A DNA stretch of 64,000 nucleotides from Acidobacteriota bacterium (GTDB lineage Bacteria; Acidobacteriota; Thermoanaerobaculia; Multivoradales; UBA5704). The notes beneath the pieces are model-generated. The model made no database searches and had not been told where the DNA came from. It saw nothing but the letters and a program-made list of their open reading frames with translations. Made by a program: the position numbers and the translations under genes. This document shows, in pieces, positions 1 to 64,000 of this stretch; within the stretch, counting starts at the first letter, position 1, and each line of letters begins with the position of its first letter. The stretch is taken from assembly GCA_040005235.1 (NCBI GenBank), contig JBDTZG010000016.1, positions 1 through 64,000 on the forward strand, in the 5' to 3' direction.

Positions 1-302
1 TTCAGCCGGTTGCGCACGATCCCGGGATCGGCCAAAAGACGCTCCACGTCCTCCGGGCCGAAGCGGGCGACCTTCTTCGGATCGAAATTGGCGAAAGCTT
101 TGCGGTAGGTGGCCCGCTTCCGGAGGATGGTGATCCAGGCGAGCCCCGCCTGCGCCCCTTCGAGGGTGAGCATTTCGAACAGCAGGCGGTCGTCGTGGAC
201 CGGCACGCCCCAATCCCGGTCGTGGTATTCGATGTACTCCGGGGAGCCGAGGCTCCAGCCGCAGCGGATCAATTCGGTCGGAGCCTTCGATTTCGTGCTC
301 AT
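1..302 (-). CDS. tag: DNA-3-methyladenine glycosylase I (3' end runs off the window)
   Basis: Manual translation MSTKSKAPTELIRCGWSLGSPEYIEYHDRDWGVPVHDDRLLFEMLTLEGAQAGLAWITILRKR...DPGIVRNRLK carries the TAG signature motifs; not in the ORF track because it is truncated. Confidence 0.93.
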   Translation of the reverse strand, partial: MSTKSKAPTELIRCGWSLGSPEYIEYHDRDWGVPVHDDRLLFEMLTLEGAQAGLAWITILRKRATYRKAFANFDPKKVARFGPEDVERLLADPGIVRNRL

Positions 303-519
303 AGGCGGCGCAGCCTATATCGGCCGCCGTAACCCCTCTACCTTCCGGTCTTTCCGCCCAGGTTTCACGGTCCAACCCTGATGCCAAAAGCTGTCGATCG
401 TGGACGACGCCCGGATCCGTGGCGGCGGGGTTACACATTTCTTCCAGAAAAGTGTCCAAAAAAGCGGGCCAGCGGCAACCTTCTCTTGAGGAACGAAAAA
501 CGCTCGGGTTGCAAACACT

Positions 520-1464
520 ATGGCGAACCTGCAAAAAAGCGATCCGCGCACCGGCAGCGGCCTCTTGCGCCCGGCCTCCGGGCGTCTCTCCCTGGACTCT
601 TGCCCTGCCCTTTATGACCAAGCCTTCGATCGCGCGGGGGAGCTGCTTTCCGCCTGTTGGCTGCGCCTGGAGGGCGAGCGGAGCGAGGCGGTGGGGCAAA
701 TCGCCCGGCTGCTCGACCTGCCGGCCGGGCGGCGGGGAATGCTCGTGCGCAACAGCGAGCGCCTACGCACGTGGGGGGTGCTCGAACGTCTGGTCGGCGC
801 GGCCCGGCAGGCGCTCGCCGCCGAACCGGCCGATCCCGCCGGGGCCGAAGATCTGGTGGCGCTCGCCCTGGAGCTGGCCCAGACGATCGACCCGGACGTC
901 TATCCGCGCTCCCATCGGATGGATCTGGAAGCGCGAGCCTGGGGCTGCCGCGCCCGCTGCCGTCAGGTTCAGGGCGATTTGGAAGGAGCCGAGGCGGCGC
1001 TCGCCCGGTCCTACCGTTGTCTGCTGGAAGGTTCGCGGGACGGCTGGGAGCGGGCGGTCTGGTTGGAGCTGAAAGCCGAGCTGCGGCGCGAGCAGGGCCG
1101 CTGGCACGAGGCCGAAGCCGCTCTGCGCCGGGCGACCGCGATCTTCCGCGAGATCGGCGACGACCGGCGGGCCGCCCGCTGCCTGACGGATTTAGGCGAG
1201 GTCCACCGCTGGCTCGGCCGGCCGAAAAGCGCCGCAGGCTACAGCGGCCAGGCCGTGGCGCTCCTTCGGGGGACCGAACCGGCTCTGCTCGCCAAGGCGC
1301 TGACGGCGCAGTTGACCTCGCTTTCGGCGGCCGGGCGCTGGTTCGAGGCGGGCCGGGCGTTCGCCGAGCTGTCGAGCGTCGCCCGCCGCAACCCCCGCCT
1401 GAAGATCCCGCTCGCCGAGCTGCGGCCTCTCACGTCTCCCGCCCCGCGCGCCCTGGTAGAGTAG
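520..1464 (+). CDS. Tetratricopeptide-repeat protein
   Basis: 314 aa with helical TPR-like repeats (GDLEGAEAALARS, GRWHEAEAALRRA, LGEVHRWLGRPKSA). Confidence 0.7.
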   Translation: MANLQKSDPRTGSGLLRPASGRLSLDSCPALYDQAFDRAGELLSACWLRLEGERSEAVGQIARLLDLPAGRRGMLVRNSERLRTWGVLERLVGAARQALAAEPADPAGAEDLVALALELAQTIDPDVYPRSHRMDLEARAWGCRARCRQVQGDLEGAEAALARSYRCLLEGSRDGWERAVWLELKAELRREQGRWHEAEAALRRATAIFREIGDDRRAARCLTDLGEVHRWLGRPKSAAGYSGQAVALLRGTEPALLAKALTAQLTSLSAAGRWFEAGRAFAELSSVARRNPRLKIPLAELRPLTSPAPRALVE

Positions 1465-1560
1465 TCGCGCTCCGCGGCACCCCGTCCGGTTCCGCAGGCC
1501 TTTACGACCTGCCGGAATCCGTGGGCCGAAGCGGACCAGCACTTTCCCAACCCACGCCCA

Positions 1561-2940
1561 ATGACCACGCCGACCCTGGACGAATTGGTGCTCCTGCCCG
1601 AGCCGGTGGCGTTGCAGCGCCATTTCGATGCGCAGAACCAGCGGGCGTTCCTCTGGCTCCTGGGGTTGTGCGGCACCTGGTCGCTGGTGGGGCTCGCCAT
1701 TGCCATCGGCCGCGGCGAGACGCTCGCCCCGGCTCTCTTCGGCATCAACGTCTTCCTCTCGCTGGTCCTGTTCGCCGCGCGCCAGGAGCCGTTCGTCGCG
1801 CGTTTCGTGCGCCAGATCATCCTGGCCTACGTGGTGTTTCAATTGGTGATCCCGTTCGGCATCCAGACGGATCATTTCAACCTTTCGATCGTCGGCATGC
1901 TGCCGTTCGCGCTGATCTGGCTGCGCCTGCGGCCGACCGAGCACCTGCTGCTGTTCGGCTCGTCGTGGGTGGCGACGCTCTGGCGTGCCTGGGCGGGCGG
2001 CAGCTATCCCGGGGTTTCGAGCGCCACGGAGGTCCATCCCTGGCACATCGGCGCGTTCGAAGCCGCGTTCACCGGGCTGGTTCTGCTCTGCCTCGGGGCG
2101 GCGCTCGGCCTCACCCGGCGCGAGAAGCTCAGTTTCCTGGTCGGATTCCGCCGCGAATCGGCTCGCCATCGCGAGCGCCAGCGGATGCGCGAAGAGATCG
2201 ATCAGGCCCGCCGCGTCCAGCTGAGCATGCTGCCGCAGCGGGCCCCCGACCTGCCCTGGCTCGAGGTGGCCGCGGCGTCGCTCCCGGCCACCGAGGTGGG
2301 GGGGGATTACTACGAGTTCTTTCCGCTGGGGCCCACCCGGCTCGCCGCGGTGATCGGCGACGTCGCGGGCCATGGCTTGGGCTCCGGCTTGGTGCTTTCC
2401 GGCCTGCGCAGCTGCCTGTTCTTGCTCGAAGACGAGCTCTCCGAGCCGGTCCCGGTGTTCGAGCGGATCAACAAGATGATCCGCCGCACCTCCGGCAAGC
2501 GCTCGTTCGTCACCCTCGCCTGCGCGGTGATCAATTCGGCCGAGCGCACCGTCCGCGTCGTGACCGCGGGGCATCCGCCGATCGTCCACTGGTCGGCCCG
2601 CGATCAGGCGATCGAAGAGGTCGGCCGTGGCTCCCTGCCGCTCGGCACCAACCTGCCGACTCATTTCGAGCTGGAGGTCCGGCCCTGTTTCTCGGGCGAT
2701 CTGCTGGTGCTCTACACCGACGGCCTGATCGAAGCGCGAGACGCCGAAGGGCGCGACTACGGCGACGCGCGCCTTTCGCGCCTGGTGGCCGAAGTCGCCC
2801 ACGCCGCGGGCCGGCGCCGGCCGCCCGGCCAGGTCACGGCGCGAGAAATGCGCGACGCGATCCTCGGCGACCTGTCGAACTTTAAAGGGGACAGCGAGCA
2901 GTTGGACGACATGACGGTGGTGGTGCTGCGACTGCGGTAG
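1561..2940 (+). CDS. Membrane-anchored PP2C/SpoIIE (RsbU-like) protein phosphatase
   Basis: N-terminal TM helices; VGGDYY, IGDVAGHG, AGHPP, LYTDGL and DDMT motifs. Confidence 0.9.
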   Translation: MTTPTLDELVLLPEPVALQRHFDAQNQRAFLWLLGLCGTWSLVGLAIAIGRGETLAPALFGINVFLSLVLFAARQEPFVARFVRQIILAYVVFQLVIPFGIQTDHFNLSIVGMLPFALIWLRLRPTEHLLLFGSSWVATLWRAWAGGSYPGVSSATEVHPWHIGAFEAAFTGLVLLCLGAALGLTRREKLSFLVGFRRESARHRERQRMREEIDQARRVQLSMLPQRAPDLPWLEVAAASLPATEVGGDYYEFFPLGPTRLAAVIGDVAGHGLGSGLVLSGLRSCLFLLEDELSEPVPVFERINKMIRRTSGKRSFVTLACAVINSAERTVRVVTAGHPPIVHWSARDQAIEEVGRGSLPLGTNLPTHFELEVRPCFSGDLLVLYTDGLIEARDAEGRDYGDARLSRLVAEVAHAAGRRRPPGQVTAREMRDAILGDLSNFKGDSEQLDDMTVVVLRLR

Positions 2941-2960
2941 CCAAAAACGGCAAGTTTTTC

Positions 2961-3041
2961 CCCGGGACCGCCGAGCACCAGCTCGGCACCGAGGCGGCCG
3001 AGATCGCCCAAACGGCCGAGCTGGTGCTCGGCGGTCCCGGG
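2961..3041. repeat. REP/REPIN-like inverted doublet
   Basis: Perfect 27-bp inverted repeat CCCGGGACCGCCGAGCACCAGCTCGGC (2961-2987 and 3015-3041); each arm is itself a hairpin; lies between convergent genes; same family recurs at 10991-11111. Confidence 0.85.
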
Positions 3042-3071
3042 AGAGGCCCCCTCCGCCGAATCGTTAGCCGG

Positions 3072-3503
3072 CTACCCGCCGACGTGGACCAGCACCTGCC
3101 GTTCGCGCCGGCCGCGGCGATGTTCCCAGAGGAAGATTCCCTGCCAGGTGCCGAGCCCCAGGCGTCCGTGGAAGATCGGGATCGACAGCGAGGTCGCGGT
3201 GAGCGCGGCGCGGATGTGCGAGGGCATGTCGTCCGGCCCTTCGGCGGTGTGGGTGTAGAGGGGATCGTTCTCGGGCACCAGGCGGGCGAGAAAGCGTTCG
3301 AGGTCGCGGCGGGCGGACGGGTCGGCGTTCTCCTGAATCGTCAGGCTCGCCGAGGTATGGCGGATAAACAGCGTGCAGAGCCCGCCGTCGCGGATCGCGT
3401 CGTCGTCCGCCTCGTCGAGCATTTCGGCGACCGCGGCGGAGACCGGCGAGGTGATTTCGTGAAGGCCCGGTCCGCCGACCGCTAAGTCGAGCGTCCTGAT
3501 CAT
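3072..3503 (-). CDS. yjbQ: YjbQ/UPF0047 family protein (secondary thiamine-phosphate synthase)
   Basis: HTSASLTIQENADP, EGPDDMPSHIR and LGTWQGIFLWEH motifs; start MIRTLD overlaps the upstream stop. Confidence 0.9.
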   Translation of the reverse strand: MIRTLDLAVGGPGLHEITSPVSAAVAEMLDEADDDAIRDGGLCTLFIRHTSASLTIQENADPSARRDLERFLARLVPENDPLYTHTAEGPDDMPSHIRAALTATSLSIPIFHGRLGLGTWQGIFLWEHRRGRRERQVLVHVGG

Positions 3504-4096
3504 TTCGGTCCCACGGGTCCGCAGGCGCTCCACCCTCCATGCACTTTCGCGATCCGCGCCTTCCCCGTCGCCGGATCCGACGGGCAGGGGGGCGCGCGGA
3601 GCACCCAGCCTTTCGGCAGCTCGGGGATCGGCAGCTCGAATTTGAACGGCACCCCATTCAGCTGAAGGGGCCGGCCGCGCACTTGGATTTCGCCCAGCAG
3701 GTCGATCTCGACCGAAGTGCGGCCGGAGAGCTCGACTTGATAGGTGACCGTGCGCGCGGAGATTTCGACGTCGGTCTCGATCATTGCCTCTTCGATCTCC
3801 GGCGCGTCGGAACCTTTCGGAACCTCCGGGACGGTGAACGTCAGGCGGTCGGCGGTCTTCTCGACGTGGCTTGCCGGCGAGGTTTCGCCCACGAACGCGG
3901 CGCCGTCCGACAGCGTGATCGTGTAGCTCCTGCCGGGAAGGAGGCCCGAGAAGTGGAGGTTCAACTTCGGCGGTTTTGGCGAGGGGGCCTCAGCCGATGC
4001 ACCTTGGGCTGGCGGGCCGGAGGCGGCGACGCAAGGCGCGGTGGCGAGTAATGTCGCTCCGAGCAGGGCAAGACGGGCGAGTTTCTTGACGATCAA
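3500..4096 (-). CDS. Hypothetical secreted protein
   Basis: Signal-peptide-like N-terminus and beta-rich body; overlaps both neighbours by 4 nt. Confidence 0.6.
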   Translation of the reverse strand: MIVKKLARLALLGATLLATAPCVAASGPPAQGASAEAPSPKPPKLNLHFSGLLPGRSYTITLSDGAAFVGETSPASHVEKTADRLTFTVPEVPKGSDAPEIEEAMIETDVEISARTVTYQVELSGRTSVEIDLLGEIQVRGRPLQLNGVPFKFELPIPELPKGWVLRAPPCPSDPATGKARIAKVHGGWSACGPVGPK

Positions 4097-5616
4097 TGGG
4101 GGATCTCCAGGGCTTGCATCGAATCGGGGATCGGCGGTGCGGCGGGGTCGGGGTCGACCCAGGCCAGGTCGCGCGGTTTACCGCCGGGAAACCATAGCGC
4201 AACGCCGAGCGAAGCGATTGCGATCGCTCCGATGCCCCAGAAGACCGCCTGGAGCGCGAGCAGGAACGCGCCGCTCAAGTGGCCGATTTCGAGCGTGCTC
4301 ATCGCGGCTCTCTTCCCCGGATCGAGCAGGGCGTTGGCGTCCACACCCTTGCCCACCGCCTGGGTGAGCCGGGCGGCGAACAACGCGCCGAGGGCGGCGA
4401 CACCCACCGCGCCGCCGATCGAGCGGAAGAACTGGACCGAGCCGGTCGCGACGCCGCGCAGGCGCCAGGGCACTGCGCTCTGGACCGCGATCATGTAGGG
4501 CATCGAGACGAAGCCGAGGCCGAGCCCCATCACGAACAGGGTCGCCATCACCTCCAGGCGCGTGGTGGCGGCGGAGAGGCGAGCGAGCGCAATCCCCGAT
4601 CCGGCGAGCAGCAGGCCGCCGGCGAGGCAGAAGCGGCGATAGGAATAGCGGTTCATCAACCGGCCGGTGATCGTGCTCGAAAGCGGCCAACCGATCAGCA
4701 CCGGCGAAAGGAGCGCGCCCGCGTCGGTGGCCGACCCTCCGAGCACCCCTTGGCCGAGGATCGGGCCGAACGCGGTGAGCGCGAACAGCAGCGCGCCCAA
4801 CAGGGCATTGCCGGCGCAGGAGACCGCGATCACCCGGCTCTTGAATAGGTCGAGCGGCAGCATCGGCTCGGGCGCCCGTTGTTCCTGCCAAAGAAACGCC
4901 AGGGTGAGCAGCACGGCGCCCGCGAGCGTGCCGAGCGTCCGCGGATCGCCCCATCCCCAGACCTCCGGCCCCTCGATCAGCCCGAGCAACAACAGCGTCA
5001 CCGCGACCGACAGCAGCACGGTGCCGAGCACGTCGAGTCGGTGCTCGCGGCGCGGCGGTTCTTCGCGCAGGTGGCGGTTGAGCATGATCGCCGAGAGCAG
5101 GCCGAACGGCACGCCGAGAAAGAAGATCGCCCGCCACGAGAGCGCGTCGGTGAGCAGGCCGCCGACCAGCGGGCCGACCAGGCTCGCGAACGCCCAGACC
5201 GCCGCGAACAGCCCCTGCATCTTGCCGCGCTCCTCGAGCGTGAAGATATCGCCGATGACGGTCGCCGCGACCGGCATCAGCCCGCCCGCGCCGAGCCCCT
5301 GGATCGCCCGGAAGACGATCAACTGGGAGAGCGATCCCGAAAATCCCGAAAGCGCCGAGCCGCCGACGAACAGGGCGACCGCGAACAGATAGATCCGCCG
5401 CCGGCCGTACAGGTCCGCGAGCTTGCCGTAGAGCGGCACCGTGGTGGTGGAAGTGAGCAGGTAGGCCGAAAACACCCAGCTGTAGCGGGAGACTCCCCCC
5501 ATCGAACCCACCGCGGTGGGGACGGCAGCAGCGACCGCCGTCGCCTCCAGGGCGGCGAGCAGCGAGCCGAGCATTAGGGCGGTGGTGACGAGCTTTCGTT
5601 CGCGTCCGGGCAGCAT
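4093..5616 (-). CDS. MFS drug/H+ antiporter (14-TM, DHA2/MDR family); start could be 5616-5658
   Basis: Motif A GKLADLYGRRR, RAIQGLGAGG, GPLVGGLL, EPMLPLDLF. Confidence 0.92.
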   Translation of the reverse strand: MLPGRERKLVTTALMLGSLLAALEATAVAAAVPTAVGSMGGVSRYSWVFSAYLLTSTTTVPLYGKLADLYGRRRIYLFAVALFVGGSALSGFSGSLSQLIVFRAIQGLGAGGLMPVAATVIGDIFTLEERGKMQGLFAAVWAFASLVGPLVGGLLTDALSWRAIFFLGVPFGLLSAIMLNRHLREEPPRREHRLDVLGTVLLSVAVTLLLLGLIEGPEVWGWGDPRTLGTLAGAVLLTLAFLWQEQRAPEPMLPLDLFKSRVIAVSCAGNALLGALLFALTAFGPILGQGVLGGSATDAGALLSPVLIGWPLSSTITGRLMNRYSYRRFCLAGGLLLAGSGIALARLSAATTRLEVMATLFVMGLGLGFVSMPYMIAVQSAVPWRLRGVATGSVQFFRSIGGAVGVAALGALFAARLTQAVGKGVDANALLDPGKRAAMSTLEIGHLSGAFLLALQAVFWGIGAIAIASLGVALWFPGGKPRDLAWVDPDPAAPPIPDSMQALEIPH

Positions 5617-5630
5617 CAGGGCTCCGTGGC

Positions 5631-6737
5631 TCAAACGGCGATCGCTTCGAGAATCCACATGGGGCTCGCCGTCGGATGAACAGCCGAAAGCGCGAATTCC
5701 GAAGCCTCCAACAGGCGGCGGAATTCCTCCCGGCTCCGCTCGCGTCCACCGTCACACGCCACCAACATGTGCAGATCAACTTTCGCGCCGAATCCGGCGG
5801 CTTCGTTCCGCTCGACGATCGACTCGACCACCAGCAGTTTGGCTCCCGGAGCCGCCGCGCGCCGGCAGGTGGCGAGGATCGTCCGGCAGCGTTCGTCGTC
5901 CCAATCGTGGAGCACCTGTTTGAGCAGATAGCCGTCGCAACCCGAAGGCGCTTCGACGAAGAAGTTGCCGGGGACCCGCTCGACCCGGTCGAGCACGCCC
6001 TGCCGCTCCAGATAGGGAAGCGCCTGGTCGAGCACGCCCGGGGCGTCCACGAGCACGCCGCGCAGGTTTGGATGTCGACGGAGGATCGCGGCGAGCATCG
6101 TCCCCCGGCCGCCGCCCAGATCGGCGAGCCGGGCAATTCGCCCAAACGCGGGATTCGCGGCGACGGTAGGGGCGTACATCTCGGTGATCGCTCCCATCGC
6201 CGCCGCGAAGGTCGCCAGATCGTTTGGATGCTCGTCGAACCAGGTCCAGATCGACTGGCCGTAAATGCGGGGAAAGGCGTTCTCGCCGGTTTCGACCGTG
6301 CGGATGAGATCGGCCCAGGCGGTGACCGTCGCCTCCGAGCCGAAATACTCGGCGACCGGACCGACCGCTGCCCGGTCGCTCCGGAGCGCCTCGGACAGGC
6401 GGTTGTTCGAAAAGCGCCCCTGGGTGTCGAGGCGGAAGATTCCGGAAGACGCCAGGGCGCGGAGTGTGCGATGGAGAGCGTCGGCGTCGGCGCCGACCTC
6501 TTCGGCGAGCGCCGCTGCGGTCTGCGGGCCATGACCCAAGCGGTCCGCGATCGCGAGCCGCGAAGCGGTCCGGATCGCCTGGGTCTGGCCGGTGCCGGAC
6601 GCCCGATCGACCATCGCCGCCGACGCCGGCACCATCCGGTCGGCGAGCCCTAGAAACAGGCGCCGAAGCCACAACGCGGCGGTCACGGCGAAGCGTGGGG
6701 GGGCGCCGGGCAGCGGGGGAGGGGCAGAAGCGCTCAC
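5631..6737 (-). CDS. SAM-dependent O-methyltransferase with dimerisation domain
   Basis: DLGGGRG SAM motif, GNFF, LKQVLHDWDD and GGRERS. Confidence 0.9.
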   Translation of the reverse strand: MSASAPPPLPGAPPRFAVTAALWLRRLFLGLADRMVPASAAMVDRASGTGQTQAIRTASRLAIADRLGHGPQTAAALAEEVGADADALHRTLRALASSGIFRLDTQGRFSNNRLSEALRSDRAAVGPVAEYFGSEATVTAWADLIRTVETGENAFPRIYGQSIWTWFDEHPNDLATFAAAMGAITEMYAPTVAANPAFGRIARLADLGGGRGTMLAAILRRHPNLRGVLVDAPGVLDQALPYLERQGVLDRVERVPGNFFVEAPSGCDGYLLKQVLHDWDDERCRTILATCRRAAAPGAKLLVVESIVERNEAAGFGAKVDLHMLVACDGGRERSREEFRRLLEASEFALSAVHPTASPMWILEAIAV

Positions 6738-6955
6738 GGAGGGTGGAGTTTATAGGACGGCCGAGGCTCTGGGGCAGGGAATGACGGCCCGCGCGAAGAC
6801 GTTCGAAAAAGTGGCCTCTCCCGGCCCACCAAGCGTCTTCCAGGAAGTCGCTCCGGCAGAGGTAAACTCAAGAAACGGAAGGCTTCTGAGGCGCTTGTTC
6901 CGGGTGGGCACAAGTGCTAGACTTCGCGCTCGCATGCCCCGAGGAGTCTCACATC

Positions 6956-7528
6956 ATGGAAACCAATCTTTCGGATAGCCGGCCGGAAATCAAGACGGTC
7001 GGTGAAAGCTGGGTCACGACGACGTTCGAGGCCTTGGAGGACTGGTCGCAGCGCCATTCCTTCTGGCCCTTCCCTTTCGGCACCGCCTGCTGCGCGATCG
7101 AGTTCATGTCGACCGTCTCCGCCCACTATGACGTGGCGCGATTCGGTTCCGAGGTCGTCCGCTTCTCGCCGCGGCAGAGCGACGTGCTGCTGGTCGCCGG
7201 CACGATCAACGACAAGATGGGGCCGGTCTTGAAGCGCATCTACGACCAGATGGCCAACCCGAAATGGGTGATCTCGATGGGCGCCTGCGCTTGCTCGGGC
7301 GGTTTCTACCGCTCGTACCACGTGATGCAGGGGATCGACGAGATCATCCCGGTCGACATTTACGTCCCCGGCTGCCCGCCGACGCCGGAGGGCCTGATCT
7401 ACGGCATCCTTCAGCTCAAAGAGCGGGTCGTCCGCGACCGTCGACGCCAAAACGAGCAGAGAAAGCTGACGCCCATCGACAACAAGGAGAGCGAGCGTGC
7501 CGACGTTGGCCGAGCCGTCCCTGCTTGA
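6956..7528 (+). CDS. nuoB: NADH-quinone oxidoreductase subunit B
   Basis: GTACCAIE, SPRQSD, MGACACSGG and YVPGCPP; GAGGAG Shine-Dalgarno upstream. Confidence 0.96.
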   Translation: METNLSDSRPEIKTVGESWVTTTFEALEDWSQRHSFWPFPFGTACCAIEFMSTVSAHYDVARFGSEVVRFSPRQSDVLLVAGTINDKMGPVLKRIYDQMANPKWVISMGACACSGGFYRSYHVMQGIDEIIPVDIYVPGCPPTPEGLIYGILQLKERVVRDRRRQNEQRKLTPIDNKESERADVGRAVPA

Positions 7529-9206
7529 GGAGATTCAAGAGAAGTTTCCCGCCGGCAGCATCACCGCGCAGGAAGGTCTCGACCAGCCGACCTGGGTGGT
7601 GAAGCGCGAGGTGCTGGTCGAAGTGGCCAAAGAGCTGCGCGACCGGCGCGATACGCGCTTCGACCTCCTGCTCGACGTCGCCGGGGTCGATTACCCGGAG
7701 CGAGAAGACAGCGAGGGCGGTCGCTTCGACGTGGTCTACCACCTCTATTCGGTGGCGCGGAACGACCGCCTGCGCCTGAAGGTGCCGGTCTCCGAAGCCG
7801 ACGCGCTGCTGCCGTCGGTGATTCCGGTCTGGAAGGGTGCCAACTGGTTCGAGCGCGAGGTCTACGACATGTTCGGGGTGAAGTTCTCCGGCCATCCGAA
7901 CCTGTCACGCATTCTCTGCCACGAGGCGTTCCAAGGGCATCCGCTGCGCAAGGATTACGATCCGGCGCGGCGCTGGATCTTGACCGAGGCCGACATCTAC
8001 AAGCCGCATTTCGACCTGCCCGAGGGCGAGGACGACCTGTTCGAGCGGATGGCGATCAACATCGGCCCTTCGCATCCGGCGATGCACGGCACGTTCCGGC
8101 TGATGGCGGTGCTCGACGGCGAGGCGATCATCGCCTCCGACGTGGAGATCGGCTATCTCCATCGTTGCTTCGAAAAGATGGCCGAGACCCACAACTGGCA
8201 GCAGATCATTCCCTACACCGACCGGCTGAACTACTGCTCGGCGTTCATCAATAACGTCGCCTACTGCAAGACGGTCGAGAAGCTCTTGAAGATCGAAGCG
8301 CCGCCGCGGGCGGTCTGGGCGCGCACGATCCTCACCGAGTTCTCCCGCATCATGGATCACTGCGTCTGCAACGGCGCCACGCTGGTCGACGCCGGGGCGC
8401 TCACCAATTTCTGGTACCTGTTCCAGCCGCGTGAAGAGATCTACGGCCTGATCGAATCGTGCTGCGGTGCGCGTTTGACCGTCTCCTACGGCCGCATCGG
8501 CGGCCTCGCCCAGGATCTGCCGACCGATTTCGTCGCGCGGAGCCGGAAGCTGCTCGAGACGATCCCGAAGTTCATCGACGATACCGAAGCGCTGATCAAC
8601 AAGAACCGGATCTGGATCGACCGCACGGTCGGCGTCGCCGCGATCTCGGGCGAAGAGGCGATCAACTGGGGCTGGACCGGCCCGTGCCTCCGCGCGAGCG
8701 GCGTCGGCCTCGACCTGCGCCGGGCCAAACCCTACGATCTGTACGACACGGTCGATTTCGAGGTGCCGGTGCTCACCGGCGGCGATGTCTACGACCGATT
8801 CCGCATCCGCATGATGGAGATCCGCGAGTCGCTCAAGATCATCCGCCAGCTGCTCGACCGCGGCATGCCGGAAGGGCCGTACATCATCCAGGATCCGCAC
8901 ATCGCGCTGCCGCCGAAAGACGCCTGCTACAACCAGATGGAAGCCATGATCTATCACTTCAAACTGATCATGGACGGCATCCAGGTGCCGCCGGGCGAAA
9001 CCTACCAGGCGGTCGAAGGGGCGAACGGCGAGTTCGGCTTCTACGCGATCAGCGACGGCTCGTCCAAACCCTATCGGTTGAAGTGCCGGCCGCCCTGTTT
9101 CCCGATTTTCTCCACCTTCTCCCGACTGATCAATGGCGGCTCGCTCTCCGACGCCATCGTCTCGTTGGGCGGCCTGAACATCATCGCGGGAGAGCTGGAA
9201 CGATGA
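7497..9206 (+). CDS. nuoCD: NADH-quinone oxidoreductase fused subunit C/D
   Basis: EREVYDMFG and GHPLRKDY (NuoC); GPSHPAMHG, GYLHR and C-terminal GELER (NuoD). Confidence 0.96.
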   Translation: MPTLAEPSLLEEIQEKFPAGSITAQEGLDQPTWVVKREVLVEVAKELRDRRDTRFDLLLDVAGVDYPEREDSEGGRFDVVYHLYSVARNDRLRLKVPVSEADALLPSVIPVWKGANWFEREVYDMFGVKFSGHPNLSRILCHEAFQGHPLRKDYDPARRWILTEADIYKPHFDLPEGEDDLFERMAINIGPSHPAMHGTFRLMAVLDGEAIIASDVEIGYLHRCFEKMAETHNWQQIIPYTDRLNYCSAFINNVAYCKTVEKLLKIEAPPRAVWARTILTEFSRIMDHCVCNGATLVDAGALTNFWYLFQPREEIYGLIESCCGARLTVSYGRIGGLAQDLPTDFVARSRKLLETIPKFIDDTEALINKNRIWIDRTVGVAAISGEEAINWGWTGPCLRASGVGLDLRRAKPYDLYDTVDFEVPVLTGGDVYDRFRIRMMEIRESLKIIRQLLDRGMPEGPYIIQDPHIALPPKDACYNQMEAMIYHFKLIMDGIQVPPGETYQAVEGANGEFGFYAISDGSSKPYRLKCRPPCFPIFSTFSRLINGGSLSDAIVSLGGLNIIAGELER

Positions 9207-9853
9207 AGATGCCAATGTCTGAGCAACTCAACATCCCCAACAAGGTGACGCCCTACAAGATGGGGCTCGCCGAGAAGCTCTATCTGCCGCTGCTCACCGG
9301 TCTGTTCGTGACGATGCGCCACTTCGTGAAAAACCTGATCAATCCGAAGGGCATGCCGACGATCAACTACCCGGAGGAGCGGCGCGAGTACAGCCACCGC
9401 TACCGCGGACACCACATCCTCACCACCCGCCCCGACGGCTCGGTCCGCTGCGTCGCCTGTTTCCTCTGCGCGGCGAATTGCCCGGCCGATTGCATCACGA
9501 TCGAAGCGGGGGAGCACCCGGACGTCAACATCGAGAAGTACCCGGTGGTCTACGAGATCGACATGCTCCGCTGCGTCTTCTGCGGCTTCTGCGTCGACGC
9601 CTGCCCGGAAGAGGCGATCATCATGTCGAACAACTACGACATGGCCTACTTCCACCGCGACCAATCGATCGTCGGCAAAGCCGACCTGATGAAGCCCTAC
9701 ACCTTCGACGAGAAGCGCCTCGGTTACCGGCCGTACTATCCGGAAGAAGACGCCCAGCACAACAAGATGCGCCGTGACGCCTTCGATCTGGTGGCGATGG
9801 CGAAAGCAAAGGCGGCGGTGGAGCCGGTGTCGGCGTCGGCCGTGAGGGGTTGA
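9203..9853 (+). CDS. nuoI: NADH-quinone oxidoreductase subunit I
   Basis: Two 4Fe-4S motifs CVACFLCAANCP and CVFCGFCVDACP; TINYPEE; ATGA overlap with nuoCD. Confidence 0.94.
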   Translation: MKMPMSEQLNIPNKVTPYKMGLAEKLYLPLLTGLFVTMRHFVKNLINPKGMPTINYPEERREYSHRYRGHHILTTRPDGSVRCVACFLCAANCPADCITIEAGEHPDVNIEKYPVVYEIDMLRCVFCGFCVDACPEEAIIMSNNYDMAYFHRDQSIVGKADLMKPYTFDEKRLGYRPYYPEEDAQHNKMRRDAFDLVAMAKAKAAVEPVSASAVRG

Positions 9854-9867
9854 AACCCCGTAACCTA

Positions 9868-9889
9868 GCGAGCGATTTTAATCGCTCGC
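9868..9889 (+). terminator. Hairpin after nuoI (terminator or REP-like)
   Basis: GCGAGCGATT-TT-AATCGCTCGC palindrome; no clear U-tract. Confidence 0.5.
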
Positions 9890-9911
9890 GGGGTCGGCTA
9901 CGATACCCATC

Positions 9912-10322
9912 GTGGACATCGACCCGGAGGCTTGGCAGCGCGCCGCGGCATCTCTCGATCAGCAGTTCGGTCTAGAGGTGCTCTGGCTCTATGGTTCCGC
10001 CGCCAAGGGAACCGATCGACCGGGCTCCGATCTGGATCTCGGCGCGCTCTTTACCCGGCGGCCGAGCGGGTACGAATTATTCAAGGCCGCGATTGCGGTC
10101 GGCGAGATTCTCGGCCCCCCGGTAGACCTGGTCGATCTAGACCGCGCCGGGCCGATCCTCGGTATGCAGGTTCTACGCTACGGCCGCCTGCTGGTCGATG
10201 CCGTCCCGCGTCGGCGTCATGGGTTTTTCTCCCGCACCGTCAGCCTCTACGAGGACCTGAAGATTCTCCGCCGCCCGGCCGAGAAGGCGATGTACGAGAG
10301 GATGAGCCATGGTCGACCTTGA
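9912..10322 (+). CDS. mntA: Minimal nucleotidyltransferase antitoxin (MntA-like)
   Basis: GSX10DXD motif (GSAAKGTDRPGSDLD) and VDLVDL. Confidence 0.9.
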   Translation: MDIDPEAWQRAAASLDQQFGLEVLWLYGSAAKGTDRPGSDLDLGALFTRRPSGYELFKAAIAVGEILGPPVDLVDLDRAGPILGMQVLRYGRLLVDAVPRRRHGFFSRTVSLYEDLKILRRPAEKAMYERMSHGRP

Positions 10323-10728
10323 TGTGGTGACGGCGAAGATCTCAACTCTCGAACGCTGCCTCGCCCGCATCGAGAGCACGAGATCGCAGCTGGGCCTCGC
10401 CGAAGCGGATCGCGACGACATCACCGCGCTCAACCTGGAAAGGGCCATCCAAGCGGTCATGGACCTCGCGATCCATGTCGTAGCGACCGAGGGCTACGGT
10501 GTACCTGACTCCGCCGGTGATTCCTTCCGCCTGCTCGGTGAACGGCGGATCATCCCCGGGGATCTGGTGGAGCGGCTTCGGAAGATGGTGGGCTTCCGCA
10601 ACATCTCGATCCACGACTACCGGAAGCTCGATCCCGCGATCTTCCAATCGATCATCGCCGGGCGTCTGGGCGACCTGCGGGAATTCGCGGCGCGTTTGAT
10701 CGACGCGTTCGGGCTGGCTTCCTCCTAG
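10309..10728 (+). CDS. hepT: HEPN/DUF86 RNase toxin (HepT-like)
   Basis: RX4HXY motif (RNISIHDY); overlaps mntA. Confidence 0.9.
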   Translation: MVDLDVVTAKISTLERCLARIESTRSQLGLAEADRDDITALNLERAIQAVMDLAIHVVATEGYGVPDSAGDSFRLLGERRIIPGDLVERLRKMVGFRNISIHDYRKLDPAIFQSIIAGRLGDLREFAARLIDAFGLASS

Positions 10729-10748
10729 CCACCCCGGAGGCCTCGGAA

Positions 10749-10976
10749 ATGAGCTATGACGATTGGGACGAGCAGTTCCGTGAGGAACGGGTGACCTATA
10801 CCCTAGAGGATGGAGACCGGCTCATCGTGATCGAGAATGTCCCGGCGCGGGTTTCTCTACGGACAGGGGAGCGACTCTTTTCTCCGGCTACTGTAGAGCG
10901 AATTCAGACGATCGTCTGGGGTAAAGGCCAGCCCGTTCGAACTCTCCAGACACCCGTGTTCCAGTTCGTGGCTTAA
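10749..10976 (+). CDS. YgiT-type (MqsA N-terminal-like) small protein without cysteines
   Basis: IVIENVPARV..TGE.LFSP.TVERIQ pattern; GGAGG SD. Confidence 0.7.
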   Translation: MSYDDWDEQFREERVTYTLEDGDRLIVIENVPARVSLRTGERLFSPATVERIQTIVWGKGQPVRTLQTPVFQFVA

Positions 10977-10990
10977 CCCTCTACCCAGCG

Positions 10991-11111
10991 CCCGGGATCG
11001 CCGGGCACCACCTCGGCTGTTGTCGCTTTCCTGGGAGCGCCGAGCACCAGCTCGGCACCCGCAGCGGCCGAGAAGACCAAAGCAGCCGAGCTGGTGCTCG
11101 GCGATCCCGGG
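10991..11111. repeat. REP/BIME-like cluster (three units)
   Basis: Units at 10991-11017, 11030-11056 and inverted at 11085-11111 match the 2961-3041 element, including a similar spacer. Confidence 0.85.
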
Positions 11112-11237
11112 AGAAGCACTCCCATTGGTACAATCAGGCCGAATCATGGCCGACCAGAAATCCAGGCCCACCTGCCAGCAAGGGGATTGGACTCCGAAAG
11201 TGGGCTCGAAGACAACGCACTCTCTCGAACGTGAACG

Positions 11238-14200
11238 ATGAGAATCACCGCAACGCAGATCTACCAATGGGCTGAGAAACCCGAAGCGAAAGGGTTGCTG
11301 CCCGTGTTGGTACGTCGCCTCATCAATGCAACCTCTTCACCGACGGAGTTGTCGATCCGCGGCGCGGACTCTCTGAACCTTCCTGGATGGGACGGTACGC
11401 TCAACGTTGCCAAGGGCAACGCCTGGGTCCCAGTGGGCCAATCTCGCTGGGAAATGGGTGGTTCGGCAGACGTAGCGGGCAAGGCGCGCGACGACCTCAA
11501 AAAGCGAACTGCCGAAACTAGCCGGGAAGTTGCGGCCAATTTGGACTTCATCTTCGTCTCTCCGCGACGCTGGATAGGCAAGAAGGACTGGCAGGAGGAA
11601 GCAACAGCAGTCAACCATTGGCGCAACGTGCGCGCCCACGATGCCGACGACTTAGAAGCTTGGCTCGAGGCCGCACCGAGCGTGACGCTGTGGTTCGGCG
11701 AGCAGTTGGGCTTGTGGGGACCAGGTATTGAATCGATAGGCTCGTACTGGGATACCTGGCGCGGCCAGACCATGGCACATCTGACGGTCGAAGCCATCAA
11801 TACCGGTCGGGAATCGTGTGTGGTCAAATTTGGCGACACGCTTTTCGAGACGCCTGCCCTGATCGTTCTTGAGGCGGACAGCACGGAAGAGGCTGTGGCT
11901 TTTGCCTGCGCTCAATTGGTGGCGTTCGGCCACTCCGACAACGCGGCATGCATCACGAGTCCCGAGGGCTGGCGCTATGTTGATGCCAACCAGCAGATGC
12001 GGTTCCTGGTCGCCGCCAGTCCAGAGATCGCCGCGAGGCGCGCAGCGAAGGAAGGATCAATCCTGATCGTTCCCATGAACATCGGCGATCGGCCCGATTA
12101 CTTCTCACCTCCGGTGGCGCAAGCAGCGGAGGCGCAGCGCCTGATGCTCGAACGCCCCGACGCAGAGAGCTTCGAGAAAGCCCTCGTTGGTCTCGGCGAG
12201 GACTGCTCCGAAGCCGCCCGCCTGACCAGGTCCACAGGGCGGTCCTGGTCTGTTTATCGTCGCATCAAGGCGGCGAATCCTGCGATCGCTCAACCGGCAT
12301 GGATAAAAGATCCTTCCGCACGGTGTCTCACGGCGATCGTTCTTGTCGGCGGCTGGAACGACGCTGCGGCGGCCGACATCGCGTGTCTCGAAGCCGTCAC
12401 GGGTAAGAACTACGAGGATCTCGAGCGTGATTTGTTGCACATGGCGCACCTGGACGACTCCCCGGTCCTGAAAATCGGCACTGTCTGGAAGGCCAAAGCC
12501 CCACTAGAGCTTCTGTACCTATTCGCGTCAGCGTTCACGCGCTCCGAGTTGACGCGGTTCTTCGCAGCAGCGGAGGCAATTCTGGCTAAACCGGACCCTG
12601 CATTGCAGCTGGAGCCTGATCAGCGCTGGATGGCCTCGGTCTACGGCAAGGTCCGCGAGGAGTCCGGCATCGTCATCCACTCGATCACGGATTCCCTGGC
12701 GAAGCTGAGTGTCTACGCTGAGAACAACAACGACGAAAGGATTGCATCAGGTGTCCACGGGCTCGTCCGTACGCTGCTGGAAGGTGCGGATGGCGATCGC
12801 TGGCTTTCGCTCTCTAGCGTCTTGCGCGAGCTCGCCGAATCGTCACCCGAAATCTTCCTGCGCGCTGTGGAAGGCAGTCTTGAGCGGCACGATGCACCGA
12901 TCCGGCGACTGTTCACCGAGACCAGTGGCGACGCCGTTTTCGGAAGGCATTGGCACGCGAATCTGCTGTGGGCGCTGGAAACGCTTGCTTGGTCGCCCAA
13001 GTACGTTGGTTACGTGACGGATATTCTTGCCCGACTCTCATCTTCAGCCCTACCGGCGAATGTGTCGAATCGGCCAATGAAAAGCCTCGTTTCGCTGTTC
13101 CGGCCGTGGTGGCCACAGACGACAGCCGCGCCCAAGCCGCGCCTAGCGGCACTGGATCATCTGATCAAGATGCGTAATGACGTTGCCTGGGATCTTCTTG
13201 TAGCGCTCATTCCCGAGCCTTCGGGCTTCGCGGTCGCGAATGCCAAGCCGCACTGGCGGGGCGATGCCGCCAGCGCTGTCGGCCCGAATGATCTTGAGGG
13301 AATCCGGCAGTACTTCTCGGAAATTAACGCGCGCATCGTCGCCCAGTCTCAGGGTGTGCCTGTACGCATCGCCAAGCTAGTCGAATCTCTCGACAGCTTC
13401 GACGGGCAGGATCGCGAACAGATCGTCCGCCAAGTCGAAACATCCGCCGGCTTTCCCGACGACGATCGTGAGCTCATCCGCGGCGCGCTGCGCAAGTACC
13501 TCAGCTGGCATTACTCCTATAACCGCCGCGGCAAGCGCACGCGGACGACGGCGGATCGCTTACGCCCTCAGTTTGATGCGCTGAAGCCGACAAATCTCGT
13601 CACCCGCCACACTTGGCTCTTCCTTAATGATTGGGTCGAGATGCCGGATGGGCGAGACGATGACTATGAGAAAGCCGACGAGATTCGCGAGCGTCTGCGT
13701 TCCGAAGCCCTGCAAAAGATTTTCTCTGCAACTGGCTGGACCGGCATCGAAGAACTGATCCGGCGGGCGGGTTCACCTGGCCTGATCGGAAAACAGATCG
13801 CGCGCGCCGACTTTCCGGAGGCCGATGTCGCAGCTTGGACGCTCAAGCGATTCGCCGACGTTGGCGGACCGCTCCATGACCCCGTTCTGAATGGCCTGGT
13901 CCATGCGCTACCCCTCGACCGCCGCACTTCACTGCTCACGCAGTCTTGCGCGAAGCTCGACGCGTTAGCGATTGCGGCTTTTGCCAGCTTTGCGCCCTGC
14001 GATCGCGCGACGTGGAGTTTTCTCGACCGGCAGCCCTCTGATGCGCGACGGATCTACTGGCAAAGAGTGCAGCCCGGAGGAATGATCGCGGAGGATGTCG
14101 ACCTGGAATACTTCGTCGACCAAATGATGGAAGCTGGCCGGCACCGGACAGCGTTCCAAGCGATTCACATTGGTTTCAAGAGGGCCGATGCCGCACGGGT

Positions 14201-14987
14201 ACTCGCCCTGCTCGAAGCGATAAGCATCGGCGCCGATCCCGATGGACCGTTGCCGGATGGGGGGGACGTCGGCGAAGCGATGAAGGCAATCGAGAAGTCG
14301 GGCATTGCTTCACGCCGCCAGCTCGCGCTCCTTGAGTTTCGTTATTTCTACGTACTCGAGCACGGCGAACACGGAACGAAGATCCTCTATTCTGAGATGC
14401 TTGAAGATTCGATGTTCTTCATGGGATTCGTTTGCGTTGCTTGTCCGCCGTTTAGCCAGCCCCACACTGACGAGCCAGCTGACGAAGCGGTGCAAGCTTT
14501 CGCCTCCCTAGCCGGGAGCGTCCTGCATCACGGGCGCGGTGTTCCTGGTCGGATCGAGGGCGGCGGGATCGATCGTGTAAAGTTCGATTCATGGATCGGT
14601 GGAGTGCGGAAACTTGCGGCCGACCAGGATCGCTGCAATGCCGCTGACGTGACAATTGGCAAGTGGCTCTCGAACTGCCCCGCGGATCCGGACGGCATCT
14701 GGCCTTGCCTACCGGTGCGAGACCAGCTTGAGCAGCCGGGCACCGAGAAGATTCGCCGCGGCTTCCTTAGTGGTGTCATCGAGAATCGTGGCGTGCATAG
14801 TCGGGCGATCGGTGCTGGGGGTGGTCAAGAGCGTGACTTGGCCGCCCGCTATCGGGGATTCGCGGCGCCGTTGCAAGGCAGTCATCCGCAGACGGCGGTC
14901 GTCCTCGAGGCGATCGCGAAGCGATACGACACTGACGGGCGGTCGCAAGATGTAGATTCGGCACTTTGGAAAGAAGGCGTGTACTGA
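11238..14987 (+). CDS. 1249-aa protein: restriction-endonuclease-like N-terminus, possible degenerate NTPase, long helical C-terminus (candidate defence protein)
   Basis: Single long ORF with visibly more A/T-ending codons than its neighbours; PGWDG...RWEMG N-terminal motif; C-terminal RGV.SR..GG.QER.LA..Y. Confidence 0.6.
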   Translation: MRITATQIYQWAEKPEAKGLLPVLVRRLINATSSPTELSIRGADSLNLPGWDGTLNVAKGNAWVPVGQSRWEMGGSADVAGKARDDLKKRTAETSREVAANLDFIFVSPRRWIGKKDWQEEATAVNHWRNVRAHDADDLEAWLEAAPSVTLWFGEQLGLWGPGIESIGSYWDTWRGQTMAHLTVEAINTGRESCVVKFGDTLFETPALIVLEADSTEEAVAFACAQLVAFGHSDNAACITSPEGWRYVDANQQMRFLVAASPEIAARRAAKEGSILIVPMNIGDRPDYFSPPVAQAAEAQRLMLERPDAESFEKALVGLGEDCSEAARLTRSTGRSWSVYRRIKAANPAIAQPAWIKDPSARCLTAIVLVGGWNDAAAADIACLEAVTGKNYEDLERDLLHMAHLDDSPVLKIGTVWKAKAPLELLYLFASAFTRSELTRFFAAAEAILAKPDPALQLEPDQRWMASVYGKVREESGIVIHSITDSLAKLSVYAENNNDERIASGVHGLVRTLLEGADGDRWLSLSSVLRELAESSPEIFLRAVEGSLERHDAPIRRLFTETSGDAVFGRHWHANLLWALETLAWSPKYVGYVTDILARLSSSALPANVSNRPMKSLVSLFRPWWPQTTAAPKPRLAALDHLIKMRNDVAWDLLVALIPEPSGFAVANAKPHWRGDAASAVGPNDLEGIRQYFSEINARIVAQSQGVPVRIAKLVESLDSFDGQDREQIVRQVETSAGFPDDDRELIRGALRKYLSWHYSYNRRGKRTRTTADRLRPQFDALKPTNLVTRHTWLFLNDWVEMPDGRDDDYEKADEIRERLRSEALQKIFSATGWTGIEELIRRAGSPGLIGKQIARADFPEADVAAWTLKRFADVGGPLHDPVLNGLVHALPLDRRTSLLTQSCAKLDALAIAAFASFAPCDRATWSFLDRQPSDARRIYWQRVQPGGMIAEDVDLEYFVDQMMEAGRHRTAFQAIHIGFKRADAARVLALLEAISIGADPDGPLPDGGDVGEAMKAIEKSGIASRRQLALLEFRYFYVLEHGEHGTKILYSEMLEDSMFFMGFVCVACPPFSQPHTDEPADEAVQAFASLAGSVLHHGRGVPGRIEGGGIDRVKFDSWIGGVRKLAADQDRCNAADVTIGKWLSNCPADPDGIWPCLPVRDQLEQPGTEKIRRGFLSGVIENRGVHSRAIGAGGGQERDLAARYRGFAAPLQGSHPQTAVVLEAIAKRYDTDGRSQDVDSALWKEGVY

Positions 14988-15378
14988 CCGCCCGAGATGA
15001 TTTAGCGCCCTCCGATTAGCGTGCATTTCGAGCGGGCTATCAGTTCGCAGATCCGAAGGATTGGCCGGGGTTCACTTGATCACGGCGCTTCTCGCCGACC
15101 TTCTTTTGCGCCCCGGCAAACGACACGTCGGCTTCCAAAGGGTAGGGGACTGCCGCCTGGAAGCTCGTATTCGTGCTCTGCCACCGTACGATTTTCCCCG
15201 CGTAAGACCGATCCTGCCTGAAGACTTCTTGGTGAGGAATGCGCGAGGGCTGTTCCCGTGGCCGAGAGCACATCGTGGAGAGCGGACGGCGGTTGAGGCT
15301 TCGCCCGTACCGGTTTGTAGCGATGCCGGGCCGGTGTTTCGGGCGGACGCACCCCTGGTACGGCTCGTCGCACCGGTG

Positions 15379-15777
15379 TCACGCTCCCGCTCACCGGTGT
15401 GCCGGCCCAGCGCACTGCTGTCACGCTCCCGCTCACCGGTGCGCCGGCCCAGGGCACTGCTGTCACGCTTCAGCTCACCGGTGCGCCGGCCCAGAGCACT
15501 GCTGTCACGCTCCCGCTCACCGGTGCGCCGGCCCAGAGCACTGCTGTCACGCTCCCGCTCACCGGTGCGCCGGCCCAGGGCACTGGTGTCACGCTCCAGC
15601 TCACCGGTGCGCCGGCCCAGGGCACTGCTGTCACGCTCCAGATCACCGGTGCGCCGGCCCAGAGCACCGCTGTCATGTTCCAGCTCACCGGTGCGCTGGC
15701 CCAGAGCACTGCTGTCACGCTCCAGCTCAGCGGTGCGCTGGTCCAGAGCACTGCTGTCACGGTACAACTCACTGGTG
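15379..15777. repeat. Tandem repeat, 42-bp unit (2 x 21 bp), 9 full copies plus a partial copy
   Basis: Consensus TCACGCTCCCGCTCACCGGTGCGCCGGCCCAGAGCACTGCTG at 15379, 15421, 15463, 15505, 15547, 15589, 15631, 15673 and 15715. Confidence 0.95.
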
Positions 15778-15971
15778 GTGCGGCTCCGCCGACCGGTGAC
15801 GCCGTCCAGAATACTCCTCTGCGCGCTCAGCCCACGGGTGTCGGGGCTCTGCGAAGCGGTGACGGCGAGGCGAACAGCGCTTCGCGGGAGCGTCGAACGG
15901 GTGTCCTGGAAAAAACGAGGGGTGATCTCGGCCGGATCGGCCTTATGTCCTGTCGATCCTGAGGCGCCAGC

Positions 15972-16967
15972 CTACGGCACGCCGCCAGCCAGGATCGTGC
16001 CGAGCTTGGCGAAATCGAGATTGCCGCCCGAGACGACGCAGACCACTTTCTTGCCCCGCCCGGCGCCGGCCAGGGCAGCGGCGACGCTTGCCGCGCCCGC
16101 CCCTTCGGCGATCACCCGGCAGCGCTCGGCGAGGAGGCGGATCGCGGCGCAGATCTGGACGAGCGAGAAGGTGTGGGCGGAGCCGAGGTATTCGTGCGCC
16201 AGTGGCCACATCTCGGGCAGCAGGCTTTTGCCGCCGATCCCGTCAACGAAGCTCGGCCGGTGCTCGATCGGCACCGGTTCGCCGGCCGCGAGGGCCGCCG
16301 AGAGCGGAGCGGCGGTTTCAACCTCGCAGGCGATCACTTGCGCCGAGGGGCGGAGGGCTTTGAGCGCGGCTGCGATCCCGACCGAGAGCCCGCCTCCGCC
16401 GTAGGGGACGAGGACCGTGTCCACGTCCGGCAGCTCGTCCAGGATTTCGAGTGCCATCGTGCCGTTGCCGGCCATCACCTGAGTATTCGAGACGGGGTGG
16501 ATGAAGAGCCCATCAAGGCCCGGATAGCCGTGCTCCACCAGCACCTGCCACCAGCGGTCGAACGGCACCTTGAGAATTTTCCCGCCGAGGCGCTCGATGG
16601 CGGCGAGCTTGGTGGCGGGTGCCGTCTCGGGCACGATCACGGTGGTGGCGACGCCGAGTCGTCTGCCGTTCCAAGCCACTCCTTGGGCCATATTGCCGGC
16701 GGAGGCCGTGTAGACCCCGCCGCTCAACGCTTCGCGGGGTGCGGCGAGCATCGCGTTGCCGGCGCCGCGCAGCTTGAAGGAGCCGATCGGCTGGAGGTTT
16801 TCAAGCTTCAGCCAGATTTCGGGCGGCGGGCCTTCGTGGCTATCGTCGATCACGCCATCGAGAGGTAAGCGAATCAGCGGTGTCGGGCGAACGATCCCGG
16901 CCAGGCGCTCCCGGGCGGCGCGAATCTGTTCGAGGGTGGGTGCGGCGAGCGCTTCGGTAGGACTCAT
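15972..16967 (-). CDS. PLP-dependent threonine/serine dehydratase family protein
   Basis: KLENLQPIGSFKLRGA, SAGN, PYGGGGL and SGGN. Confidence 0.9.
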   Translation of the reverse strand: MSPTEALAAPTLEQIRAARERLAGIVRPTPLIRLPLDGVIDDSHEGPPPEIWLKLENLQPIGSFKLRGAGNAMLAAPREALSGGVYTASAGNMAQGVAWNGRRLGVATTVIVPETAPATKLAAIERLGGKILKVPFDRWWQVLVEHGYPGLDGLFIHPVSNTQVMAGNGTMALEILDELPDVDTVLVPYGGGGLSVGIAAALKALRPSAQVIACEVETAAPLSAALAAGEPVPIEHRPSFVDGIGGKSLLPEMWPLAHEYLGSAHTFSLVQICAAIRLLAERCRVIAEGAGAASVAAALAGAGRGKKVVCVVSGGNLDFAKLGTILAGGVP

Positions 16968-18001
16968 TCTTCCCTCCCGTCCGAATCCCATGCGATTCCC
17001 CTTCCTTGGTCGATCGCCTTCCTGTAAACGTGGAGGGCCGCGACCAGATCCTCGACTGCGAGCCCTAGAAGTTTAGCGAGAGTGATCTCGTCCGGGCTCC
17101 GGCGCCCCTCGATTCGTCCGAAGACCAGGTCGCCAAGCTCGCCGACGATGTGCTCGTCGGTCACCGCCCCCTCCGCTCGCGCCATGAGGAAGTCCCCGGA
17201 TTCGGCGAAGGTCGATTCCTTGAGATCAACGAAGAGGCGGGCGCGGGCAACCGCCGCCGCGTCCAGCTCGCGGTAGGCGGGAGAGCTGGAGCCGACCGCG
17301 TTGATGTGCGCTCCCGAGGCGATCCACTCACCCAGGAGAACCGGCTCGCGCGAGCTGGTCACGGTGCAGATTAAGTCCGCCCCGAGTACCGCCTCGCGCG
17401 CGCTGGCGACCGCCTCGACCTCCACCCCCTTGGCCTTCCAAGCCGCCACGAATGTTGCCCGCGACTCGGGCCGGGGGGAGTAGAGGCGGACCCGGCGGAG
17501 AGTCCGTACCTGGCGCATCGCCTCCAGGTGTGTATGGGCTTGGATGCCGCTGCCGAGGAGGGCGAGATCGCCGGCCTCCGGGCGGGCGAGCAGACGGGTG
17601 GCGAGCCCGGAGACGGCAGCGGTGCGGATGGCGGTGATCGAGGCGCCGTCGAGGATCGCGAGCGGCCGACCGCGCTCCGCTTCGAACAGGGCGACCATCC
17701 CTAAATGCGACTCTTCGCCCAGAGCCCGGTTGCCGGGGAAGACGCTCACCAGCTTGGTCCCGAGAATCCCCAGTCCCGGCTCTCTGTCGAGGGAAGGCAC
17801 CGGGCCGGTCCACTCCGGCGCCAGGAAGCCGGGCATCTCCCCGAGCAGCCCTGCCCGGTCGGGGGACCAGACGAGGAAGCGGCGCGGCTGCCCCCCCTGT
17901 CCCGTGGCCAGGGCACGGAAGGCGGCCTCCATGGCCTGGATGCACTCCGCCATCGGCAGGAGGTCTTCGACGTCGCGGCGATTTAGCAGGAGGATCGGCA
18001 T
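16964..18001 (-). CDS. Ornithine cyclodeaminase/mu-crystallin family protein
   Basis: ITAIRTAAVS, GSGIQA, HINAVG and GLAVED. Confidence 0.92.
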   Translation of the reverse strand: MPILLLNRRDVEDLLPMAECIQAMEAAFRALATGQGGQPRRFLVWSPDRAGLLGEMPGFLAPEWTGPVPSLDREPGLGILGTKLVSVFPGNRALGEESHLGMVALFEAERGRPLAILDGASITAIRTAAVSGLATRLLARPEAGDLALLGSGIQAHTHLEAMRQVRTLRRVRLYSPRPESRATFVAAWKAKGVEVEAVASAREAVLGADLICTVTSSREPVLLGEWIASGAHINAVGSSSPAYRELDAAAVARARLFVDLKESTFAESGDFLMARAEGAVTDEHIVGELGDLVFGRIEGRRSPDEITLAKLLGLAVEDLVAALHVYRKAIDQGRGIAWDSDGREE

Positions 18002-18089
18002 TGGGGGAGACCCTATGCCGGAATCCTACTCGACCTCACCGTTGCGGGCGGCACCCTGCTCCTCGGTGGTCGCGTTATCCTTGGCACCG

Positions 18090-18446
18090 ATGCGTAAACC
18101 CACCTCCCTCGAAACCGCCCGACGGTTCCTGCTCGCCCTACCTGGAGTGGAGGAGGGACCGTGCTACGGCACGCCGGGTTTCCGAGTGAAGGGCAAGTTG
18201 CTCGCCCGGGTATGGGAGGACGGGGAAACACTGGTGGTGAAGCTCGATTTCGATCGGAAGGAGCTGCTGCTCGCGGCCGAGCCGGAGGTCTACTTCACGA
18301 CCGACCACTATCGCGGCTATCCCTCCGTGCTGGTCCGCCTGCCGCGGATCGCACCGGAGACCCTGCGCGAGCTATTGGAGGACGCCTGGCGGATCGCGGC
18401 GCCCAAGCGTCTGGTCGAAGCGTTCGATGCGAGGACTCGGCGCTGA
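18090..18446 (+). CDS. MmcQ/YjbR family protein
   Basis: YGTPGFRVKGK, YFTTDHY.GYP.VLVRL and AWR..APKRL. Confidence 0.88.
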   Translation: MRKPTSLETARRFLLALPGVEEGPCYGTPGFRVKGKLLARVWEDGETLVVKLDFDRKELLLAAEPEVYFTTDHYRGYPSVLVRLPRIAPETLRELLEDAWRIAAPKRLVEAFDARTRR

Positions 18447-18454
18447 GGCTCGCT

Positions 18455-18640
18455 TTAAGGAACCGGGACGCCGAGGTCTTGGCAGATCTTTCGAGCGAGA
18501 AGATCGTTGATTTCGCGGTGGCGCGGCACGGCGCTTCGGTATCCCAGATGGAGGTGGCTCCACCAGGAATGGCGGGCACCTTCGCGTAGAAGGGCACAAC
18601 CGTACGCGGAAAGATGCGCCAGCAAGTCGCGTCGTTTCAT
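18455..18640 (-). CDS. hicA: HicA family toxin
   Basis: MKRRDLLAHL..YGC.LLREGARHSWW...VPRHREI...ARKICQDL. Confidence 0.9.
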   Translation of the reverse strand: MKRRDLLAHLSAYGCALLREGARHSWWSHLHLGYRSAVPRHREINDLLARKICQDLGVPVP

Positions 18641-18849
18641 ACCGCGATCGGGAATTCCTCGAAATTTGATCCGGCTGAAGCTATAGCTTCGATGCGATTG
18701 TGGTCGATCGCTTCGGACAGCGTGATGCGCAGGGTTTCGAGGAGCTCTTCTCGGGTCTCCTCCTGGCAGTTGACTCCGGGGACTTCCTCGATCCATCCGA
18801 TCCAGGCGCCCTGGTCTTGCTTGACGACGGCTGTGAAAGTTGGACGCAT
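18637..18849 (-). CDS. hicB: Short HicB family antitoxin without a DNA-binding domain
   Basis: FTAVVKQD..WIGWIEEVPGVNCQEETREEL; lies upstream of hicA with a 4-nt overlap. Confidence 0.88.
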   Translation of the reverse strand: MRPTFTAVVKQDQGAWIGWIEEVPGVNCQEETREELLETLRITLSEAIDHNRIEAIASAGSNFEEFPIAV

Positions 18850-18938
18850 GGATCAGGTCTCCCTTGGAATTTCCCCGAAACGATAGCAGACGGCAACGAC
18901 CACCTTCAACGTCGCGGCTATGGACGGGCAAGGCTACT

Positions 18939-19532
18939 TCACGTTGCTGAATCGACCGTTGCCTTGCACGGGCGGCAGATCTCTTCTTCCGTAACGACCA
19001 CCGCCATGGGAATGTCGTGCGGCTCGTTTGGGACCTCGTCGAGAAGCTGCACCGCATACGCGAGACCGATAGCCGGGAAGGGGCGCCCGGCAAGGAAGCG
19101 ATCGAAGTAGCCGCTGCCGTATCCCAGGCGGTAGGCTCGCCGGTCGAAACCCAACCCGAGGACGAGCACGGCGTCGATCGCTTCGTCGATCGCACTCTCC
19201 TCGATTTCGGGAGTCCCTCGCGGTGGTTGTTGGAGGCCGAAGGCGAGGGTGCGGAGCGGGCAAGGATAGGGATGGACGTGGAGGCGCCCGTCGCGAGGGT
19301 CCGACCGCGGCACGAACAGCTCCCGGCCGGAGGCGAGCAGGCGATCCACGAGGTGCCAAGTGTCGACCTCCCGTCCGAACGAAAGGCAGGTGAAGATGCG
19401 CCGGGCGTTTTCGATCTCCGGCAGCGCGATTACGCGTTCGGCGATCCGGTTCGACCCCGAGGTCGCGGTGGTGGAATCGATCTCACCGAGCCGCGCGCGG
19501 AGTTGCTCGCGCAACGCCGATTTCGCGGGCAT
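18939..19532 (-). CDS. 5-formyltetrahydrofolate cyclo-ligase
   Basis: KSALRE, EVDT, GLGFDRRAYRLGYGSGYFDRFL and EPHDIPM. Confidence 0.92.
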   Translation of the reverse strand: MPAKSALREQLRARLGEIDSTTATSGSNRIAERVIALPEIENARRIFTCLSFGREVDTWHLVDRLLASGRELFVPRSDPRDGRLHVHPYPCPLRTLAFGLQQPPRGTPEIEESAIDEAIDAVLVLGLGFDRRAYRLGYGSGYFDRFLAGRPFPAIGLAYAVQLLDEVPNEPHDIPMAVVVTEEEICRPCKATVDSAT

Positions 19533-19557
19533 TGCCGATGCACGGGCCGCGTCGATT

Positions 19558-20241
19558 TCAATCCCCCGGCGGCGGGGTTGGCGGAGACGCCGGGGGAGTC
19601 GCCGGCGGAGGTGTCTCCGGCGTGTCGCTCTTGGCGGGGATGATGCGAATCGCCACCTTGCTCTGTTCCTTGTCCTCGCGGTATTCGACGGTGACGTTGA
19701 GGCCGGGCGCCAGAGGCTTGACCAGGATCTCAGTGGACGGCGAGAGGAAGAAGGTGACATCGCCCTCCCCGGTTCGCAGCACGAGAGTTGAGTCGCTGGC
19801 TGAGAGGATGTCGCCGGTGGCGGTGCCGGTTTTCATCACCGGGGCAGGGAGAGGCTCCGTGGCCGGAGCGGCGCCCTCCGCGAAGATCCGTTCGGCGAGG
19901 ATGAAGCCGCCAATCTTCCGGTGGTATTCGACGGTAATCGCGATTCCTTTGGCGATCTCCACCAGCGTCTTTGTGGAGTCGTTGATGGCGACTTTCTGGT
20001 CCTTTCCGTCGGTCGTCTTGAGCTCGATCTCGTTGCCCACGAACCGAGTGACCCTGCCGGTGACCTGCGGAACCGCCGGCTGCGCCGGGGGAGCGGGCTC
20101 TTGAACGGCGGGAGGTTCCGCGGGAGGCGCGGTGGCGGCTGGCGGTTCGGCACTCTGGCCGAGCAAGCCGGCCGTTGTCGCCAAGCAGGCTGTCATCGCG
20201 AAAGCGAAATAGCGGAAGAATCTTTGAACGAGCGGTTTCAT
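19558..20241 (-). CDS. Secreted protein with two OB-fold-like (DUF5666-like) repeats and Pro-rich linkers
   Basis: Signal peptide; repeated G.v......l.l.t.....vTVEY units. Confidence 0.6.
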   Translation of the reverse strand: MKPLVQRFFRYFAFAMTACLATTAGLLGQSAEPPAATAPPAEPPAVQEPAPPAQPAVPQVTGRVTRFVGNEIELKTTDGKDQKVAINDSTKTLVEIAKGIAITVEYHRKIGGFILAERIFAEGAAPATEPLPAPVMKTGTATGDILSASDSTLVLRTGEGDVTFFLSPSTEILVKPLAPGLNVTVEYREDKEQSKVAIRIIPAKSDTPETPPPATPPASPPTPPPGD

Positions 20242-20468
20242 CTGGAGCCTCCGTTTCATCTCGCTCCAGAGTGTACCGCTTTGGCTGTTGGAGCGGTGTT
20301 TTCGCCGCACCGTCGATTCCTTCGTCCCGGCAAGCTCGCAGTTTGGTCCCGAACCGGGTCCTAATCTAGACTTGGCGCACCAACTTCCTTTCGTCTCGAA
20401 GCACCTGCCCTCGACCGTAAGACATTCGATCCCGGGACGACCCCGGCGATCTTTTCGAGGAGAGCATC

Positions 20469-20699
20469 GTGGAGAAGAAGCGACGCAAGCTTCACCTGGC
20501 CAAAGAAACCCTTGGAACGTTGAGCCATCCCAAAATGGTCGCGGCACGCGGCGGCACCGCGGTGGACGCCGATGCGGATGCGACGACCACGGCCATTACG
20601 GTCACCTGGTGGCTCACCTGCCAGCGCTCCTGCAACGGGACCTGCGAGTTCACCTGCCAGTACACCTGCACCGGCTCGGCCGTGATCTGCTGCGCCTGA
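20469..20699 (+). CDS. RiPP (lanthipeptide-like) precursor peptide
   Basis: GAGGAG SD; leader KKRRKLHLAKETL..L ending in a double-Gly (ARGG); core rich in Thr/Ser with 7 Cys; followed by a hairpin. Confidence 0.75.
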   Translation: MEKKRRKLHLAKETLGTLSHPKMVAARGGTAVDADADATTTAITVTWWLTCQRSCNGTCEFTCQYTCTGSAVICCA

Positions 20700-20710
20700 G
20701 GAGTTTGCAA

Positions 20711-20730
20711 GGGGCGGTTTCGACCGCCCC
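20711..20730. terminator. Hairpin between the convergent RiPP precursor and kdpD
   Basis: GGGGCGGT-TTCG-ACCGCCCC. Confidence 0.7.
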
Positions 20731-20739
20731 GAGTTGCTC

Positions 20740-22383
20740 TCATGCCGTGAGCGCCGCCTGGACCTCGGTCCAGCTCGTGGCGGCGGAGAGGGCTTTTTTG
20801 CGGGTTGGATCGTGGGCCAGGCGGACGATGTCCGAGAGAAGCTTCAGGCAGCGCTCGGGGTGCTCCTCGGGACAGAGCAGCACGAACATCAGCTCGATCG
20901 TGGTCTCCGCCCCGGCGGGAGAGCGGAGGACGGCGAGCGCCAGACGCGGCTCGGGAAGGCCGGGAATCCGCGCGTGGGGCACGGCGATTCCGGCGCCCAG
21001 ATAGGTTGACGCTTCGCGCTCGCGCCGCTCCAGGCGGCGGATCACGTCGGCGAGATCGAGGTGAGTCCCGGCCAACAGCGGCGCAGCGAGGCGCTCCAGA
21101 AGCTCGCCGCGGGAGACGGTTTCCTGGAGGAAAAAGGTCCGCTCCGGGCGCACCAGCTCCGCCAGCCGGTCGGCTTTCCGCGGTGCTGCTTTCATCGCCG
21201 CCGGCTCCACCTCCTCGCCAGTCCTGGCAGTCCCTGAAGTCCTTTCAGTCCTTTCCGACCCAGCCGCCACCGCAGGCCCCAGGGGATCGACCACCACGAG
21301 CGCCAGACCCGTTGCCCGCTCGAGCAGGGCCTCGACCAGCGACGGTCGAAGCAGGCGGCGCCAGGCCGGACGCGGGGCGGAGCGGCCGATCACGACGTGC
21401 CCGGCGCGGACCTCCCGCGCGAAGCGGAGGATCGTCTCGGCCACGTCTTCGCCTTGGAAGGTGAACACCGTGGCGCCCAGGTGGCGCGCCAGCTCCAGCG
21501 TCTCGCCGAGTTGCGTCTTCGTCTCCGGATCGAGCCGTTCTTCCGCCGGGGTGCGCACGTAGAGCGCGTACCAATTGCGGTCGAGCTTGCCGGCGAGGCG
21601 CGAGGAGTAGCGCAGCAGGGCGTGGGCGTTCGGACTCTTCGACGATAGGCAGGCGACGACCTGGTCGGGCGCTTCGATCGACGATCCTTCCGCGCGCCCC
21701 CGGCGTTCGAGCACCGATGCCGCCTCGCGTAGCGCCAGCTCGCGAAGCTGTTCGAGCGGCTGGGTGCGGAAGAAGTTCTGGAGCGCCGCCGCCGCCCGCT
21801 CGGGCGGGTAGATCCGGCCCTCTTCGAGCCGGCGGCGAAGGTCCTCGGCGGCAAGATCGACGTTGACCACCTGGTCGGCCTCGGCGAGCACCCAGTCGGG
21901 AATGCGCTCCTTGACCTTCACCCCCACCAGCCGCTCGACCGTGTCGTAGAGGCTCTCGAGGTGCTGGATGTTCAGGGTGGTGAGCACGTGAATGCCCGCG
22001 GCGAGGATCTCCTGGACGTCCAGGTAGCGCTTCGGGTGCGTGCTGCCGGGAACGTTCGTGTGCGCCAGCTCGTCGACCAGCACCACCTCCGGCTTGCGCT
22101 TCAGGATCGCCGCGAGGTCCATCTCCTCCAGGTGAACCCCGCGGTAGACGATCTGGCGTTGTGGGATGGCGTCGAGCCCGAGCACCAGGGAAGCCGTGTC
22201 GGCGCGGTCGTGGGTTTCGACCACGCCGATCACTGCGTCGACGCCCTGCGCCTTTAAGCGATGCCCTTCGAGCAGCATCTGATAGGTCTTTCCTACCCCC
22301 GGCCCGTAGCCCAGGTAGACCTTGAGCCGGCCGCGCCGCGCGCGGTGGATTAGGCGAAGGAAGCTTTCGGGGCTCTGCGGCAC
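20740..22383 (-). CDS. kdpD: KdpD sensor (N-terminal KdpD domain + USP) fused to a PTS EIIA type-2 domain; no TM or kinase domains
   Basis: RGRLKVYLGYGPGVGKTYQML, LVDELAHTN and TTLNIQHLESL; USP domain; C-terminal RERE.STYLG.GIAVPHAR. Confidence 0.88.
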   Translation of the reverse strand: MPQSPESFLRLIHRARRGRLKVYLGYGPGVGKTYQMLLEGHRLKAQGVDAVIGVVETHDRADTASLVLGLDAIPQRQIVYRGVHLEEMDLAAILKRKPEVVLVDELAHTNVPGSTHPKRYLDVQEILAAGIHVLTTLNIQHLESLYDTVERLVGVKVKERIPDWVLAEADQVVNVDLAAEDLRRRLEEGRIYPPERAAAALQNFFRTQPLEQLRELALREAASVLERRGRAEGSSIEAPDQVVACLSSKSPNAHALLRYSSRLAGKLDRNWYALYVRTPAEERLDPETKTQLGETLELARHLGATVFTFQGEDVAETILRFAREVRAGHVVIGRSAPRPAWRRLLRPSLVEALLERATGLALVVVDPLGPAVAAGSERTERTSGTARTGEEVEPAAMKAAPRKADRLAELVRPERTFFLQETVSRGELLERLAAPLLAGTHLDLADVIRRLERREREASTYLGAGIAVPHARIPGLPEPRLALAVLRSPAGAETTIELMFVLLCPEEHPERCLKLLSDIVRLAHDPTRKKALSAATSWTEVQAALTA

Positions 22384-22386
22384 GGG

Positions 22387-22983
22387 TTACTTTCGCGCGG
22401 TTTCGAAAGCGAGGTTCAGCTCCAGCACGTTCACCCGCGGCTCGCCGAGGAGCCCGAAGGTGCGTCCTTCCGTGTGCTCGGCGATCCGGCGGCGGACCTC
22501 CTCCTCGGACATTCCGCGCTCGCGCGCCACGCGGGCCACCTGAAACTCGGCCGCCGCGGGCGTGATGTGCGGATCGAGCCCCGAGGCGGAGGAGGTGACC
22601 AGGTCCACCGGTACCCTGCGATTTTGCGCGCCGGGATTTTCGGCGAGCGCTGCGGCGACCGCCGGGGCGACCCGCTCCTCGATCAGCTTCCGGCTCGTCG
22701 GTCCGAGGTTGGTGCCGCCCGAAGCGGTGGCGTCATAGCCGTTGCCCGCGGCGGAGGGGCGGGGGTAAAAATAGCCCGGGCCGGAAAACGGCTGGCCGAT
22801 CAGGCGCGAGCCGATCACCGTGCCGTGGGCGTCGCGGATCAAGCTCCCTTCGGCTTGGCCTGGAAAGATCAGCCGGGCGAGGCCGGTGACCACGAGCGGA
22901 TAACCGATTCCGAGGATCGCGGTGAGCACGAGGGTCATCCGAATCGCCGGGGCGATCTGCGCTTTGACGGAAAGGACGTTCAT
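22387..22983 (-). CDS. kdpC: K+-transporting ATPase subunit C
   Basis: [25 protein letters not shown] and [11 protein letters not shown]. Confidence 0.96.
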
Positions 22984-22992
22984 GGCTCCACT

Positions 22993-25161
<2,169 letters not shown>

Positions 25162-25182
25162 GATCGTTTCGGGCGCTCTCGG

Positions 25183-26922
25183 TTAGAAAAGCGTCCCGGC
25201 CTCCATCAGGTAATGCTCGACGATCGGGCCGAGCGACAGCACGGGCAGGAAGGTGAGCGCGCCGACGATCAGGATCACGCCCAGCAGCAGGCCGACGAAC
25301 AGCGGCGTATGCACCGGAAACGTACCGGCCGAAGGGGGGACGATTTTCTTCGACGCAAGATTGCCCGCGATCGCCATCATCGGCACGATCATCAGGAACC
25401 TACCCGTCAGCATCGCCAGGCCGAGCGACAGGTTGTACCAGGGGGCGTTGACGCCGATGCCCGCGAACGCGGAGCCGTTGTTGCCGGTCGTAGAGGTGAA
25501 GGCGTAGACGATTTCGGAAAGGCCGTGCGGGCCGCCGTTGTTTAGCGTCGCGGTGCCGTAAGGGACGACGCTCGACCAGGCGGCGCCGCAGAGGATCGAG
25601 AGCGCGAACACGAGCACGTAGAGCATCGCCATCTTGACGTCTTTGGCTTCGATCTTCTTGCCCAGGTACTCGGGCGTCCGGCCGACCATCAGGCCGGCGA
25701 TGAAGACGGTGAGCACGACCATTACCAGCATGCCGTAGAGCCCGGCGCCGACGCCGCCGACGATGATCTCGCCGAGCATGATGTTGAGCAGCAGGATCAT
25801 CCCGCCGAGCGGCGTGTAGGAGTCGTGCATGGAGTTGACCGCGCCGCAGGAGGCGTCGGTGGTGGCGGTGGCGAACAGGGCGGAATTGAAGATGCCGAAG
25901 CGCACCTCCTTGCCTTCCATGTTGCCGCCGGCCTGCGCCGCCGCTCCTTCGATCTGCGCCTGGTCGACACCGTGCCGGGTAAAGTTCGGGTTGCCGCGCG
26001 CCTCGGCGATCCAGACGCCGCAGACGCCGATCAGGAACAGCGCCATCATCGCGGCGAGCACCGCCCAGCCGTGACGCGGGTTGCCGGTCATCCGGCCGAG
26101 CGTGTAGGTGAGCCCGGAGCCGATCGCGAAGATCGCGAGCATCGCGAGGAAGTTCGAAAGCGGCGTCGGGTTCTCGAACGGGTGGGACGAGTTGGCGTTC
26201 ATGAAGCCGCCGCCGTTCGTCCCGAGCTGCTTGATGATCTCCTGCGAGGCGACCGGGCCCTGCGCGAGGATCTGCTTCCCTGACCCTTCTACCAGCGCTA
26301 CCTGGGTGTAACCGGAGAAGTTCTGCACTACCCCTTGAGACACCAGCACCAGCGCCCCGACCACGCAGAGCGGCAGCAGCAGTTGAATGCACGCCCGCGT
26401 CAGATCGACCCAGAAGTTGCCGATCGTCTTCGCTTCGCGCCGGGCGATGCCGCGGATGAAGGCGACGGCGAGAGCGATGCCCGCGCCGGCCGAGACGAAG
26501 TTGTGGAACGCGAGCCCCGCCATCTGGGTGAGGTAGCTCATCGTCGATTCGCCGGAGTACCCCTGCCAGTTGGTGTTGGTGGTGAAGCTCGCAGCCGTGT
26601 TCCAGGCGAGCGCGGGGGGCACGCCGTGGAAGCCCTGCGGATTTAACGGTAGAACGCCCTGGAGCCGCTCGAGTGCGTAGAGCAGGAGCATGCCGGCAGC
26701 GCTCCAAACGATCATCGCGGCGGTGTAGGTCGTCCAGTGTTGTTCTTGCTCCGGATCGATCCGGCACAGCCGGTAGATCGCCCGTTCGAGCGGACCGAGA
26801 AACCGAGACGTCCACACCTTCTCGCCGGCAAAGAGCTTGACCATGTAGACGCCGAGCGGCTTGGTCAACGCCAGCAGCGCGAGGAGAAACAGGGCGAGCT
26901 GCAGCCATCCGTTCGCGGTCAT
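25183..26922 (-). CDS. kdpA: K+-transporting ATPase subunit A
   Basis: SFTTNTNWQ, LGTNGGG, MEGKEVRFG, GRTPEYLGKKI and NNGSAF. Confidence 0.98.
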   Translation of the reverse strand: MTANGWLQLALFLLALLALTKPLGVYMVKLFAGEKVWTSRFLGPLERAIYRLCRIDPEQEQHWTTYTAAMIVWSAAGMLLLYALERLQGVLPLNPQGFHGVPPALAWNTAASFTTNTNWQGYSGESTMSYLTQMAGLAFHNFVSAGAGIALAVAFIRGIARREAKTIGNFWVDLTRACIQLLLPLCVVGALVLVSQGVVQNFSGYTQVALVEGSGKQILAQGPVASQEIIKQLGTNGGGFMNANSSHPFENPTPLSNFLAMLAIFAIGSGLTYTLGRMTGNPRHGWAVLAAMMALFLIGVCGVWIAEARGNPNFTRHGVDQAQIEGAAAQAGGNMEGKEVRFGIFNSALFATATTDASCGAVNSMHDSYTPLGGMILLLNIMLGEIIVGGVGAGLYGMLVMVVLTVFIAGLMVGRTPEYLGKKIEAKDVKMAMLYVLVFALSILCGAAWSSVVPYGTATLNNGGPHGLSEIVYAFTSTTGNNGSAFAGIGVNAPWYNLSLGLAMLTGRFLMIVPMMAIAGNLASKKIVPPSAGTFPVHTPLFVGLLLGVILIVGALTFLPVLSLGPIVEHYLMEAGTLF

Positions 26923-26925
26923 GGG

Positions 26926-27015
26926 CTAGAACCTCTCCGGGCGGAGCAGCGCGTAGGCGAGATAGACCAGCAGCCCGAGCGCGATGGAGGCGGCGATCCA
27001 GAGTTCGAGAGTCAT
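26926..27015 (-). CDS. kdpF: KdpF small subunit
   Basis: Manual translation MTLELWIAASIALGLLVYLAYALLRPERF; typical YL.YALL.PE.F end; AAGGA SD. Confidence 0.92.
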   Translation of the reverse strand: MTLELWIAASIALGLLVYLAYALLRPERF

Positions 27016-27031
27016 GTTGTCTTCCTTATCG

Positions 27032-27115
27032 TTACAAGCGCTCGGTGCCGCGAACGTAGGCGAGACCGAGGGCGAAGAAACCGACGGTCAGGACAATGAA
27101 GATCAGATCGAGCAT
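27032..27115 (-). CDS. Second kdp-associated 27-aa membrane peptide
   Basis: MLDLIFIVLTVGFFALGLAYVRGTERL with GGAGG SD, directly upstream of kdpF. Confidence 0.8.
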   Translation of the reverse strand: MLDLIFIVLTVGFFALGLAYVRGTERL

Positions 27116-27143
27116 GGGGAATCCTCCAAGAGGTCCACGGCCT

Positions 27144-29024
27144 TTACGCCGCCGAGGGGGCGACCGGTAGGCTGAACCAGAACGTGGTGCCGGCTCCTAC
27201 TTTCGATTGGACGTGGATCTCGCCGCCGTGGGCGTGGACGATCTCCTTGGCGATCGACAGGCCTAAGCCGGCGCCGCCCAGGTCTTCCGTTCCCGGCATT
27301 TGATAGAAGCGATCGAAAATCCTATCGGTCTGGCCGGCTGGGATGCCCGGCCCGGTGTCGGCGACCGAGAAGCGGACGTATTTCTTGTACTGCTCGGCGC
27401 GTACTGTCACCGAGCCGCCCGCGGGCGTATGGTGGAGCGCGTTGGACAACAGGTTCGACAGCACCAGCCGTGCGCGTGCCGGATCGGCTAGAACTTTGGG
27501 CGCCGCCGGGTCGATCTCGACTTTCAGCTCGATGCCGGCGTCCTCGAATTCGGGCCGGAAATCGTTCGTCCGCGCTTCGACGAAGTCGCGCGTGGCGACG
27601 GCATCGATGCGCAGCAATTGGCGGTCGGACTCAAGGCGGGAAAGCTCCAACAAACTCTCGACGATCTCGCGCAGCCGCTCCGCGTCGTCGCGGGCGACCA
27701 CCAGCAGCTCCGTCTGCTCCTTGTTCAGCTCGCCGAGCTTCTCGCCGAGCAGCACGTGGACGGCCATCTGGAGCGAGGTGAGGGGGGTCCGAAGCTCGTG
27801 CGAGACGGTCGAGAGCAGGCCGCTCTTCATCTCGTCGACGCGCCGCAGGTCGGTGACGTCGGAAAGAATCAGCGTGGTCCCTAAAAGCTCCCCTTCCGCG
27901 TCGCGGATCGCCACGGCGTGGGGCATGAAGAAATGCTCTTTGCCGTCTTTCCAGACCTGGATCGCCGACTCGAAGCCGCGCTCGGGCGGCGCGCCGAAGC
28001 GGCCGGCGAGATCGGCCGAATGGGCGGCGGAAGCGAGCAACGGCCGCAGCCACTGGCCATGGCGCTCGGGCACCGCCGCGCCGGGTGCCAAACCGAACTC
28101 GGAAATCGCGATCCGGTTCGCCAGCTCGATTCCCCCTTCGGGCGAAAGCAGCGCCACCGCGTCGGGCAGGCTGTCGATCGCCAGCTGCGAGGTTTTCTGG
28201 GCCCGCAGTAGCTTCGCCTGATCGGAGCGGCGCAGCTCGCGCAAGCGGCTCGCCATCGCGTTGAACGCTTCGGCGAGCTGGCCCAGCTCGTCGCGCGACG
28301 CCACCGGCACCACCAGGTCGAGATGGCCGCGCTCGATTTCGCGCGCCGATTCGGTGAGCCGGCTTAAGGGTCCGAGGATCGCCTGAGAAAGAAACGCCAC
28401 CAGGCCGATCGCGAGCGCCGCGCCGGCCGCGATCAACAGGATCATCCGGGCGCGCGCAGCGGCGGCGAGCGCCCGGGCACGGTCGTTGGCCTGGACCATG
28501 TTGGTCTGGTTGAGCTGTTGAATCTCTTCGGCCCCTCGCTTGATCTCTTGGAAACGCGGCAGCAGTTGGGCGAAATAGACCCGGCTGCGCGCCTCGGCGG
28601 GGCGGCTCTCGTCGAGCACCTGCGGCAGGGCCGCGGTATAGGTCAGAAAGAGGTCGCGCACCCTTTCGGCCCGCTCCTTCTCGCCGGGGATCGTCAGGTT
28701 GCCCAGCTCGGTCTGGAGCGCCTTGTCGAAACGTGGGCGCTGCACCTCGACGAGAGCCCGGCCGCGCTCGCCGTCGCCCGCGAGGGCGAACAGCGCGCCG
28801 CTGTCGATCCGTTCGAGCGCTTCTTTCATCTCCTGCGCCGCTATCACGCTCTTGTAGTTCTCGCGCAGGATGACGTCGATCGAGCCACCGAGCCGCTCGA
28901 GCATTGAGATGCTCTGCGCGCCGACCACGAACAGCAGCGCGAGTAGACCGGCAAATCCGAGCGCGAGCTTCGATCGCAAGCCGAAGCCGGAGCGGGGAGT
29001 GGAATCGGAAGCGGGCGCGTTCAT
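27144..29024 (-). CDS. Sensor histidine kinase (periplasmic helical sensor, HAMP, PAS, HisKA, HATPase), kdp-associated
   Basis: Two TM helices, HAMP RDELGQLAEAFNAM, SHELRTPLT, NLLSNA, DTGPGI and GAGLGL. Confidence 0.93.
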   Translation of the reverse strand: MNAPASDSTPRSGFGLRSKLALGFAGLLALLFVVGAQSISMLERLGGSIDVILRENYKSVIAAQEMKEALERIDSGALFALAGDGERGRALVEVQRPRFDKALQTELGNLTIPGEKERAERVRDLFLTYTAALPQVLDESRPAEARSRVYFAQLLPRFQEIKRGAEEIQQLNQTNMVQANDRARALAAAARARMILLIAAGAALAIGLVAFLSQAILGPLSRLTESAREIERGHLDLVVPVASRDELGQLAEAFNAMASRLRELRRSDQAKLLRAQKTSQLAIDSLPDAVALLSPEGGIELANRIAISEFGLAPGAAVPERHGQWLRPLLASAAHSADLAGRFGAPPERGFESAIQVWKDGKEHFFMPHAVAIRDAEGELLGTTLILSDVTDLRRVDEMKSGLLSTVSHELRTPLTSLQMAVHVLLGEKLGELNKEQTELLVVARDDAERLREIVESLLELSRLESDRQLLRIDAVATRDFVEARTNDFRPEFEDAGIELKVEIDPAAPKVLADPARARLVLSNLLSNALHHTPAGGSVTVRAEQYKKYVRFSVADTGPGIPAGQTDRIFDRFYQMPGTEDLGGAGLGLSIAKEIVHAHGGEIHVQSKVGAGTTFWFSLPVAPSAA

Positions 29025-29071
29025 CGGGAACCTCCTGGCTCGGTCGACAGGGCCGAGACACCTGAACCGAA

Positions 29072-29088
29072 TTGCAGGCCGGGTGCCA
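29072..29088 (-). promoter_or_regulatory. Sigma-54 (-24/-12) promoter for the kinase-kdp operon
   Basis: Minus strand TGGCACCCGGCCTGCAA, GG-N10-GC spacing, about 48 nt upstream of the kinase ATG. Confidence 0.85.
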
Positions 29089-29104
29089 CCGTCGGGCTAT
29101 AAGG

Positions 29105-29117
29105 TAAGTCTCTGATT
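29105..29117 (-). promoter_or_regulatory. IHF-binding consensus site
   Basis: AATCAGAGACTTA matches WATCARNNNNTTR; lies between the promoter and the UAS pair. Confidence 0.65.
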
Positions 29118-29165
29118 TCATGAGGATTGACGGTTTGGGTGATCGGCGAGGCCGGACTGGCGGTC

Positions 29166-29210
29166 TTGCGTTTCGCAACGGGCTGTCGATCCAGATCTTG
29201 CAGAGTGCAA
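29166..29210. promoter_or_regulatory. Tandem bEBP upstream activator sites
   Basis: TTGCGTTTCGCAA (29166) and TTGCAGAGTGCAA (29198), both TTGC-N5-GCAA, 32 bp apart. Confidence 0.7.
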
Positions 29211-29241
29211 TGGGTCGGGTCGAGTTTGGTACATTCGCCCG

Positions 29242-30606
29242 ATGCCGCTCGGAGACAGCCGTCCGCTCCTCGACATCCTGATCGTCGACGACGAGCCGAA
29301 CATCCGGCGGACGCTGTCGCTCCATCTCGAAGGGGTGGGCCACAGAGTGCGCACGGCGTCGAGCGTCGGGGAGGCGCTCGTCGAGATTCAGAAACGCCGC
29401 TTCGACCTCGCGCTGGTCGACCTCCGATTGGGGCTCGAATCCGGGCTCGACCTGATGCCGAAGCTCACCGCCGAGGATCCAGCGATCAAAATCCTCGCGA
29501 TCACCGCCTACGCCTCGGTCGAGACCGCGGTCGAGGCGATGAAACGGGGCGCCCGCGACTACCTGTCGAAGCCGTTCACCCCCGCGGAGCTCGATCTCGC
29601 GATCGCCAAGCTCGTCGAACTGTCGCGCCTGGAGCGAAAAGTAGAGGCGCTCGAAAGCGATCTCGCCGAAGCCGACCCGAATTTCGAGTTGGCGAGCGAG
29701 AGCCCGGCGATGCGCGCGCTGCTCGACCTCGCGCGCCGCGCGGCCGACGGCGACGCCCGGCTGTTGATCCGCGGCGAGAGCGGCACCGGCAAAGGGGTGC
29801 TCGCCCGCGCGATCCACGGCTGGAGCCCGCGCCGGGGCAAGCCGTTCGTCACCGTCTCGTGCCCTTCGTTGCCCGCCGAGCTGCTCGAAAGCGAACTATT
29901 CGGCCGCGCCAAAGGCGCGTTCACCGGCGCCACGAGCGACAGCGCCGGCCGGGTGGCGCTCGCGGAAGGGGGGACACTGCTGCTGGACGAGATCGGCGAC
30001 TTGCCGCTTACGCTTCAGCCGAAGCTGCTCCGCTTCGTCCAGGATCGCGAATACGAGCGAGTGGGCGACCCGGCCACCCGCCGGGCCGACGTGCGCATCC
30101 TCGCCGCCACCCACCAGGATCTCGAAGCGGCCGTCGGCGCCGGCCGGTTTCGCGAAGACCTGCTCTACCGGCTCGACGTGCTGACCCTGGAGATCCCGCC
30201 GCTGCGCGCCCGGCGTGAGGACGTCCTGCCGCTCGCCCGACGGTTGCTCGCCCTGTTCGGTCGCCAGTACGGAAGGCCCAAAAGCATGTTTACGCCCGCC
30301 GCCGAACGGGCGCTCGCCGAGCACCCCTGGCCGGGCAACGTCCGCGAGCTGAGGAGCGCGATCGAACGCGCCGCGATGCTCGCCGGAAGCACGGAGATCG
30401 GCCCGGAGCTGCTGCTGCTCAAAGGCGCGACGGCTCCGGCGCCGACTGCGGGTCCAAGCTTGGGTGATCTCGTCCCACTCGCCGAGATCGAGCGCGAGCA
30501 CGTCGAACGGGTAGTCGCCCGCGCCGGCTCGCTCAAGGAAGCGGCCGAGATTCTGGGGATCGATCCCGCGACGCTCTGGCGGCGCCGGAAGGTGGCGGGC
30601 GGGTAA
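29242..30606 (+). CDS. Sigma-54-dependent response regulator (REC-AAA+-Fis HTH)
   Basis: IVDDE, GESGTGK, ESELFG, GAFTGA, WPGNVREL and C-terminal HTH. Confidence 0.95.
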   Translation: MPLGDSRPLLDILIVDDEPNIRRTLSLHLEGVGHRVRTASSVGEALVEIQKRRFDLALVDLRLGLESGLDLMPKLTAEDPAIKILAITAYASVETAVEAMKRGARDYLSKPFTPAELDLAIAKLVELSRLERKVEALESDLAEADPNFELASESPAMRALLDLARRAADGDARLLIRGESGTGKGVLARAIHGWSPRRGKPFVTVSCPSLPAELLESELFGRAKGAFTGATSDSAGRVALAEGGTLLLDEIGDLPLTLQPKLLRFVQDREYERVGDPATRRADVRILAATHQDLEAAVGAGRFREDLLYRLDVLTLEIPPLRARREDVLPLARRLLALFGRQYGRPKSMFTPAAERALAEHPWPGNVRELRSAIERAAMLAGSTEIGPELLLLKGATAPAPTAGPSLGDLVPLAEIEREHVERVVARAGSLKEAAEILGIDPATLWRRRKVAGG

Positions 30607-30634
30607 GGGATCCAACCCGCTATGATCCCGGACC

Positions 30635-31273
30635 ATGCTCTCCCTCTACTTCCTCCGCCACGGCCAGACCCAGTTTTCGCGCGACGATAATTTCTGCGGC
30701 TCGGGACTCGATCCCGACCTCACGGCCGAGGGGCGAGCGATGGCCGCGGCGTTTGCCGGTGATTATGGCTCGATGCCGTGGGCCGGTGTGTTCGCTAGCC
30801 CGCTCCGCCGGACGGTCGAGACCGCCCGGGTGCTCACCGACTCCTGGAAGCTGGGTCTGGAGATCCGCGACGGCTTGAAAGAGATTGGCTATGGCGAATG
30901 GGAGGGGAAGACCCGGGCGGAGGTCGAACGCGACTTCCACGACGACTACATTCGCTGGGAGGCCGATCCGGCCTGGAACGCGCCGACCGGCGGCGAGCGG
31001 GGGACCGTGATCGCCCGCCGCGTGGGCGAAGTGATCGAGGAGATCAAAGAGCGCCACGCCCACGGACCGGTGCTCGTGGTCTCGCACAAGGCGACGATCC
31101 GGATCGCCCTCTGCGGCCTTCTCGGAATCGACGTCGGCCGCTTCCGCTACCGGCTCGCCTGCCCGGTCGGCAGCGTCTCGATCGTCGAGTTCGGATCGAA
31201 CGGGCCGCTGCTGCGCTCGCTCGCCGATCAGTCGCACCTTCCGGCAGAGCTGCGGGCGCTGCCGGGGACTTAA
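30635..31273 (+). CDS. Histidine phosphatase (phosphoglycerate mutase family)
   Basis: LRHGQT, SPL.R, EIGYGEWEG and VSH. Confidence 0.9.
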   Translation: MLSLYFLRHGQTQFSRDDNFCGSGLDPDLTAEGRAMAAAFAGDYGSMPWAGVFASPLRRTVETARVLTDSWKLGLEIRDGLKEIGYGEWEGKTRAEVERDFHDDYIRWEADPAWNAPTGGERGTVIARRVGEVIEEIKERHAHGPVLVVSHKATIRIALCGLLGIDVGRFRYRLACPVGSVSIVEFGSNGPLLRSLADQSHLPAELRALPGT

Positions 31274-31300
31274 AAACCAGCCTGCTAGACTCCGGCGTCT

Positions 31301-32635
31301 ATGACCGATCCGACGCCCCGCCTCGCCCTGATCGTCGACGACGAACCCGGCATTCTCACCACTCTCTCCGGCATCCTCGCCGACCGCGGCTACGGCACGC
31401 TCTGCGCCGCCACCGGCAACGAGGCGATCGACCTCTACCGCCAGCATCGGCCGGACGTCGTCTTTTTGGACATCTGGCTGCCCGACCGCGACGGGCTCGA
31501 AACCCTCCAGGCGTTGCGCGCGGACGATCCCGCCGCCGCGGTGGTCATGATGTCCGGCCATGGCACGACGGCGACGGCGGTCAAGGCGATTAAGATGGGC
31601 GCCTACGACTACCTCGAAAAGCCCCTCTCGCTACGCCGCGTGGTCGAAGCCGCCGAGGGGGCGATCGACCAGAGGCTCGCGCTGGGCTTGAAAGGCGGCC
31701 ACGGTGAAGGCGCCGACCCGGCGGTCGAAAACGGTGTTCCGTCGGCCGGGCTGGATCTCGAAAGCCAGATCGCGCCGCCGCCCCCGCTGTCGATCCTTGG
31801 CATCCGCGGCCAACGCCAGCGGACGATCCGCCATTCGACGGTGATCTACGGCCTGGGCCTTCACTCCGGGGCGCGCACCGGGATGGTGATTCAGCCGCTG
31901 CCGCCCGACAGCGGCATTCACTTCTACACCCTGCCGGGAGGGCAGCTGATCCCCGCGCACGTCTCCCAGGTGGCCGACACCGATTACGCGACGACCCTCG
32001 GCCGCGACGGCGACAGCGTCAAAACGGTCGAGCATTTCCTCTCCGCCCTCCACGCCGCGGGCATCACCAACCTCCTGATCAAGCTCCACGGCGAGATCCC
32101 CGTGCTCGACGGCTCGGCCGTCGAGTTCTGCCAACGACTCCGTGCGATCGGCGTCGAAGAGCAGGACGAGCCGCAAAAGGAGCTGGTGATCGATCGGGTT
32201 TACGAGGTGGGAAGCGGCGAGAAGAAATTGACCCTGGAGCCGTACGACGGCTTCTCGGTTTCCTACAAGCTGCGCTACCCGGCGCCGGTGGGGGAGCAGG
32301 AGCACGAGTTTACTCTCGCAAGCTTCGAAGGCTACGAGCGCGAGATCGCCCCGGCGCGCACGTTCGGCTTCATGAAGGATCTCCAGATGATGGCCGAGCT
32401 GGGCCTCGGTTCCGGCGGCCGGCTCGACAACTTCATTCTGGTGGGAGAGGACGACGTCCTCAACACCGAGCTGCGTTTCGAAAACGAGTTCGCCCGCCAC
32501 AAGATCCTCGACATCATCGGCGACCTCTTCCTGCTCGGCTACCCGATCCGCGGCAAGGTCACCGCGAGCTTGACAGGACACCGCGACAACATCGCCCTGC
32601 TCCGGCAGATTTGGGCGGCGGTGGGGGTGACGTAG
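31301..32635 (+). CDS. lpxC: Receiver domain fused to UDP-3-O-acyl-GlcNAc deacetylase LpxC
   Basis: REC: IVDDE, FLDIW, MSGHG, EKP. LpxC: QRTI..G.GLHSG, TVEHFLSAL, EIPVLDGSA, IAPARTFGF, NEFARHKILDIIGDL, GH. Confidence 0.93.
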   Translation: MTDPTPRLALIVDDEPGILTTLSGILADRGYGTLCAATGNEAIDLYRQHRPDVVFLDIWLPDRDGLETLQALRADDPAAAVVMMSGHGTTATAVKAIKMGAYDYLEKPLSLRRVVEAAEGAIDQRLALGLKGGHGEGADPAVENGVPSAGLDLESQIAPPPPLSILGIRGQRQRTIRHSTVIYGLGLHSGARTGMVIQPLPPDSGIHFYTLPGGQLIPAHVSQVADTDYATTLGRDGDSVKTVEHFLSALHAAGITNLLIKLHGEIPVLDGSAVEFCQRLRAIGVEEQDEPQKELVIDRVYEVGSGEKKLTLEPYDGFSVSYKLRYPAPVGEQEHEFTLASFEGYEREIAPARTFGFMKDLQMMAELGLGSGGRLDNFILVGEDDVLNTELRFENEFARHKILDIIGDLFLLGYPIRGKVTASLTGHRDNIALLRQIWAAVGVT

Positions 32636-32639
32636 GGAA

Positions 32640-34220
32640 TCACCCTCGCGGTGGTCGCGGCGGCGGAATCGGCCGGCCCGGCACGCGGCGGAAAACCACC
32701 ACGTCGCCGCCCCCATCGCTCTGCGGAAAGCGGGCGACCTCCCGGTAGGCACGCCGGAACCAAGGCTGGCTGACGATCGGACGCGTGCTGCGCCGTTCGG
32801 TGTGGAACAGCACCAGTGGCGTCGGATGCGCGAGAAACGCCCCGAGCAGGTCTTTCTTCGCGATGTAGGGGAGCGATCTGGTGGTGACCAGCCCCATTAA
32901 ATCCTCGACCGTGCGGTCGCTGGTGTAGCCGAGCACCCCGATTTCGCCAAACGCGATCGACTCGTCCGGCGCCGAATTTTGGCGAATCCAAAGCGCGGCT
33001 TGCCGGTATGCCTGTTGCCTGGGCAGCTCGGCGAACCCCCGCAGCCAGGAGAGATTCCACACGAGCGATCCGACCAGAGCCGCCAACACGACCAGCGTCG
33101 GGAAGCCCGCGAACAAGAAGCGCGCGCGCTTCCCAGCCTGCCGCGCCTGTTGCGCCCAGCGCAGCATCGAGAACAAAGCCGCCCCAGCGCCGAACAGAAT
33201 CGCCGCCGCAAACGGAAAGACGTACCAGATCGAGAACGGCACGCCGAGCAGCGGATAGGTCAGGACGTTCGCCGCACCGTAGCCGACGAGCAGCCGGCCG
33301 CACAGCCCCCACCGTTTGTAGACCTCCTGTAGCTGGACCAGGCCGAAAAAAAAGATCACGGTGCCGCAGTACCCGCAGAGCTGTTGCCAGCCCGCCAATC
33401 CCGCGCCCCAGAAGCTCTGGCCGACGAATCCGGAGCCGCCGGAGATCTCGGCGAGGTAGCGCTTCGACTCGAACGTCACCGGCAGAACCGTGCCGAACCA
33501 GGCATATGCGGCGAGCGCCCCCGCCAGGATCACCGTGGCGACGGTGATCGCCCAACGCCAGGGAAGGCGGCGCTCGGCCTGGATCAGCAGCAACCCCAGC
33601 ACGGCGAGCCCGAGCCCGGTATCCGGTCGCACCCAAACCGCGACGCCGCCGAGCAACCCGGAGAGAATGGGCCGCCTTTCGGCGAACCGGCCGGAAGCGA
33701 GCAAGAGGAACAGCGCGAGCGCGGTCTCCGACCCCTGGGCCTTCCAGACGAACGGCGAAGAAAGCAGGAGCATTCCGCCGAGCAGAATCTCCGGCCACCT
33801 GCCGCGATCCGGAGCGGAGCGGATCAGGCAGGCGACGATCCCGAGCAGCGCGAACGCGAACACAATCGTCGCCAGGATCTCGATCCGCGCGCCGGTCACG
33901 CAGTGCAGCCCCGCCAGAACCAGAGCGAGCCCCGGGTTCGACAGCCCGAACACCCGCTCGCCGAGGTTGAACACCAAGCTGTCGCCGTGCGCCAGGTGCC
34001 AGGCGTAGCGATAGGTGATGTAGAAGTCGTCGATCGCAATCCCGGCGGTCCGCACGGCGAACGCAATCGTGAACGCGAGGCAGGCGAACCCCAGCCCGAT
34101 GGAGAATCGGGAGCGCCAAGCGGCCGCGGAAATGGATTCCTTCGATTCGTCGAGGCTCGCCAAGCGGACTCTCTCCAAGAGAAGTCGCGAGCCTACCCTC
34201 TTAAGCTCCGCCGGTTCCAA
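32640..34220 (-). CDS. Polytopic membrane protein, GT-C glycosyltransferase-like
   Basis: DDFYITYRYA.HLA.G..LVFN.GERV.G.SNP, G.ET, RPD and GEIG.LGY....DL.GLV. Confidence 0.7.
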   Translation of the reverse strand: MEPAELKRVGSRLLLERVRLASLDESKESISAAAWRSRFSIGLGFACLAFTIAFAVRTAGIAIDDFYITYRYAWHLAHGDSLVFNLGERVFGLSNPGLALVLAGLHCVTGARIEILATIVFAFALLGIVACLIRSAPDRGRWPEILLGGMLLLSSPFVWKAQGSETALALFLLLASGRFAERRPILSGLLGGVAVWVRPDTGLGLAVLGLLLIQAERRLPWRWAITVATVILAGALAAYAWFGTVLPVTFESKRYLAEISGGSGFVGQSFWGAGLAGWQQLCGYCGTVIFFFGLVQLQEVYKRWGLCGRLLVGYGAANVLTYPLLGVPFSIWYVFPFAAAILFGAGAALFSMLRWAQQARQAGKRARFLFAGFPTLVVLAALVGSLVWNLSWLRGFAELPRQQAYRQAALWIRQNSAPDESIAFGEIGVLGYTSDRTVEDLMGLVTTRSLPYIAKKDLLGAFLAHPTPLVLFHTERRSTRPIVSQPWFRRAYREVARFPQSDGGGDVVVFRRVPGRPIPPPRPPRG

Positions 34221-34352
34221 CCTCGAACGTCAACCCCGGATTCGCCCGCGAAGCGAGCAGGAATGCGCCGAGGGCCGTATCGGCCTGGGCGCGGAAACTG
34301 TGCCTTGGAAGATGTGGAGGCACTCGAAGGTAGGCGGAGTTAGACTCTCTTC

Positions 34353-35207
34353 GTGTCCGCCCCTTGCAGATTTCTTTGCGCCGCCTTGCCGTTGGCTCTC
34401 GCCCTCTCCGGTTGCTTCGGTCCAACCGCCGACGGCCCAGACAACTCCTCCCTCGGGCTCGCTCCGCTGGGCGAGACGACGGTCGAGATCCTCAAAGGCG
34501 CTCCGCCAAGCGAGCGGATTCGCCTGGGGCCGTACGGCGTTGCGTTCGGGCGGCCGGGCGGGGTGGTCGAGCGGGCTCTGTTTGCGGACGATTCGGTGCG
34601 GGAGGAGCTTGCCGACCTCGCGGGAACCTACGGGCCGTTCGATCTGCCGGTGGGGACCGCGCGGGTACGGTTTCGGGGGCGCGGCGGAGTTCCGGCACCT
34701 TGGGTGGAGCGGCGGCGGGTGGCGGAGTGGGCTTTGTTCGTGGTCGCGGAGTCGACCGGATTGGGCGGCCGGGAGCCGGCTCCCGTTTTGTACTGGCAGC
34801 GGGGTGGCGAGGGGGAAGCCTGCGACGGGCTGGGGATCGATCGGACCGGCGGGGTGCGCGGCGGGTCGTGCGCCGGAGGCGGCGGGGCGCCGCGCCGGCT
34901 GGCGACCGCGGAGCTGGAACGGCTGTATGCCTGGTTCGACCGGTTGGGGCCGTTCGCCACCAGTTGGCTCGAAGGACCGCCGGACGGGCGGCGGACGCTT
35001 CGATTGGTCTTTGCCGGGGCCGGACGGGCAACGGCGAGCCCAGGCGAGCGGGAGGAGATTACGGCGTTCGCTTCGGCGCTCGCGACGGAGTTGAAGGTCG
35101 CCGGGTCTCCTCGGTTCGCGGCGCCGCCGAGCCCGGCGCCTCTCGTGCCGCTCAGCCTGCCGGCTCGCGCGCCGATACCGCCGCCGGTCCCGCCGTTCGT
35201 CGGCTAG
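34353..35207 (+). CDS. Hypothetical lipoprotein
   Basis: Lipobox LALSGC; Pro-rich tail. Confidence 0.6.
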   Translation: MSAPCRFLCAALPLALALSGCFGPTADGPDNSSLGLAPLGETTVEILKGAPPSERIRLGPYGVAFGRPGGVVERALFADDSVREELADLAGTYGPFDLPVGTARVRFRGRGGVPAPWVERRRVAEWALFVVAESTGLGGREPAPVLYWQRGGEGEACDGLGIDRTGGVRGGSCAGGGGAPRRLATAELERLYAWFDRLGPFATSWLEGPPDGRRTLRLVFAGAGRATASPGEREEITAFASALATELKVAGSPRFAAPPSPAPLVPLSLPARAPIPPPVPPFVG

Positions 35208-36304
35208 AACCAGCCCTTTTTCTTGAAGTAACCGATCAGGACCAGCGCCACCGCGGCCATCAGCCCGAGGGCGAACGGGTAGCCCATCACCCAGTGCAGC
35301 TCCGGCATGTTGAAATGGCTTACACCGGTGTCGAAGTTCATGCCGTAGACGCCCGCGATGAACGACAGTGGAATGAAAATCGCCGAGAGGATCGTGAGCA
35401 CTTTCATGATCTCGTTCATCCGGTTGCTGACGCTCGAAAGGTAGACGTCGAGCATGCCGCCGGCCAGCTCGCGATAGGTCTCGATCACGTCGATCACCTG
35501 CACCACGTGGTCGTAGCAGTCGCGGAGGAAAATTCGGGTCTCCGCCGTGATCAGCTCCGAGCCGTCGCGCAGAATCGAATTCAGCAGGTCGCGCTCCGGC
35601 CAGGCGGCGCGCCGCAGCATCAGCAGATCGCGTTTGACCTTGTGGATCTCGTTCAACAATCCCGGCGACGGCTTGTCGATCAGCGCATTCTCCAGCCGTT
35701 CGATCTCCTCGCCGTAGCGTTCGAGCACTGGGAAGAACTCGTCGATCAGCGCGTCGACCAGAGCGTAGGCGAGATAGTCGGAGCCGCGCTTGCGAATCAG
35801 GCCGCGGCCGAGGCGGATGCGCTCGCGCACTGCCTCCCACGAGTCGCCGGGAATCTCCTGGAACGTGACCACGTAGCCGGCCCCCAGGAACAAGCTGATC
35901 TGCTCGCCGATCAGGTCCGTGCCGTGGTCGAGCTGCACCGAGCGGAGGATCAGGAACTCATAATCGTCGTAGGGCTCGACCTTGGGTCGCTGGCCGCAGT
36001 TGACCACGTCTTCGAGCGCCAGCTTGTGGAAGCCGAAGCGATCGCCGAGATGGGCGATCAGCTCGACGTCCGAGAGTCCCTCAATGTTGATCCAGGTGAC
36101 GCTGTCGCGTTCCTTGTAACCGAACGCATCGTCGATTCGGTCGAGACGGCGCTCCTCGAAATGGTTCGGTCCGTAGTCGATTAGTGTGATTTTGACCGGC
36201 CCCGTGCCGTCGGGAGAGGGCGTGAGAACGCCTGGGGCGCTGCCCGGCCGGAAGTTTTCGCGTTTGAGGGAGGAGCGGCGGCTTTTGGATCGGGATCGCG
36301 ACAT
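35204..36304 (-). CDS. corA: Mg/Co transporter CorA
   Basis: LALEDV...QRPKVE, RD.YDH, YGMNF and MPEL. Confidence 0.96.
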   Translation of the reverse strand: MSRSRSKSRRSSLKRENFRPGSAPGVLTPSPDGTGPVKITLIDYGPNHFEERRLDRIDDAFGYKERDSVTWINIEGLSDVELIAHLGDRFGFHKLALEDVVNCGQRPKVEPYDDYEFLILRSVQLDHGTDLIGEQISLFLGAGYVVTFQEIPGDSWEAVRERIRLGRGLIRKRGSDYLAYALVDALIDEFFPVLERYGEEIERLENALIDKPSPGLLNEIHKVKRDLLMLRRAAWPERDLLNSILRDGSELITAETRIFLRDCYDHVVQVIDVIETYRELAGGMLDVYLSSVSNRMNEIMKVLTILSAIFIPLSFIAGVYGMNFDTGVSHFNMPELHWVMGYPFALGLMAAVALVLIGYFKKKGWF

Positions 36305-36313
36305 GCGATGAGG

Positions 36314-36922
36314 CTATACCAACGGATCGCCGGGCAGAGGGAGAATAAGTTCGGCCATCTCGTCGACGGGTGGCGGCGGTGCAGCCGGGAAATCCTCCGC
36401 GGGCGGCGGCGCAAACGGCGACCGGGGCGCGCTCACGGTCGGACGATCGGCGGCGAGCCGGTTCTGGGTCTGGCGGATTGCGGCGACCAGCTCGTCGAAC
36501 ACCCGCCGGGCCTTGCCGTGCCGGGGGCCGAAACGCATGCGGGTCCAGGTGCGGCGGCTCTGGATCGAGATCACCCAATCGGGTAGCAGAAAGCCGAGGA
36601 CCGTAAAGACGATCGTCGGAGCCACGATCCCGAGCGCGATGGTGCCGCCGGTCCAGCTGGAGACCGCGGCACCGACCGATCCGAGCAAAAGCCCGAGTAG
36701 ACCGAAGGCGACGACCGAGCGGTAGTTGCGGCCCCGGTGAAGCGTCGCCAGCACCACCTCCTCGAACAACACCCGATGGCGGGTGATGCGGTAGAAGCTC
36801 GACGTGTCGACTTCGAGCGCCTCGCCGCGCCGGTAGACGCGGATCCGCTCGACCAGGCTCGCATCTCGCGCGAGCAGGCGCCTTTCGGGCACCTCGCCCG
36901 GCGCGATCGGCTCGGCGATCAT
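36314..36922 (-). CDS. Hypothetical two-TM membrane protein
   Basis: Start MIAEPI overlaps the upstream stop; two hydrophobic segments. Confidence 0.6.
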   Translation of the reverse strand: MIAEPIAPGEVPERRLLARDASLVERIRVYRRGEALEVDTSSFYRITRHRVLFEEVVLATLHRGRNYRSVVAFGLLGLLLGSVGAAVSSWTGGTIALGIVAPTIVFTVLGFLLPDWVISIQSRRTWTRMRFGPRHGKARRVFDELVAAIRQTQNRLAADRPTVSAPRSPFAPPPAEDFPAAPPPPVDEMAELILPLPGDPLV

Positions 36923-37581
36923 TTCTTGCCTCCGCCGAGCGCCGCGACGCCGGCCGCCCCGGCGAACATCATGGCGATAAGCGCGAGGCCGAACAGCGTC
37001 AGGAATACGCCGAGGACGATCGCGAAAATCGGTCCGCCCCGCCCTCCGGCCTCGCGCCAGGCGCGTTTCTGACGCAAGCCCTGGACCGCGAGGGCGACCG
37101 CCGCGGGGCCGAGGACGATCCCGAGGCAGCTGGTGAGCCAGCCCAGGATCGCCAACGAGACCGCGAGACCCGAGGCGTCGAAGAAATGGACCTCGACCGC
37201 GGTGAACGAGCCTTCGCGGCTCAGGCGGTCGAAGCAGTCGGGGCAGAGCTCCTGGCCCTCCAACGGAATGCGGCAGAGCTCGCAGATGAAGACGCCGCAG
37301 CGCGAGCAAGTGGCGACTGCGGCGTGGTGGGGGTGCCGGGCGCACGGCGTGGCCCCGGCGGCGGGCGCCGGACCCGCGGCGAACGTGACGGCCGGACCGC
37401 TCGCGAAAGCGGCCTCCGGAAGCCGCACCACCGGTGCGGGAGGGGAAAAGGCGACCGCTTCGAACGAAGTGCCACAGGCGGCGCAGGTCTCTTCGTCCGG
37501 TCGGTCGGTGAACTCCGGCAGTGCCGCCCGGCAGCGCGGGCATTGCAGCGGCCGGGGAGGGTAGGCGGTGCTCAGGGCCAA
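36919..37581 (-). CDS. Zinc-ribbon + B-box-like + DUF4190-like membrane protein (start TTG 37581 or CTG 37575)
   Basis: CPRC..CAAC; CARHP..A.ATCSRCG.FICELC..LCPDC; C-terminal TM helices. Confidence 0.7.
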   Translation of the reverse strand: MALSTAYPPRPLQCPRCRAALPEFTDRPDEETCAACGTSFEAVAFSPPAPVVRLPEAAFASGPAVTFAAGPAPAAGATPCARHPHHAAVATCSRCGVFICELCRIPLEGQELCPDCFDRLSREGSFTAVEVHFFDASGLAVSLAILGWLTSCLGIVLGPAAVALAVQGLRQKRAWREAGGRGGPIFAIVLGVFLTLFGLALIAMMFAGAAGVAALGGGKK

Positions 37582-38204
37582 TCGACCACCCGGGTTTTGG
37601 CCGCCATGTCGTGGATGCAGGTCCGCTCCGCGCCGAAGGCGGTCAGGTAGTTGATGATCCCCAGGCACGAGAGGAACCCGAACCCCTGCTGGACGACCGC
37701 GCGGGTCCAGGCCTGGCCGGGACGCACGTCGCTGCCGTCAGGAGAGACCACCTTGAGACCGATGATCCGCTTGCCAATCGTCTGGCCGCTCCGCGCGATC
37801 TGGATGCCGTAATAGAGGATGCCGGCGACGAACCCGAAGCCCATCAGGACCAATTGCAGGATCAGCTGCGCCCCCGCGAACAGGCCGTCGTTGGTTCCCG
37901 GCTTCATCATCCCGCGCGGAATCAGCACCGCGAACATGACGACCATGGTGATCACGGCGAGCGGAATGGCGAGGATCAAGCCATCGAGGAACAGCGCGCC
38001 GAATCGGCGGCCGATCGAGGCGAGGCGAAGTTGGCCGACCGCCGGAGCGGTCCCGGCGCGCAGGTCGAGCAGACGTTGGACCTTGCACTCGGCGCAGAAA
38101 GCCTGGCCGCCCAGCTCGACGTAGCAATCGGGGCAGAAGGTATTGCCGCAACGCGCGCAGTGGACCAGGCCGTCCTCTACGTTCGGGTGATTCCTGCAAG
38201 GCAT
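37572..38204 (-). CDS. RDD family protein with an N-terminal B-box-like zinc finger
   Basis: CRNHP..CARCG..FCPDC..CAEC; ASIGRRFGALFLD, GQTIGK and HDMAAKTRVV. Confidence 0.88.
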   Translation of the reverse strand: MPCRNHPNVEDGLVHCARCGNTFCPDCYVELGGQAFCAECKVQRLLDLRAGTAPAVGQLRLASIGRRFGALFLDGLILAIPLAVITMVVMFAVLIPRGMMKPGTNDGLFAGAQLILQLVLMGFGFVAGILYYGIQIARSGQTIGKRIIGLKVVSPDGSDVRPGQAWTRAVVQQGFGFLSCLGIINYLTAFGAERTCIHDMAAKTRVVDWP

Positions 38205-38344
38205 GATGAGGCTCCCGTCCGAGCGAATCGAACGATCCGCAAAGCTTCCGTGTCTATTCCAGCCGAAGGACCCGGATATGCTATCAGACACCCGAAGAGC
38301 GGACCGGTGTGACGGCCAGGCGCAGGAGGCGCCAAAACGACCGC

Positions 38345-38647
38345 ATGACCTCGACCCTTAGAACCTCCGGACCGCAGACCTGCGCCTATCACCCCGAGCG
38401 TCCGGCGCATGCCCTCTGCGTGTCTTGTCGCAAGCCGCTCTGCCGCGGCTGCGCGACGCCGTGGGAGGGGATTTTTCTCTGCGCCACCTGTCTCGCCGCC
38501 CGGCGTACGGCGGCGGAGGGGAGGGGGTCGTTTTGGGGTTGGGCGAGGCTGGCGCTGGGGATCGCTCTCGCGGCGGCTCTCGCCATATTTCTGGGCGCCT
38601 GGATGTCCGGTCTTTGGGCCGAGCTGCTGGCCGGAGCCGGCTCGTGA
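38345..38647 (+). CDS. Small B-box-like zinc-finger membrane protein
   Basis: CAYHPERPAHALCVSCRKPLCRGC..LCATC plus one TM helix. Confidence 0.75.
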   Translation: MTSTLRTSGPQTCAYHPERPAHALCVSCRKPLCRGCATPWEGIFLCATCLAARRTAAEGRGSFWGWARLALGIALAAALAIFLGAWMSGLWAELLAGAGS

Positions 38648-39489
38648 GAGAGCGCCTGGGATTGGGCGAGCTGCTCGATCGAGCCGCGAACCTGGTCGCC
38701 CGCGAGCTGCCCGAACGCACGGCGCTTTGCGTGCTCGCGGTCCTCCCTTGGCGGCTGCTTCAGGTCTGGTGGCTCCATCGGCTGATCGAGATCTCCGCCG
38801 CCGCCACGCAGCATGGACGTTACCTGGTCTCGCTGTCGCTTTGGACCGTCGCCGCCCTGCCGCTCGCGTTTTGGGGGCGGGCGCAGCTCGCGCGCGGCTG
38901 TTCGATCGCCCTATCCGGCGAGGACGCTTCGCTCTCTCGCTCGCGCTTCGGCTTGCCGTGGCGTGCTTACGTCGCCGGTCTCTACGCGGCGCTGGTCGCC
39001 GCGGCGCTCTATCCGGCGATCGGTTGGATGATCCTCACCCTGCCGTTCATCACCCTCTATTCCGGGCTCGCGGCGGCCACGGCGCCTTACCAAGAGAGGC
39101 CGGGCCTCTGGGCGCCGCTCGGCACCGCGGCGCGCGGGTTCGGCTCGCCGCGGCTGCTCGCCGGTCTCTGGTTCACCGCAGGGGTCGGCGTGTTGATCGC
39201 CGCGATCCAGCTGTTCGTGGTGTTTCAGCTCGGCCTCGCGGCGGTGCAGACGGCGTTCGGGCTGTCCGACGTCTGGTGGGAGCGGACGCTGTCGCTCGAC
39301 AACCGACTGTTCGTCCTGCTCCTCCTCGCCGGGGCGTGTCTCGCGGTCGAGCCGTTCTGGATCGCCGGCCTGTCGATCGTCGTCCAGCGCGGCCGGGCCC
39401 GGGCGAGCGGCGACGACCTCGCCGGATGGATCGCGGAGCTGGCCGAAGCGGACGCGACGGCCCGGGCCGAAGCGGAGAACGCCGCATGA
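38644..39489 (+). CDS. Polytopic membrane protein of the MoxR-associated operon
   Basis: GTGA overlap; LGLGELLDRA N-terminus and G.DL C-terminal motif. Confidence 0.7.
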   Translation: MRERLGLGELLDRAANLVARELPERTALCVLAVLPWRLLQVWWLHRLIEISAAATQHGRYLVSLSLWTVAALPLAFWGRAQLARGCSIALSGEDASLSRSRFGLPWRAYVAGLYAALVAAALYPAIGWMILTLPFITLYSGLAAATAPYQERPGLWAPLGTAARGFGSPRLLAGLWFTAGVGVLIAAIQLFVVFQLGLAAVQTAFGLSDVWWERTLSLDNRLFVLLLLAGACLAVEPFWIAGLSIVVQRGRARASGDDLAGWIAELAEADATARAEAENAA

Positions 39490-40577
39490 GGCCAAGGCAC
39501 TCGCTCGCGGCCTTTCTGACCGGCATTCTGGGAATCCTCGGTCTGTTCGCGATGGGGTCGTTCACGCCGGCCCACGCCGCGAAGATCTCGGTGCCGGAGT
39601 ACCGGGAGCGGTTGCTCGGAATCCGCGTTCAAATCGAGGCGGGAGATTGGGCGGGCGCGGCGCTCGCCTCCCGCGGACTGCTCGGCGACCGGGTGGCGAT
39701 TCCGCGCGCCGCCGAGGAGGTGGCGCCCGATGGCTCGTTGCTCGGACCGATCGGCCGCGCGACCAACCTCGCCGAGGCGCGCGGCCCCGGAGGCGAGCAC
39801 GTCCGCCGCCTGAACCGCCTGACCGCAGAGCTGGCGAGCGCCGAAGGCGACGCGGCCGGCGGACCGATCGTCGCCGACCGGGCCAAGCTGGAGCGCCTGC
39901 GCGCGCAGGAAAAGCTCGCCGACCTGCCCGAAGGCGGCGCGCTGCCGAAAGCGAGCGTGCCCGAAGGGACGATCGACGCGCTCACCGATTTCTTCGCTCC
40001 GCTCACCCGGGTGTTGCGGGCGATCGGCCGGAAGATCCTCGACTGGCTCGACCGTATGTTCGAAGCGGGCAAGAAACCCAAGGGGGACGGGGCGGTTTCC
40101 ACCCTGGCGATCGCCATCGCCGTGGTGATCGCGCTCGCGTTGGCCGGCGCGGCGATCCTCTACGTTCGGCGCCGCCGGAAGGGGGTAGCACCTGGCTCGC
40201 CCGACGAAGCGCCGGCGCCGCCCGCGGCGGACGACGATCCGCTGTCGCGCGAGGTGAACGAGTGGGAGCGCTACGCCCGCGAGCTGGAGCGGGCCGGGCG
40301 CACGCGCGAGGCGGTACGCGCCTGGTATCACGCGGTGCTGGTCGCCCTCTACCGGACCGGTTTCGTCCACTACCGGCGCGGACGGACCAATTGGGAGTAT
40401 GTGGCGTCGCTCGCGCCGACGCTTTCGGTGCGCCCGGGGTTCGCCGATCTCACCCGGCGGTTCGAGCGCGAGTGGTACGGCCGCGACGAGAGCGACCTGG
40501 AAGCGCTGGCCGCGGCGGCCGAGGTCGCGGGCGGTTTGCTCGGAGAAGTTCGCAGCCTCGCGGGGAGCCCCGGTTGA
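39486..40577 (+). CDS. DUF4129 domain protein
   Basis: REAVRAWY..L...TNWEY..F..LT..FER.WYG. Confidence 0.85.
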   Translation: MRPRHSLAAFLTGILGILGLFAMGSFTPAHAAKISVPEYRERLLGIRVQIEAGDWAGAALASRGLLGDRVAIPRAAEEVAPDGSLLGPIGRATNLAEARGPGGEHVRRLNRLTAELASAEGDAAGGPIVADRAKLERLRAQEKLADLPEGGALPKASVPEGTIDALTDFFAPLTRVLRAIGRKILDWLDRMFEAGKKPKGDGAVSTLAIAIAVVIALALAGAAILYVRRRRKGVAPGSPDEAPAPPAADDDPLSREVNEWERYARELERAGRTREAVRAWYHAVLVALYRTGFVHYRRGRTNWEYVASLAPTLSVRPGFADLTRRFEREWYGRDESDLEALAAAAEVAGGLLGEVRSLAGSPG

Positions 40578-41872
40578 GCCGACGCGCGACCCTCCTGGTG
40601 GCAGCCGCGATCGGGGCTTACGTACTCGCCACGCTCGCCTGGGTCGCGGGCGACAAGCGTGCCGAGCGCTCGGCGTTCGAAAACCCCGGATCGAGCCTCG
40701 ACCGCACCGCCTCCGGAACTTCGCTCGCGCGCGCCTTGCTGGCCGACCGCGCGGGCAAAGCCGGCAAAGCCGAAGTATTGCTCCGTCGGGTCGATCTCGA
40801 AGAGCTGCCGGCCGACGCCGTGGTCTTTCGCATCGGTCCGCCGGTGGCGCCGTTCCTCGGTCGGTGGACCGAGGAAGAGGAGGGCTCGAAAAAGGGCGAC
40901 AAGCCCAAAGGCGGCGTCGGCGACGGAAAGAAAAACGAAGGCGACGGGAAGAAAGGCGACGGGAAAGGCGAGGGGAAGAAAGGCGACGGCGACGAGGGTG
41001 AGGAGGACGACGAGGAACCGGTCCATCCGGATCCCTTGCTCACCGACGGCGAAGAAGCCTGGGTGCAGGCGGGCGGGAGGCTGGTGCTCGCGGTGGGGTC
41101 GGGCTACGGGCCGCTCGAGATCGTCGACCTGCCGCAGAAGGCCCGCGTCTCGAAAGTCTTTCCGCTTTGGCCCGGCGTCCGCCGGATCGAGCCGAACCCT
41201 CCGCGCGCTCTTTCGGGAGATCCGCTGGCGCTCGCAAGCACCGTGTTTCTGGCCGGCGAAAAGCCGCTGGTCGCCCGATTGAGACTCGGGCGCGGTGAGG
41301 TGATCCTGCTCGCCTGCCCGGAGATCTTTGCCAACGATCGGCTGGCGAAAGGCGACCACCTGGCACTGCTCGAAGCGCTCGCGGGGCCGGCCGGCGCGCG
41401 GCCGATCTATTTCGACGAGCGCGCCCATGGGCTCGAACGGCAGCGGGGAACGCTGTCGATGCTCACGGATTGGGGTTTCGGACCGGCGCTGCTGCTCGGG
41501 TTCCTCGCCGTGCTCGCCGCGTACTGGCGCGCGCGTTCGCCCTTGGGGCCGCCGGAGCGCGACGACCCTGACCTTAGAAGCGACGCGGTCGATCTGGTCG
41601 ACTCTCTCGGCGAGCTGTACGACCGCGCTCTCCGTCGGGTCGATGCCCTACGAGTTCATTACGACAATCTGGTCCGCACCGTCGCGGCCGAGACGGGGCT
41701 TTCGGGCACTGCGCTCGGCGCGCGGATGGCGCTCCTGCTTCCGGGATTTTCGCCGCCTGCCGTCGGGGCCGCGGAGATCTCGCGCGAGGAGCTTCACCGC
41801 CAATTGCGGATCGTTAACGTTGCGTTCGGGAGGATCGATGTCCGAGAACACAGAACCAAGCGCCGAGCCTAA
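40574..41872 (+). CDS. DUF4350 domain protein with a low-complexity G/K/D/E insert
   Basis: S.....SGT, WV.AGGRLVL, GRGEVILL..PE.F.N and FDE.AHG. Confidence 0.8.
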   Translation: MSRRATLLVAAAIGAYVLATLAWVAGDKRAERSAFENPGSSLDRTASGTSLARALLADRAGKAGKAEVLLRRVDLEELPADAVVFRIGPPVAPFLGRWTEEEEGSKKGDKPKGGVGDGKKNEGDGKKGDGKGEGKKGDGDEGEEDDEEPVHPDPLLTDGEEAWVQAGGRLVLAVGSGYGPLEIVDLPQKARVSKVFPLWPGVRRIEPNPPRALSGDPLALASTVFLAGEKPLVARLRLGRGEVILLACPEIFANDRLAKGDHLALLEALAGPAGARPIYFDERAHGLERQRGTLSMLTDWGFGPALLLGFLAVLAAYWRARSPLGPPERDDPDLRSDAVDLVDSLGELYDRALRRVDALRVHYDNLVRTVAAETGLSGTALGARMALLLPGFSPPAVGAAEISREELHRQLRIVNVAFGRIDVREHRTKRRA

Positions 41873-42914
41873 GGCGATCGAGGAAGCCCGGGCGGCGGAA
41901 CCCGCCGTTGGGGCGGACGCGCGGGCGGAACCCGCAGTAGCCACGTCCGCCCTTTCGGCTGAAACCGCGCGGGTCTCCGAGCGCTTCGCCGCGCTTTCCG
42001 CCCAGCTCGATCGCGTGGTGATCGGCCAGGGGAGGGTGAAGGAGCAGCTGCTCGCCTGCCTGCTCGCGGGCGGCCACGCGCTGCTCGAAGGGGTCCCCGG
42101 CACCGCGAAGACGCTGCTCGCGCTCGGCCTGTCGCGTCTGCTCGGCGGACGCTTCCGGCGCATTCAGTTCACCCCCGATCTGATGCCCGCGGATCTTTTG
42201 GGCACGAACATCTTCAATCCCAAGACCCAGGAATTCGACTTCCGCTCCGGGCCGATCTTCTGCGACCTGCTGCTCGCCGACGAGGTGAACCGCACACCGC
42301 CGCGCACCCAATCCGCGCTGCTCGAAGCGATGCAGGAACGGGCTGCGACGATCGACGGCGAGCGGCGGCCGATCTCGCCGGTATTCCTGGTCGTCGCGAC
42401 CCAGAACCCGATCGAGTTCGAGGGGACCTATCCGCTGCCGGAAGCGCAACGCGATCGCTTTCTGCTCAAGATCTCGATCGAGGTCCCTAACGCGGAAGAG
42501 GAAACCGCGGTGCTTGCCGCCTACGCCTCCGGCCATCGGCTGCATGAGGAGGTGGCGAATCTTCAGCCGATGATGTCGATTTCGGAGCTGGTCGCCGCGC
42601 GCCAGCTGGTATCGGAGCGGGTGCGGGTCGAGCCGGCGCTGCTCTCCTACATCCAGCGCGTGGTGGCAAAGACCCGCGATCACGAATCTGTCCAGATCGG
42701 AGCCGGCCCGCGTGCCTCGCTCGCGCTGCTCGACGTGGCCCGCGCCATCGCCCTCCTGCGCGGGCGCGATTTCGCCACGCCGGACGACGTCAAGGAAATG
42801 GCTGAGCCGGTACTCGTCCACCGGGTGATCCTCACCCCCGAGGCGGAGATGGAAGGCGTGCGCCTCGCCGACCTACTGCGCAGGATCTTCGAGCAGGTGG
42901 AGGTCCCGCGCTGA
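41838..42914 (+). CDS. moxR: MoxR family AAA+ ATPase
   Basis: GHALLEGVPGTAKT, RIQFTPDLMP, LADEVNR, ATQNPIE and EGTYPLPEAQ.DRF. Confidence 0.96.
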   Translation: MSENTEPSAEPKAIEEARAAEPAVGADARAEPAVATSALSAETARVSERFAALSAQLDRVVIGQGRVKEQLLACLLAGGHALLEGVPGTAKTLLALGLSRLLGGRFRRIQFTPDLMPADLLGTNIFNPKTQEFDFRSGPIFCDLLLADEVNRTPPRTQSALLEAMQERAATIDGERRPISPVFLVVATQNPIEFEGTYPLPEAQRDRFLLKISIEVPNAEEETAVLAAYASGHRLHEEVANLQPMMSISELVAARQLVSERVRVEPALLSYIQRVVAKTRDHESVQIGAGPRASLALLDVARAIALLRGRDFATPDDVKEMAEPVLVHRVILTPEAEMEGVRLADLLRRIFEQVEVPR

Positions 42915-44291
42915 AATCCGCGGCGCTCCCCGGGCCGATCAAGCCGCGCGGCGGATGGCGGCCGACGCCGCGGGCGATTCGGGCGGTGGGCCTCGCTGCG
43001 GGCGTGGCCCTGCTCGCGCCCTGGCAACCCTGGCTCGCCGGGGTCGCCGCGTTCGCGGCGCTCGGCGTCGGACTGCTCGCCTTGCGCGAGCGTTCCGTGC
43101 TGAAACGCTTCGCCTTCGTCGCCGAGCGGCCCGAGCGGTTGGTGCTGTCGCTCGGTGAAGACGAGCAAGTGCCGCTCGCGATCCACGTGCGGAATGTTCG
43201 CGAGGGGCTTGCCGGAACGAGTCTCACGCTCCGCCTGCGCCAGCTTTGGCCCGATCTGATCGACCGACGGGCGAGCGCGGCCGACGCGGTCGTGCCGCTA
43301 CGGGCGGGTTCCGTCTCCGCTGCTTTCGAGCTGCCGGTGCGGGCGGTGAAGCGGGGGAACGCGACGCTCCGCGCACCCTGGCTCTCGGTGAGCCGCGACG
43401 GCTGGATCGAGCGAATTCTGGAAGTGACAGAGCAGGAGGGGGAGGAATCGTCGATCACCGTCCTGCCGAGCTTGCTCGCCGTCCGCCGGATGCGCCGCGA
43501 GCTCGATCGGATGTTTCTTTCGGGACTCGGCTCGCGCGCCGCGCCACGGCTCGGCAAAGGGCGAGATTTCGACCGTCTGCGCGAGTACGTTGCGGGCGAT
43601 GATTTGCGCGACGTGGCGTGGAAATCGACCGCCAAGCACGGCAAGCCGATCACCCGCGAATACCGGCTCGACCGCGCGCAGGACGTGCTGATCTGTGTCG
43701 ACCGAGGCCACCGCATGGCGGCGCGGGTGGGGCCGCTCACCAGGCTCGATCACGCCGCGAACGCCGCCGTGCTGCTCGGTTCGATCTGCGACCGGATGGA
43801 GGATCGCGTCGGCTTCCTGGGGTTTGACGACGACGCCGATGCGAGCAGCGGCCCCACCAGCCTCGGCCAGGGCCGCGGGATGGCCCACCTGCGCGCGCTC
43901 ACCGCCCGCGCCGCCGAGATCCGCACAGCCGACCGGCCGACCGATTACCTGGCGCTCGCCGCCCACGTCCGGCGCCGGTTGAAGACCCGGTCGCTGGTGG
44001 TGATCGTGACCGTCCTTCCCGAGCTGGACGAAGAGCGCACCCTGGCCCGCGCGGTGGCCCAACTGATGCCCAAGCACGTCGCGGTGGTCCTCACCTTTGC
44101 CGATCCCGCACTCGAGACGCAAGCGACCGCCCTGCCGACCGAAAAACCCGATCTCTGCCGCGCACTCGTCGCCCGTGACCTCTGGGTCGAACGCCGCCGA
44201 ACCCTCGCCGACCTGCGCCGCCGGGGAGCCCTGGTGGTCGAGGCGCCCCCGGGCGACGCGGGCATCGAGGCGGTGAACGCTTATTTGGAGG

Positions 44292-44314
<23 letters not shown>
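42911..44314 (+). CDS. DUF58 (vWA-like) protein; start CTG 42911 or GTG 42986
   Basis: G.DFDRLREY..GDD.R.V.WKSTA and DRGHRM; C-terminal NAYLEVK. Confidence 0.9.
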
Positions 44315-47012
<2,698 letters not shown>

Positions 47013-47022
47013 GAGGAGAACA

Positions 47023-48549
47023 CTACGCCCGATCGACCGCCCGTTGTATCAAAACCAACGCGCCTCCGCAGCACAACCCCGCGAGCCCCAGCAGTGCCAT
47101 ACCCCCGAACCCTCCCGGGTTCTCACCGGCAAGCAGCGCGCCTCTCCAGGCGTCGACGGTGACCGAGAGCGGATTGAACCGGGCAATCGCCGACAACCAG
47201 TCAGGCATCACGCGATGCGGCACCAGCGCGGTGCTGGTGAAGAAGAGCGGCATGTTCACCAGATGGACGAACGTCGCCATCCCCTCCTGCGAACGGGTAA
47301 CGAAGGCGAGGATCGAGGAGAGCGCGGCGAAGGCGGCGGCGAAGAGGGCTAGATAGAGGAGGGCGATCGCGGAGGCCGCCGGAGCCCAGAGGAGGTGGGC
47401 ACCGAGGAGGCGGGCGAGGAGGAGGACGACGAGCGCCTGCACCACCAGGCGCGCCACGTCGGCCGCGAGCTTACCGGCCAGGATTGGGGCGGGGCCTGCC
47501 GGTGCGGCGAGAAGGCGGGGGAGAAATCCGGTTTGGAGGTCGCGAATCCAGCCGATGCCGGATTGCGAGGCGCCGAACAGGAGGGTCATCACGCTCACTC
47601 CCGGCGCCAGGTAATCGAGATAGGTCGTGTGGCCCGATGGGTCGAGCTGGAAGCGGTGGAAGAGAAAGCCGAAAAAGAGCATCCAGATCAGAGGCTGGCC
47701 GAGCGAAAAGGTGAGCAGGACCGGCCGGCGAAGGACGGCGCGGGTGGTGCGGCGGGCGACGGCGCGTACGGCATCGAGGGGGAGAGCCGTGTGGCCGGTG
47801 GACCTGGTGGCGAAACGGTTCGGCTGGGGTAGGGGCGAGGCATGCCTCGCTCCTACGACCTGTTGATCGATCCACCCCTTCTCCAGCACCACCACCCGAT
47901 CCGCCGCTTCGGCCGCGACGTGATCGTGGGTTGAGATCACCACGGTCACTCCGCGCGCCGCGCGCCTGCCAAGCTCTTCCCAGAGCATCGCCGTGCCTTC
48001 GGCGTCGAGGCCGGCGGTCGGCTCGTCGAGCAGCAGCAGGGCGGGGTCGTGGATCATCCCGGCCGCGAGATGCAGCCGGCGCTTCTGTCCTCCGGACCAG
48101 GTGGCGACGGGCCGGTCGAGCGGCTTTTCGATGCCGAAGGCGGCGGCGATCTCGGCGATCCGTGTCGCGCGGCGGGCGTGTGGCACGGCGTGGAGCGCGG
48201 CGATCAGGTCGAGCGTCTCGCGGCCGGACATCTCGGGATCGAGCGCGAGGTCCTGGGGGACGAACCCGAGATCGGCTCGGAGCTCTTTCTGTTCCAACCT
48301 CCCCGCCTTTGCGGGCTCGTCCACTCCGAGCACCGTAACCGTTCCCGCACTCGTCGCCAGGCGCCCGGCGAGAATGCGGAGCAGCGTACTCTTGCCCGCG
48401 CCGTTCGGTCCGAGCAGCGCGGTGACCGTGCCGCGCGGCAGGTCGAGGTCGAGGTCTGTGAGGGCGGCGACGGCGCCGAAATCCTTCCGGACGCGGCGGA
48501 GGGAGGCCGCGAGGTCGGAGGGTTTCGGCGCCGATTCTTCAGTCGGCAT
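47023..48549 (-). CDS. Fused ABC exporter: ATPase + ABC-2 permease
   Basis: GPNGAGKST, WSGGQ, LLDEP and H-loop, then ABC-2 TM region (YLAPG, NPLS). Confidence 0.88.
   Translation of the reverse strand: MPTEESAPKPSDLAASLRRVRKDFGAVAALTDLDLDLPRGTVTALLGPNGAGKSTLLRILAGRLATSAGTVTVLGVDEPAKAGRLEQKELRADLGFVPQDLALDPEMSGRETLDLIAALHAVPHARRATRIAEIAAAFGIEKPLDRPVATWSGGQKRRLHLAAGMIHDPALLLLDEPTAGLDAEGTAMLWEELGRRAARGVTVVISTHDHVAAEAADRVVVLEKGWIDQQVVGARHASPLPQPNRFATRSTGHTALPLDAVRAVARRTTRAVLRRPVLLTFSLGQPLIWMLFFGFLFHRFQLDPSGHTTYLDYLAPGVSVMTLLFGASQSGIGWIRDLQTGFLPRLLAAPAGPAPILAGKLAADVARLVVQALVVLLLARLLGAHLLWAPAASAIALLYLALFAAAFAALSSILAFVTRSQEGMATFVHLVNMPLFFTSTALVPHRVMPDWLSAIARFNPLSVTVDAWRGALLAGENPGGFGGMALLGLAGLCCGGALVLIQRAVDRA
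47829..47856. repeat. GTAG-type REP palindrome inside a CDS
   Basis: GTAGGGGCGAGGCATGCCTCGCTCCTAC, a 28-bp near-perfect palindrome in the ATPase-permease linker. Confidence 0.75.
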
Positions 48550-49387
48550 GAATGATCGTACCGACGTGCTCGCCCGCGAGCGCTTGGGCGAGCCGCTCGG
48601 GGTGGAGGCCGTTGATGATCTGGAAGCTCTTCACCAGGCGCGCGCGGGGGAGCAGGTCGAGCAGCACCTCGTCGAACGGCAGGGTATCCAGGTTCTTGGC
48701 GCGCAATTCGGCGACGCTAATTTTCGGGATGAACTGCGCGTTCGAGTGGGTCTTCGGATCGGCGTCGTAAAGGCCGTCAACGTCTTTGACCAGGATGACG
48801 TTGGCGCAGCCGAAGCATTCGGCGATCAGATAGGTGCCCGCGTCGGTCCGGTGAGGTGGGATGCGGCCGATCTCCGGCGGGTGCTCCCAGATGGAGTACG
48901 GGGGATCGCCGTTGAAGATCACGCCGGGCGCCGAATGGAGGAACAGCGGCAGCAGATGGCCGAACATCTCGGGCGGGATCGCCACCACGCCGAGCGGCGA
49001 CAGCAGCGCGCCGAGAATGTGCGCGTTGCCGAGCGCGTCGGCGATCGACAGCTGGGCGAGCACGCCGGTCGGCAGCCCCAAGTCGATGCCGATCGAAAAG
49101 ACGTGGCGGGAGCGGACGCCGCCGCCGGTCGAGAGGATCAGCTTGTGGGTCTTGAGCACGTCGCCGAGCACGGTGACGAGCCCCGGGAGCGCCGCGGCGC
49201 CGCGATCGACGATCGAACGCCCTCCGATCTTCACCACGTGGGCTTCGGGCAGCATGCGCACGAGCGTCGCGCGGCCTTCGGTTCCGGCGACGACGTCTTT
49301 GTCGATCAGGCTCTCGCGCATCAGCATCGAGGCGAGGTGGTGGCGGGCGTCGGCGGGGTGGGTCGGGTGGGTCGGATCTTCGTACAT
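48539..49387 (-). CDS. mosA: Molybdenum storage protein alpha-like (amino-acid kinase/UMPK fold)
   Basis: H..S.L.RESL.D, VVKIGGR, TGGG.RSRH....IDLGLP.G, RIPPHRTD.G and KDVDGLY.ADP. Confidence 0.75.
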   Translation of the reverse strand: MYEDPTHPTHPADARHHLASMLMRESLIDKDVVAGTEGRATLVRMLPEAHVVKIGGRSIVDRGAAALPGLVTVLGDVLKTHKLILSTGGGVRSRHVFSIGIDLGLPTGVLAQLSIADALGNAHILGALLSPLGVVAIPPEMFGHLLPLFLHSAPGVIFNGDPPYSIWEHPPEIGRIPPHRTDAGTYLIAECFGCANVILVKDVDGLYDADPKTHSNAQFIPKISVAELRAKNLDTLPFDEVLLDLLPRARLVKSFQIINGLHPERLAQALAGEHVGTIIHAD

Positions 49388-49418
49388 AGGGAGTCTGCCT
49401 CTTTTAGTCCATCAAAAG

Positions 49419-50243
49419 TCAGGCCACCGAAATCAGGGTGCCGACGTCTTCGCCGTCGAGGGCGCGGGTGAGGTTGCCGGGGACCAGGCCATTGATCACG
49501 CGGATCGATCTCATGTGGACCGCCCGCTCCATCAGGTCGAGCACGGCGCGTTCGACGACCAAATCGCCGAGATCGAGGGCTTTTAGCTCGGCCACCGTGA
49601 TCTTCGGGATGAACTTCGCGTTCTTGTCCTTCTTCGGGTCGGCGGTATAGAGGCCGTCCTCATCTTTGACATAGATCATCGAGCGCGCGCCGAACACTTC
49701 GCTCACCAGATAGGCGCCGGTGTCGGTGCGGTGCGGCGGGATGCGACCGATCGCAGGGTTCTGCTGCCAGAAGGTATAGGGCGGCATGCCGAAGAAGACC
49801 GCGGCGCGGCGCTCGGCCAAAAACAGCGGCAGCTGGGGAAACTGCGCCGGCTCGATGAACGGGATGCCGTGGCGGGCGAGCAGGTAGTGGATCATCCGCG
49901 CGTTCTGCATGCTGACGAACGTGCCGAGGACGCTCATGACTCCCGTCGGTAGGCCGAGATCGAGCGCCACGCTATAGGCGTGACGGGCGCGGGTGCCGGC
50001 TCCCGTGCCGATGATCATCCGATGGCGGGGGAGGTTCGCCACGACCTCTTCGAGGATCGGGAACACCGCGGCGCGTCCGCGGTCGATCATGCTCTGGCCG
50101 CCGATCTTCACCACGTTCGCTTCGGGCAGGATGCGCTCGACCGGCCCGATCGTCTGGCGCATCAGATCGCGGTCGGAGAGCGATCCCGCGACAAGGTTTT
50201 TGCCCAATTCGGTGAGCAGATCTCCGCTCAACGCTTCCGTCAT
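49419..50243 (-). CDS. mosB: Molybdenum storage protein beta-like
   Basis: ILP.A.V.KIGGQS.IDRGRAAV.P, IGTGAGTRARH, GMPPY..W and KDEDGLYTADPK, as recalled for Azotobacter MosB. Confidence 0.8.
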   Translation of the reverse strand: MTEALSGDLLTELGKNLVAGSLSDRDLMRQTIGPVERILPEANVVKIGGQSMIDRGRAAVFPILEEVVANLPRHRMIIGTGAGTRARHAYSVALDLGLPTGVMSVLGTFVSMQNARMIHYLLARHGIPFIEPAQFPQLPLFLAERRAAVFFGMPPYTFWQQNPAIGRIPPHRTDTGAYLVSEVFGARSMIYVKDEDGLYTADPKKDKNAKFIPKITVAELKALDLGDLVVERAVLDLMERAVHMRSIRVINGLVPGNLTRALDGEDVGTLISVA

Positions 50244-51040
50244 TCGATGTCTCCGCGCGGAGGAAGGCGAACCCCCGCGATCTCGTAGGTTTCATTCGAA
50301 GGGTAACCCAAGTCGAGCGCGCCGAAGCGCTCGCGGGCGTAGGTTTCGATCTCATCGAGCAGCTCGTTTTGCAGATTCGGGCCGACCTCGTGCCCGCCGA
50401 GCCCGGATTTGCCGCGCCAGGAGGCGAGGATCGCGGCAGGGCGCTCTTCGGTTTCCCAGGTCGCCACGGTTTGCACGGCGAGGTCATCACCTTCGGGTAA
50501 GTCGCTCCGCAGCGCTTGGCGCACCGATTCGAGAACCGCGCGATGTCCCGCTCTGCCGCCGCGCGCCGCGAAGCCGCGCGTTCCCAGGAGGCGCTGCAGT
50601 TCGCGCCTCAGTTCGCGGCGGACGCCCCCCTCCGGCCTTTCGACCCGGCCGACGGCGAACACGGCACCTCGGGAGTTGGCGAGGCGGGCGACCTCGCGGA
50701 CGAGATTTTGAGGGTCGAGCAGATGCGCGGCGCGTGAGGCGAAGATCAATCGGGCCGATCTCGGCCGCAACGGCCAGGGCTGCGAGGCGTCGGCAGCGAT
50801 GCGCGGCGCGCGGGAGCGATGGCCGAACCGGGCGAGCATGCCGACCGACAGATCGAGCCCGACATAGGGCGTCTGCGAACCGGCGAAGAGCGCCGCACCG
50901 ATCTGGCCGGTACCGCAGCCGATTTCGACGACCCGGCCGCCATTGGCGAGCGCCGAAAGATGGCTCCCAATTGCAGCGACCGCCGCGTCGGGCAATCCGG
51001 CGCGGCGGTCGAAGGAAGAGGCTTGTGCATCGAAGTGAAC
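50240..51040 (-). CDS. Class I SAM-dependent methyltransferase (start uncertain: TTG 50995 or non-canonical near 51040)
   Basis: VEIGCGTG, GLDLS.GML and ADA; FDAQASSFDRRAGLP lies in frame upstream of the TTG. Confidence 0.82.
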   Translation of the reverse strand, partial: VHFDAQASSFDRRAGLPDAAVAAIGSHLSALANGGRVVEIGCGTGQIGAALFAGSQTPYVGLDLSVGMLARFGHRSRAPRIAADASQPWPLRPRSARLIFASRAAHLLDPQNLVREVARLANSRGAVFAVGRVERPEGGVRRELRRELQRLLGTRGFAARGGRAGHRAVLESVRQALRSDLPEGDDLAVQTVATWETEERPAAILASWRGKSGLGGHEVGPNLQNELLDEIETYARERFGALDLGYPSNETYEIAGVRLPPRGDIE

Positions 51041-51069
51041 GACGACTCCTTACCGGCAGGTCGCCGTTC

Positions 51070-53223
51070 CTAGTTCTTGCACTGGGGCGAGGCCGGCGTG
51101 GTCATCGCGCAATTGTCCGCGGTTCCCCCCGGTACCGTGGCGCCCCACAGCGGAGCCGCCTGGTTCGGGCAGGTGGTCTGCACGCTCACCATCATGCCGC
51201 GGTCTTCGTGGCCGAGGAAATGGCAGTGGATCACGTACTCGCCGGTGAAATCGAGGAACCGGCTGCGGGTGACGATCGAGCCCCAAGTGAGGCAGCCGCA
51301 CACCGACTGCTGGCCCGGCACGGTGGTCTTCCATTGGCCGTTCCACGTTGCGCCCGCGTTGGTGCAGACCGTCGGGCATTTCACTTTGGCGTCGTCGTTG
51401 CTCCAGATCGGCCCGGCGTTGACGTCGGTCGGCGTCGTCGCCACGGAAGGCAGCGGGAACGTGTCCCACCAGATCCAAGGCGGGTCGAGGGGCTTGCCGT
51501 TCTGGGAGATGATTTGGTACGGGTTGGTGTGGATGTGGAACGGATGCTTCGGCCGCGAGCTGTTCTGTACCGTCCACTGCTCGGCCTTCCCCAGCGTCAT
51601 CGTATCGTCGACGCAGGTCGGATCGAACTGCTTGTTGTTGATGAAGAAGGCGTTCTGCTGTTTGCCCTGCACGCCCGTCATGCTGAACAGGATCGTGCGG
51701 TCGTTCCCGATCTCAGACGTCTGAATGTCTTTGAGGAACGGCGGCATCGGCGGCCATTGCGCCTGGGTGGGGTAGGTCATCGGTTTCGGAGTGCCGACGA
51801 CATTTACGGTGAGAAGTGGCGGCTTCGTGACGGTCGCGGCGGCGGTGGAAAGCGCGGCGGAGAGCCCCTTGAGCGAACCTTGAAGCAGCTGAGTCTTTCC
51901 GCCCTGGGGCGCGGCCCGGAGATTTTGTAGTAGACCCTTGCGCTGAACGTCCAGCCGGGCTTTGATCGCCGGATCGAGCTGGCCGATCACGTCGTAGGTC
52001 AGGAGATGGAGGCCCGAAGTCATGGGCGCCTGGACCAACAGGTCGACGCGATTGCCGGGCGACAGGACCATGTTCTGGACGCCTTGGGAGATCAGCGGCT
52101 GGCTGCCGTAGTTTTCGGGCGCGAACTGCACGCCGTCCTGGGCGATCTGCTTTAAAATCGGTGCCGATCTCGTTTCAAAGCCGATCGTCAGCTGGGCCGA
52201 TGACTGCATCGTTTCGTTAACCAGGCGCCAGCGCTGGATCTCGCCCGGACGCATGGTGATTATGGGATTGGCCTGGCCGTTGATCAGCGGCGAAGGCGGT
52301 GCGTAGGTAGGGTCTTTCTCGAAGAAGTTCAGCTCGTTGTCCAGCTGCTGGACCACCAGCAACTTCTCGTCCAGACCGCCCGATGGTTTGAAAAAGCCGT
52401 TCAGCCAATCGTCGAAAGGCCCGTGGATCAAAAGGGCGCCGCCCATGCCGTTCAGCAGCTGGAGCGCCACCGCGCCGTGTTTGTGCGGGTGGTACCAGTG
52501 GGTGCCTTCGGCCTGATTTGAGGGGAACGGGTTGATCGAGTACTGGTAGGTGCCGGTGGCGGCGAGGCCGCGGCTGTGGGCGTGAACCATGCTGCCGGCA
52601 GGAGTGCCCTCTGGCGCCAGATCGAGCAGCACGTAGTCCTGCGGCGCCTGGGGCGAAACGTGGGTGCCATGGAAGTGCAGGTTGGTGTTGTTGTCGCCAT
52701 GGAAGCAGGCGGGGAACGTCTCTTGCGGACAGCCGTTGGCACAGGTAGAGGGGCAGGGCTGGCCCGCTGCCGGGCAGCATTCTTTGTTGCTCGCAGAACA
52801 GGCCGAATCGCAAGGGCCGCCCGTGCTGGGCAGCACCGGCAGCTGATTGACCAGCAGGATCTTCAACGCGTCGCCGTCGCTCGACGTCGGGGTGGTGGCG
52901 CGGCGCACGCTGAACGTGGGGCCCGGGGTCGAGAAGATCAGCTGGGTGCTCCCCGGCTTGGCCGGGAAGCCATAGGTGCGCAGCTTCATCGACTGCATCT
53001 GCCAGGTGGTTGTCGCGTTGTCGAACACCGGCACGCAGGGGTTGTCCTTCATCTGCACGACCAGTGTGGTGGAGAGGATGTGGTTGGGGTCGGCGGTCAG
53101 CACCGTGGGCTGCTTGAGAGGTTGCAGCTGGGCCGGCCCGCAGGGCGTCTGGGCGCGGGCGGCACCGGTGAGAAGAGCCAACAGGAATACGGCGGGGACG
53201 GCGAAACGTAAGCGTTGGATCAC
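51070..53223 (-). CDS. Secreted multicopper oxidase with a Cys-rich insert and an MVL-like lectin insert
   Basis: Signal peptide after a GGGAGG SD; TNLHFHG, WYHPHKH, HPFHIH and HCHFLGHEDRGMM. Confidence 0.9.
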   Translation of the reverse strand: MIQRLRFAVPAVFLLALLTGAARAQTPCGPAQLQPLKQPTVLTADPNHILSTTLVVQMKDNPCVPVFDNATTTWQMQSMKLRTYGFPAKPGSTQLIFSTPGPTFSVRRATTPTSSDGDALKILLVNQLPVLPSTGGPCDSACSASNKECCPAAGQPCPSTCANGCPQETFPACFHGDNNTNLHFHGTHVSPQAPQDYVLLDLAPEGTPAGSMVHAHSRGLAATGTYQYSINPFPSNQAEGTHWYHPHKHGAVALQLLNGMGGALLIHGPFDDWLNGFFKPSGGLDEKLLVVQQLDNELNFFEKDPTYAPPSPLINGQANPIITMRPGEIQRWRLVNETMQSSAQLTIGFETRSAPILKQIAQDGVQFAPENYGSQPLISQGVQNMVLSPGNRVDLLVQAPMTSGLHLLTYDVIGQLDPAIKARLDVQRKGLLQNLRAAPQGGKTQLLQGSLKGLSAALSTAAATVTKPPLLTVNVVGTPKPMTYPTQAQWPPMPPFLKDIQTSEIGNDRTILFSMTGVQGKQQNAFFINNKQFDPTCVDDTMTLGKAEQWTVQNSSRPKHPFHIHTNPYQIISQNGKPLDPPWIWWDTFPLPSVATTPTDVNAGPIWSNDDAKVKCPTVCTNAGATWNGQWKTTVPGQQSVCGCLTWGSIVTRSRFLDFTGEYVIHCHFLGHEDRGMMVSVQTTCPNQAAPLWGATVPGGTADNCAMTTPASPQCKN

Positions 53224-53404
53224 GTTCGTTTCCTCCCAAGGCCGCCGCCGGGAAGCGGGGTCAACGAGCCTCCGGCGGCAGGGTTGATCAGACGGTGAAT
53301 TCAAGGCCGAGGCTACACCCGGAGTTGCGCGAGGTCAAACGACAACTAGAGGATGCAAGAGCTACTTGCCGGTCCGCTCTCCTGCGGCATACCATCCCCG
53401 CCTC

Positions 53405-54619
53405 ATGGCGGACAACGAGCCGAAATCCGAGCCGCGCGGCGACCGAGAGCTGGTGCCGCGACTGGACGATCAGGGATATACGGCCGAAGCGCTGGGCCTA
53501 CGCCGCGCCTGGGTGGAGGAGCGCACCGGAACGCAACTCGCGGCCATCGGCGGTGGCGCGATTCCCGCCGAAAAGATGCGCGGCAACATCGAAAACCCGA
53601 TCGGCGAGGCGCGTGTGCCGCTCGGCGTTGCCGGGCCGCTGGTGATCCACGGCGAGCATGCGAAAGGCGCCTTCTACGTGCCTTTGGCGACGACCGAAGG
53701 CGCCTTGATCCGCTCGTATGAAAGGGGAATGGTCGCGATCTCGCGCTCGGGAGGCGCCACGGCTCGGGTGCTCGCCGACGAGAACCGTGTGTCGCCGATC
53801 TTCCGCTTTCCCGACGTCGCCGCGGCGGCCGGTTTCGTTCGCGCCCTTCCCGAGCGATTCGCCGAGCTGGCCGCGGCGGCCGAAGCGACCACCCGCCATG
53901 GCAAGCTTCTGCGGATCGAGCCGCAGCTGCTCGGCCGGAAGGTGATCCTGCATTTCGTCTATTCGACCGGCGACGCCCACGGCATGAACATGATCGTCAA
54001 GGCGACTGACGCGGCCTGCCGCCGGCTCGCGCCGGAGACCGAGGGTTACTTCATCTTCAGCGGCGCCGAATCGGAAAAGCACGCGAGCGGCTCGCTGCTC
54101 GCGGGCGGTAAGGGCAAGCGGGTGACCGCGGGCGCTCTGCTGCCGGCCCGGGTGGTTCGAGCCTATCTGCATGCGACGCCGGAAGCGATGGTCGAAGTCT
54201 GGCAACACACTGTGCTCGGACATCTCCAGGCCGGGGTGGTCGGCTACAACGGGCACTTCGCCAACGGCCTGACGGCCCTCTTCATCGCCTGCGGCCAGGA
54301 CGTTGCGAATATCGCGAACGCCGCCGTCGGCGTGGGGCACTTCGAGCGGACGGCGTCCGGCGATCTCTACGCCAGCGTCACACTCCCTTCGCTCACCGTC
54401 GCGACCGTCGGCGGCGGCACGGGGCTCGGCACCGGCCGCGAATGCTTGGAGATGCTCGGCTGTTACGGCGCAGGCAAGGCGAAAAAGCTCGCCGAGATCG
54501 CGGCGGCGCTGGTGCTCGCGGGCGAGCTGTCGATGGCCGGCGCGATCGCGAGCGGCGAGTTCGTCCAAGCGCACGAAACCTACGGCCGCAACCGGCCCCT
54601 TCCTCCAGAGGCGTCGTGA
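53405..54619 (+). CDS. Class I HMG-CoA reductase-like protein
   Basis: ENPIG..VPLGVAGP, PLATTEG, TGDAHGMNM, GQD.A, TVGGGT, LAGELS and C-terminal His. Confidence 0.88.
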   Translation: MADNEPKSEPRGDRELVPRLDDQGYTAEALGLRRAWVEERTGTQLAAIGGGAIPAEKMRGNIENPIGEARVPLGVAGPLVIHGEHAKGAFYVPLATTEGALIRSYERGMVAISRSGGATARVLADENRVSPIFRFPDVAAAAGFVRALPERFAELAAAAEATTRHGKLLRIEPQLLGRKVILHFVYSTGDAHGMNMIVKATDAACRRLAPETEGYFIFSGAESEKHASGSLLAGGKGKRVTAGALLPARVVRAYLHATPEAMVEVWQHTVLGHLQAGVVGYNGHFANGLTALFIACGQDVANIANAAVGVGHFERTASGDLYASVTLPSLTVATVGGGTGLGTGRECLEMLGCYGAGKAKKLAEIAAALVLAGELSMAGAIASGEFVQAHETYGRNRPLPPEAS

Positions 54620-56127
54620 AGCGCCGCTTCCGCGGCCTGCGTACCGCTCCTGATTCCCATTACGACGCGATCCTGATCGGCTCCGGAGTCGGCGGCCTGG
54701 TCGCCGGCAACCTTCTCGCCCGCGCTGGGATGAAGGTCCTCCTCGTCGAGCAGCACTATATGGTCGGCGGCTATTGCAGCACCTTCCGACGCGGCGGCTA
54801 CACGTTCGACGCCGCAACCCATTTCTATCCCCTGCTCGGCAACCCGGACACGCTCACCGGACGGCTGCTCGGCGAGCTGGGGGTGACGACCGGCTGGGTG
54901 AAGATGGACCCGGTCGACACGTTTCACTTTCCCGACGGTTCCCGCTTCGAAGTGCCGGCCGATCTGGCCGGCTATCAGGCGAAAGTGAAGGCCGAGTTCC
55001 CCGAAGAAGCCGCGGCGCTCGATGGCTTCTTCGCCGAGGTGAAAGAGGTCTATTTCCTCGGCCTGCTCCACTATTTCCGCGGCAAGCCGATCGCCCAGAT
55101 GGATCGCCTAATGAAAGTACGCGACCTCACCTTGCGCCAGGTGCTCGACGCGCGCTTCCGCGACCGCAAACTCAAGCTCCTGCTCGCCGCCGACTGCCCC
55201 CATTGGGGCTCAGCCCCAGGGCGCACCTCGTTCGTCTTCGATTCGATGCTCCGGCTCTCCTACTTCCTAGGCAACTACTACCCAAAAGGGGGCTCCCAGG
55301 CGTTCGCCGACGAGCTGGCCCTCCGCTTCGAAGAGCAAGGAGGCCACCTGCTCACCAGCGCGCAGGTTCGACGGATTCACCTCGAGCAGGGAAGGGCGAA
55401 AGGGGTCGATCTCGAAGTCCTACGCGGACCGGTGAAGGCGCACTTTCCCGGTGGCCGAATCGCGAGCGACGTGGTGATTTCAAACGCCGATCTGCTCCAG
55501 ACCCTGGAACAGTTGGTCGGCCCGGAGCACCTCCCTCCCGAGATGCTGGCGGAGACCCGCTCGCTCCGCCCGACGTTTCCCTGCTGGCTCACGCACCTGG
55601 GGCTGGTCGACGTTTCGAACGAGGAGCTGGAGCGGGTTCAAGGCTACTACTGGGACGGCTGGGACATGGACCGCGTTGGGGTCGACGCGCTGCGCTTCAA
55701 GCTGTTCGCGCCGACCCTCTACGAGCCGGAAATGGCGCCGCCCGGCGGTCAAGTGTTGATCATCCAGAAGGTGTTGGAGATGGACTACGCGAAGGTCGAG
55801 GACTGGCCACGCCACAAGGCCGAGATCGAGGCGTTTCTGTTCGGTCACCTGGAGCGGCTGATGCCGGGGATCGGCAAGAAGATCGTGGTCCGCACCAGCG
55901 CCTCGGCGCAAACCTCCTACCGCTTCACGCTCAATACCCAGGGCGCCATGCTCGGCTGGGAGATGTCGCCCGATCAGTTGGGGGACGGCCGGCCGGCGAT
56001 CGAAACCCCGATCGAAGGACTCCACTGCGTCGGCCACTGGACCCGTCCCGGCGGCGGCATCACCCCGGTGATCGTCTCGGCGCAGCAGGTGGCGCAGAGG
56101 GTTCTGGCGGGCGGCGGCGGAGACTAG
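54616..56127 (+). CDS. FAD-dependent oxidoreductase, phytoene desaturase/retinol saturase family
   Basis: IGSGVGGL, E.H...GGYC..F.R.GY.FD, YPKGG and G.WT.PGGG. Confidence 0.88.
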   Translation: MKRRFRGLRTAPDSHYDAILIGSGVGGLVAGNLLARAGMKVLLVEQHYMVGGYCSTFRRGGYTFDAATHFYPLLGNPDTLTGRLLGELGVTTGWVKMDPVDTFHFPDGSRFEVPADLAGYQAKVKAEFPEEAAALDGFFAEVKEVYFLGLLHYFRGKPIAQMDRLMKVRDLTLRQVLDARFRDRKLKLLLAADCPHWGSAPGRTSFVFDSMLRLSYFLGNYYPKGGSQAFADELALRFEEQGGHLLTSAQVRRIHLEQGRAKGVDLEVLRGPVKAHFPGGRIASDVVISNADLLQTLEQLVGPEHLPPEMLAETRSLRPTFPCWLTHLGLVDVSNEELERVQGYYWDGWDMDRVGVDALRFKLFAPTLYEPEMAPPGGQVLIIQKVLEMDYAKVEDWPRHKAEIEAFLFGHLERLMPGIGKKIVVRTSASAQTSYRFTLNTQGAMLGWEMSPDQLGDGRPAIETPIEGLHCVGHWTRPGGGITPVIVSAQQVAQRVLAGGGGD

Positions 56128-57086
56128 CTTCCGAGGCCGAGTTCATCGATCGAGCTCACTTCCAAGATCCGATCAGTGAATCCGCCCAACTCATCCAGAG
56201 AGGAGATGGCTTCGATCCGTCGCCTAGTCGCGGGCGAAACCGCTCCAAAGCGCTGCCCGATTTGGCGGAGGAGGGTGGAGCGGAGGCGTTCAATGCCCTT
56301 CTCCATTCCTTTCTCCATTCCCCTCTCCATCCCCTTCTGGAGCCCCGCTTGCTCGTATTGCGCTTGCATCCGATCGGCCCATGTCAGTTCCATCGCTTCG
56401 ACCTCCGGAGTAGGTTCGGCGGCGCGAAGGGCTGCGTATTCCGTTGCCTCGCGACCCGCCAATTGTAGATACGTTTCGACACAGTTGGTCAACAGGAATT
56501 TCTTCGCCTCGCCGATTCGGGACGAGGCGATTTTCCTCTGTAGCGCGAGCTTGAGGCGAGCCCTGCCCAGCTTGCCAGGAAGAGCCAGCGAGGCGAGCGC
56601 CCAGGCCAGCGGCTCGGGGCGATCCAGGAGAATCTCGGCCGGCATGCGGGAGAGGCCGAGAGATAGGAAACGGAAGCGGTGGATCTCCTCGTCGAACGCC
56701 TGCTCGGCGCAGACGGTCCATTGGGCCCCGGGTGGGCCGCCTCTCAGAAAGACGACGATCGAGACCACGGGCCGAGCGTAGTACAAGCAGATCTGGAACG
56801 AATAGCGCCAGAGCCTGCGGCTGATCGAGGTGCGGAATTGGCGCTCGATCTCTACGTGGACCAACGGTTTGCGCTCGCCGGAGCCGCTGGGAATCTCGGC
56901 GAGGAGGTCGGCCTCCCGGCGCCGGCCTTCCGGTAGGTCGTGAAACACCTCCTTGTCGAGAAATGTGATGGCTCGCAATCCGAAGTCTTCGGCGAGGCGG
57001 CTCGCCAGGCCGGGGTCGGCCAAGCGAACGAGCTCTGGGAAGAAAGCTCGAAACAGGTCTTTGAACATCTGATCGTGGCGGTTCAT
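56124..57086 (-). CDS. Rpn/YhgA-like PD-(D/E)XK nuclease with a DUF4351-like C-terminus
   Basis: HDQMFK.L, ADLL, HVEIE, GME[RK] repeats and LLRQI..RFG. Confidence 0.85.
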   Translation of the reverse strand: MNRHDQMFKDLFRAFFPELVRLADPGLASRLAEDFGLRAITFLDKEVFHDLPEGRRREADLLAEIPSGSGERKPLVHVEIERQFRTSISRRLWRYSFQICLYYARPVVSIVVFLRGGPPGAQWTVCAEQAFDEEIHRFRFLSLGLSRMPAEILLDRPEPLAWALASLALPGKLGRARLKLALQRKIASSRIGEAKKFLLTNCVETYLQLAGREATEYAALRAAEPTPEVEAMELTWADRMQAQYEQAGLQKGMERGMEKGMEKGIERLRSTLLRQIGQRFGAVSPATRRRIEAISSLDELGGFTDRILEVSSIDELGLGS

Positions 57087-57224
57087 GGCGGTGGACGCCC
57101 TCCTACCGCTCTAAAGACGCGAATCACCCCCTGACTCTTGATGGTTCGGCGTAATTCGTTCGAATTCCTCGGCTAACCCGGCCCGGTGCTATCGTTTCGG
57201 GCCACGAACCGGAGGGAGCCTCAA

Positions 57225-58172
57225 ATGCTGCGCCCCCTGCTGTCGATCGGAGGGATTTTGTTCGCCACCGCTTGCGCCGCGACCGCACCGCCTGCTTCGA
57301 AACCTCTGTCGGAGGTGCCGAAACCGGCTCTCCCGGAAGTTTCTGCCGCGATCGGATCCGCATTGGCCGGTGCCAAGGGAACCACCGCGGTCTCGTTCTA
57401 CGACCTCGCCACGGGGGAGACCGCCGGGCGCGAGGAACACCGGCGGTTCCACGCCGCGAGCACGATGAAGGTTCCGGTGCTGGTCGAGCTGTTCCGGGCG
57501 ATCGATCGGGGGGAAATGGCACTGGACCGTCCGGTCCCGGTGAAGAACGAGTTCAAGAGCCTGGTGGACGGCTCGCCGTTCAGCCTGAACCAAGAGGAGG
57601 ACGGCGACCCGGATCTTTACGCGGCGGTGGGGGAGAGCCGGGCGCTGGGCGAGCTGGCGCGGCGGATGATCCAGCGCAGCTCGAACCTTTCGACCAACCT
57701 GCTGATCGAGCTGCTGGGCGCGAAGCGCGTGACCGCCGCGATGCGAGAGCTGGGTGCCAGCGAGATCGAAGTCCTACGCGGGGTGGAAGACCAGAAGGCG
57801 TTCGATGCCGGGTTGATCAACTCGACGACCGCCTATGATCTCCAAGTCATCCTGCGCGCGATTGCCGAGAAGAAGGCGGTCTCAGGGGCGGCGAGCGCGG
57901 CGATGATCGAGATCCTGGAGGGCCAAGAGTTCAAGGAGAAGATCCCGGCGGGCCTGCCTCCTGGAACGCGGGTGGCTAACAAGACCGGCGACATCACGGG
58001 CATCCACCACGACGCGGCGATCATTTTTCCTCCGGGGCCGCCGGGCCGGGCGCCTTACGTGCTGGTGGTGCTCACGGAAGGGTACCCGAGCGAAGAAGAG
58101 GCAGATGCCTCGATCGGGGCGGTCTCGAAGGCGGTATGGCAGGCGGTACAGGCGGGCGCAAGCTCACGATAG
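57225..58172 (+). CDS. Class A beta-lactamase-like serine hydrolase (probable lipoprotein)
   Basis: AASTMK (SxxK), SSN, NKTG and HDAAI. Confidence 0.88.
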
Positions 58173-58224
58173 AATCCGCAGAACCCTGGGAGGTACCCTC
58201 CCTTTAGACCCGAACGAGGGACGC

Positions 58225-59292
58225 ATGAGCTTGAAGCCGATCGACAGCATCGTGGGCCACCTGGGTGCCGACGCGGACGACCTCCTCTCTTTCACCTGCA
58301 AGGGCATCCCCAAAGAGATGCTGACCCTTCCGGGTCCCGATTACATCGACCGGGCGTTCGCGCTCTCGGACCGGAAGACCCAGGTGCTGGTGAACCTCGG
58401 ACGGCTCTATGGCACCGGCCGGCTCGCGAACACGGGGTATCTGTCGATCCTGCCGGTCGATCAAGGCATCGAGCACTCGGCGGCGGCTTCGTTCGCGCCG
58501 AACCCGATCTATCTGGAGCCGGAAAACATCGTCAAGCTCGCGATCGAGGGGGGCTGCAACGCGGTCGCCTCGACGGTTGGCGTTCTCGGGGCGGTCGCCC
58601 GGAAGTACGCGCACAAAATCCCGTTCATCGCCAAGATCAACCACAACGAGCTGCTCACTTACCCGAACAAGGCGGAACAGATCCTGTTCGGCTCCGTCGA
58701 GCAGGCCTGGGAGATGGGCGCGGCGGCGGTCGGCGCCACGATCTACTTCGGTTCGGATGACGCCTCTCGCGAAATCGTCGAGATCGCCGAGGCGTTCCGG
58801 CATGCGCACGAGCTGGGGCTCGCGACCGTCCTCTGGTGCTACACCCGGAACAACGCTTTCAAGAAGGACGGCGTCGATTACCACACCGCCGCCGACCTCA
58901 CCGGTCAGGCGAACCATCTCGGCGTGACGATCCAGGCCGACATCATCAAGCAGAAGCTCGCCACCTTGAACGGTGGCTACCCCGCGATCGGCTTCGGCAA
59001 GACCAGCCCGAAGATCTACGGCGAGCTGGTCACCGACCATCCGATCGACTGGAACCGCTGGCAGGTCGCCAACTGCTACCTCGGCCGGATAGGACTGATC
59101 AACTCCGGCGGAGAATCCCAAGGCGCCGCCGACCTCGCCCACGCAGTCCGCACCGCGGTGATCAACAAGCGCGCCGCAGGCTGCGGCCTGATCTCCGGCC
59201 GGAAAGCCTTCCAGCGCCCGATGGCCGAAGGCGCCGCGCTGCTCATGGCGATTCAGGACGTGTACCTGTGCGACGAGGTGACGGTGGCGTAA
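58225..59292 (+). CDS. fbaB: Class I fructose-bisphosphate aldolase
   Basis: [30 protein letters not shown] and [10 protein letters not shown]. Confidence 0.96.
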
Positions 59293-59316
59293 GGGGTGGG
59301 GCAGGGAGCTGGCCCG

Positions 59317-59448
59317 ATGCCCAGAGCTGACATCTACTGGATACCTGGCCCATGGCTGGGACGCTTGGCCATCGTGCCCCGTCCCCGGGGTAGTGACTGG
59401 CTCGGGGACGAGGCGCGGGCTTGGCGGGATGCCGGACTCTCGGTCATT
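59317..59448 (+). pseudogene. 5' remnant of a dual-specificity/tyrosine phosphatase-family gene
   Basis: MPRADIYWIPGPWLGRLAIVPRPRGSDWLGDEARAWRDAGLSVI resembles the family N-terminus; resemblance then stops, with no HCX5R motif; REP-like arms follow. Confidence 0.6.
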
Positions 59449-59474
59449 TGGCGCCGGGGGTCGTTGGTGCGCTG

Positions 59475-59534
59475 GAGACGCCCCGACAGCCAGCACCCGG
59501 GTAGGTCTGTGGTCGCGTCCTGGGGCGTCTCTAC
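59475..59534. repeat. REP-like inverted arms
   Basis: GAGACGCCCC (59475) and GGGGCGTCTCTAC (59522; the reverse complement begins GTAG). Confidence 0.5.
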
Positions 59535-59613
59535 CCCCTGCAGTGCCTCCGAGCAGGCGCGTAAACCCTGATAGCCTTGGCGCCTTCCGGTCTTTCGGAG
59601 GAGGCGCGCCGCG

Positions 59614-62514
59614 ATGAATCTCCCCACCCTCGCTTCTCAGGTCGTCGAAGCCCTGGCTCCGGCGTTGCCGCTCCTGCTCGGCACGGCGGGAGCGATCGGT
59701 GGATCGGTGGCGAAGGAGATCGGAAAAGACGTCTGGGAGAAGGGGAAACAGATCTGGGGCCGCGTCGGCGGCACGATCGAAGCGAGCCCTGCGGCTAAGG
59801 AGATCGCACAGGAGCTGGCCGCTGATCCCGAGGACGCCGACCTCAAGAGGCAGCTGGCCGACCGGCTCGCGCGGCTGCTTGCAAAGGACGAGGCGCTCGC
59901 CACTACTCTCGCCGCTTGGGCCAGCGAGAGTGTCGTGGTGCAGAACCAGGGGTCCGGCCCTGCGGTAGCCGCCGCCACGAAGGGCATCGCGGCAGGTCAT
60001 GACCTCGTCAATATTCAGACGGTCAACGTCTATCTAACCACCATCAACCGCGAGCTTGCCGCCGTCGCTCCGGCGGTCGATCTGGAGCAGGGGATGCGGC
60101 GTTATCAGGCGTATCTCCTGTCGCGGCACACCCACCTCGAATTTCGCGGCATGGGCGTCGACCGCCTGGTGCTCAAGCTGCCGCTCACGGAAGTCTACGT
60201 GCCGGGCCGCGCGCGGGTGCGGGCTCCCGAGGGGGACTCGTGGACGCGAATCGCGGCACGCCTCCGGGGTCGCGAGCCGGGCGCTGAGGACGTCGAATCG
60301 ATGGGGGAGCGAGGTCGCCCGGCCGAGCTGCTCGATCTGTTGAAAGACAAGGCCGGGCTCGTACTGCTCGGCGATCCGGGGGCGGGCAAGTCGACGTTCT
60401 TGAAGTTCCTCGCGCTCAAGGCCGCGCGCGGTGAATCCGAAGAACTCGGTCTCGGCCTTCGGCTGCCGCTGCTCGCCCCGCTCGCGGCGTATGCCACGCG
60501 CCTTGGCGGGGAGCCGGGCTTGAATCTCCAGTCTTTCCTCGCCGAGCAGCTCGCCGAACAGGGGGTGCAGGTCAACGCCGCGCGCCTGCTCGCCGAGGGG
60601 CTCGGCAAGGGGCGAATGCTGATCCTGCTCGATGGCCTCGACGAGGTGGCGGACGAAAAGCTGCGCCACAAGGTAGCCGCGCGGGTGAAGGACTTCTTCT
60701 GCGCGGTCCAAGGGGACGGCAACAAACTGGTCGCGACCAGCCGGATCGTCGGCTATGCCGAGGCGCGGATCGAAGCGGAAGGCCTGGGCGAAGGCACGCT
60801 GGTCGATTTCGACGACGACGAGATCGAGGCGTTCGTGACCCGCTGGACCGCGGCGGTCGAACGCGCCGCGCGGGGCGAGGGCGATGCCGCGACCTTCGAC
60901 GCCGAGCGCGAACGCACGGGACTGCTGGCGGCGATTCGTCGCGACTCCGGCGTCGGGCGCTTGGCCGCAAATCCGCTCCTCCTCACCATTCTCGCCCTGA
61001 TGAAACGCCAGGGGGTGGAGCTGCCCGAGCGGCGGGCGGAGCTCTACTCAACCTACGTCCGCGTGCTGATCCACCAATGGAATCTCGCGCGTTCGCTCTC
61101 GGGCGAAGCGGTCGCCGGTCTCGACGTGGGCGAAACGCTTCGGGTTCTCGCCCCGCTCGCGCTCTGGATGCAGGAGACCTCCGGCGCGCGCGGCATGGTT
61201 ACGGAAGAGGCGTTGCAAGGGGAGCTGCGCCGCCTCTTTGCCGATGAGCCCGATCCGGCGCAGGCGGCGGCGCGCTTTCTATTCGACGTGCGGAAGGACA
61301 CCGCGCTCCTGATCGACCGCGGAGGCAAGACTTTCGGCTTCATCCACCTCACTTTCCAGGAGTACCTGGCGGCGGTCGCGCTGGTCCAAACCGCGCAGAT
61401 CGAGCTACCGCCGCTGGTCGAAGCGCTCGCGGCCCGAGTCGGCCAGCCGGAGTGGCTGGAAGTGATTCGTTTGGCCATTGGCGATCTCGCGCGCGATCGT
61501 CCCGAAGCCGCGGGGCGGATGAGCGAACAGATCCTCGAAAGCCGACCCGGTCCGCCGGGCGAGGCCGAGATCTTTGCCGGCCTCGCGGCGCTCGACATCG
61601 GCCGCAAGGGTCTCCCCGCCGCCTCGCGCGAACGCGCGGTCGGCGCGCTGCTCTCGACCCTGCGCGACGACGAGCGAGTGCCGGCCGGCATCCGCGCCCA
61701 GGCGGGCGAAGTGCTGGCGGATCTGGGCGACCCGCGCCCGGAGGTGACGACGCTCGCCGGAATGCAGTTCTGCCGGGTGCCGGCGGGTCCATTTCGGATG
61801 GGGAGCGAAGAGCGCGACGAGGATTCTTACTTGGACGAGCGGCCGCAGCACGATCTCGACCTTCCCGAGCCGTACGAAATCGGGCGCTTCCCGGTCACGG
61901 TTGCGCAGTTCGCGGAATACGTCGTGCGAAGCGGCAACCCTCCCGGCGATCCGGACGCTTTGCGCGGCGGGGTGAACACTCCCGTCGTCTGGGTGAGTTG
62001 GCACGGGGCGACCTCCTTCTGTCGCTGGCTCACCGAAACATGGCGGGAGGAAGGGAAGTTGAAGGCGGACGGGCAGGTGCGCCTGCCGTCGGAAGCGGAG
62101 TGGGAAAAAGCTGCGCGGGGCGGCTTGGTCAACAATCCGGCGCCGACGAGAAATTACCCCTGGGAGGGGGCCTTCGATCCGAACCGGGCTAATTGCAACG
62201 CCACGGAGATCGGGAGACTGAGCGCGGTGGGCTGCTTCCCCGGTGGGGCGAGCCCGCACGGAGTGGAGGAGCTGGCGGGGAATGTGTGGGAGTGGACCCG
62301 GAGCGTTCGGGCCGAGAAGTTCAGCTACCCCTACGTGCCTGGCGACGGTCGGGAGGACCTCGAATCTCCCCTTCAGGTGGTGTTGCGCGGTGGGGCGTTC
62401 CTCGATCGGCCGAGGGTCATCCGTTGTGCCGTTCGCGACTGGGGCGAACCTGACGGTCGCTACGACGGTGTCGGGTTTCGTATCGTGGTGTCCCCGTTCC
62501 TCTCTGGCCTCTGA
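59614..62514 (+). CDS. NLR-like protein: Bell/HeLo-like N-terminus, amyloid-like motif, NACHT NTPase, FGE-sulfatase (CLec) domain
   Basis: GDPGAGKST, LLDGLDE, NPLLLT and F.HLTFQEY; FGE motifs F.MGS, PVT..QF, RLPSEAEWEKAARG, GNVWEW, RGG.F and GFR; GGAGGAGG SD. Confidence 0.92.
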   Translation: MNLPTLASQVVEALAPALPLLLGTAGAIGGSVAKEIGKDVWEKGKQIWGRVGGTIEASPAAKEIAQELAADPEDADLKRQLADRLARLLAKDEALATTLAAWASESVVVQNQGSGPAVAAATKGIAAGHDLVNIQTVNVYLTTINRELAAVAPAVDLEQGMRRYQAYLLSRHTHLEFRGMGVDRLVLKLPLTEVYVPGRARVRAPEGDSWTRIAARLRGREPGAEDVESMGERGRPAELLDLLKDKAGLVLLGDPGAGKSTFLKFLALKAARGESEELGLGLRLPLLAPLAAYATRLGGEPGLNLQSFLAEQLAEQGVQVNAARLLAEGLGKGRMLILLDGLDEVADEKLRHKVAARVKDFFCAVQGDGNKLVATSRIVGYAEARIEAEGLGEGTLVDFDDDEIEAFVTRWTAAVERAARGEGDAATFDAERERTGLLAAIRRDSGVGRLAANPLLLTILALMKRQGVELPERRAELYSTYVRVLIHQWNLARSLSGEAVAGLDVGETLRVLAPLALWMQETSGARGMVTEEALQGELRRLFADEPDPAQAAARFLFDVRKDTALLIDRGGKTFGFIHLTFQEYLAAVALVQTAQIELPPLVEALAARVGQPEWLEVIRLAIGDLARDRPEAAGRMSEQILESRPGPPGEAEIFAGLAALDIGRKGLPAASRERAVGALLSTLRDDERVPAGIRAQAGEVLADLGDPRPEVTTLAGMQFCRVPAGPFRMGSEERDEDSYLDERPQHDLDLPEPYEIGRFPVTVAQFAEYVVRSGNPPGDPDALRGGVNTPVVWVSWHGATSFCRWLTETWREEGKLKADGQVRLPSEAEWEKAARGGLVNNPAPTRNYPWEGAFDPNRANCNATEIGRLSAVGCFPGGASPHGVEELAGNVWEWTRSVRAEKFSYPYVPGDGREDLESPLQVVLRGGAFLDRPRVIRCAVRDWGEPDGRYDGVGFRIVVSPFLSGL

Positions 62515-62536
62515 GCTCTGGGCCCTCTGTTCTCTG
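62502..62536 (+). repeat. Five CTCTG units spanning the stop codon
   Basis: CTCTG at 62502, 62509, 62516, 62525 and 62532. Confidence 0.8.
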
Positions 62537-62616
62537 GCGGGCACTTGCGGAAACCCCACCCGCCCTTCGACCTTGCTAAACTGAGCGCTCATCCTTGTTC
62601 AGGGAGCGCGGAGGCC

Positions 62617-64000
62617 GTGACGAAAAGAGCAGAGCCCGACGGGACCGACCTCGTACGCTCGGCGCTCGCGGCGCAGGGGTACTCGGAAGAAAAGATCGCG
62701 GAGATTCTCGCGGGTCTGGGTGGCGCGCATGCGAAGGCGGAAAGCCAGAGCGCCGTGTCGCAAGGGGGTGGCGCCGCCGCGACCGATCACGGCATCGCGG
62801 TCGGGGGTGACGTTCATGGCGGCATGACCGTGGTGCAACCCGGAGTCTCCGGCGCGCCGACCGGTAAGACTCTGGACGAGGCGTACCTCCGCTATCTCTG
62901 CGCCGAAGTGAGCCGGGTCACCCTGTCGCAGATCGATTCTTCGGTCGAAGGCGCCGATCCGCTCGCGAAGTTTGAGCTTCACGCGGTCTATACCGCTTTG
63001 CTGACCACGACTCCTCGCGGCAAGCCGGGACGCGAGATGCCTGCCCCATCGATGTTGGATCGTGGAGTGCGCTCCCTGTCCGCGCTCGAACTGCTCGACC
63101 TGCACCCGCGGTTGGTTCTACTCGGCGATCCGGGTTCGGGCAAGAGCACGTTCGTCCACTTTGTGGCGCTCTGTCAGGCGGGGGAGCGAGTCGGCGCCCC
63201 CTGGCCGGATCTCGGCGTGCTCACCGCCCCCGTTCCCGGGGAAGAGAAGGTACAGCCCTGGCGGCACGGCACGCTCGTGCCGGTGCGAGTGATCCTCCGT
63301 GACTTTGCGGTCGATGGCCTGCCGGCGCTCGGGGAGAAGGCAACGGCAGAGCACCTCTGGCAGTTCATCGCAGGCAGCCTCGCCGCGGTGGGGGTCGGCG
63401 ACTACGCGCCCCGGCTGCGAGATCGACTCCTTTCCGAAGGCGGGCTCGTGCTGCTCGACGGTCTGGATGAAGTCCCGGACGCTGCGGGCCGGCGGTTGCA
63501 GATCCGCGAAGCGGTGGAGAGCTTCTCAGGGTTGTACACCAAGTGTCGGGTTCTGGTGACCAGCCGGATCTATTCGTACCGCAGCCAGGGTTGGCGCCTT
63601 ACAGGCTTCGAGGAAGCGGAGCTGGCGCCCTTTTCCGACGCGCAGATCGAGCGCTTCGTGAAGGATTGGTACGCCCACGCGGCGAGCCGCGGGCGCGGCA
63701 GCGCGGAGGATGCGGAGGGCCAGGCGCGCTTGTTGGTCCAAGAGATCGAAGGAAACCCCCGCCTGCGCGGTTTCGCGGAGCGACCACTATTGCTGACGTT
63801 GATGGCGAGCCTGGCGCGGGCGCGCGGCCGGGGCTTACCGGATCGGCGGGCGAAACTCTACGAGCAGGTGGTCGAGCTGCTACTGGACCTGTGGGAATGC
63901 GTTCGCTATCAGAAGGACAAGGAGGGAAAATACCGCCTCGTCCAGCCCAGCCTTTCCGATTGGTTGAAGACCGACCGTAGCGCCGTGCGGGAAGTGCTCG
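62617..64000 (+). CDS. Second NACHT NTPase protein (runs off the window)
   Basis: Manual translation from GTG after GGAGG: MTKRAEPDG...GIAVGGDVHGGMTVVQ...LLGDPGSGKSTF...LLDGLDEVP...VTSR...RPLLLTLMA. Confidence 0.9.
   Translation, partial: MTKRAEPDGTDLVRSALAAQGYSEEKIAEILAGLGGAHAKAESQSAVSQGGGAAATDHGIAVGGDVHGGMTVVQPGVSGAPTGKTLDEAYLRYLCAEVSRVTLSQIDSSVEGADPLAKFELHAVYTALLTTTPRGKPGREMPAPSMLDRGVRSLSALELLDLHPRLVLLGDPGSGKSTFVHFVALCQAGERVGAPWPDLGVLTAPVPGEEKVQPWRHGTLVPVRVILRDFAVDGLPALGEKATAEHLWQFIAGSLAAVGVGDYAPRLRDRLLSEGGLVLLDGLDEVPDAAGRRLQIREAVESFSGLYTKCRVLVTSRIYSYRSQGWRLTGFEEAELAPFSDAQIERFVKDWYAHAASRGRGSAEDAEGQARLLVQEIEGNPRLRGFAERPLLLTLMASLARARGRGLPDRRAKLYEQVVELLLDLWECVRYQKDKEGKYRLVQPSLSDWLKTDRSAVREVL

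Follow-up and report, generated by a model that had tools for sequence, protein, structure and literature searches.

LpxC commits the cell to the synthesis of lipid A, a component of the outer membrane. To our knowledge, all controls of this enzyme that have been studied act through proteolysis, partner proteins or transcription. CheB, PleD/WspR and RpfG are response regulators with enzymatic outputs, in which a receiver is followed by a flexible linker and an enzyme.

NtrYX is reported to repress lpxC transcription in Rhodobacter sphaeroides and Caulobacter, and to control lpxC transcript levels and the amount of LPS (PMC7240162, PMC12444477). D. vulgaris is reported to have the DVU2931/DVU2934 system, with an NtrC-type regulator for which lpxC is the single mapped target; orthologues are reported in Acidobacterium capsulatum, and in S. 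fumaroxidans lpxC adjoins the regulator operon (PMC3333781).

Here, we describe a gene in which a receiver (REC) domain is fused to LpxC, found in a window (the whole stretch of DNA analysed, 64,000 nucleotides) from an Acidobacteriota soil bacterium. Among known systems, NtrY/NtrX of R. sphaeroides, Caulobacter crescentus and Brucella comes close, as the fused REC lies in the NtrX-like receiver clade and the genome keeps an NtrY-type kinase, but here the kinase and receiver genes are unlinked. Furthermore, NtrX acts on DNA, whereas the fusion lacks the AAA+ and helix-turn-helix (HTH) domains and has LpxC itself, an enzyme, as its output. DVU2931/DVU2934 can be regarded as analogous to the unfused lpxC-DUF4390-kinase-regulator clusters of Acidobacteriota, a two-component system dedicated to lpxC; its control is transcriptional, unlike that expected of a REC-LpxC fusion. 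CheB, PleD/WspR and RpfG may serve as a working model for phosphorylation freeing or activating LpxC, although their enzyme families are unrelated. A receiver fused to LpxC would add a fourth mode to LpxC regulation, namely direct phosphorylation-dependent control. We found no description of a REC-LpxC fusion in the literature, where related work concerns transcriptional control. In agreement with the original prediction that LpxC is known to be controlled otherwise than by a fused receiver, term searches of a review from 2025 on how lipid A is regulated returned no "receiver", "fused" or "response regulator".

The REC-LpxC fusion and its domains

The genome under study, rated 100% complete, is in draft form, with 140 contigs, and stems from a metagenome-like source. 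The fusion gene and its parts occupy the following positions in the window:

31301..32635, plus strand: REC-LpxC fusion gene, an open reading frame of 444 aa, stop codon included in the coordinates, with Pfam and NCBIfam matches
31328..31654, plus strand: REC domain, residues 10-118 (Pfam PF00072, E 1.3e-28)
31655..31816, plus strand: linker between the Pfam domains, residues 119-172, about 50 aa
31817..32614, plus strand: LpxC domain (deacetylase), at residues 173-438, where PF03331 of Pfam matches over profile positions 1-267 of 268

The reading frame starts with an ATG, is open for just four more codons upstream of it, and is unbroken by stop codons from 31301 to 32635. It encodes an intact REC, a variable linker and a complete LpxC, in this order. 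Both domains score above their curated cut-offs (99.8 bits against 30.2 for PF00072; 281 bits against 27, with E 1.4e-83, for PF03331; 237.2 bits against 187.25 for the NCBIfam model TIGR00325 of lpxC), the architecture recurs in the listed homologues, and an independent contig spans the gene, which together place the fusion beyond chance. This contig, 8 kb long and from a different study (run X3), covers 30600-32700 including the whole fusion gene, with 171 substitutions and 0 gaps. A full-length fused match is present in 33 of 41 related genomes, the one under study counted and single-contig genomes among them, and in two more it is split at contig ends; these relatives are non-independent samples. 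The origin of the sequence in a fragmented, metagenome-like draft could speak for an artefact in which assembly or gene calling joined a receiver gene to lpxC, but the single open frame, the relatives and the gap-free contig all contradict it, and we give this reading practically no credence. The REC-LpxC fusion seen in the original prediction is real and not an assembly chimera.

The fusion is also the sole LpxC match in a profile search of the genome, which answers, for this search, the earlier question of whether it is the only lpxC. The LpxA C-terminal domain, LpxB and LpxK give one match each in the same kind of search; thus, the lipid A pathway is present. Across relatives, both Pfam domains are found in every homologue listed (at least 120), and, among 401 genomes sampled from the phylum, 26 have a full-length fused match. 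REC-LpxC proteins occur in many uncultured soil and sediment lineages. One related genome, G011, carries one fused and one unfused LpxC.

The motifs read earlier as those of an intact receiver are all found, comprising the acidic pair D13/D14, the phospho-acceptor D57 (in FLDIW), S85 (MSGHG) and K107 (EKP), together with the switch residue Y104. Among receivers of known structure, those of the NtrC4, NtrX and NtrC1 type come closest. NtrX is also the best NCBIfam receiver match of the fusion, at 101 bits, far under the whole-protein cut-off of 600. In the REC tree, the fused receivers cluster with NtrX-like RECs encoded next to lpxC (SH-aLRT 97). By these sequence criteria, the fused REC is of the NtrX/NtrC family and lies in its NtrX-like clade. 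The remainder of such a regulator is missing from the fusion protein, where we detect no match to the sigma54-type AAA+ domain (PF00158, PF14532 or PF25601) or to the Fis-type HTH (PF02954).

The LpxC domain contains E244, H245, T354, F355, H400, K401, D404, D408 and H427, which align to the VEH, HKILD..GD, GH and RTFGF motifs of Pseudomonas aeruginosa LpxC. We take H245, H400 and D404 to be the zinc ligands, and the Glu, His, Thr and Lys to be catalytic, assigning roles from the P. aeruginosa and Escherichia coli enzymes. The EH and HKxxD zinc motifs of the original prediction are thus seen as E244-H245 and as H400/K401/D404 in HKILD. Stand-alone LpxC of known structure (P. aeruginosa, A. aeolicus, E. 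coli) has the same fold and catalytic residues, with E values from 1.3e-52 (P. aeruginosa chains) to 1e-46; the N-terminal REC and linker are found only in the fusion, whose LpxC domain is trailed by just 6 residues. The aligned P. aeruginosa LpxC chains, of 295-305 residues, extend past the end of the match. In E. coli, the C-terminal tail of LpxC is a degron, and we read the fusion as being without a tail of this type. Betaproteobacterial LpxC is reported likewise to be without it (PMC12444477).

The two domains are joined by a linker of about 50 aa, close to the 45 aa first estimated. Helix alpha5 first runs on as far as residue 133, after which come an unconserved stretch at 133-151 and a conserved segment abutting LpxC. 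In the AlphaFold2 (AF2) model, residues 133-151 have pLDDT values below 50 and are probably disordered, and a helix is predicted at 149-156. The mean top-residue frequency in the homologue alignment is 0.17 for residues 133-148, compared with 0.86 across REC and 0.87 across LpxC. Between the EKP and QRT motifs lie 48-70 aa in 118 of the 120 homologues listed. The whole chain is modelled with a mean pLDDT of 89.8 and a pTM of 0.86, which suggests a defined packing of REC against LpxC.

Conservation was assessed in 269 fused sequences (120 close homologues, 22 short or intermediate representatives and 127 long forms, the latter two classes being described below). All 120 close sequences have D13, D14, D57, S/T85, Y/F104 and K107, as do 19-22 of the 22 short or intermediate and 126-127 of the 127 long ones; the corresponding counts for the nine LpxC residues are 119-120, 21-22 and 127. 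Across this set, the residues for phospho-acceptance, and those of LpxC for zinc binding and catalysis, are therefore invariant or almost invariant.

Longer fusions and the proposed origin of the short form

Besides the short form, the family includes long REC-Sigma54 AAA+-lid-LpxC proteins of 650-745 aa and intermediate REC-HTH_8-LpxC proteins of 483-505 aa. At least 120 clusters combine AAA+ and LpxC families, mostly with 720-745 aa and some as fragments, and the named sources among those listed are metagenome-assembled genomes (MAGs) of Deltaproteobacteria, Desulfobacterota or Thermodesulfobacteriota. MAGs of Desulfobacterota and Nitrospirae encode REC-AAA+-HTH-LpxC, in which LpxC is joined to an entire NtrX-like regulator. 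These proteins and the REC-HTH-LpxC forms share the LpxC clade, the REC clade and the key residues of the window's protein; they keep the NtrX-like ATPase module and the Fis-type HTH, whereas the window's protein has neither. The intermediate P0134 gives a weak match to the Fis-type HTH (PF02954). In the long form P0122, the GAFTGA motif is missing, as read in its sequence.

LpxC and REC trees were obtained by quick searches, with SH-aLRT support only, and are unrooted. In the LpxC-domain tree, one branch (SH-aLRT 100) has 38 unfused sequences on one side and all 61 fusions on the other. The LpxC of the window is 41% identical to the unfused LpxC of its own order and is placed apart from it, in the fused clade. 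Short fusions are nested among long ones; REC is kept in all 61 fused rows, and AAA+ and HTH have been lost repeatedly. Since the trees are unrooted, the direction from long to short is shown for nested cases such as P0134/P0148 and inferred for the window's own clade. One row of the fused clade, P0188 (290 aa), is without a REC and may be a truncated gene call.

These observations support an origin in which a whole NtrX-like regulator (REC-AAA+-HTH) was first joined in frame to LpxC. In the window's lineage, the ATPase and DNA-binding parts would later have been lost, leaving the phospho-switch and the enzyme. The family would then document, in a rare series of steps, how a transcription factor became an enzyme regulator, from an unlinked regulator, through a whole regulator fused to the enzyme and a form without the ATPase, to receiver and enzyme only.

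Genomic context and candidate partner kinase

The features upstream of the fusion gene, and a kinase gene elsewhere in the genome, are:

27144..29024, minus strand: histidine kinase, HAMP-PAS-HisKA-HATPase (Pfam)
29242..30606, plus strand: sigma54-type response regulator, REC-AAA+ (GAFTGA)-HTH_8 (Pfam; GAFTGA read in the translation)
30635..31273, plus strand: histidine phosphatase gene, His_Phos_1 (Pfam), 27 nt upstream of the fusion gene
31283..31291, plus strand: TGCTAGACT, extended -10-like motif, 9 nt 5' of the fusion ATG
G000:C8:122044-124323: NtrY-like kinase, 760 aa, NtrY_N-HAMP-PAS-HisKA-HATPase, with a DUF4390 gene upstream

The extended -10 element attributed to the fusion gene is present, and TG(C/G)TAGACT is found at equal distance in three same-genus relatives whose upstream regions align and whose flanking bases vary; the window holds 11 such motifs, where 12.6 are expected by chance. 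From its position, TGCTAGACT may be the promoter of a leaderless transcript. A sigma70 consensus scan of 28900-32900 yielded no promoter. The sigma54 pattern TGGCAC-N5-TTGC, with 2 mismatches allowed, occurs 42 times in the window, where 50 occurrences would be expected, and at no well-placed site before the fusion gene.

The histidine phosphatase gene lies beside the fusion solely in five loci of the same genus. Across 24 loci, the fusion has no conserved neighbours except for frames overlapping the fusion gene itself. The LapB zinc-ribbon family gives no match in the genome, a blank that means little because the model matches 10 of 14 control genomes, Gram-positives included. The kinase at 27144..29024, divergent from the sigma54 regulator at 29242..30606, is probably the partner of that regulator. 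The same sigma54 regulator was considered as donor of the fused REC and rejected, with 38.6% identity and a REC outside the NtrX-like clade.

Of 19 unfused Acidobacteriota loci, 11 have lpxC adjacent to genes for an NtrX-like regulator and a full-length NtrY-like kinase; DUF4390 was found in 8 of these 11, and the cluster often reads lpxC-DUF4390-kinase-regulator. This linkage is seen in 0 of 23 fused loci outside the genus, and in none of the 23 does a full-length NtrY-like gene lie within about 9 kb of the fusion. An NtrY-like kinase is nonetheless found in 41 of 41 related genomes; the one on contig C8 of the genome under study has no regulator gene beside it, lies on a different contig from the fusion gene, and is joined to it by no conserved neighbour. 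Close matches to the lpxC-linked NtrX-like regulator (at least 59% identity) occur only in G016, G027 and G031, where lpxC is unfused, and in G030, which has the fusion as well. The fusion and the NtrX-like regulator are thus distributed in a complementary fashion, with exceptions; G030 and G011 indicate that the two designs are not strictly exclusive. Among long forms, an NtrY-like kinase immediately precedes the fusion in two near-identical Deltaproteobacteria MAG loci, and no kinase is found within 6 kb in 2 of 4 long-form loci.

Kinase specificity was compared at 14 presumed kinase-contact positions, chosen after work on Spo0F. The fused REC agrees with the NtrX consensus at 12 of 14, a heuristic count that partly reflects overall similarity, and the other 28 RECs of the genome agree at 5 or fewer. 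As the kinase is kept in all 41 genomes, the regulator is mostly gone and the fused REC is NtrX-like at these positions, the orphan C8 NtrY-like kinase is the likely partner, rather than the kinase at 27144. A regulator on contig C118 was considered as a possible orthologue of the lpxC-linked regulator but dismissed, since this 48-52% identical paralogue is present in all genomes, also where the true orthologue occurs. This C118 regulator has an NtrX-clade REC and could also use the C8 kinase; it matches just 5 of the 14 contact positions.

Proposed mechanism and alternatives

We consider it fairly probable that the sole LpxC of this bacterium, with its REC of the NtrX/NtrC family, was trimmed from an older fusion and is switched by the C8 NtrY-like kinase. 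This kinase, a membrane protein whose gene accompanies that of a periplasmic DUF4390 protein, would phosphorylate D57 of the fused REC, and the phosphorylated REC would alter the amount of LpxC activity in the cell. Possible modes include freeing or blocking of the enzyme, as the CheB receiver does with its esterase, a change of oligomeric state, or a change of stability. An ancestral transcriptional control of lpxC by a two-component system would thereby have been replaced by direct control of the protein. That phosphate is transferred, by which kinase, and in what direction and manner LpxC responds are inferences.

The kinase at 27144-29024, which the original prediction had put forward, might instead phosphorylate both the sigma54 regulator and the fused REC in a branched pathway. 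In the same-genus loci examined, this kinase does neighbour a same-strand row made up of the sigma54 regulator, histidine phosphatase and fusion genes, and family f55 (two loci) also has a kinase and a sigma54 regulator upstream of the fusion, but of the 23 fused loci outside the genus, the remaining 21 lack the linkage. Moreover, the REC of the sigma54 regulator is outside the NtrX-like clade and agrees at 4 of 14 contact positions versus 12 of 14 for the fused REC, implying a different kinase specificity. With the NtrY-like kinase as query, the 27144 kinase itself shows only 29% identity and comes fourth among the matches in the genome; the C8 kinase fits better. Taken together, these data make a branched pathway quite improbable.

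A different output is conceivable, in which the REC controls the abundance of LpxC, phosphorylation exposing the protein to a protease or hiding it, so that the receiver acts as a switchable degradation tag. Proteolysis is reported as the usual LpxC control in studied bacteria (PMC12444477), the fusion appears to be without the E. coli-type degron tail, and the AF2 model places a disordered stretch in the linker. We regard this as unlikely: there is no sequence sign of a protease or adaptor, no protease gene is a conserved neighbour, and the high pTM suggests a fixed domain contact that suits allostery at least equally. Still less credible is that the REC is a relic or a phosphate sink with no effect on LpxC and that the fusion persists because it is harmless. 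The mid-linker is indeed unconserved, but the phospho-acceptor residues are kept in the 269 sequences from several phyla, the REC columns match those of LpxC in conservation, and REC was retained in every fused row while AAA+ and HTH were repeatedly lost.

Extending the preferred reading of a REC switched by the C8 kinase, we tentatively propose, as a possibility that we would not yet bet on, that a two-component system once switching the lpxC gene was rewired through fusion and trimming into a direct phospho-switch on the LpxC protein, with the orphan NtrY-like kinase and periplasmic DUF4390 protein sensing the state of the envelope and acting through REC-LpxC to adjust the speed of lipid A production in a matter of seconds. 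If true, this would constitute a feedback loop that replaces the LpxC proteolysis of E. coli in role and is made from unrelated parts. The fusion offers a testable output for the poorly understood sensor pair of NtrY and DUF4390. The fusion protein is small and looks soluble.

The REC–LpxC fusion as the sole lpxC

The fusion gene and its two domains are as follows:

31301–32635 (+): open reading frame of 444 aa (REC–LpxC), ATG start, with just four more open codons 5' of the ATG
Residues 10–118: receiver (REC) domain (Pfam, E 1.3e-28)
Residues 173–438: LpxC domain (Pfam, E 1.4e-83), complete at profile positions 1–267 of 268

The two Pfam matches uphold the original prediction of an intact receiver joined to a complete LpxC, and all of the residues it named are present. 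D13/D14, D57, S85, K107, E244/H245, and H400/K401/D404 were read in the sequence, with functional roles that we take to be those described for model enzymes. The NCBIfam lpxC equivalog recognizes the protein at 237 bits (cut-off 187), and its VEH, RTFGF, HKILD..GD, and GH motifs align in register with solved Pseudomonas aeruginosa LpxC chains (E 1.3e-52). Both Pfam families occur in all of the at least 120 homologues listed, which carry only the source name "UDP-3-O-acyl-GlcNAc deacetylase" and come from Thermoanaerobaculia or Acidobacteriota MAGs. In the close sequences, top-residue frequency averages 0.86 in REC, 0.87 in LpxC, and 0.17 in the mid-linker, and 48 to 70 aa lie between the EKP and QRT motifs.

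When the complete set of 140 contigs (6.2 Mb, rated 100% complete) was searched for the family, REC–LpxC was the single LpxC found, which answers the earlier question of whether another lpxC exists. LpxB, the LpxA C-terminal domain, and LpxK are present once each; the lipid A pathway therefore exists and relies on the fusion gene. An assembly chimera, a doubt voiced with the original prediction, is contradicted by an 8 kb contig (sediment metagenome, different study), which spans 30600–32700 and crosses the junction with 171 substitutions and no gaps, and by full-length fused matches in 33 of the 41 relatives compared (the window's own genome included). Among the independently assembled public-run contigs covering the gene are also two identical ones, both of a single study, which may be the source. 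REC–LpxC is confirmed as a real, conserved gene and the sole lpxC of this genome.

Among the remaining relatives, the fused match is broken at contig ends in two (G005 and G020), and in four (G016, G027, G031, and G017, the last fragmentary) LpxC is unfused and about 41% identical. No LpxC family match was found in G022 (96% complete) or G036 (94% complete), which could reflect an assembly gap or true loss; both contain an NtrY-like kinase. Relative G011 has both types, a fused one (C266:12444–13745) and an unfused one (C95:23375–24172) that sits within a 555 aa open frame.

A wider family of fusions to LpxC

In a phylum sample of 401 genomes (including the unpublished G063, G189, and G088, used in tallies only, all three with LpxC-only matches), 374 have an LpxC match and 26 the full-length fused form. 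These 26 comprise members of the window's order and class, of families f25 and f28, and of family f55 (10 genomes, 43–47% identity). The original prediction called for a search for this domain architecture across taxa, and the fusion does recur. A search of 50%-identity representatives followed by Pfam analysis revealed three architectures whose LpxC parts are close relatives:

Short form: REC–LpxC, 412–461 aa
Intermediate form: REC–HTH_8–LpxC, 483–505 aa (representatives P0134, P0142, and P0146)
Long form: REC–Sigma54 AAA+–lid–LpxC, 650–745 aa

Long forms match the NCBIfam NtrX model over residues 5–444 with 335 bits, under the cut-off of 600. In the sequences read, a Fis-type helix-turn-helix immediately precedes LpxC, and the long representative P0122 is without GAFTGA. 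All of the best 120 clusters retrieved with P0122 contain the AAA+ and LpxC families (mostly 720–745 aa, with some fragments); those with named sources come from Deltaproteobacteria, Desulfobacterota, or Thermodesulfobacteriota MAGs, and one full-length long-form relative is from a Nitrospirae MAG. We read REC–LpxC as a trimmed member of an apparently undescribed NtrX–LpxC fusion family.

The key residues are maintained throughout. The six receiver residues are kept in 120/120 close sequences, in 19–22 of 22 short or intermediate representatives, and in 126–127 of 127 long forms; for the nine LpxC residues the counts are 119–120 of 120, 21–22 of 22, and 127/127. Across the close and long sets, S/T85 and Y/F104 change only to residues of their own type; position 104 is I or L in 2 of the 22 short or intermediate representatives.

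For 100 LpxC domains we built a quick maximum-likelihood tree (LG+G4, SH-aLRT only, unrooted). One branch, with support 100, has 38 unfused sequences on one side (the full 19 from unfused Acidobacteriota and 19 of the 20 unfused representatives) and all 61 fused sequences plus P0188 on the other. The latter, a seemingly unfused LpxC of 290 aa inside the fused clade, has the fused P0157 as its sister (support 93); it could have arisen by secondary splitting or be a gene call cut short. Long forms have short and intermediate ones nested among them: P0134 pairs with P0148 (support 100), and P0143 groups with P0123 and P0151 (support 99). This nesting indicates that the ATPase and DNA-binding parts were lost on more than one occasion. 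The window's clade (support 89, rising to 98 for 20 of its members) comprises 21 short forms and no long member; by analogy, and given an unrooted tree, we infer its descent from a long form.

In a tree of 98 receivers, one branch (support 97) unites 56/56 fused RECs, 11/11 RECs of lpxC-linked regulators (NtrX-like REC–AAA+–HTH proteins encoded beside unfused lpxC), and the REC of a regulator on contig C118 of the window's genome. Outside it fall 27 other RECs of that genome, including that of the sigma54 regulator at 29242, and three neighbor regulators of other loci.

Candidate kinase partners

Downstream of its unfused lpxC, genome G031 encodes a DUF4390 protein, a 748 aa kinase (HAMP, PAS, HisKA, and HATPase domains), and a 455 aa regulator (REC–AAA+ with GAFTGA–HTH) whose top NCBIfam match is NtrX. 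A full-length NtrY-like kinase and an NtrX-like regulator adjoin lpxC in 11 of 19 unfused Acidobacteriota loci examined, and DUF4390 is found in 8 of these 11; several of the 11 come from close kin and are not independent. The clusters are tight, except that in the unfused locus L012 (G016:C46) about 5 kb (between 8116 and 13025) parts the kinase from the regulator. Outside the window's genus, no full-length NtrY-like kinase lies within about 9 kb of the fusion in any of 23 fused loci. Two near-identical loci from Deltaproteobacteria MAGs have an NtrY-like kinase gene whose end is 23 nt upstream of the long fusion gene; two further loci with the long form show no such kinase within 6 kb.

The NtrY-like kinase is present in 41/41 relatives. 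A close match to the lpxC-linked regulator (at least 59% identity, E 1e-163 or better) is restricted to G031, G016, and G027, three of the four unfused-only genomes (the fourth being the fragmentary G017), and to the fusion-bearing G030. A paralogue 48–52% identical occurs in every relative, these four included (41/41). The kinase and the paralogue of the window's genome are:

C8:122044–124323: NtrY-like kinase, 760 aa, NtrY_N match, 50% identical to the G031 kinase
C118:32710–34038 (L059:6624–8126): orphan sigma54-type regulator, REC in the NtrX-like clade

DUF4390 lies directly upstream of the C8 kinase and a convergent sugar-transferase gene downstream, with no regulator gene nearby. The C118 regulator is preceded by a DegP-like protease gene, and no kinase is nearby.

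The original prediction pointed to a nearby kinase, encoded in the following arrangement:

27144–29024: HAMP–PAS kinase, divergent from the sigma54 regulator
29242–30606 (+): sigma54 regulator, 28 nt gap to the next gene
30635–31273 (+): histidine phosphatase, 27 nt gap to the fusion

This arrangement is limited to same-genus loci, and no neighbor of the fusion is conserved over 24 fused loci. To compare receivers, we scored 14 positions, presumably the kinase contacts from Spo0F work shifted by three residues, against the consensus of the lpxC-linked regulators, a heuristic that partly tracks overall similarity. The window's fused REC matches at 12/14 and 23 other fused Acidobacteriota RECs at 8–12, whereas the other 28 receivers of the genome (tblastn) reach at most 5 (C118 regulator 5, neighboring sigma54 regulator 4). 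By these residues, the fused REC would be the receiver of this genome most likely read by the NtrY-like kinase, and, as a candidate partner, that orphan kinase is preferable to the one at 27144. The immediate neighbors of the latter (22993–26922, −) are a P-type ATPase resembling KdpB and a KdpA gene (PF03814, E 1e-239); the part of the window that was read showed no kinase of the KdpD type.

Predicted structure, regulatory reading, and flanking sequences

An AlphaFold2 model of REC–LpxC (66-row alignment) has a mean pLDDT of 89.8 and a pTM of 0.86, with a long helix α5 (111–133), pLDDT below 50 at residues 133–151, and a confident helix (149–156) ahead of LpxC. The high pTM for a two-domain chain suggests that REC packs on LpxC in a defined way, a hint read from pTM.

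Literature searches, with limited coverage of subscription journals, returned no paper on a REC–LpxC fusion, which leaves its absence from print unproven; broader searches returned transcriptional links to lpxC only. A study of Desulfovibrio vulgaris gives lpxC as the single mapped target of the NtrC-type regulator DVU2934, reports orthologues for Acidobacterium capsulatum, and places lpxC beside the regulator operon in S. fumaroxidans (PMC3333781). Loss of NtrYX in R. sphaeroides is described as raising lpxC transcripts 8.8-fold, with more LPS (PMC7240162). A 2025 review of lipid A regulation treats NtrYX and ChvGI as transcriptional inputs, and a term search of it did not find "receiver", "fused", "response regulator", or "domain fusion" (PMC12444477). 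Response regulators with enzyme outputs are already known; LpxC as the output would be new. Taking the whole chain of inference together, we regard phospho-control of lipid A synthesis through REC–LpxC as the best reading and a reasonably probable one.

The sequence TGCTAGACT lies at 31283–31291 (+), 9 nt 5' of the fusion ATG, and is a possible promoter of a leaderless transcript. The window contains 11 occurrences of the pattern TGNTANNNT, where 12.6 would be expected; two of them, at 29227–29235 and 31283–31291 (+), stand 6 and 9 nt before the starts of the sigma54 regulator and the fusion, which hints at leaderless transcripts. The motif before the fusion is retained in G003, G007, and G002 with varying flanks; in three remoter genus members the upstream region is unaligned, and by eye GGAGG is found instead, 8–13 nt ahead of the ATG.

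Downstream, 32640–34220 (−) encodes a multi-pass membrane protein of 526 aa that matches no Pfam family; the gene is convergent on the fusion across a 4 nt gap, and the protein is kept in 5 of 6 same-genus loci (67–82% identity).

Follow-up and report, generated by a model that had tools for sequence, protein, structure and literature searches.

A probable three-gene NACHT cassette of the Bell-domain/amyloid-signaling kind in an Acidobacteriota genome

Toward the end of the window analyzed here, a stretch of 64,000 nucleotides from an Acidobacteriota contig, two NACHT genes lie in tandem, each with an amyloid-like motif ahead of its NACHT module. The locus raises the question of which executioner, if any, these receptors control and whether the motif is what connects them to it. 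On the evidence presented below, it is probably a three-gene, NLR-type cell-suicide or defense cassette of the Bell-domain/amyloid-signaling kind, that is, a system of a familiar type that here takes an unusual form, with three parts and with sensor domains that are hypermutated in a relative; we infer its mechanism from published counterparts.

Two tandem receptors and a small third gene

The features of the locus are given below; positions are those of the window unless stated otherwise.

59614-62514, + strand: gene 1, 966 aa (ORF and translation)
59926..60033, + strand: gene 1 motif segment, residues 105-140, at the junction of helical domain and NACHT
59614..59925, + strand: gene 1 Bell-like helical domain, residues 1-104 (A1 profile, 6.0e-17; A3 HMM, 7.5e-33)
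60361..60852, + strand: gene 1 NACHT NTPase module, residues 250-413 (Pfam PF05729, 39.8 bits, 5.2e-10)
61771..62487, + strand: gene 1 C-terminal FGE-sulfatase domain (C-type-lectin-fold), residues 720-958 (Pfam PF03781, 2.5e-45)
62365..62514, + strand: gene 1 stretch homologous to the DGR variable repeats of the L010 NLRs (aligns with L010 TR, VR1, and VR2)
62545..64000 in the window, continuing to contig position 65403, + strand: gene 2 (motif, NACHT, FGE; ORF)
62740..62835, + strand: gene 2 N-terminal motif, SQSAVSQGGGAAATDHGIAVGGDVHGGMTVVQ (gene 3 family profile, 2.8e-5; match to gene 3 C-terminus)
65484-65972 of contig C138 (L001:1484-1972), beyond the window, + strand: gene 3, 162-aa protein

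Gene 1, with GGAGGAGG located 8 to 9 nt upstream of its ATG, encodes, in this order, a helical N-terminal domain, a G/A/V/N/Q-rich segment, a NACHT module, and an FGE-sulfatase domain, presumed to be a ligand sensor. A full-length orthologue (P0016) could be aligned with it end to end, at 49% identity across residues 1 to 963. Gene 2 (65% identity to P0010 and 58% to NLR2 of L010, a related MAG) has a short N-terminus followed by motif, NACHT, and an FGE-like C-terminal domain paralogous to that of gene 1, and is devoid of the helical domain. Counted from TTG 62545, its product is 952 aa long; on the basis of a comparison with a homologue, however, GTG 62617 is the likelier start.

As had been described from the sequence, both genes are NACHT genes, scoring above the curated Pfam NACHT cutoff of 26.7 bits (39.8 bits for gene 1; 34.5 bits, 2.3e-08, for gene 2). 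The strings GDPGAGKST and LILLDGLDE, readable in the gene 1 translation, are what we take to be its Walker A and Walker B motifs. Both amyloid-like motifs lie where the preliminary description had placed them, with VVVQNQGSGPAVAAATKGIAAGHDLVNIQTVNVY at residues 106 to 139 of gene 1 (nt 59929-60030) and SQSAVSQGGGAAATDHGIAVGGDVHGGMTVVQ at 62740-62835 in gene 2, and the helical strings that it quoted fall within gene 1 residues 1 to 104.

A phmmer search with the N-termini of genes 1 and 2 against the 41,468 six-frame ORFs of the whole genome revealed a sole match, ORF 65388-65969, aligning with gene 1 across the helical domain (1.1e-5) and with gene 2 across the motif (8.6e-4). This is gene 3, which begins 80 nt downstream of gene 2 and is built of a Bell-like helical domain and a C-terminal motif, SAIGQGGGAAAAGGGIAIGGNVYGG.

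The helical domain

The helical domains of genes 1 and 3 are homologous: a profile from 7 gene 3 homologues (A1) matched gene 1 residues 1 to 140 at 6.0e-17 and the gene 2 motif at 2.8e-5, and a 116-sequence HMM (A3) matched gene 3 at 2.6e-40 and gene 1 at 7.5e-33, with the next ORF at 0.21. The domain has no name in the models of Pfam, NCBIfam, or PADLOC. Its family is large, with 2428 clusters at E<=1e-3, of which 994 remain at E<=1e-10 and 17 at E<=1e-30, and its members are mostly 130 to 165 aa long and open with MD and a hydrophobic helix; most of the best 150 of the 2428 clusters are shorter than 200 aa. Residue 2, which precedes the hydrophobic helix, is D or E in 95 of 116 aligned members, unlike gene 1, in which it is N. 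This shape fits the Bell domain as outlined in the available part of Dyrka et al. (2020, bioRxiv 10.1101/2020.01.06.895854), a likeness in build to the published description.

AlphaFold confidently predicts a helical bundle. In the gene 1 model, helices span residues 3-21, 29-36, 38-57, 59-70, 75-91, and 93-112, with mean pLDDT values of 93 to 97 in 10-residue blocks of residues 1-20 and 41-100 and of 73 to 82 in the loop at 21-40; by Kyte-Doolittle hydropathy, the helix at the N-terminus is hydrophobic, its best 19-residue window reaching 1.72. The gene 3 model has the same helix pattern, with helices within residues 6-121, and in both models mean pLDDT is at least 86 in most 10-residue blocks, lower values in the helical domains being confined to the loop that follows helix 1. 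In both monomer models, the motif lacks structure (pLDDT below 50 at residues 117-138 of gene 1; disorder at residues 122-152 of gene 3). A Foldseek comparison of the two helical models with solved structures gave no match at E<=0.001, solved HeLo, MLKL, and four-helix executioners included, and the best VIA-align Z scores (5.4 and 4.7) are within noise for helical bundles. Thus, of the Bell/HeLo-like effector domain first ascribed to gene 1, the kinship with small Bell-built proteins stands, while the HeLo/MLKL likeness, with no solved fold matched, is unproven.

Pair-specific motif matching and a proposed mechanism

Motifs were compared by local BLOSUM62 score against 2000 composition-preserving shuffles. 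The N-terminal motif of gene 2 and the C-terminal motif of gene 3, identical at 19 of 31 residues, scored 98, compared with 35.6 +/- 6.2 for the shuffles, none of which (0/2000) reached this score. The motif is retained in the 6 homologues of gene 3, with Q128, G129 to G131, A133, A134, G137, G138, G142, G143, N144, V145, and G147 kept in 7/7. Across eight loci where an NLR accompanies a small protein, the small-protein C-terminus scored a mean of 81 against its cognate pre-NACHT region and 53 against non-cognate ones; the cognate pairing was the best in its row for four of the eight, and the observed cognate sum was reached in 2 of 20,000 permutations. In G016, both partners bear a different shared motif, ITASGD[RS]SVAA[QE]NINAPVII.

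Given the homology of its helical domain to that of gene 1 and the match of its motif to gene 2, gene 3 is predicted to be a free effector and the partner of gene 2, the two therefore resembling a published Bell/BASS-type effector-NLR pair; gene 1 is a fused paralogue. In the mechanism that we propose, genes 1 and 2 would act as NACHT NTPases with C-terminal FGE-sulfatase (C-type-lectin-fold) domains as ligand sensors, and gene 3 would be the small free executioner, with a helical bundle of ~110 residues, a hydrophobic N-terminal helix, and a G/A/I/V-rich motif of ~30 residues. Upon ligand binding, the NACHT modules would oligomerize, and the N-terminal motifs of oligomerized gene 2 might then form a cross-beta nucleus that templates the matching motif of gene 3, after which the helical domain of the latter would be freed to attack the membrane. 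Gene 1, with an executioner domain and a diverged motif on one chain, could therefore act in cis and might use the free gene 3 protein as well. Amyloid formation, templating, membrane attack, a defense role, and the sensor ligands are put forward here by analogy with the published Bell/BASS, HET-S/NWD2, and Bab/Agp systems.

Alternative readings of the motif

The G/A-rich segments might instead be flexible low-complexity linkers, remaining from duplication, fusion, and fission and without templating, with the helical domain as a homotypic (EAD-like or death-like) adaptor and gene 3 recruited to the NLRs by helix-helix contact. The predicted disorder of the motif segment in both models would suit such a linker, as would the gene 1 clade (n = 4 sequences), in which this segment is the least conserved part, with only G115, A126, and A127 invariant over residues 105 to 140. 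Being poorly conserved and containing a proline, the G/A/V/N/Q-rich segment of gene 1 (with a single K, P, and L each among 34 residues) could therefore be a decayed linker. Moreover, the helical domain is found on NTPases as a fusion as well as on separate proteins, the pattern that serves to define effector-associated domains in the available part of Kaur et al. (2021, PMC8195603), and in some proteins it is located C-terminal to a CHAT protease domain or to pentapeptide repeats. However, gene 2 carries the motif without the helical domain and has only the motif in common with gene 3, so that helix-helix recruitment cannot link these two, and, from one locus to the next, the motifs of paired genes change together, with strong conservation of the motif among the homologues of gene 3. 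In addition, the cassette lacks an enzyme effector for an adaptor to recruit (no other effector gene was found in the cassette or its flanks, which encode an aldolase, a beta-lactamase-like protein, an MBL-fold protein, and 2-oxoacid dehydrogenase subunits), and most family members begin exactly at the MD-hydrophobic helix, as expected for an N-terminal membrane-active helix. We therefore consider the linker and adaptor explanation rather unlikely.

Genes 1 and 2 do share an amyloid-signaling-type motif, as stated in the preliminary description, in which gene 2, itself effector-less, would cross-seed the fused gene 1, the executioner of which would serve both receptors. The gene 1 segment does align with the motif portion of the gene 3 family profile, and its match to the gene 2 motif, although modest, beats shuffling (score of 43, versus 27.4 +/- 4.8, reached by 13/2000 shuffles; 14 identities in 34 columns), at an identity close to the 43 to 56% at which cross-seeding is reported in the accessible text of Dyrka et al. 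(2020, bioRxiv 10.1101/2020.01.06.895854). Nevertheless, gene 2 is not without a predicted effector: its own 162-aa partner, located 80 nt downstream, has a far better matching motif (98 versus 43). The gene 1 motif, for its part, has diverged furthest among the three, matching genes 2 and 3 weakly and scoring lowest against every small-protein motif tested (27 to 45), and it lies inside the chain, linked to the NACHT module of the same protein. Cross-seeding between genes 1 and 2 is hence possible as a weaker reading, and a cassette that depends on it, with gene 1 as the executioner for both receptors, seems improbable to us.

Recurrence of the architecture and the DGR question

The pairing of genes 2 and 3 alongside a fused paralogue recurs elsewhere: the trio of fused NLR, small protein, and motif-bearing NLR is also present in L010 and L024, and L020 contains a fused NLR and a small protein. 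Among the best 150 of the 2428 clusters, eight proteins carry the helical domain N-terminally in fused form, and all eight match the profile to at least position 133, i.e., into the motif part. Of the 10 fused NLRs in 80 metagenome loci, just 2 lie close to a small partner, and the 3 for which the flanks cover 8 kb on either side all lack one. Fused NLRs thus occur without a small partner, which is therefore not required by the fused forms.

Diversification by a DGR, raised earlier for this genome, did not find support, as the assembly contains neither a DGR-type reverse transcriptase (RT) nor a template repeat (TR), and a blastn search of the assembly with the 3' end of gene 1 returned, besides itself, only the 3' end of gene 2. 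The idea has a real basis all the same, because in the related MAG (L010) TR and RT are both located inside the same cassette; there, the mismatches between TR and the 3' ends of both NLRs are adenine-specific. Among the differences from the L010 TR, 25 of 44 in the 3' end of gene 1 and 21 of 38 in that of gene 2 fall at non-adenine positions. Within the fetched flanks, RT was absent from 61 of 80 metagenome loci with related NLRs, and NACHT-FGE genes are thus common without an adjacent DGR. While the missing RT and TR, both present in L010, and the non-adenine differences might suggest a decaying remnant that lost its DGR, with frozen sensors and a system no longer working, none of the three reading frames is interrupted or truncated, genes 1 and 2 retain intact GDPGxGKST and DGLDE strings, and those 61 loci share the lack of RT, making such decay highly implausible.

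Comparison with known systems

In fungi, HET-S/NWD2 and HELLP/PNT1 are systems of amyloid-controlled cell death. As summarized by Dyrka et al. (2020), a helical pore-former there has its C-terminal motif templated by the motif at the N-terminus of an NLR, as we propose by analogy for genes 2 and 3; the comparison is one of logic alone, with no sequence relationship and the HeLo fold unmatched here.

As for the receptors, a NACHT module with a C-terminal FGE/CLec domain is shared with the STAND NTPase-FGS (FGE-sulfatase) conflict systems and the DGR-diversified NACHT-CLec "antigen sensors" (Kaur et al. 2021, PMC8195603; Dore et al. 2024, PMC10907252). In the available portions of these accounts, such systems often have two tandem target genes, often beside a DGR, and varying N-terminal effector or adaptor domains, and neither an amyloid motif nor a Bell-like effector is named; unlike the DGR-linked NACHT-CLec systems, the present genome is without a DGR.

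That pairs of this sort can defend against phage has been proven experimentally, according to the accessible text, for Bab/Agp, an abortive-infection pair of Escherichia coli (Ibarlosa et al. 2024, bioRxiv 10.1101/2024.11.07.622273), in which the executioner, "Babybell", is small and helical and ends in an amyloid motif; a neighboring sensor that bears the matching motif at its N-terminus activates it. [quoted passage not shown]

Closest in build are the Bell/BASS amyloid-signaling effector-NLR pairs (Dyrka et al. 2020, bioRxiv 10.1101/2020.01.06.895854). As presented in the part of that preprint available to us, these consist of a small protein, in which a ~100-residue helical domain precedes a C-terminal motif of ~25 to 30 residues, and a collinear, closely linked NACHT protein with the same motif at its N-terminus; a hydrophobic N-terminal helix, an acidic residue at position 2, and all-in-one forms that join the domain and the NLR in a single protein are likewise described. 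Unlike the TPR or WD repeats of those pairs, the sensor here is an FGE-sulfatase/CLec domain, and the host is a Thermoanaerobaculia-like acidobacterium rather than an actinobacterium or cyanobacterium. Finally, the cassette reported here has three parts, with a fused paralogue that keeps the motif between its effector domain and NACHT.

A cassette of two NACHT genes and a small helical protein

The window makes up bases 1 to 64,000 of contig C138 (100,065 bases), part of a 6.2-Mb assembly of 140 contigs, and gene 2 runs past the end of the window. When the N-termini of genes 1 and 2 were searched against the whole genome, as 41,468 six-frame ORFs, each query returned one further ORF, the same in both cases: gene 3, located 80 nt 3′ of gene 2 and beyond the window. 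In contig positions, the features are as follows.

59614-62514, + strand: gene 1, 966 aa
Gene 1 residues 250-413: NACHT domain (Pfam, 5.2e-10; 39.8 bits, cut-off 26.7)
Gene 1 residues 720-958: FGE-sulfatase domain (Pfam, 2.5e-45)
62545-65403: gene 2 frame, opened by TTG 62545 and ending past the window, 952 aa counted from that TTG
65484-65972, same strand as gene 2: gene 3 (protein P0003), 162 aa

A strong Shine-Dalgarno-like sequence (GGAGGAGG) lies 8 to 9 nt 5′ of gene 1, of which residues 1 to 240 have no Pfam match. In gene 2, the alignment of a homologue beginning VTRKP favors GTG 62617 as the probable start, and a short N-terminus is followed by the motif, a NACHT domain (Pfam, 2.3e-08; 34.5 bits, same cut-off) and an FGE-like C-terminus. 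Both genes belong to the NACHT (STAND) class, scoring above the Pfam gathering score and carrying readable P-loop and DGLDE motifs: the translations contain GDPGAGKST and LILLDGLDE in gene 1 and GDPGSGKST and LVLLDGLDE in gene 2, where we take GDPGxGKST to be the P-loop and DGLDE to be the named NACHT motif. The ORFs and their translations agree in full with the sequence strings and positions quoted for the tandem genes in the preliminary description.

The N-terminal domain of gene 1 aligns with the first ~110 residues of gene 3, and the C-terminus of gene 3 (SAIGQGGGAAAAGGGIAIGGNVYGG) aligns with a segment of gene 2 (SAVSQGGGAAATDHGIAVGGDVHGG). The latter match, with 19 of 31 residues identical, scores 98, against 35.6 ± 6.2 for composition-preserving shuffles, none of 2,000 of which scored as high. 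The preliminary description had proposed an amyloid-like motif common to genes 1 and 2; going by the shuffle scores, that likeness is real yet modest (43 against 27.4 ± 4.8; 13 of 2,000 shuffles as high), and the strong pair is instead gene 2 with gene 3. The gene 1 and gene 3 segments score 37, against 25.0 ± 4.4 (24 of 2,000 shuffles as high). The motifs of genes 2 and 3 lack lysine, proline and leucine; that of gene 1 (34 residues) contains each of them once. A complex prediction combining three copies of gene 3 residues 105 to 162 with gene 2 residues 55 to 110 gave a value of 0.20 against a mark of 0.32, which favors neither side. The motif strings, used as a literature query, retrieved no paper.

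Between an aldolase gene and gene 1 (59474-59541), we observed a short, palindromic repeat of REP-like type (GGAGACGCCCC ... GGGGCGTCTC). It gives 25 additional blastn matches, spread over 15 other contigs, and its contig depth in two sequencing runs is ~15-fold above that of the neighboring genes. A beta-lactamase-family gene (57186-58172, + strand; Pfam Beta-lactamase2, 5.3e-48) is adjoined by a 320-aa ORF (56124-57086, - strand) that has a run of GMEK/GIER repeats and, as its sole match, a weak C-terminal one to DUF4351.

The helical-domain family

With gene 3 as query, a word-indexed search returned six relatives with 61 to 65% identity; all keep the motif, and one is annotated at its source as hypothetical, from a Thermoanaerobaculia MAG. 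A profile of these relatives matches both gene 1, over residues 1 to 140 (6.0e-17), and the motif of gene 2 (2.8e-5). An exhaustive HMMER search with a nine-sequence profile yielded 2,428 clusters at an E value of ≤1e-3, 994 of them at ≤1e-10. Family members are mostly 130 to 165 aa long, and the majority of the best 150 of the 2,428 clusters are shorter than 200 aa. In a 116-sequence family alignment (A3), the consensus begins with MDxxxLAxxxxxxLAPxLPYLL, 95 of the 116 members have D or E at position 2, and G-rich, beta-type motifs, for example ASGxRSVAIGGxVxGSxIxTGD, lie at the C-termini. The helical domain is matched by no model in Pfam, NCBIfam or PADLOC. The sole recurring Pfam match among the A3 members is YadA_head (18 of 116; best E value, 5.2e-4), which we take to cover the C-terminal motif segment, a beta-roll-type repeat pattern. 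HetE-N (PF20701), assigned in the ESM Atlas to 14% of one neighboring cluster, was dropped as a candidate, the genome having no match to it at an E value of ≤10.

Within the phylum, the domain occurs in only 3 of 401 genomes sampled, and a metagenome scan with the gene 3 alignment gave 599 pattern matches, none of which was confirmed. Three proteins, P0078 (346 aa), P0020 (283 aa) and P0108 (613 aa), have the Bell-like domain and motif at the C-terminus, so that the usual N-terminal MD-helix is internal; the domain is preceded by a CHAT (caspase-like) domain in P0078 and by pentapeptide repeats in P0108. This placement hints at proteolytic release or at some other use of the domain. At a further locus (L004; G064:C15), a distant family member (2.8e-8) is encoded by a small ORF (1333-1788, - strand) lying divergently beside a STAND gene that starts at 1927 on the + strand; no motif common to the small ORF and the STAND NTPase is visible, and the locus may represent a pairing of a different kind.

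With A3 as input, AlphaFold2 modeled the domains of genes 1 and 3 as high-confidence helical bundles. In the gene 1 model, mean pLDDT is 93 to 97 in 10-residue blocks of residues 1 to 20 and 41 to 100 and 73 to 82 in the loop at residues 21 to 40; helices span residues 3-21, 29-36, 38-57, 59-70, 75-91 and 93-112, and the motif (residues 117 to 138) has a pLDDT below 50. Gene 3 shows the same helix pattern, with helices over residues 6 to 121 and disorder from 122 to 152. Neither model matched a PDB entry in Foldseek at an E value of ≤0.001; VIA-align against 48,161 chains gave top Z scores of 5.4 and 4.7, both to unrelated proteins; HeLo, MLKL and Bab-type entries are absent from the fold-search matches listed; and a search of PDB sequences with the family profile HMM returned nothing under an E value of 0.036. 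Since no solved structure matched either model, the supposed likeness to HeLo, MLKL or Babybell is not shown by fold comparison. According to Ibarlosa et al. (2024, bioRxiv 10.1101/2024.11.07.622273), Bell-type folds differ widely in topology, which makes the fold search a weak test either way.

Fused and split forms

Among the best 150 clusters are eight long proteins, all with the domain at the N-terminus and with a profile match that reaches the motif part (8/8), followed, by Pfam, by NACHT-FGE, NB-ARC-TPR or other STAND modules. One of the fused relatives, P0016, aligns with gene 1 from end to end (49% identity; residues 1-963 against 1-997). The eight came from the exhaustive profile search; a word-indexed search with gene 1 residues 1 to 150 found, for long proteins, gene 1 itself alone among 7,999 candidates scored. 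Across the gene 1 clade, conservation is lowest in the motif segment. The closest relative of gene 2 (P0010; 65% identity) is itself fused, and fusion and fission must therefore be recent and recurrent.

The alignment of the gene 1 clade, run against metagenome contigs, yielded 232 confirmed relatives, of which the best 80 loci were kept. A Bell-like HMM matches 14 of these 80, with the domain fused in 10, in a small protein in 6 and in both forms in 2; locus L024 has the same three parts as the gene 1-3 cassette, and locus L020 has a small protein after a fused NLR. A DGR-type reverse transcriptase (RT) occurs in 19 of the best 80 loci, 11 of the 19 with IGNLTSQ; the loci that combine it with a Bell-like domain are L063 and the near-identical pair L051 and L052.

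Correspondence of motifs within pairs was examined at eight loci with a small protein and a neighboring NLR (the gene 3/gene 2 locus, L010, G016, L051, L024, L027, L038 and L020). Scores between the small-protein C-terminus and the NLR pre-NACHT region averaged 81 for cognate and 53 for noncognate combinations, the cognate partner being top in its row in four of eight cases and top in its column in three of eight. The observed cognate sum was reached by 2 of 20,000 permutations, a result that overstates independence because the eight loci are partly related. A clean, independent case is G016, in which both partners share a different motif. In the same table, the gene 1 segment scores no more than 27 to 45 against every small-protein motif.

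Possible diversification of the receptors

In build, the receptors resemble DGR target proteins, which end in a CLec/FGE-fold domain with the variable repeat (VR) at the extreme 3′ end: gene 1 has an FGE-sulfatase domain at its C-terminus, and both genes align at their 3′ ends (62365-62514 and 65250-65403) with VR1 and VR2 of locus L010, from a related Thermoanaerobaculia MAG. L010 contains, in order, a fused NLR, a template repeat (TR; 6608-6748), an RT with IGNLTSQ (6766-7965), a small protein (7992-8462) and a motif-NLR (8473-11286); its TR matches the 3′ ends of both of its NLRs, with 16 of 19 and 16 of 20 mismatches falling at TR adenines. In the genome studied here, the two NLR 3′ ends have no match but each other, no TR being found in the assembly, and no DGR RT was found there either. 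The DGR diversification suggested in the preliminary description is thus wrong for this genome as assembled, since TR and DGR RT are both missing, but right for the lineage, since L010 has both.

RT-like sequences occur in the assembly on two contigs only. One is an RT of the YADD type, situated at the extreme end of C11 (94913-96142), the last 55 bases of which also begin C82; the other is a maturase-like fragment on C35 (48598-49167). In our own reading, both are group-II-intron-like.

In two DNA runs from one study, contigs cover the three genes and show no differences beyond position 109 of a 6,801-nt stretch; this is weak evidence on VR variation, because rare variants are masked in contigs and the assembly may itself derive from these runs. 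No RNA run containing the locus was listed.

A proposed route from receptor to effector

Activation of cell-death effectors by NLRs through amyloid templating is established in fungi and proposed for filamentous bacteria, as summarized in bioRxiv 10.1101/2020.01.06.895854, and phage defense by amyloid templating has been shown once, in E. coli, with a non-NLR sensor (bioRxiv 10.1101/2024.11.07.622273). For the present cassette, we consider NLR-driven templating of a free helical executioner the probable mode of action: the gene 2 motif would template gene 3, the small free executioner, and gene 1 would be the version acting in cis. While anatomy and homology are observed, we infer the biochemical steps from work on fungi, on Streptomyces/Nostoc and on E. 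coli Bab/Agp.

The main rival, in which the segments would be linkers and the helical domain an adaptor, fits poorly with several observations: gene 2 has nothing but the motif in common with gene 3, the motif covaries within small protein/NLR pairs, and the cassette, flanked by housekeeping genes, contains no other effector. Beyond amyloid templating, we speculate, tentatively and as something we would not expect to hold in full, that the parts form a single immune design. Hypervariable (DGR) C-type-lectin sensors on NACHT receptors would detect invaders and, through the templating motif, act on a common pool of a small Bell-like membrane executioner; gene 1 would both kill in cis and nucleate the free effector, giving a one-pool, many-sensor amplifier, of which the present lineage would have lost the diversifier and kept the amyloid output.

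NACHT-FGE/CLec receptors are regarded as DGR-diversified "antigen sensors", and their N-terminal extensions go unnamed in the passages covered (PMC8195603; PMC10907252). Bell/BASS pairs, all-in-one Bell-NLRs, NACHT-FGS systems and the DGR links of the latter have each been published already (bioRxiv 10.1101/2020.01.06.895854 and the two sources just cited). A literature search on amyloid output together with DGR-type NACHT-FGE receptors met with amyloid work in reference lists only, and such pairs may already be tabulated in the supplements to Dyrka et al. As far as searchable text goes, and subject to those supplements, what appears to be new is the joining of an amyloid-type output to DGR-type NACHT-FGE receptors, in three-part cassettes whose fused receptor retains the motif. 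The locus and its relatives couple an amyloid-type output module to NACHT-FGE/CLec receptors; if the proposal holds, the output of one class of hypermutated bacterial receptors would be named, Acidobacteriota would be added to the range of amyloid signaling, and cis (fused) and trans (split) signaling could be compared within compact three-gene cassettes of ~6.4 kb.

Comparison with Bell/BASS pairs

We call the domain Bell-like on a comparison with the founding Bell (ONI86675.1, jackhmmer family) by its published description. Dyrka et al. (2020, bioRxiv 10.1101/2020.01.06.895854) describe Bell as an alpha-helical domain of ~100 residues in proteins of ~120 to 140 residues, with a hydrophobic N-terminal helix, an acidic second or third residue, and a C-terminal motif of ~25 residues in which G, N, Q, V and I are abundant and K, P and L scarce; this motif recurs N-terminally in a neighboring NLR, mostly a collinear one, and all-in-one Bell-NLR fusions are the rarer form.

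Unlike Bell, gene 1 has N at position 2; its N-terminal helix is hydrophobic, the best 19-residue Kyte-Doolittle window being 1.72 (1.63 in gene 3). Gene 3 is short (162 aa), all-alpha over its domain and acidic at position 2 whichever start is used (MD at the second ATG, ME at the first), and its C-terminal motif is repeated, with the same Bell/BASS-like composition, at the N-terminus of the collinear gene 2. The gene 3/gene 2 pair has every tested feature of a Bell/BASS pair.
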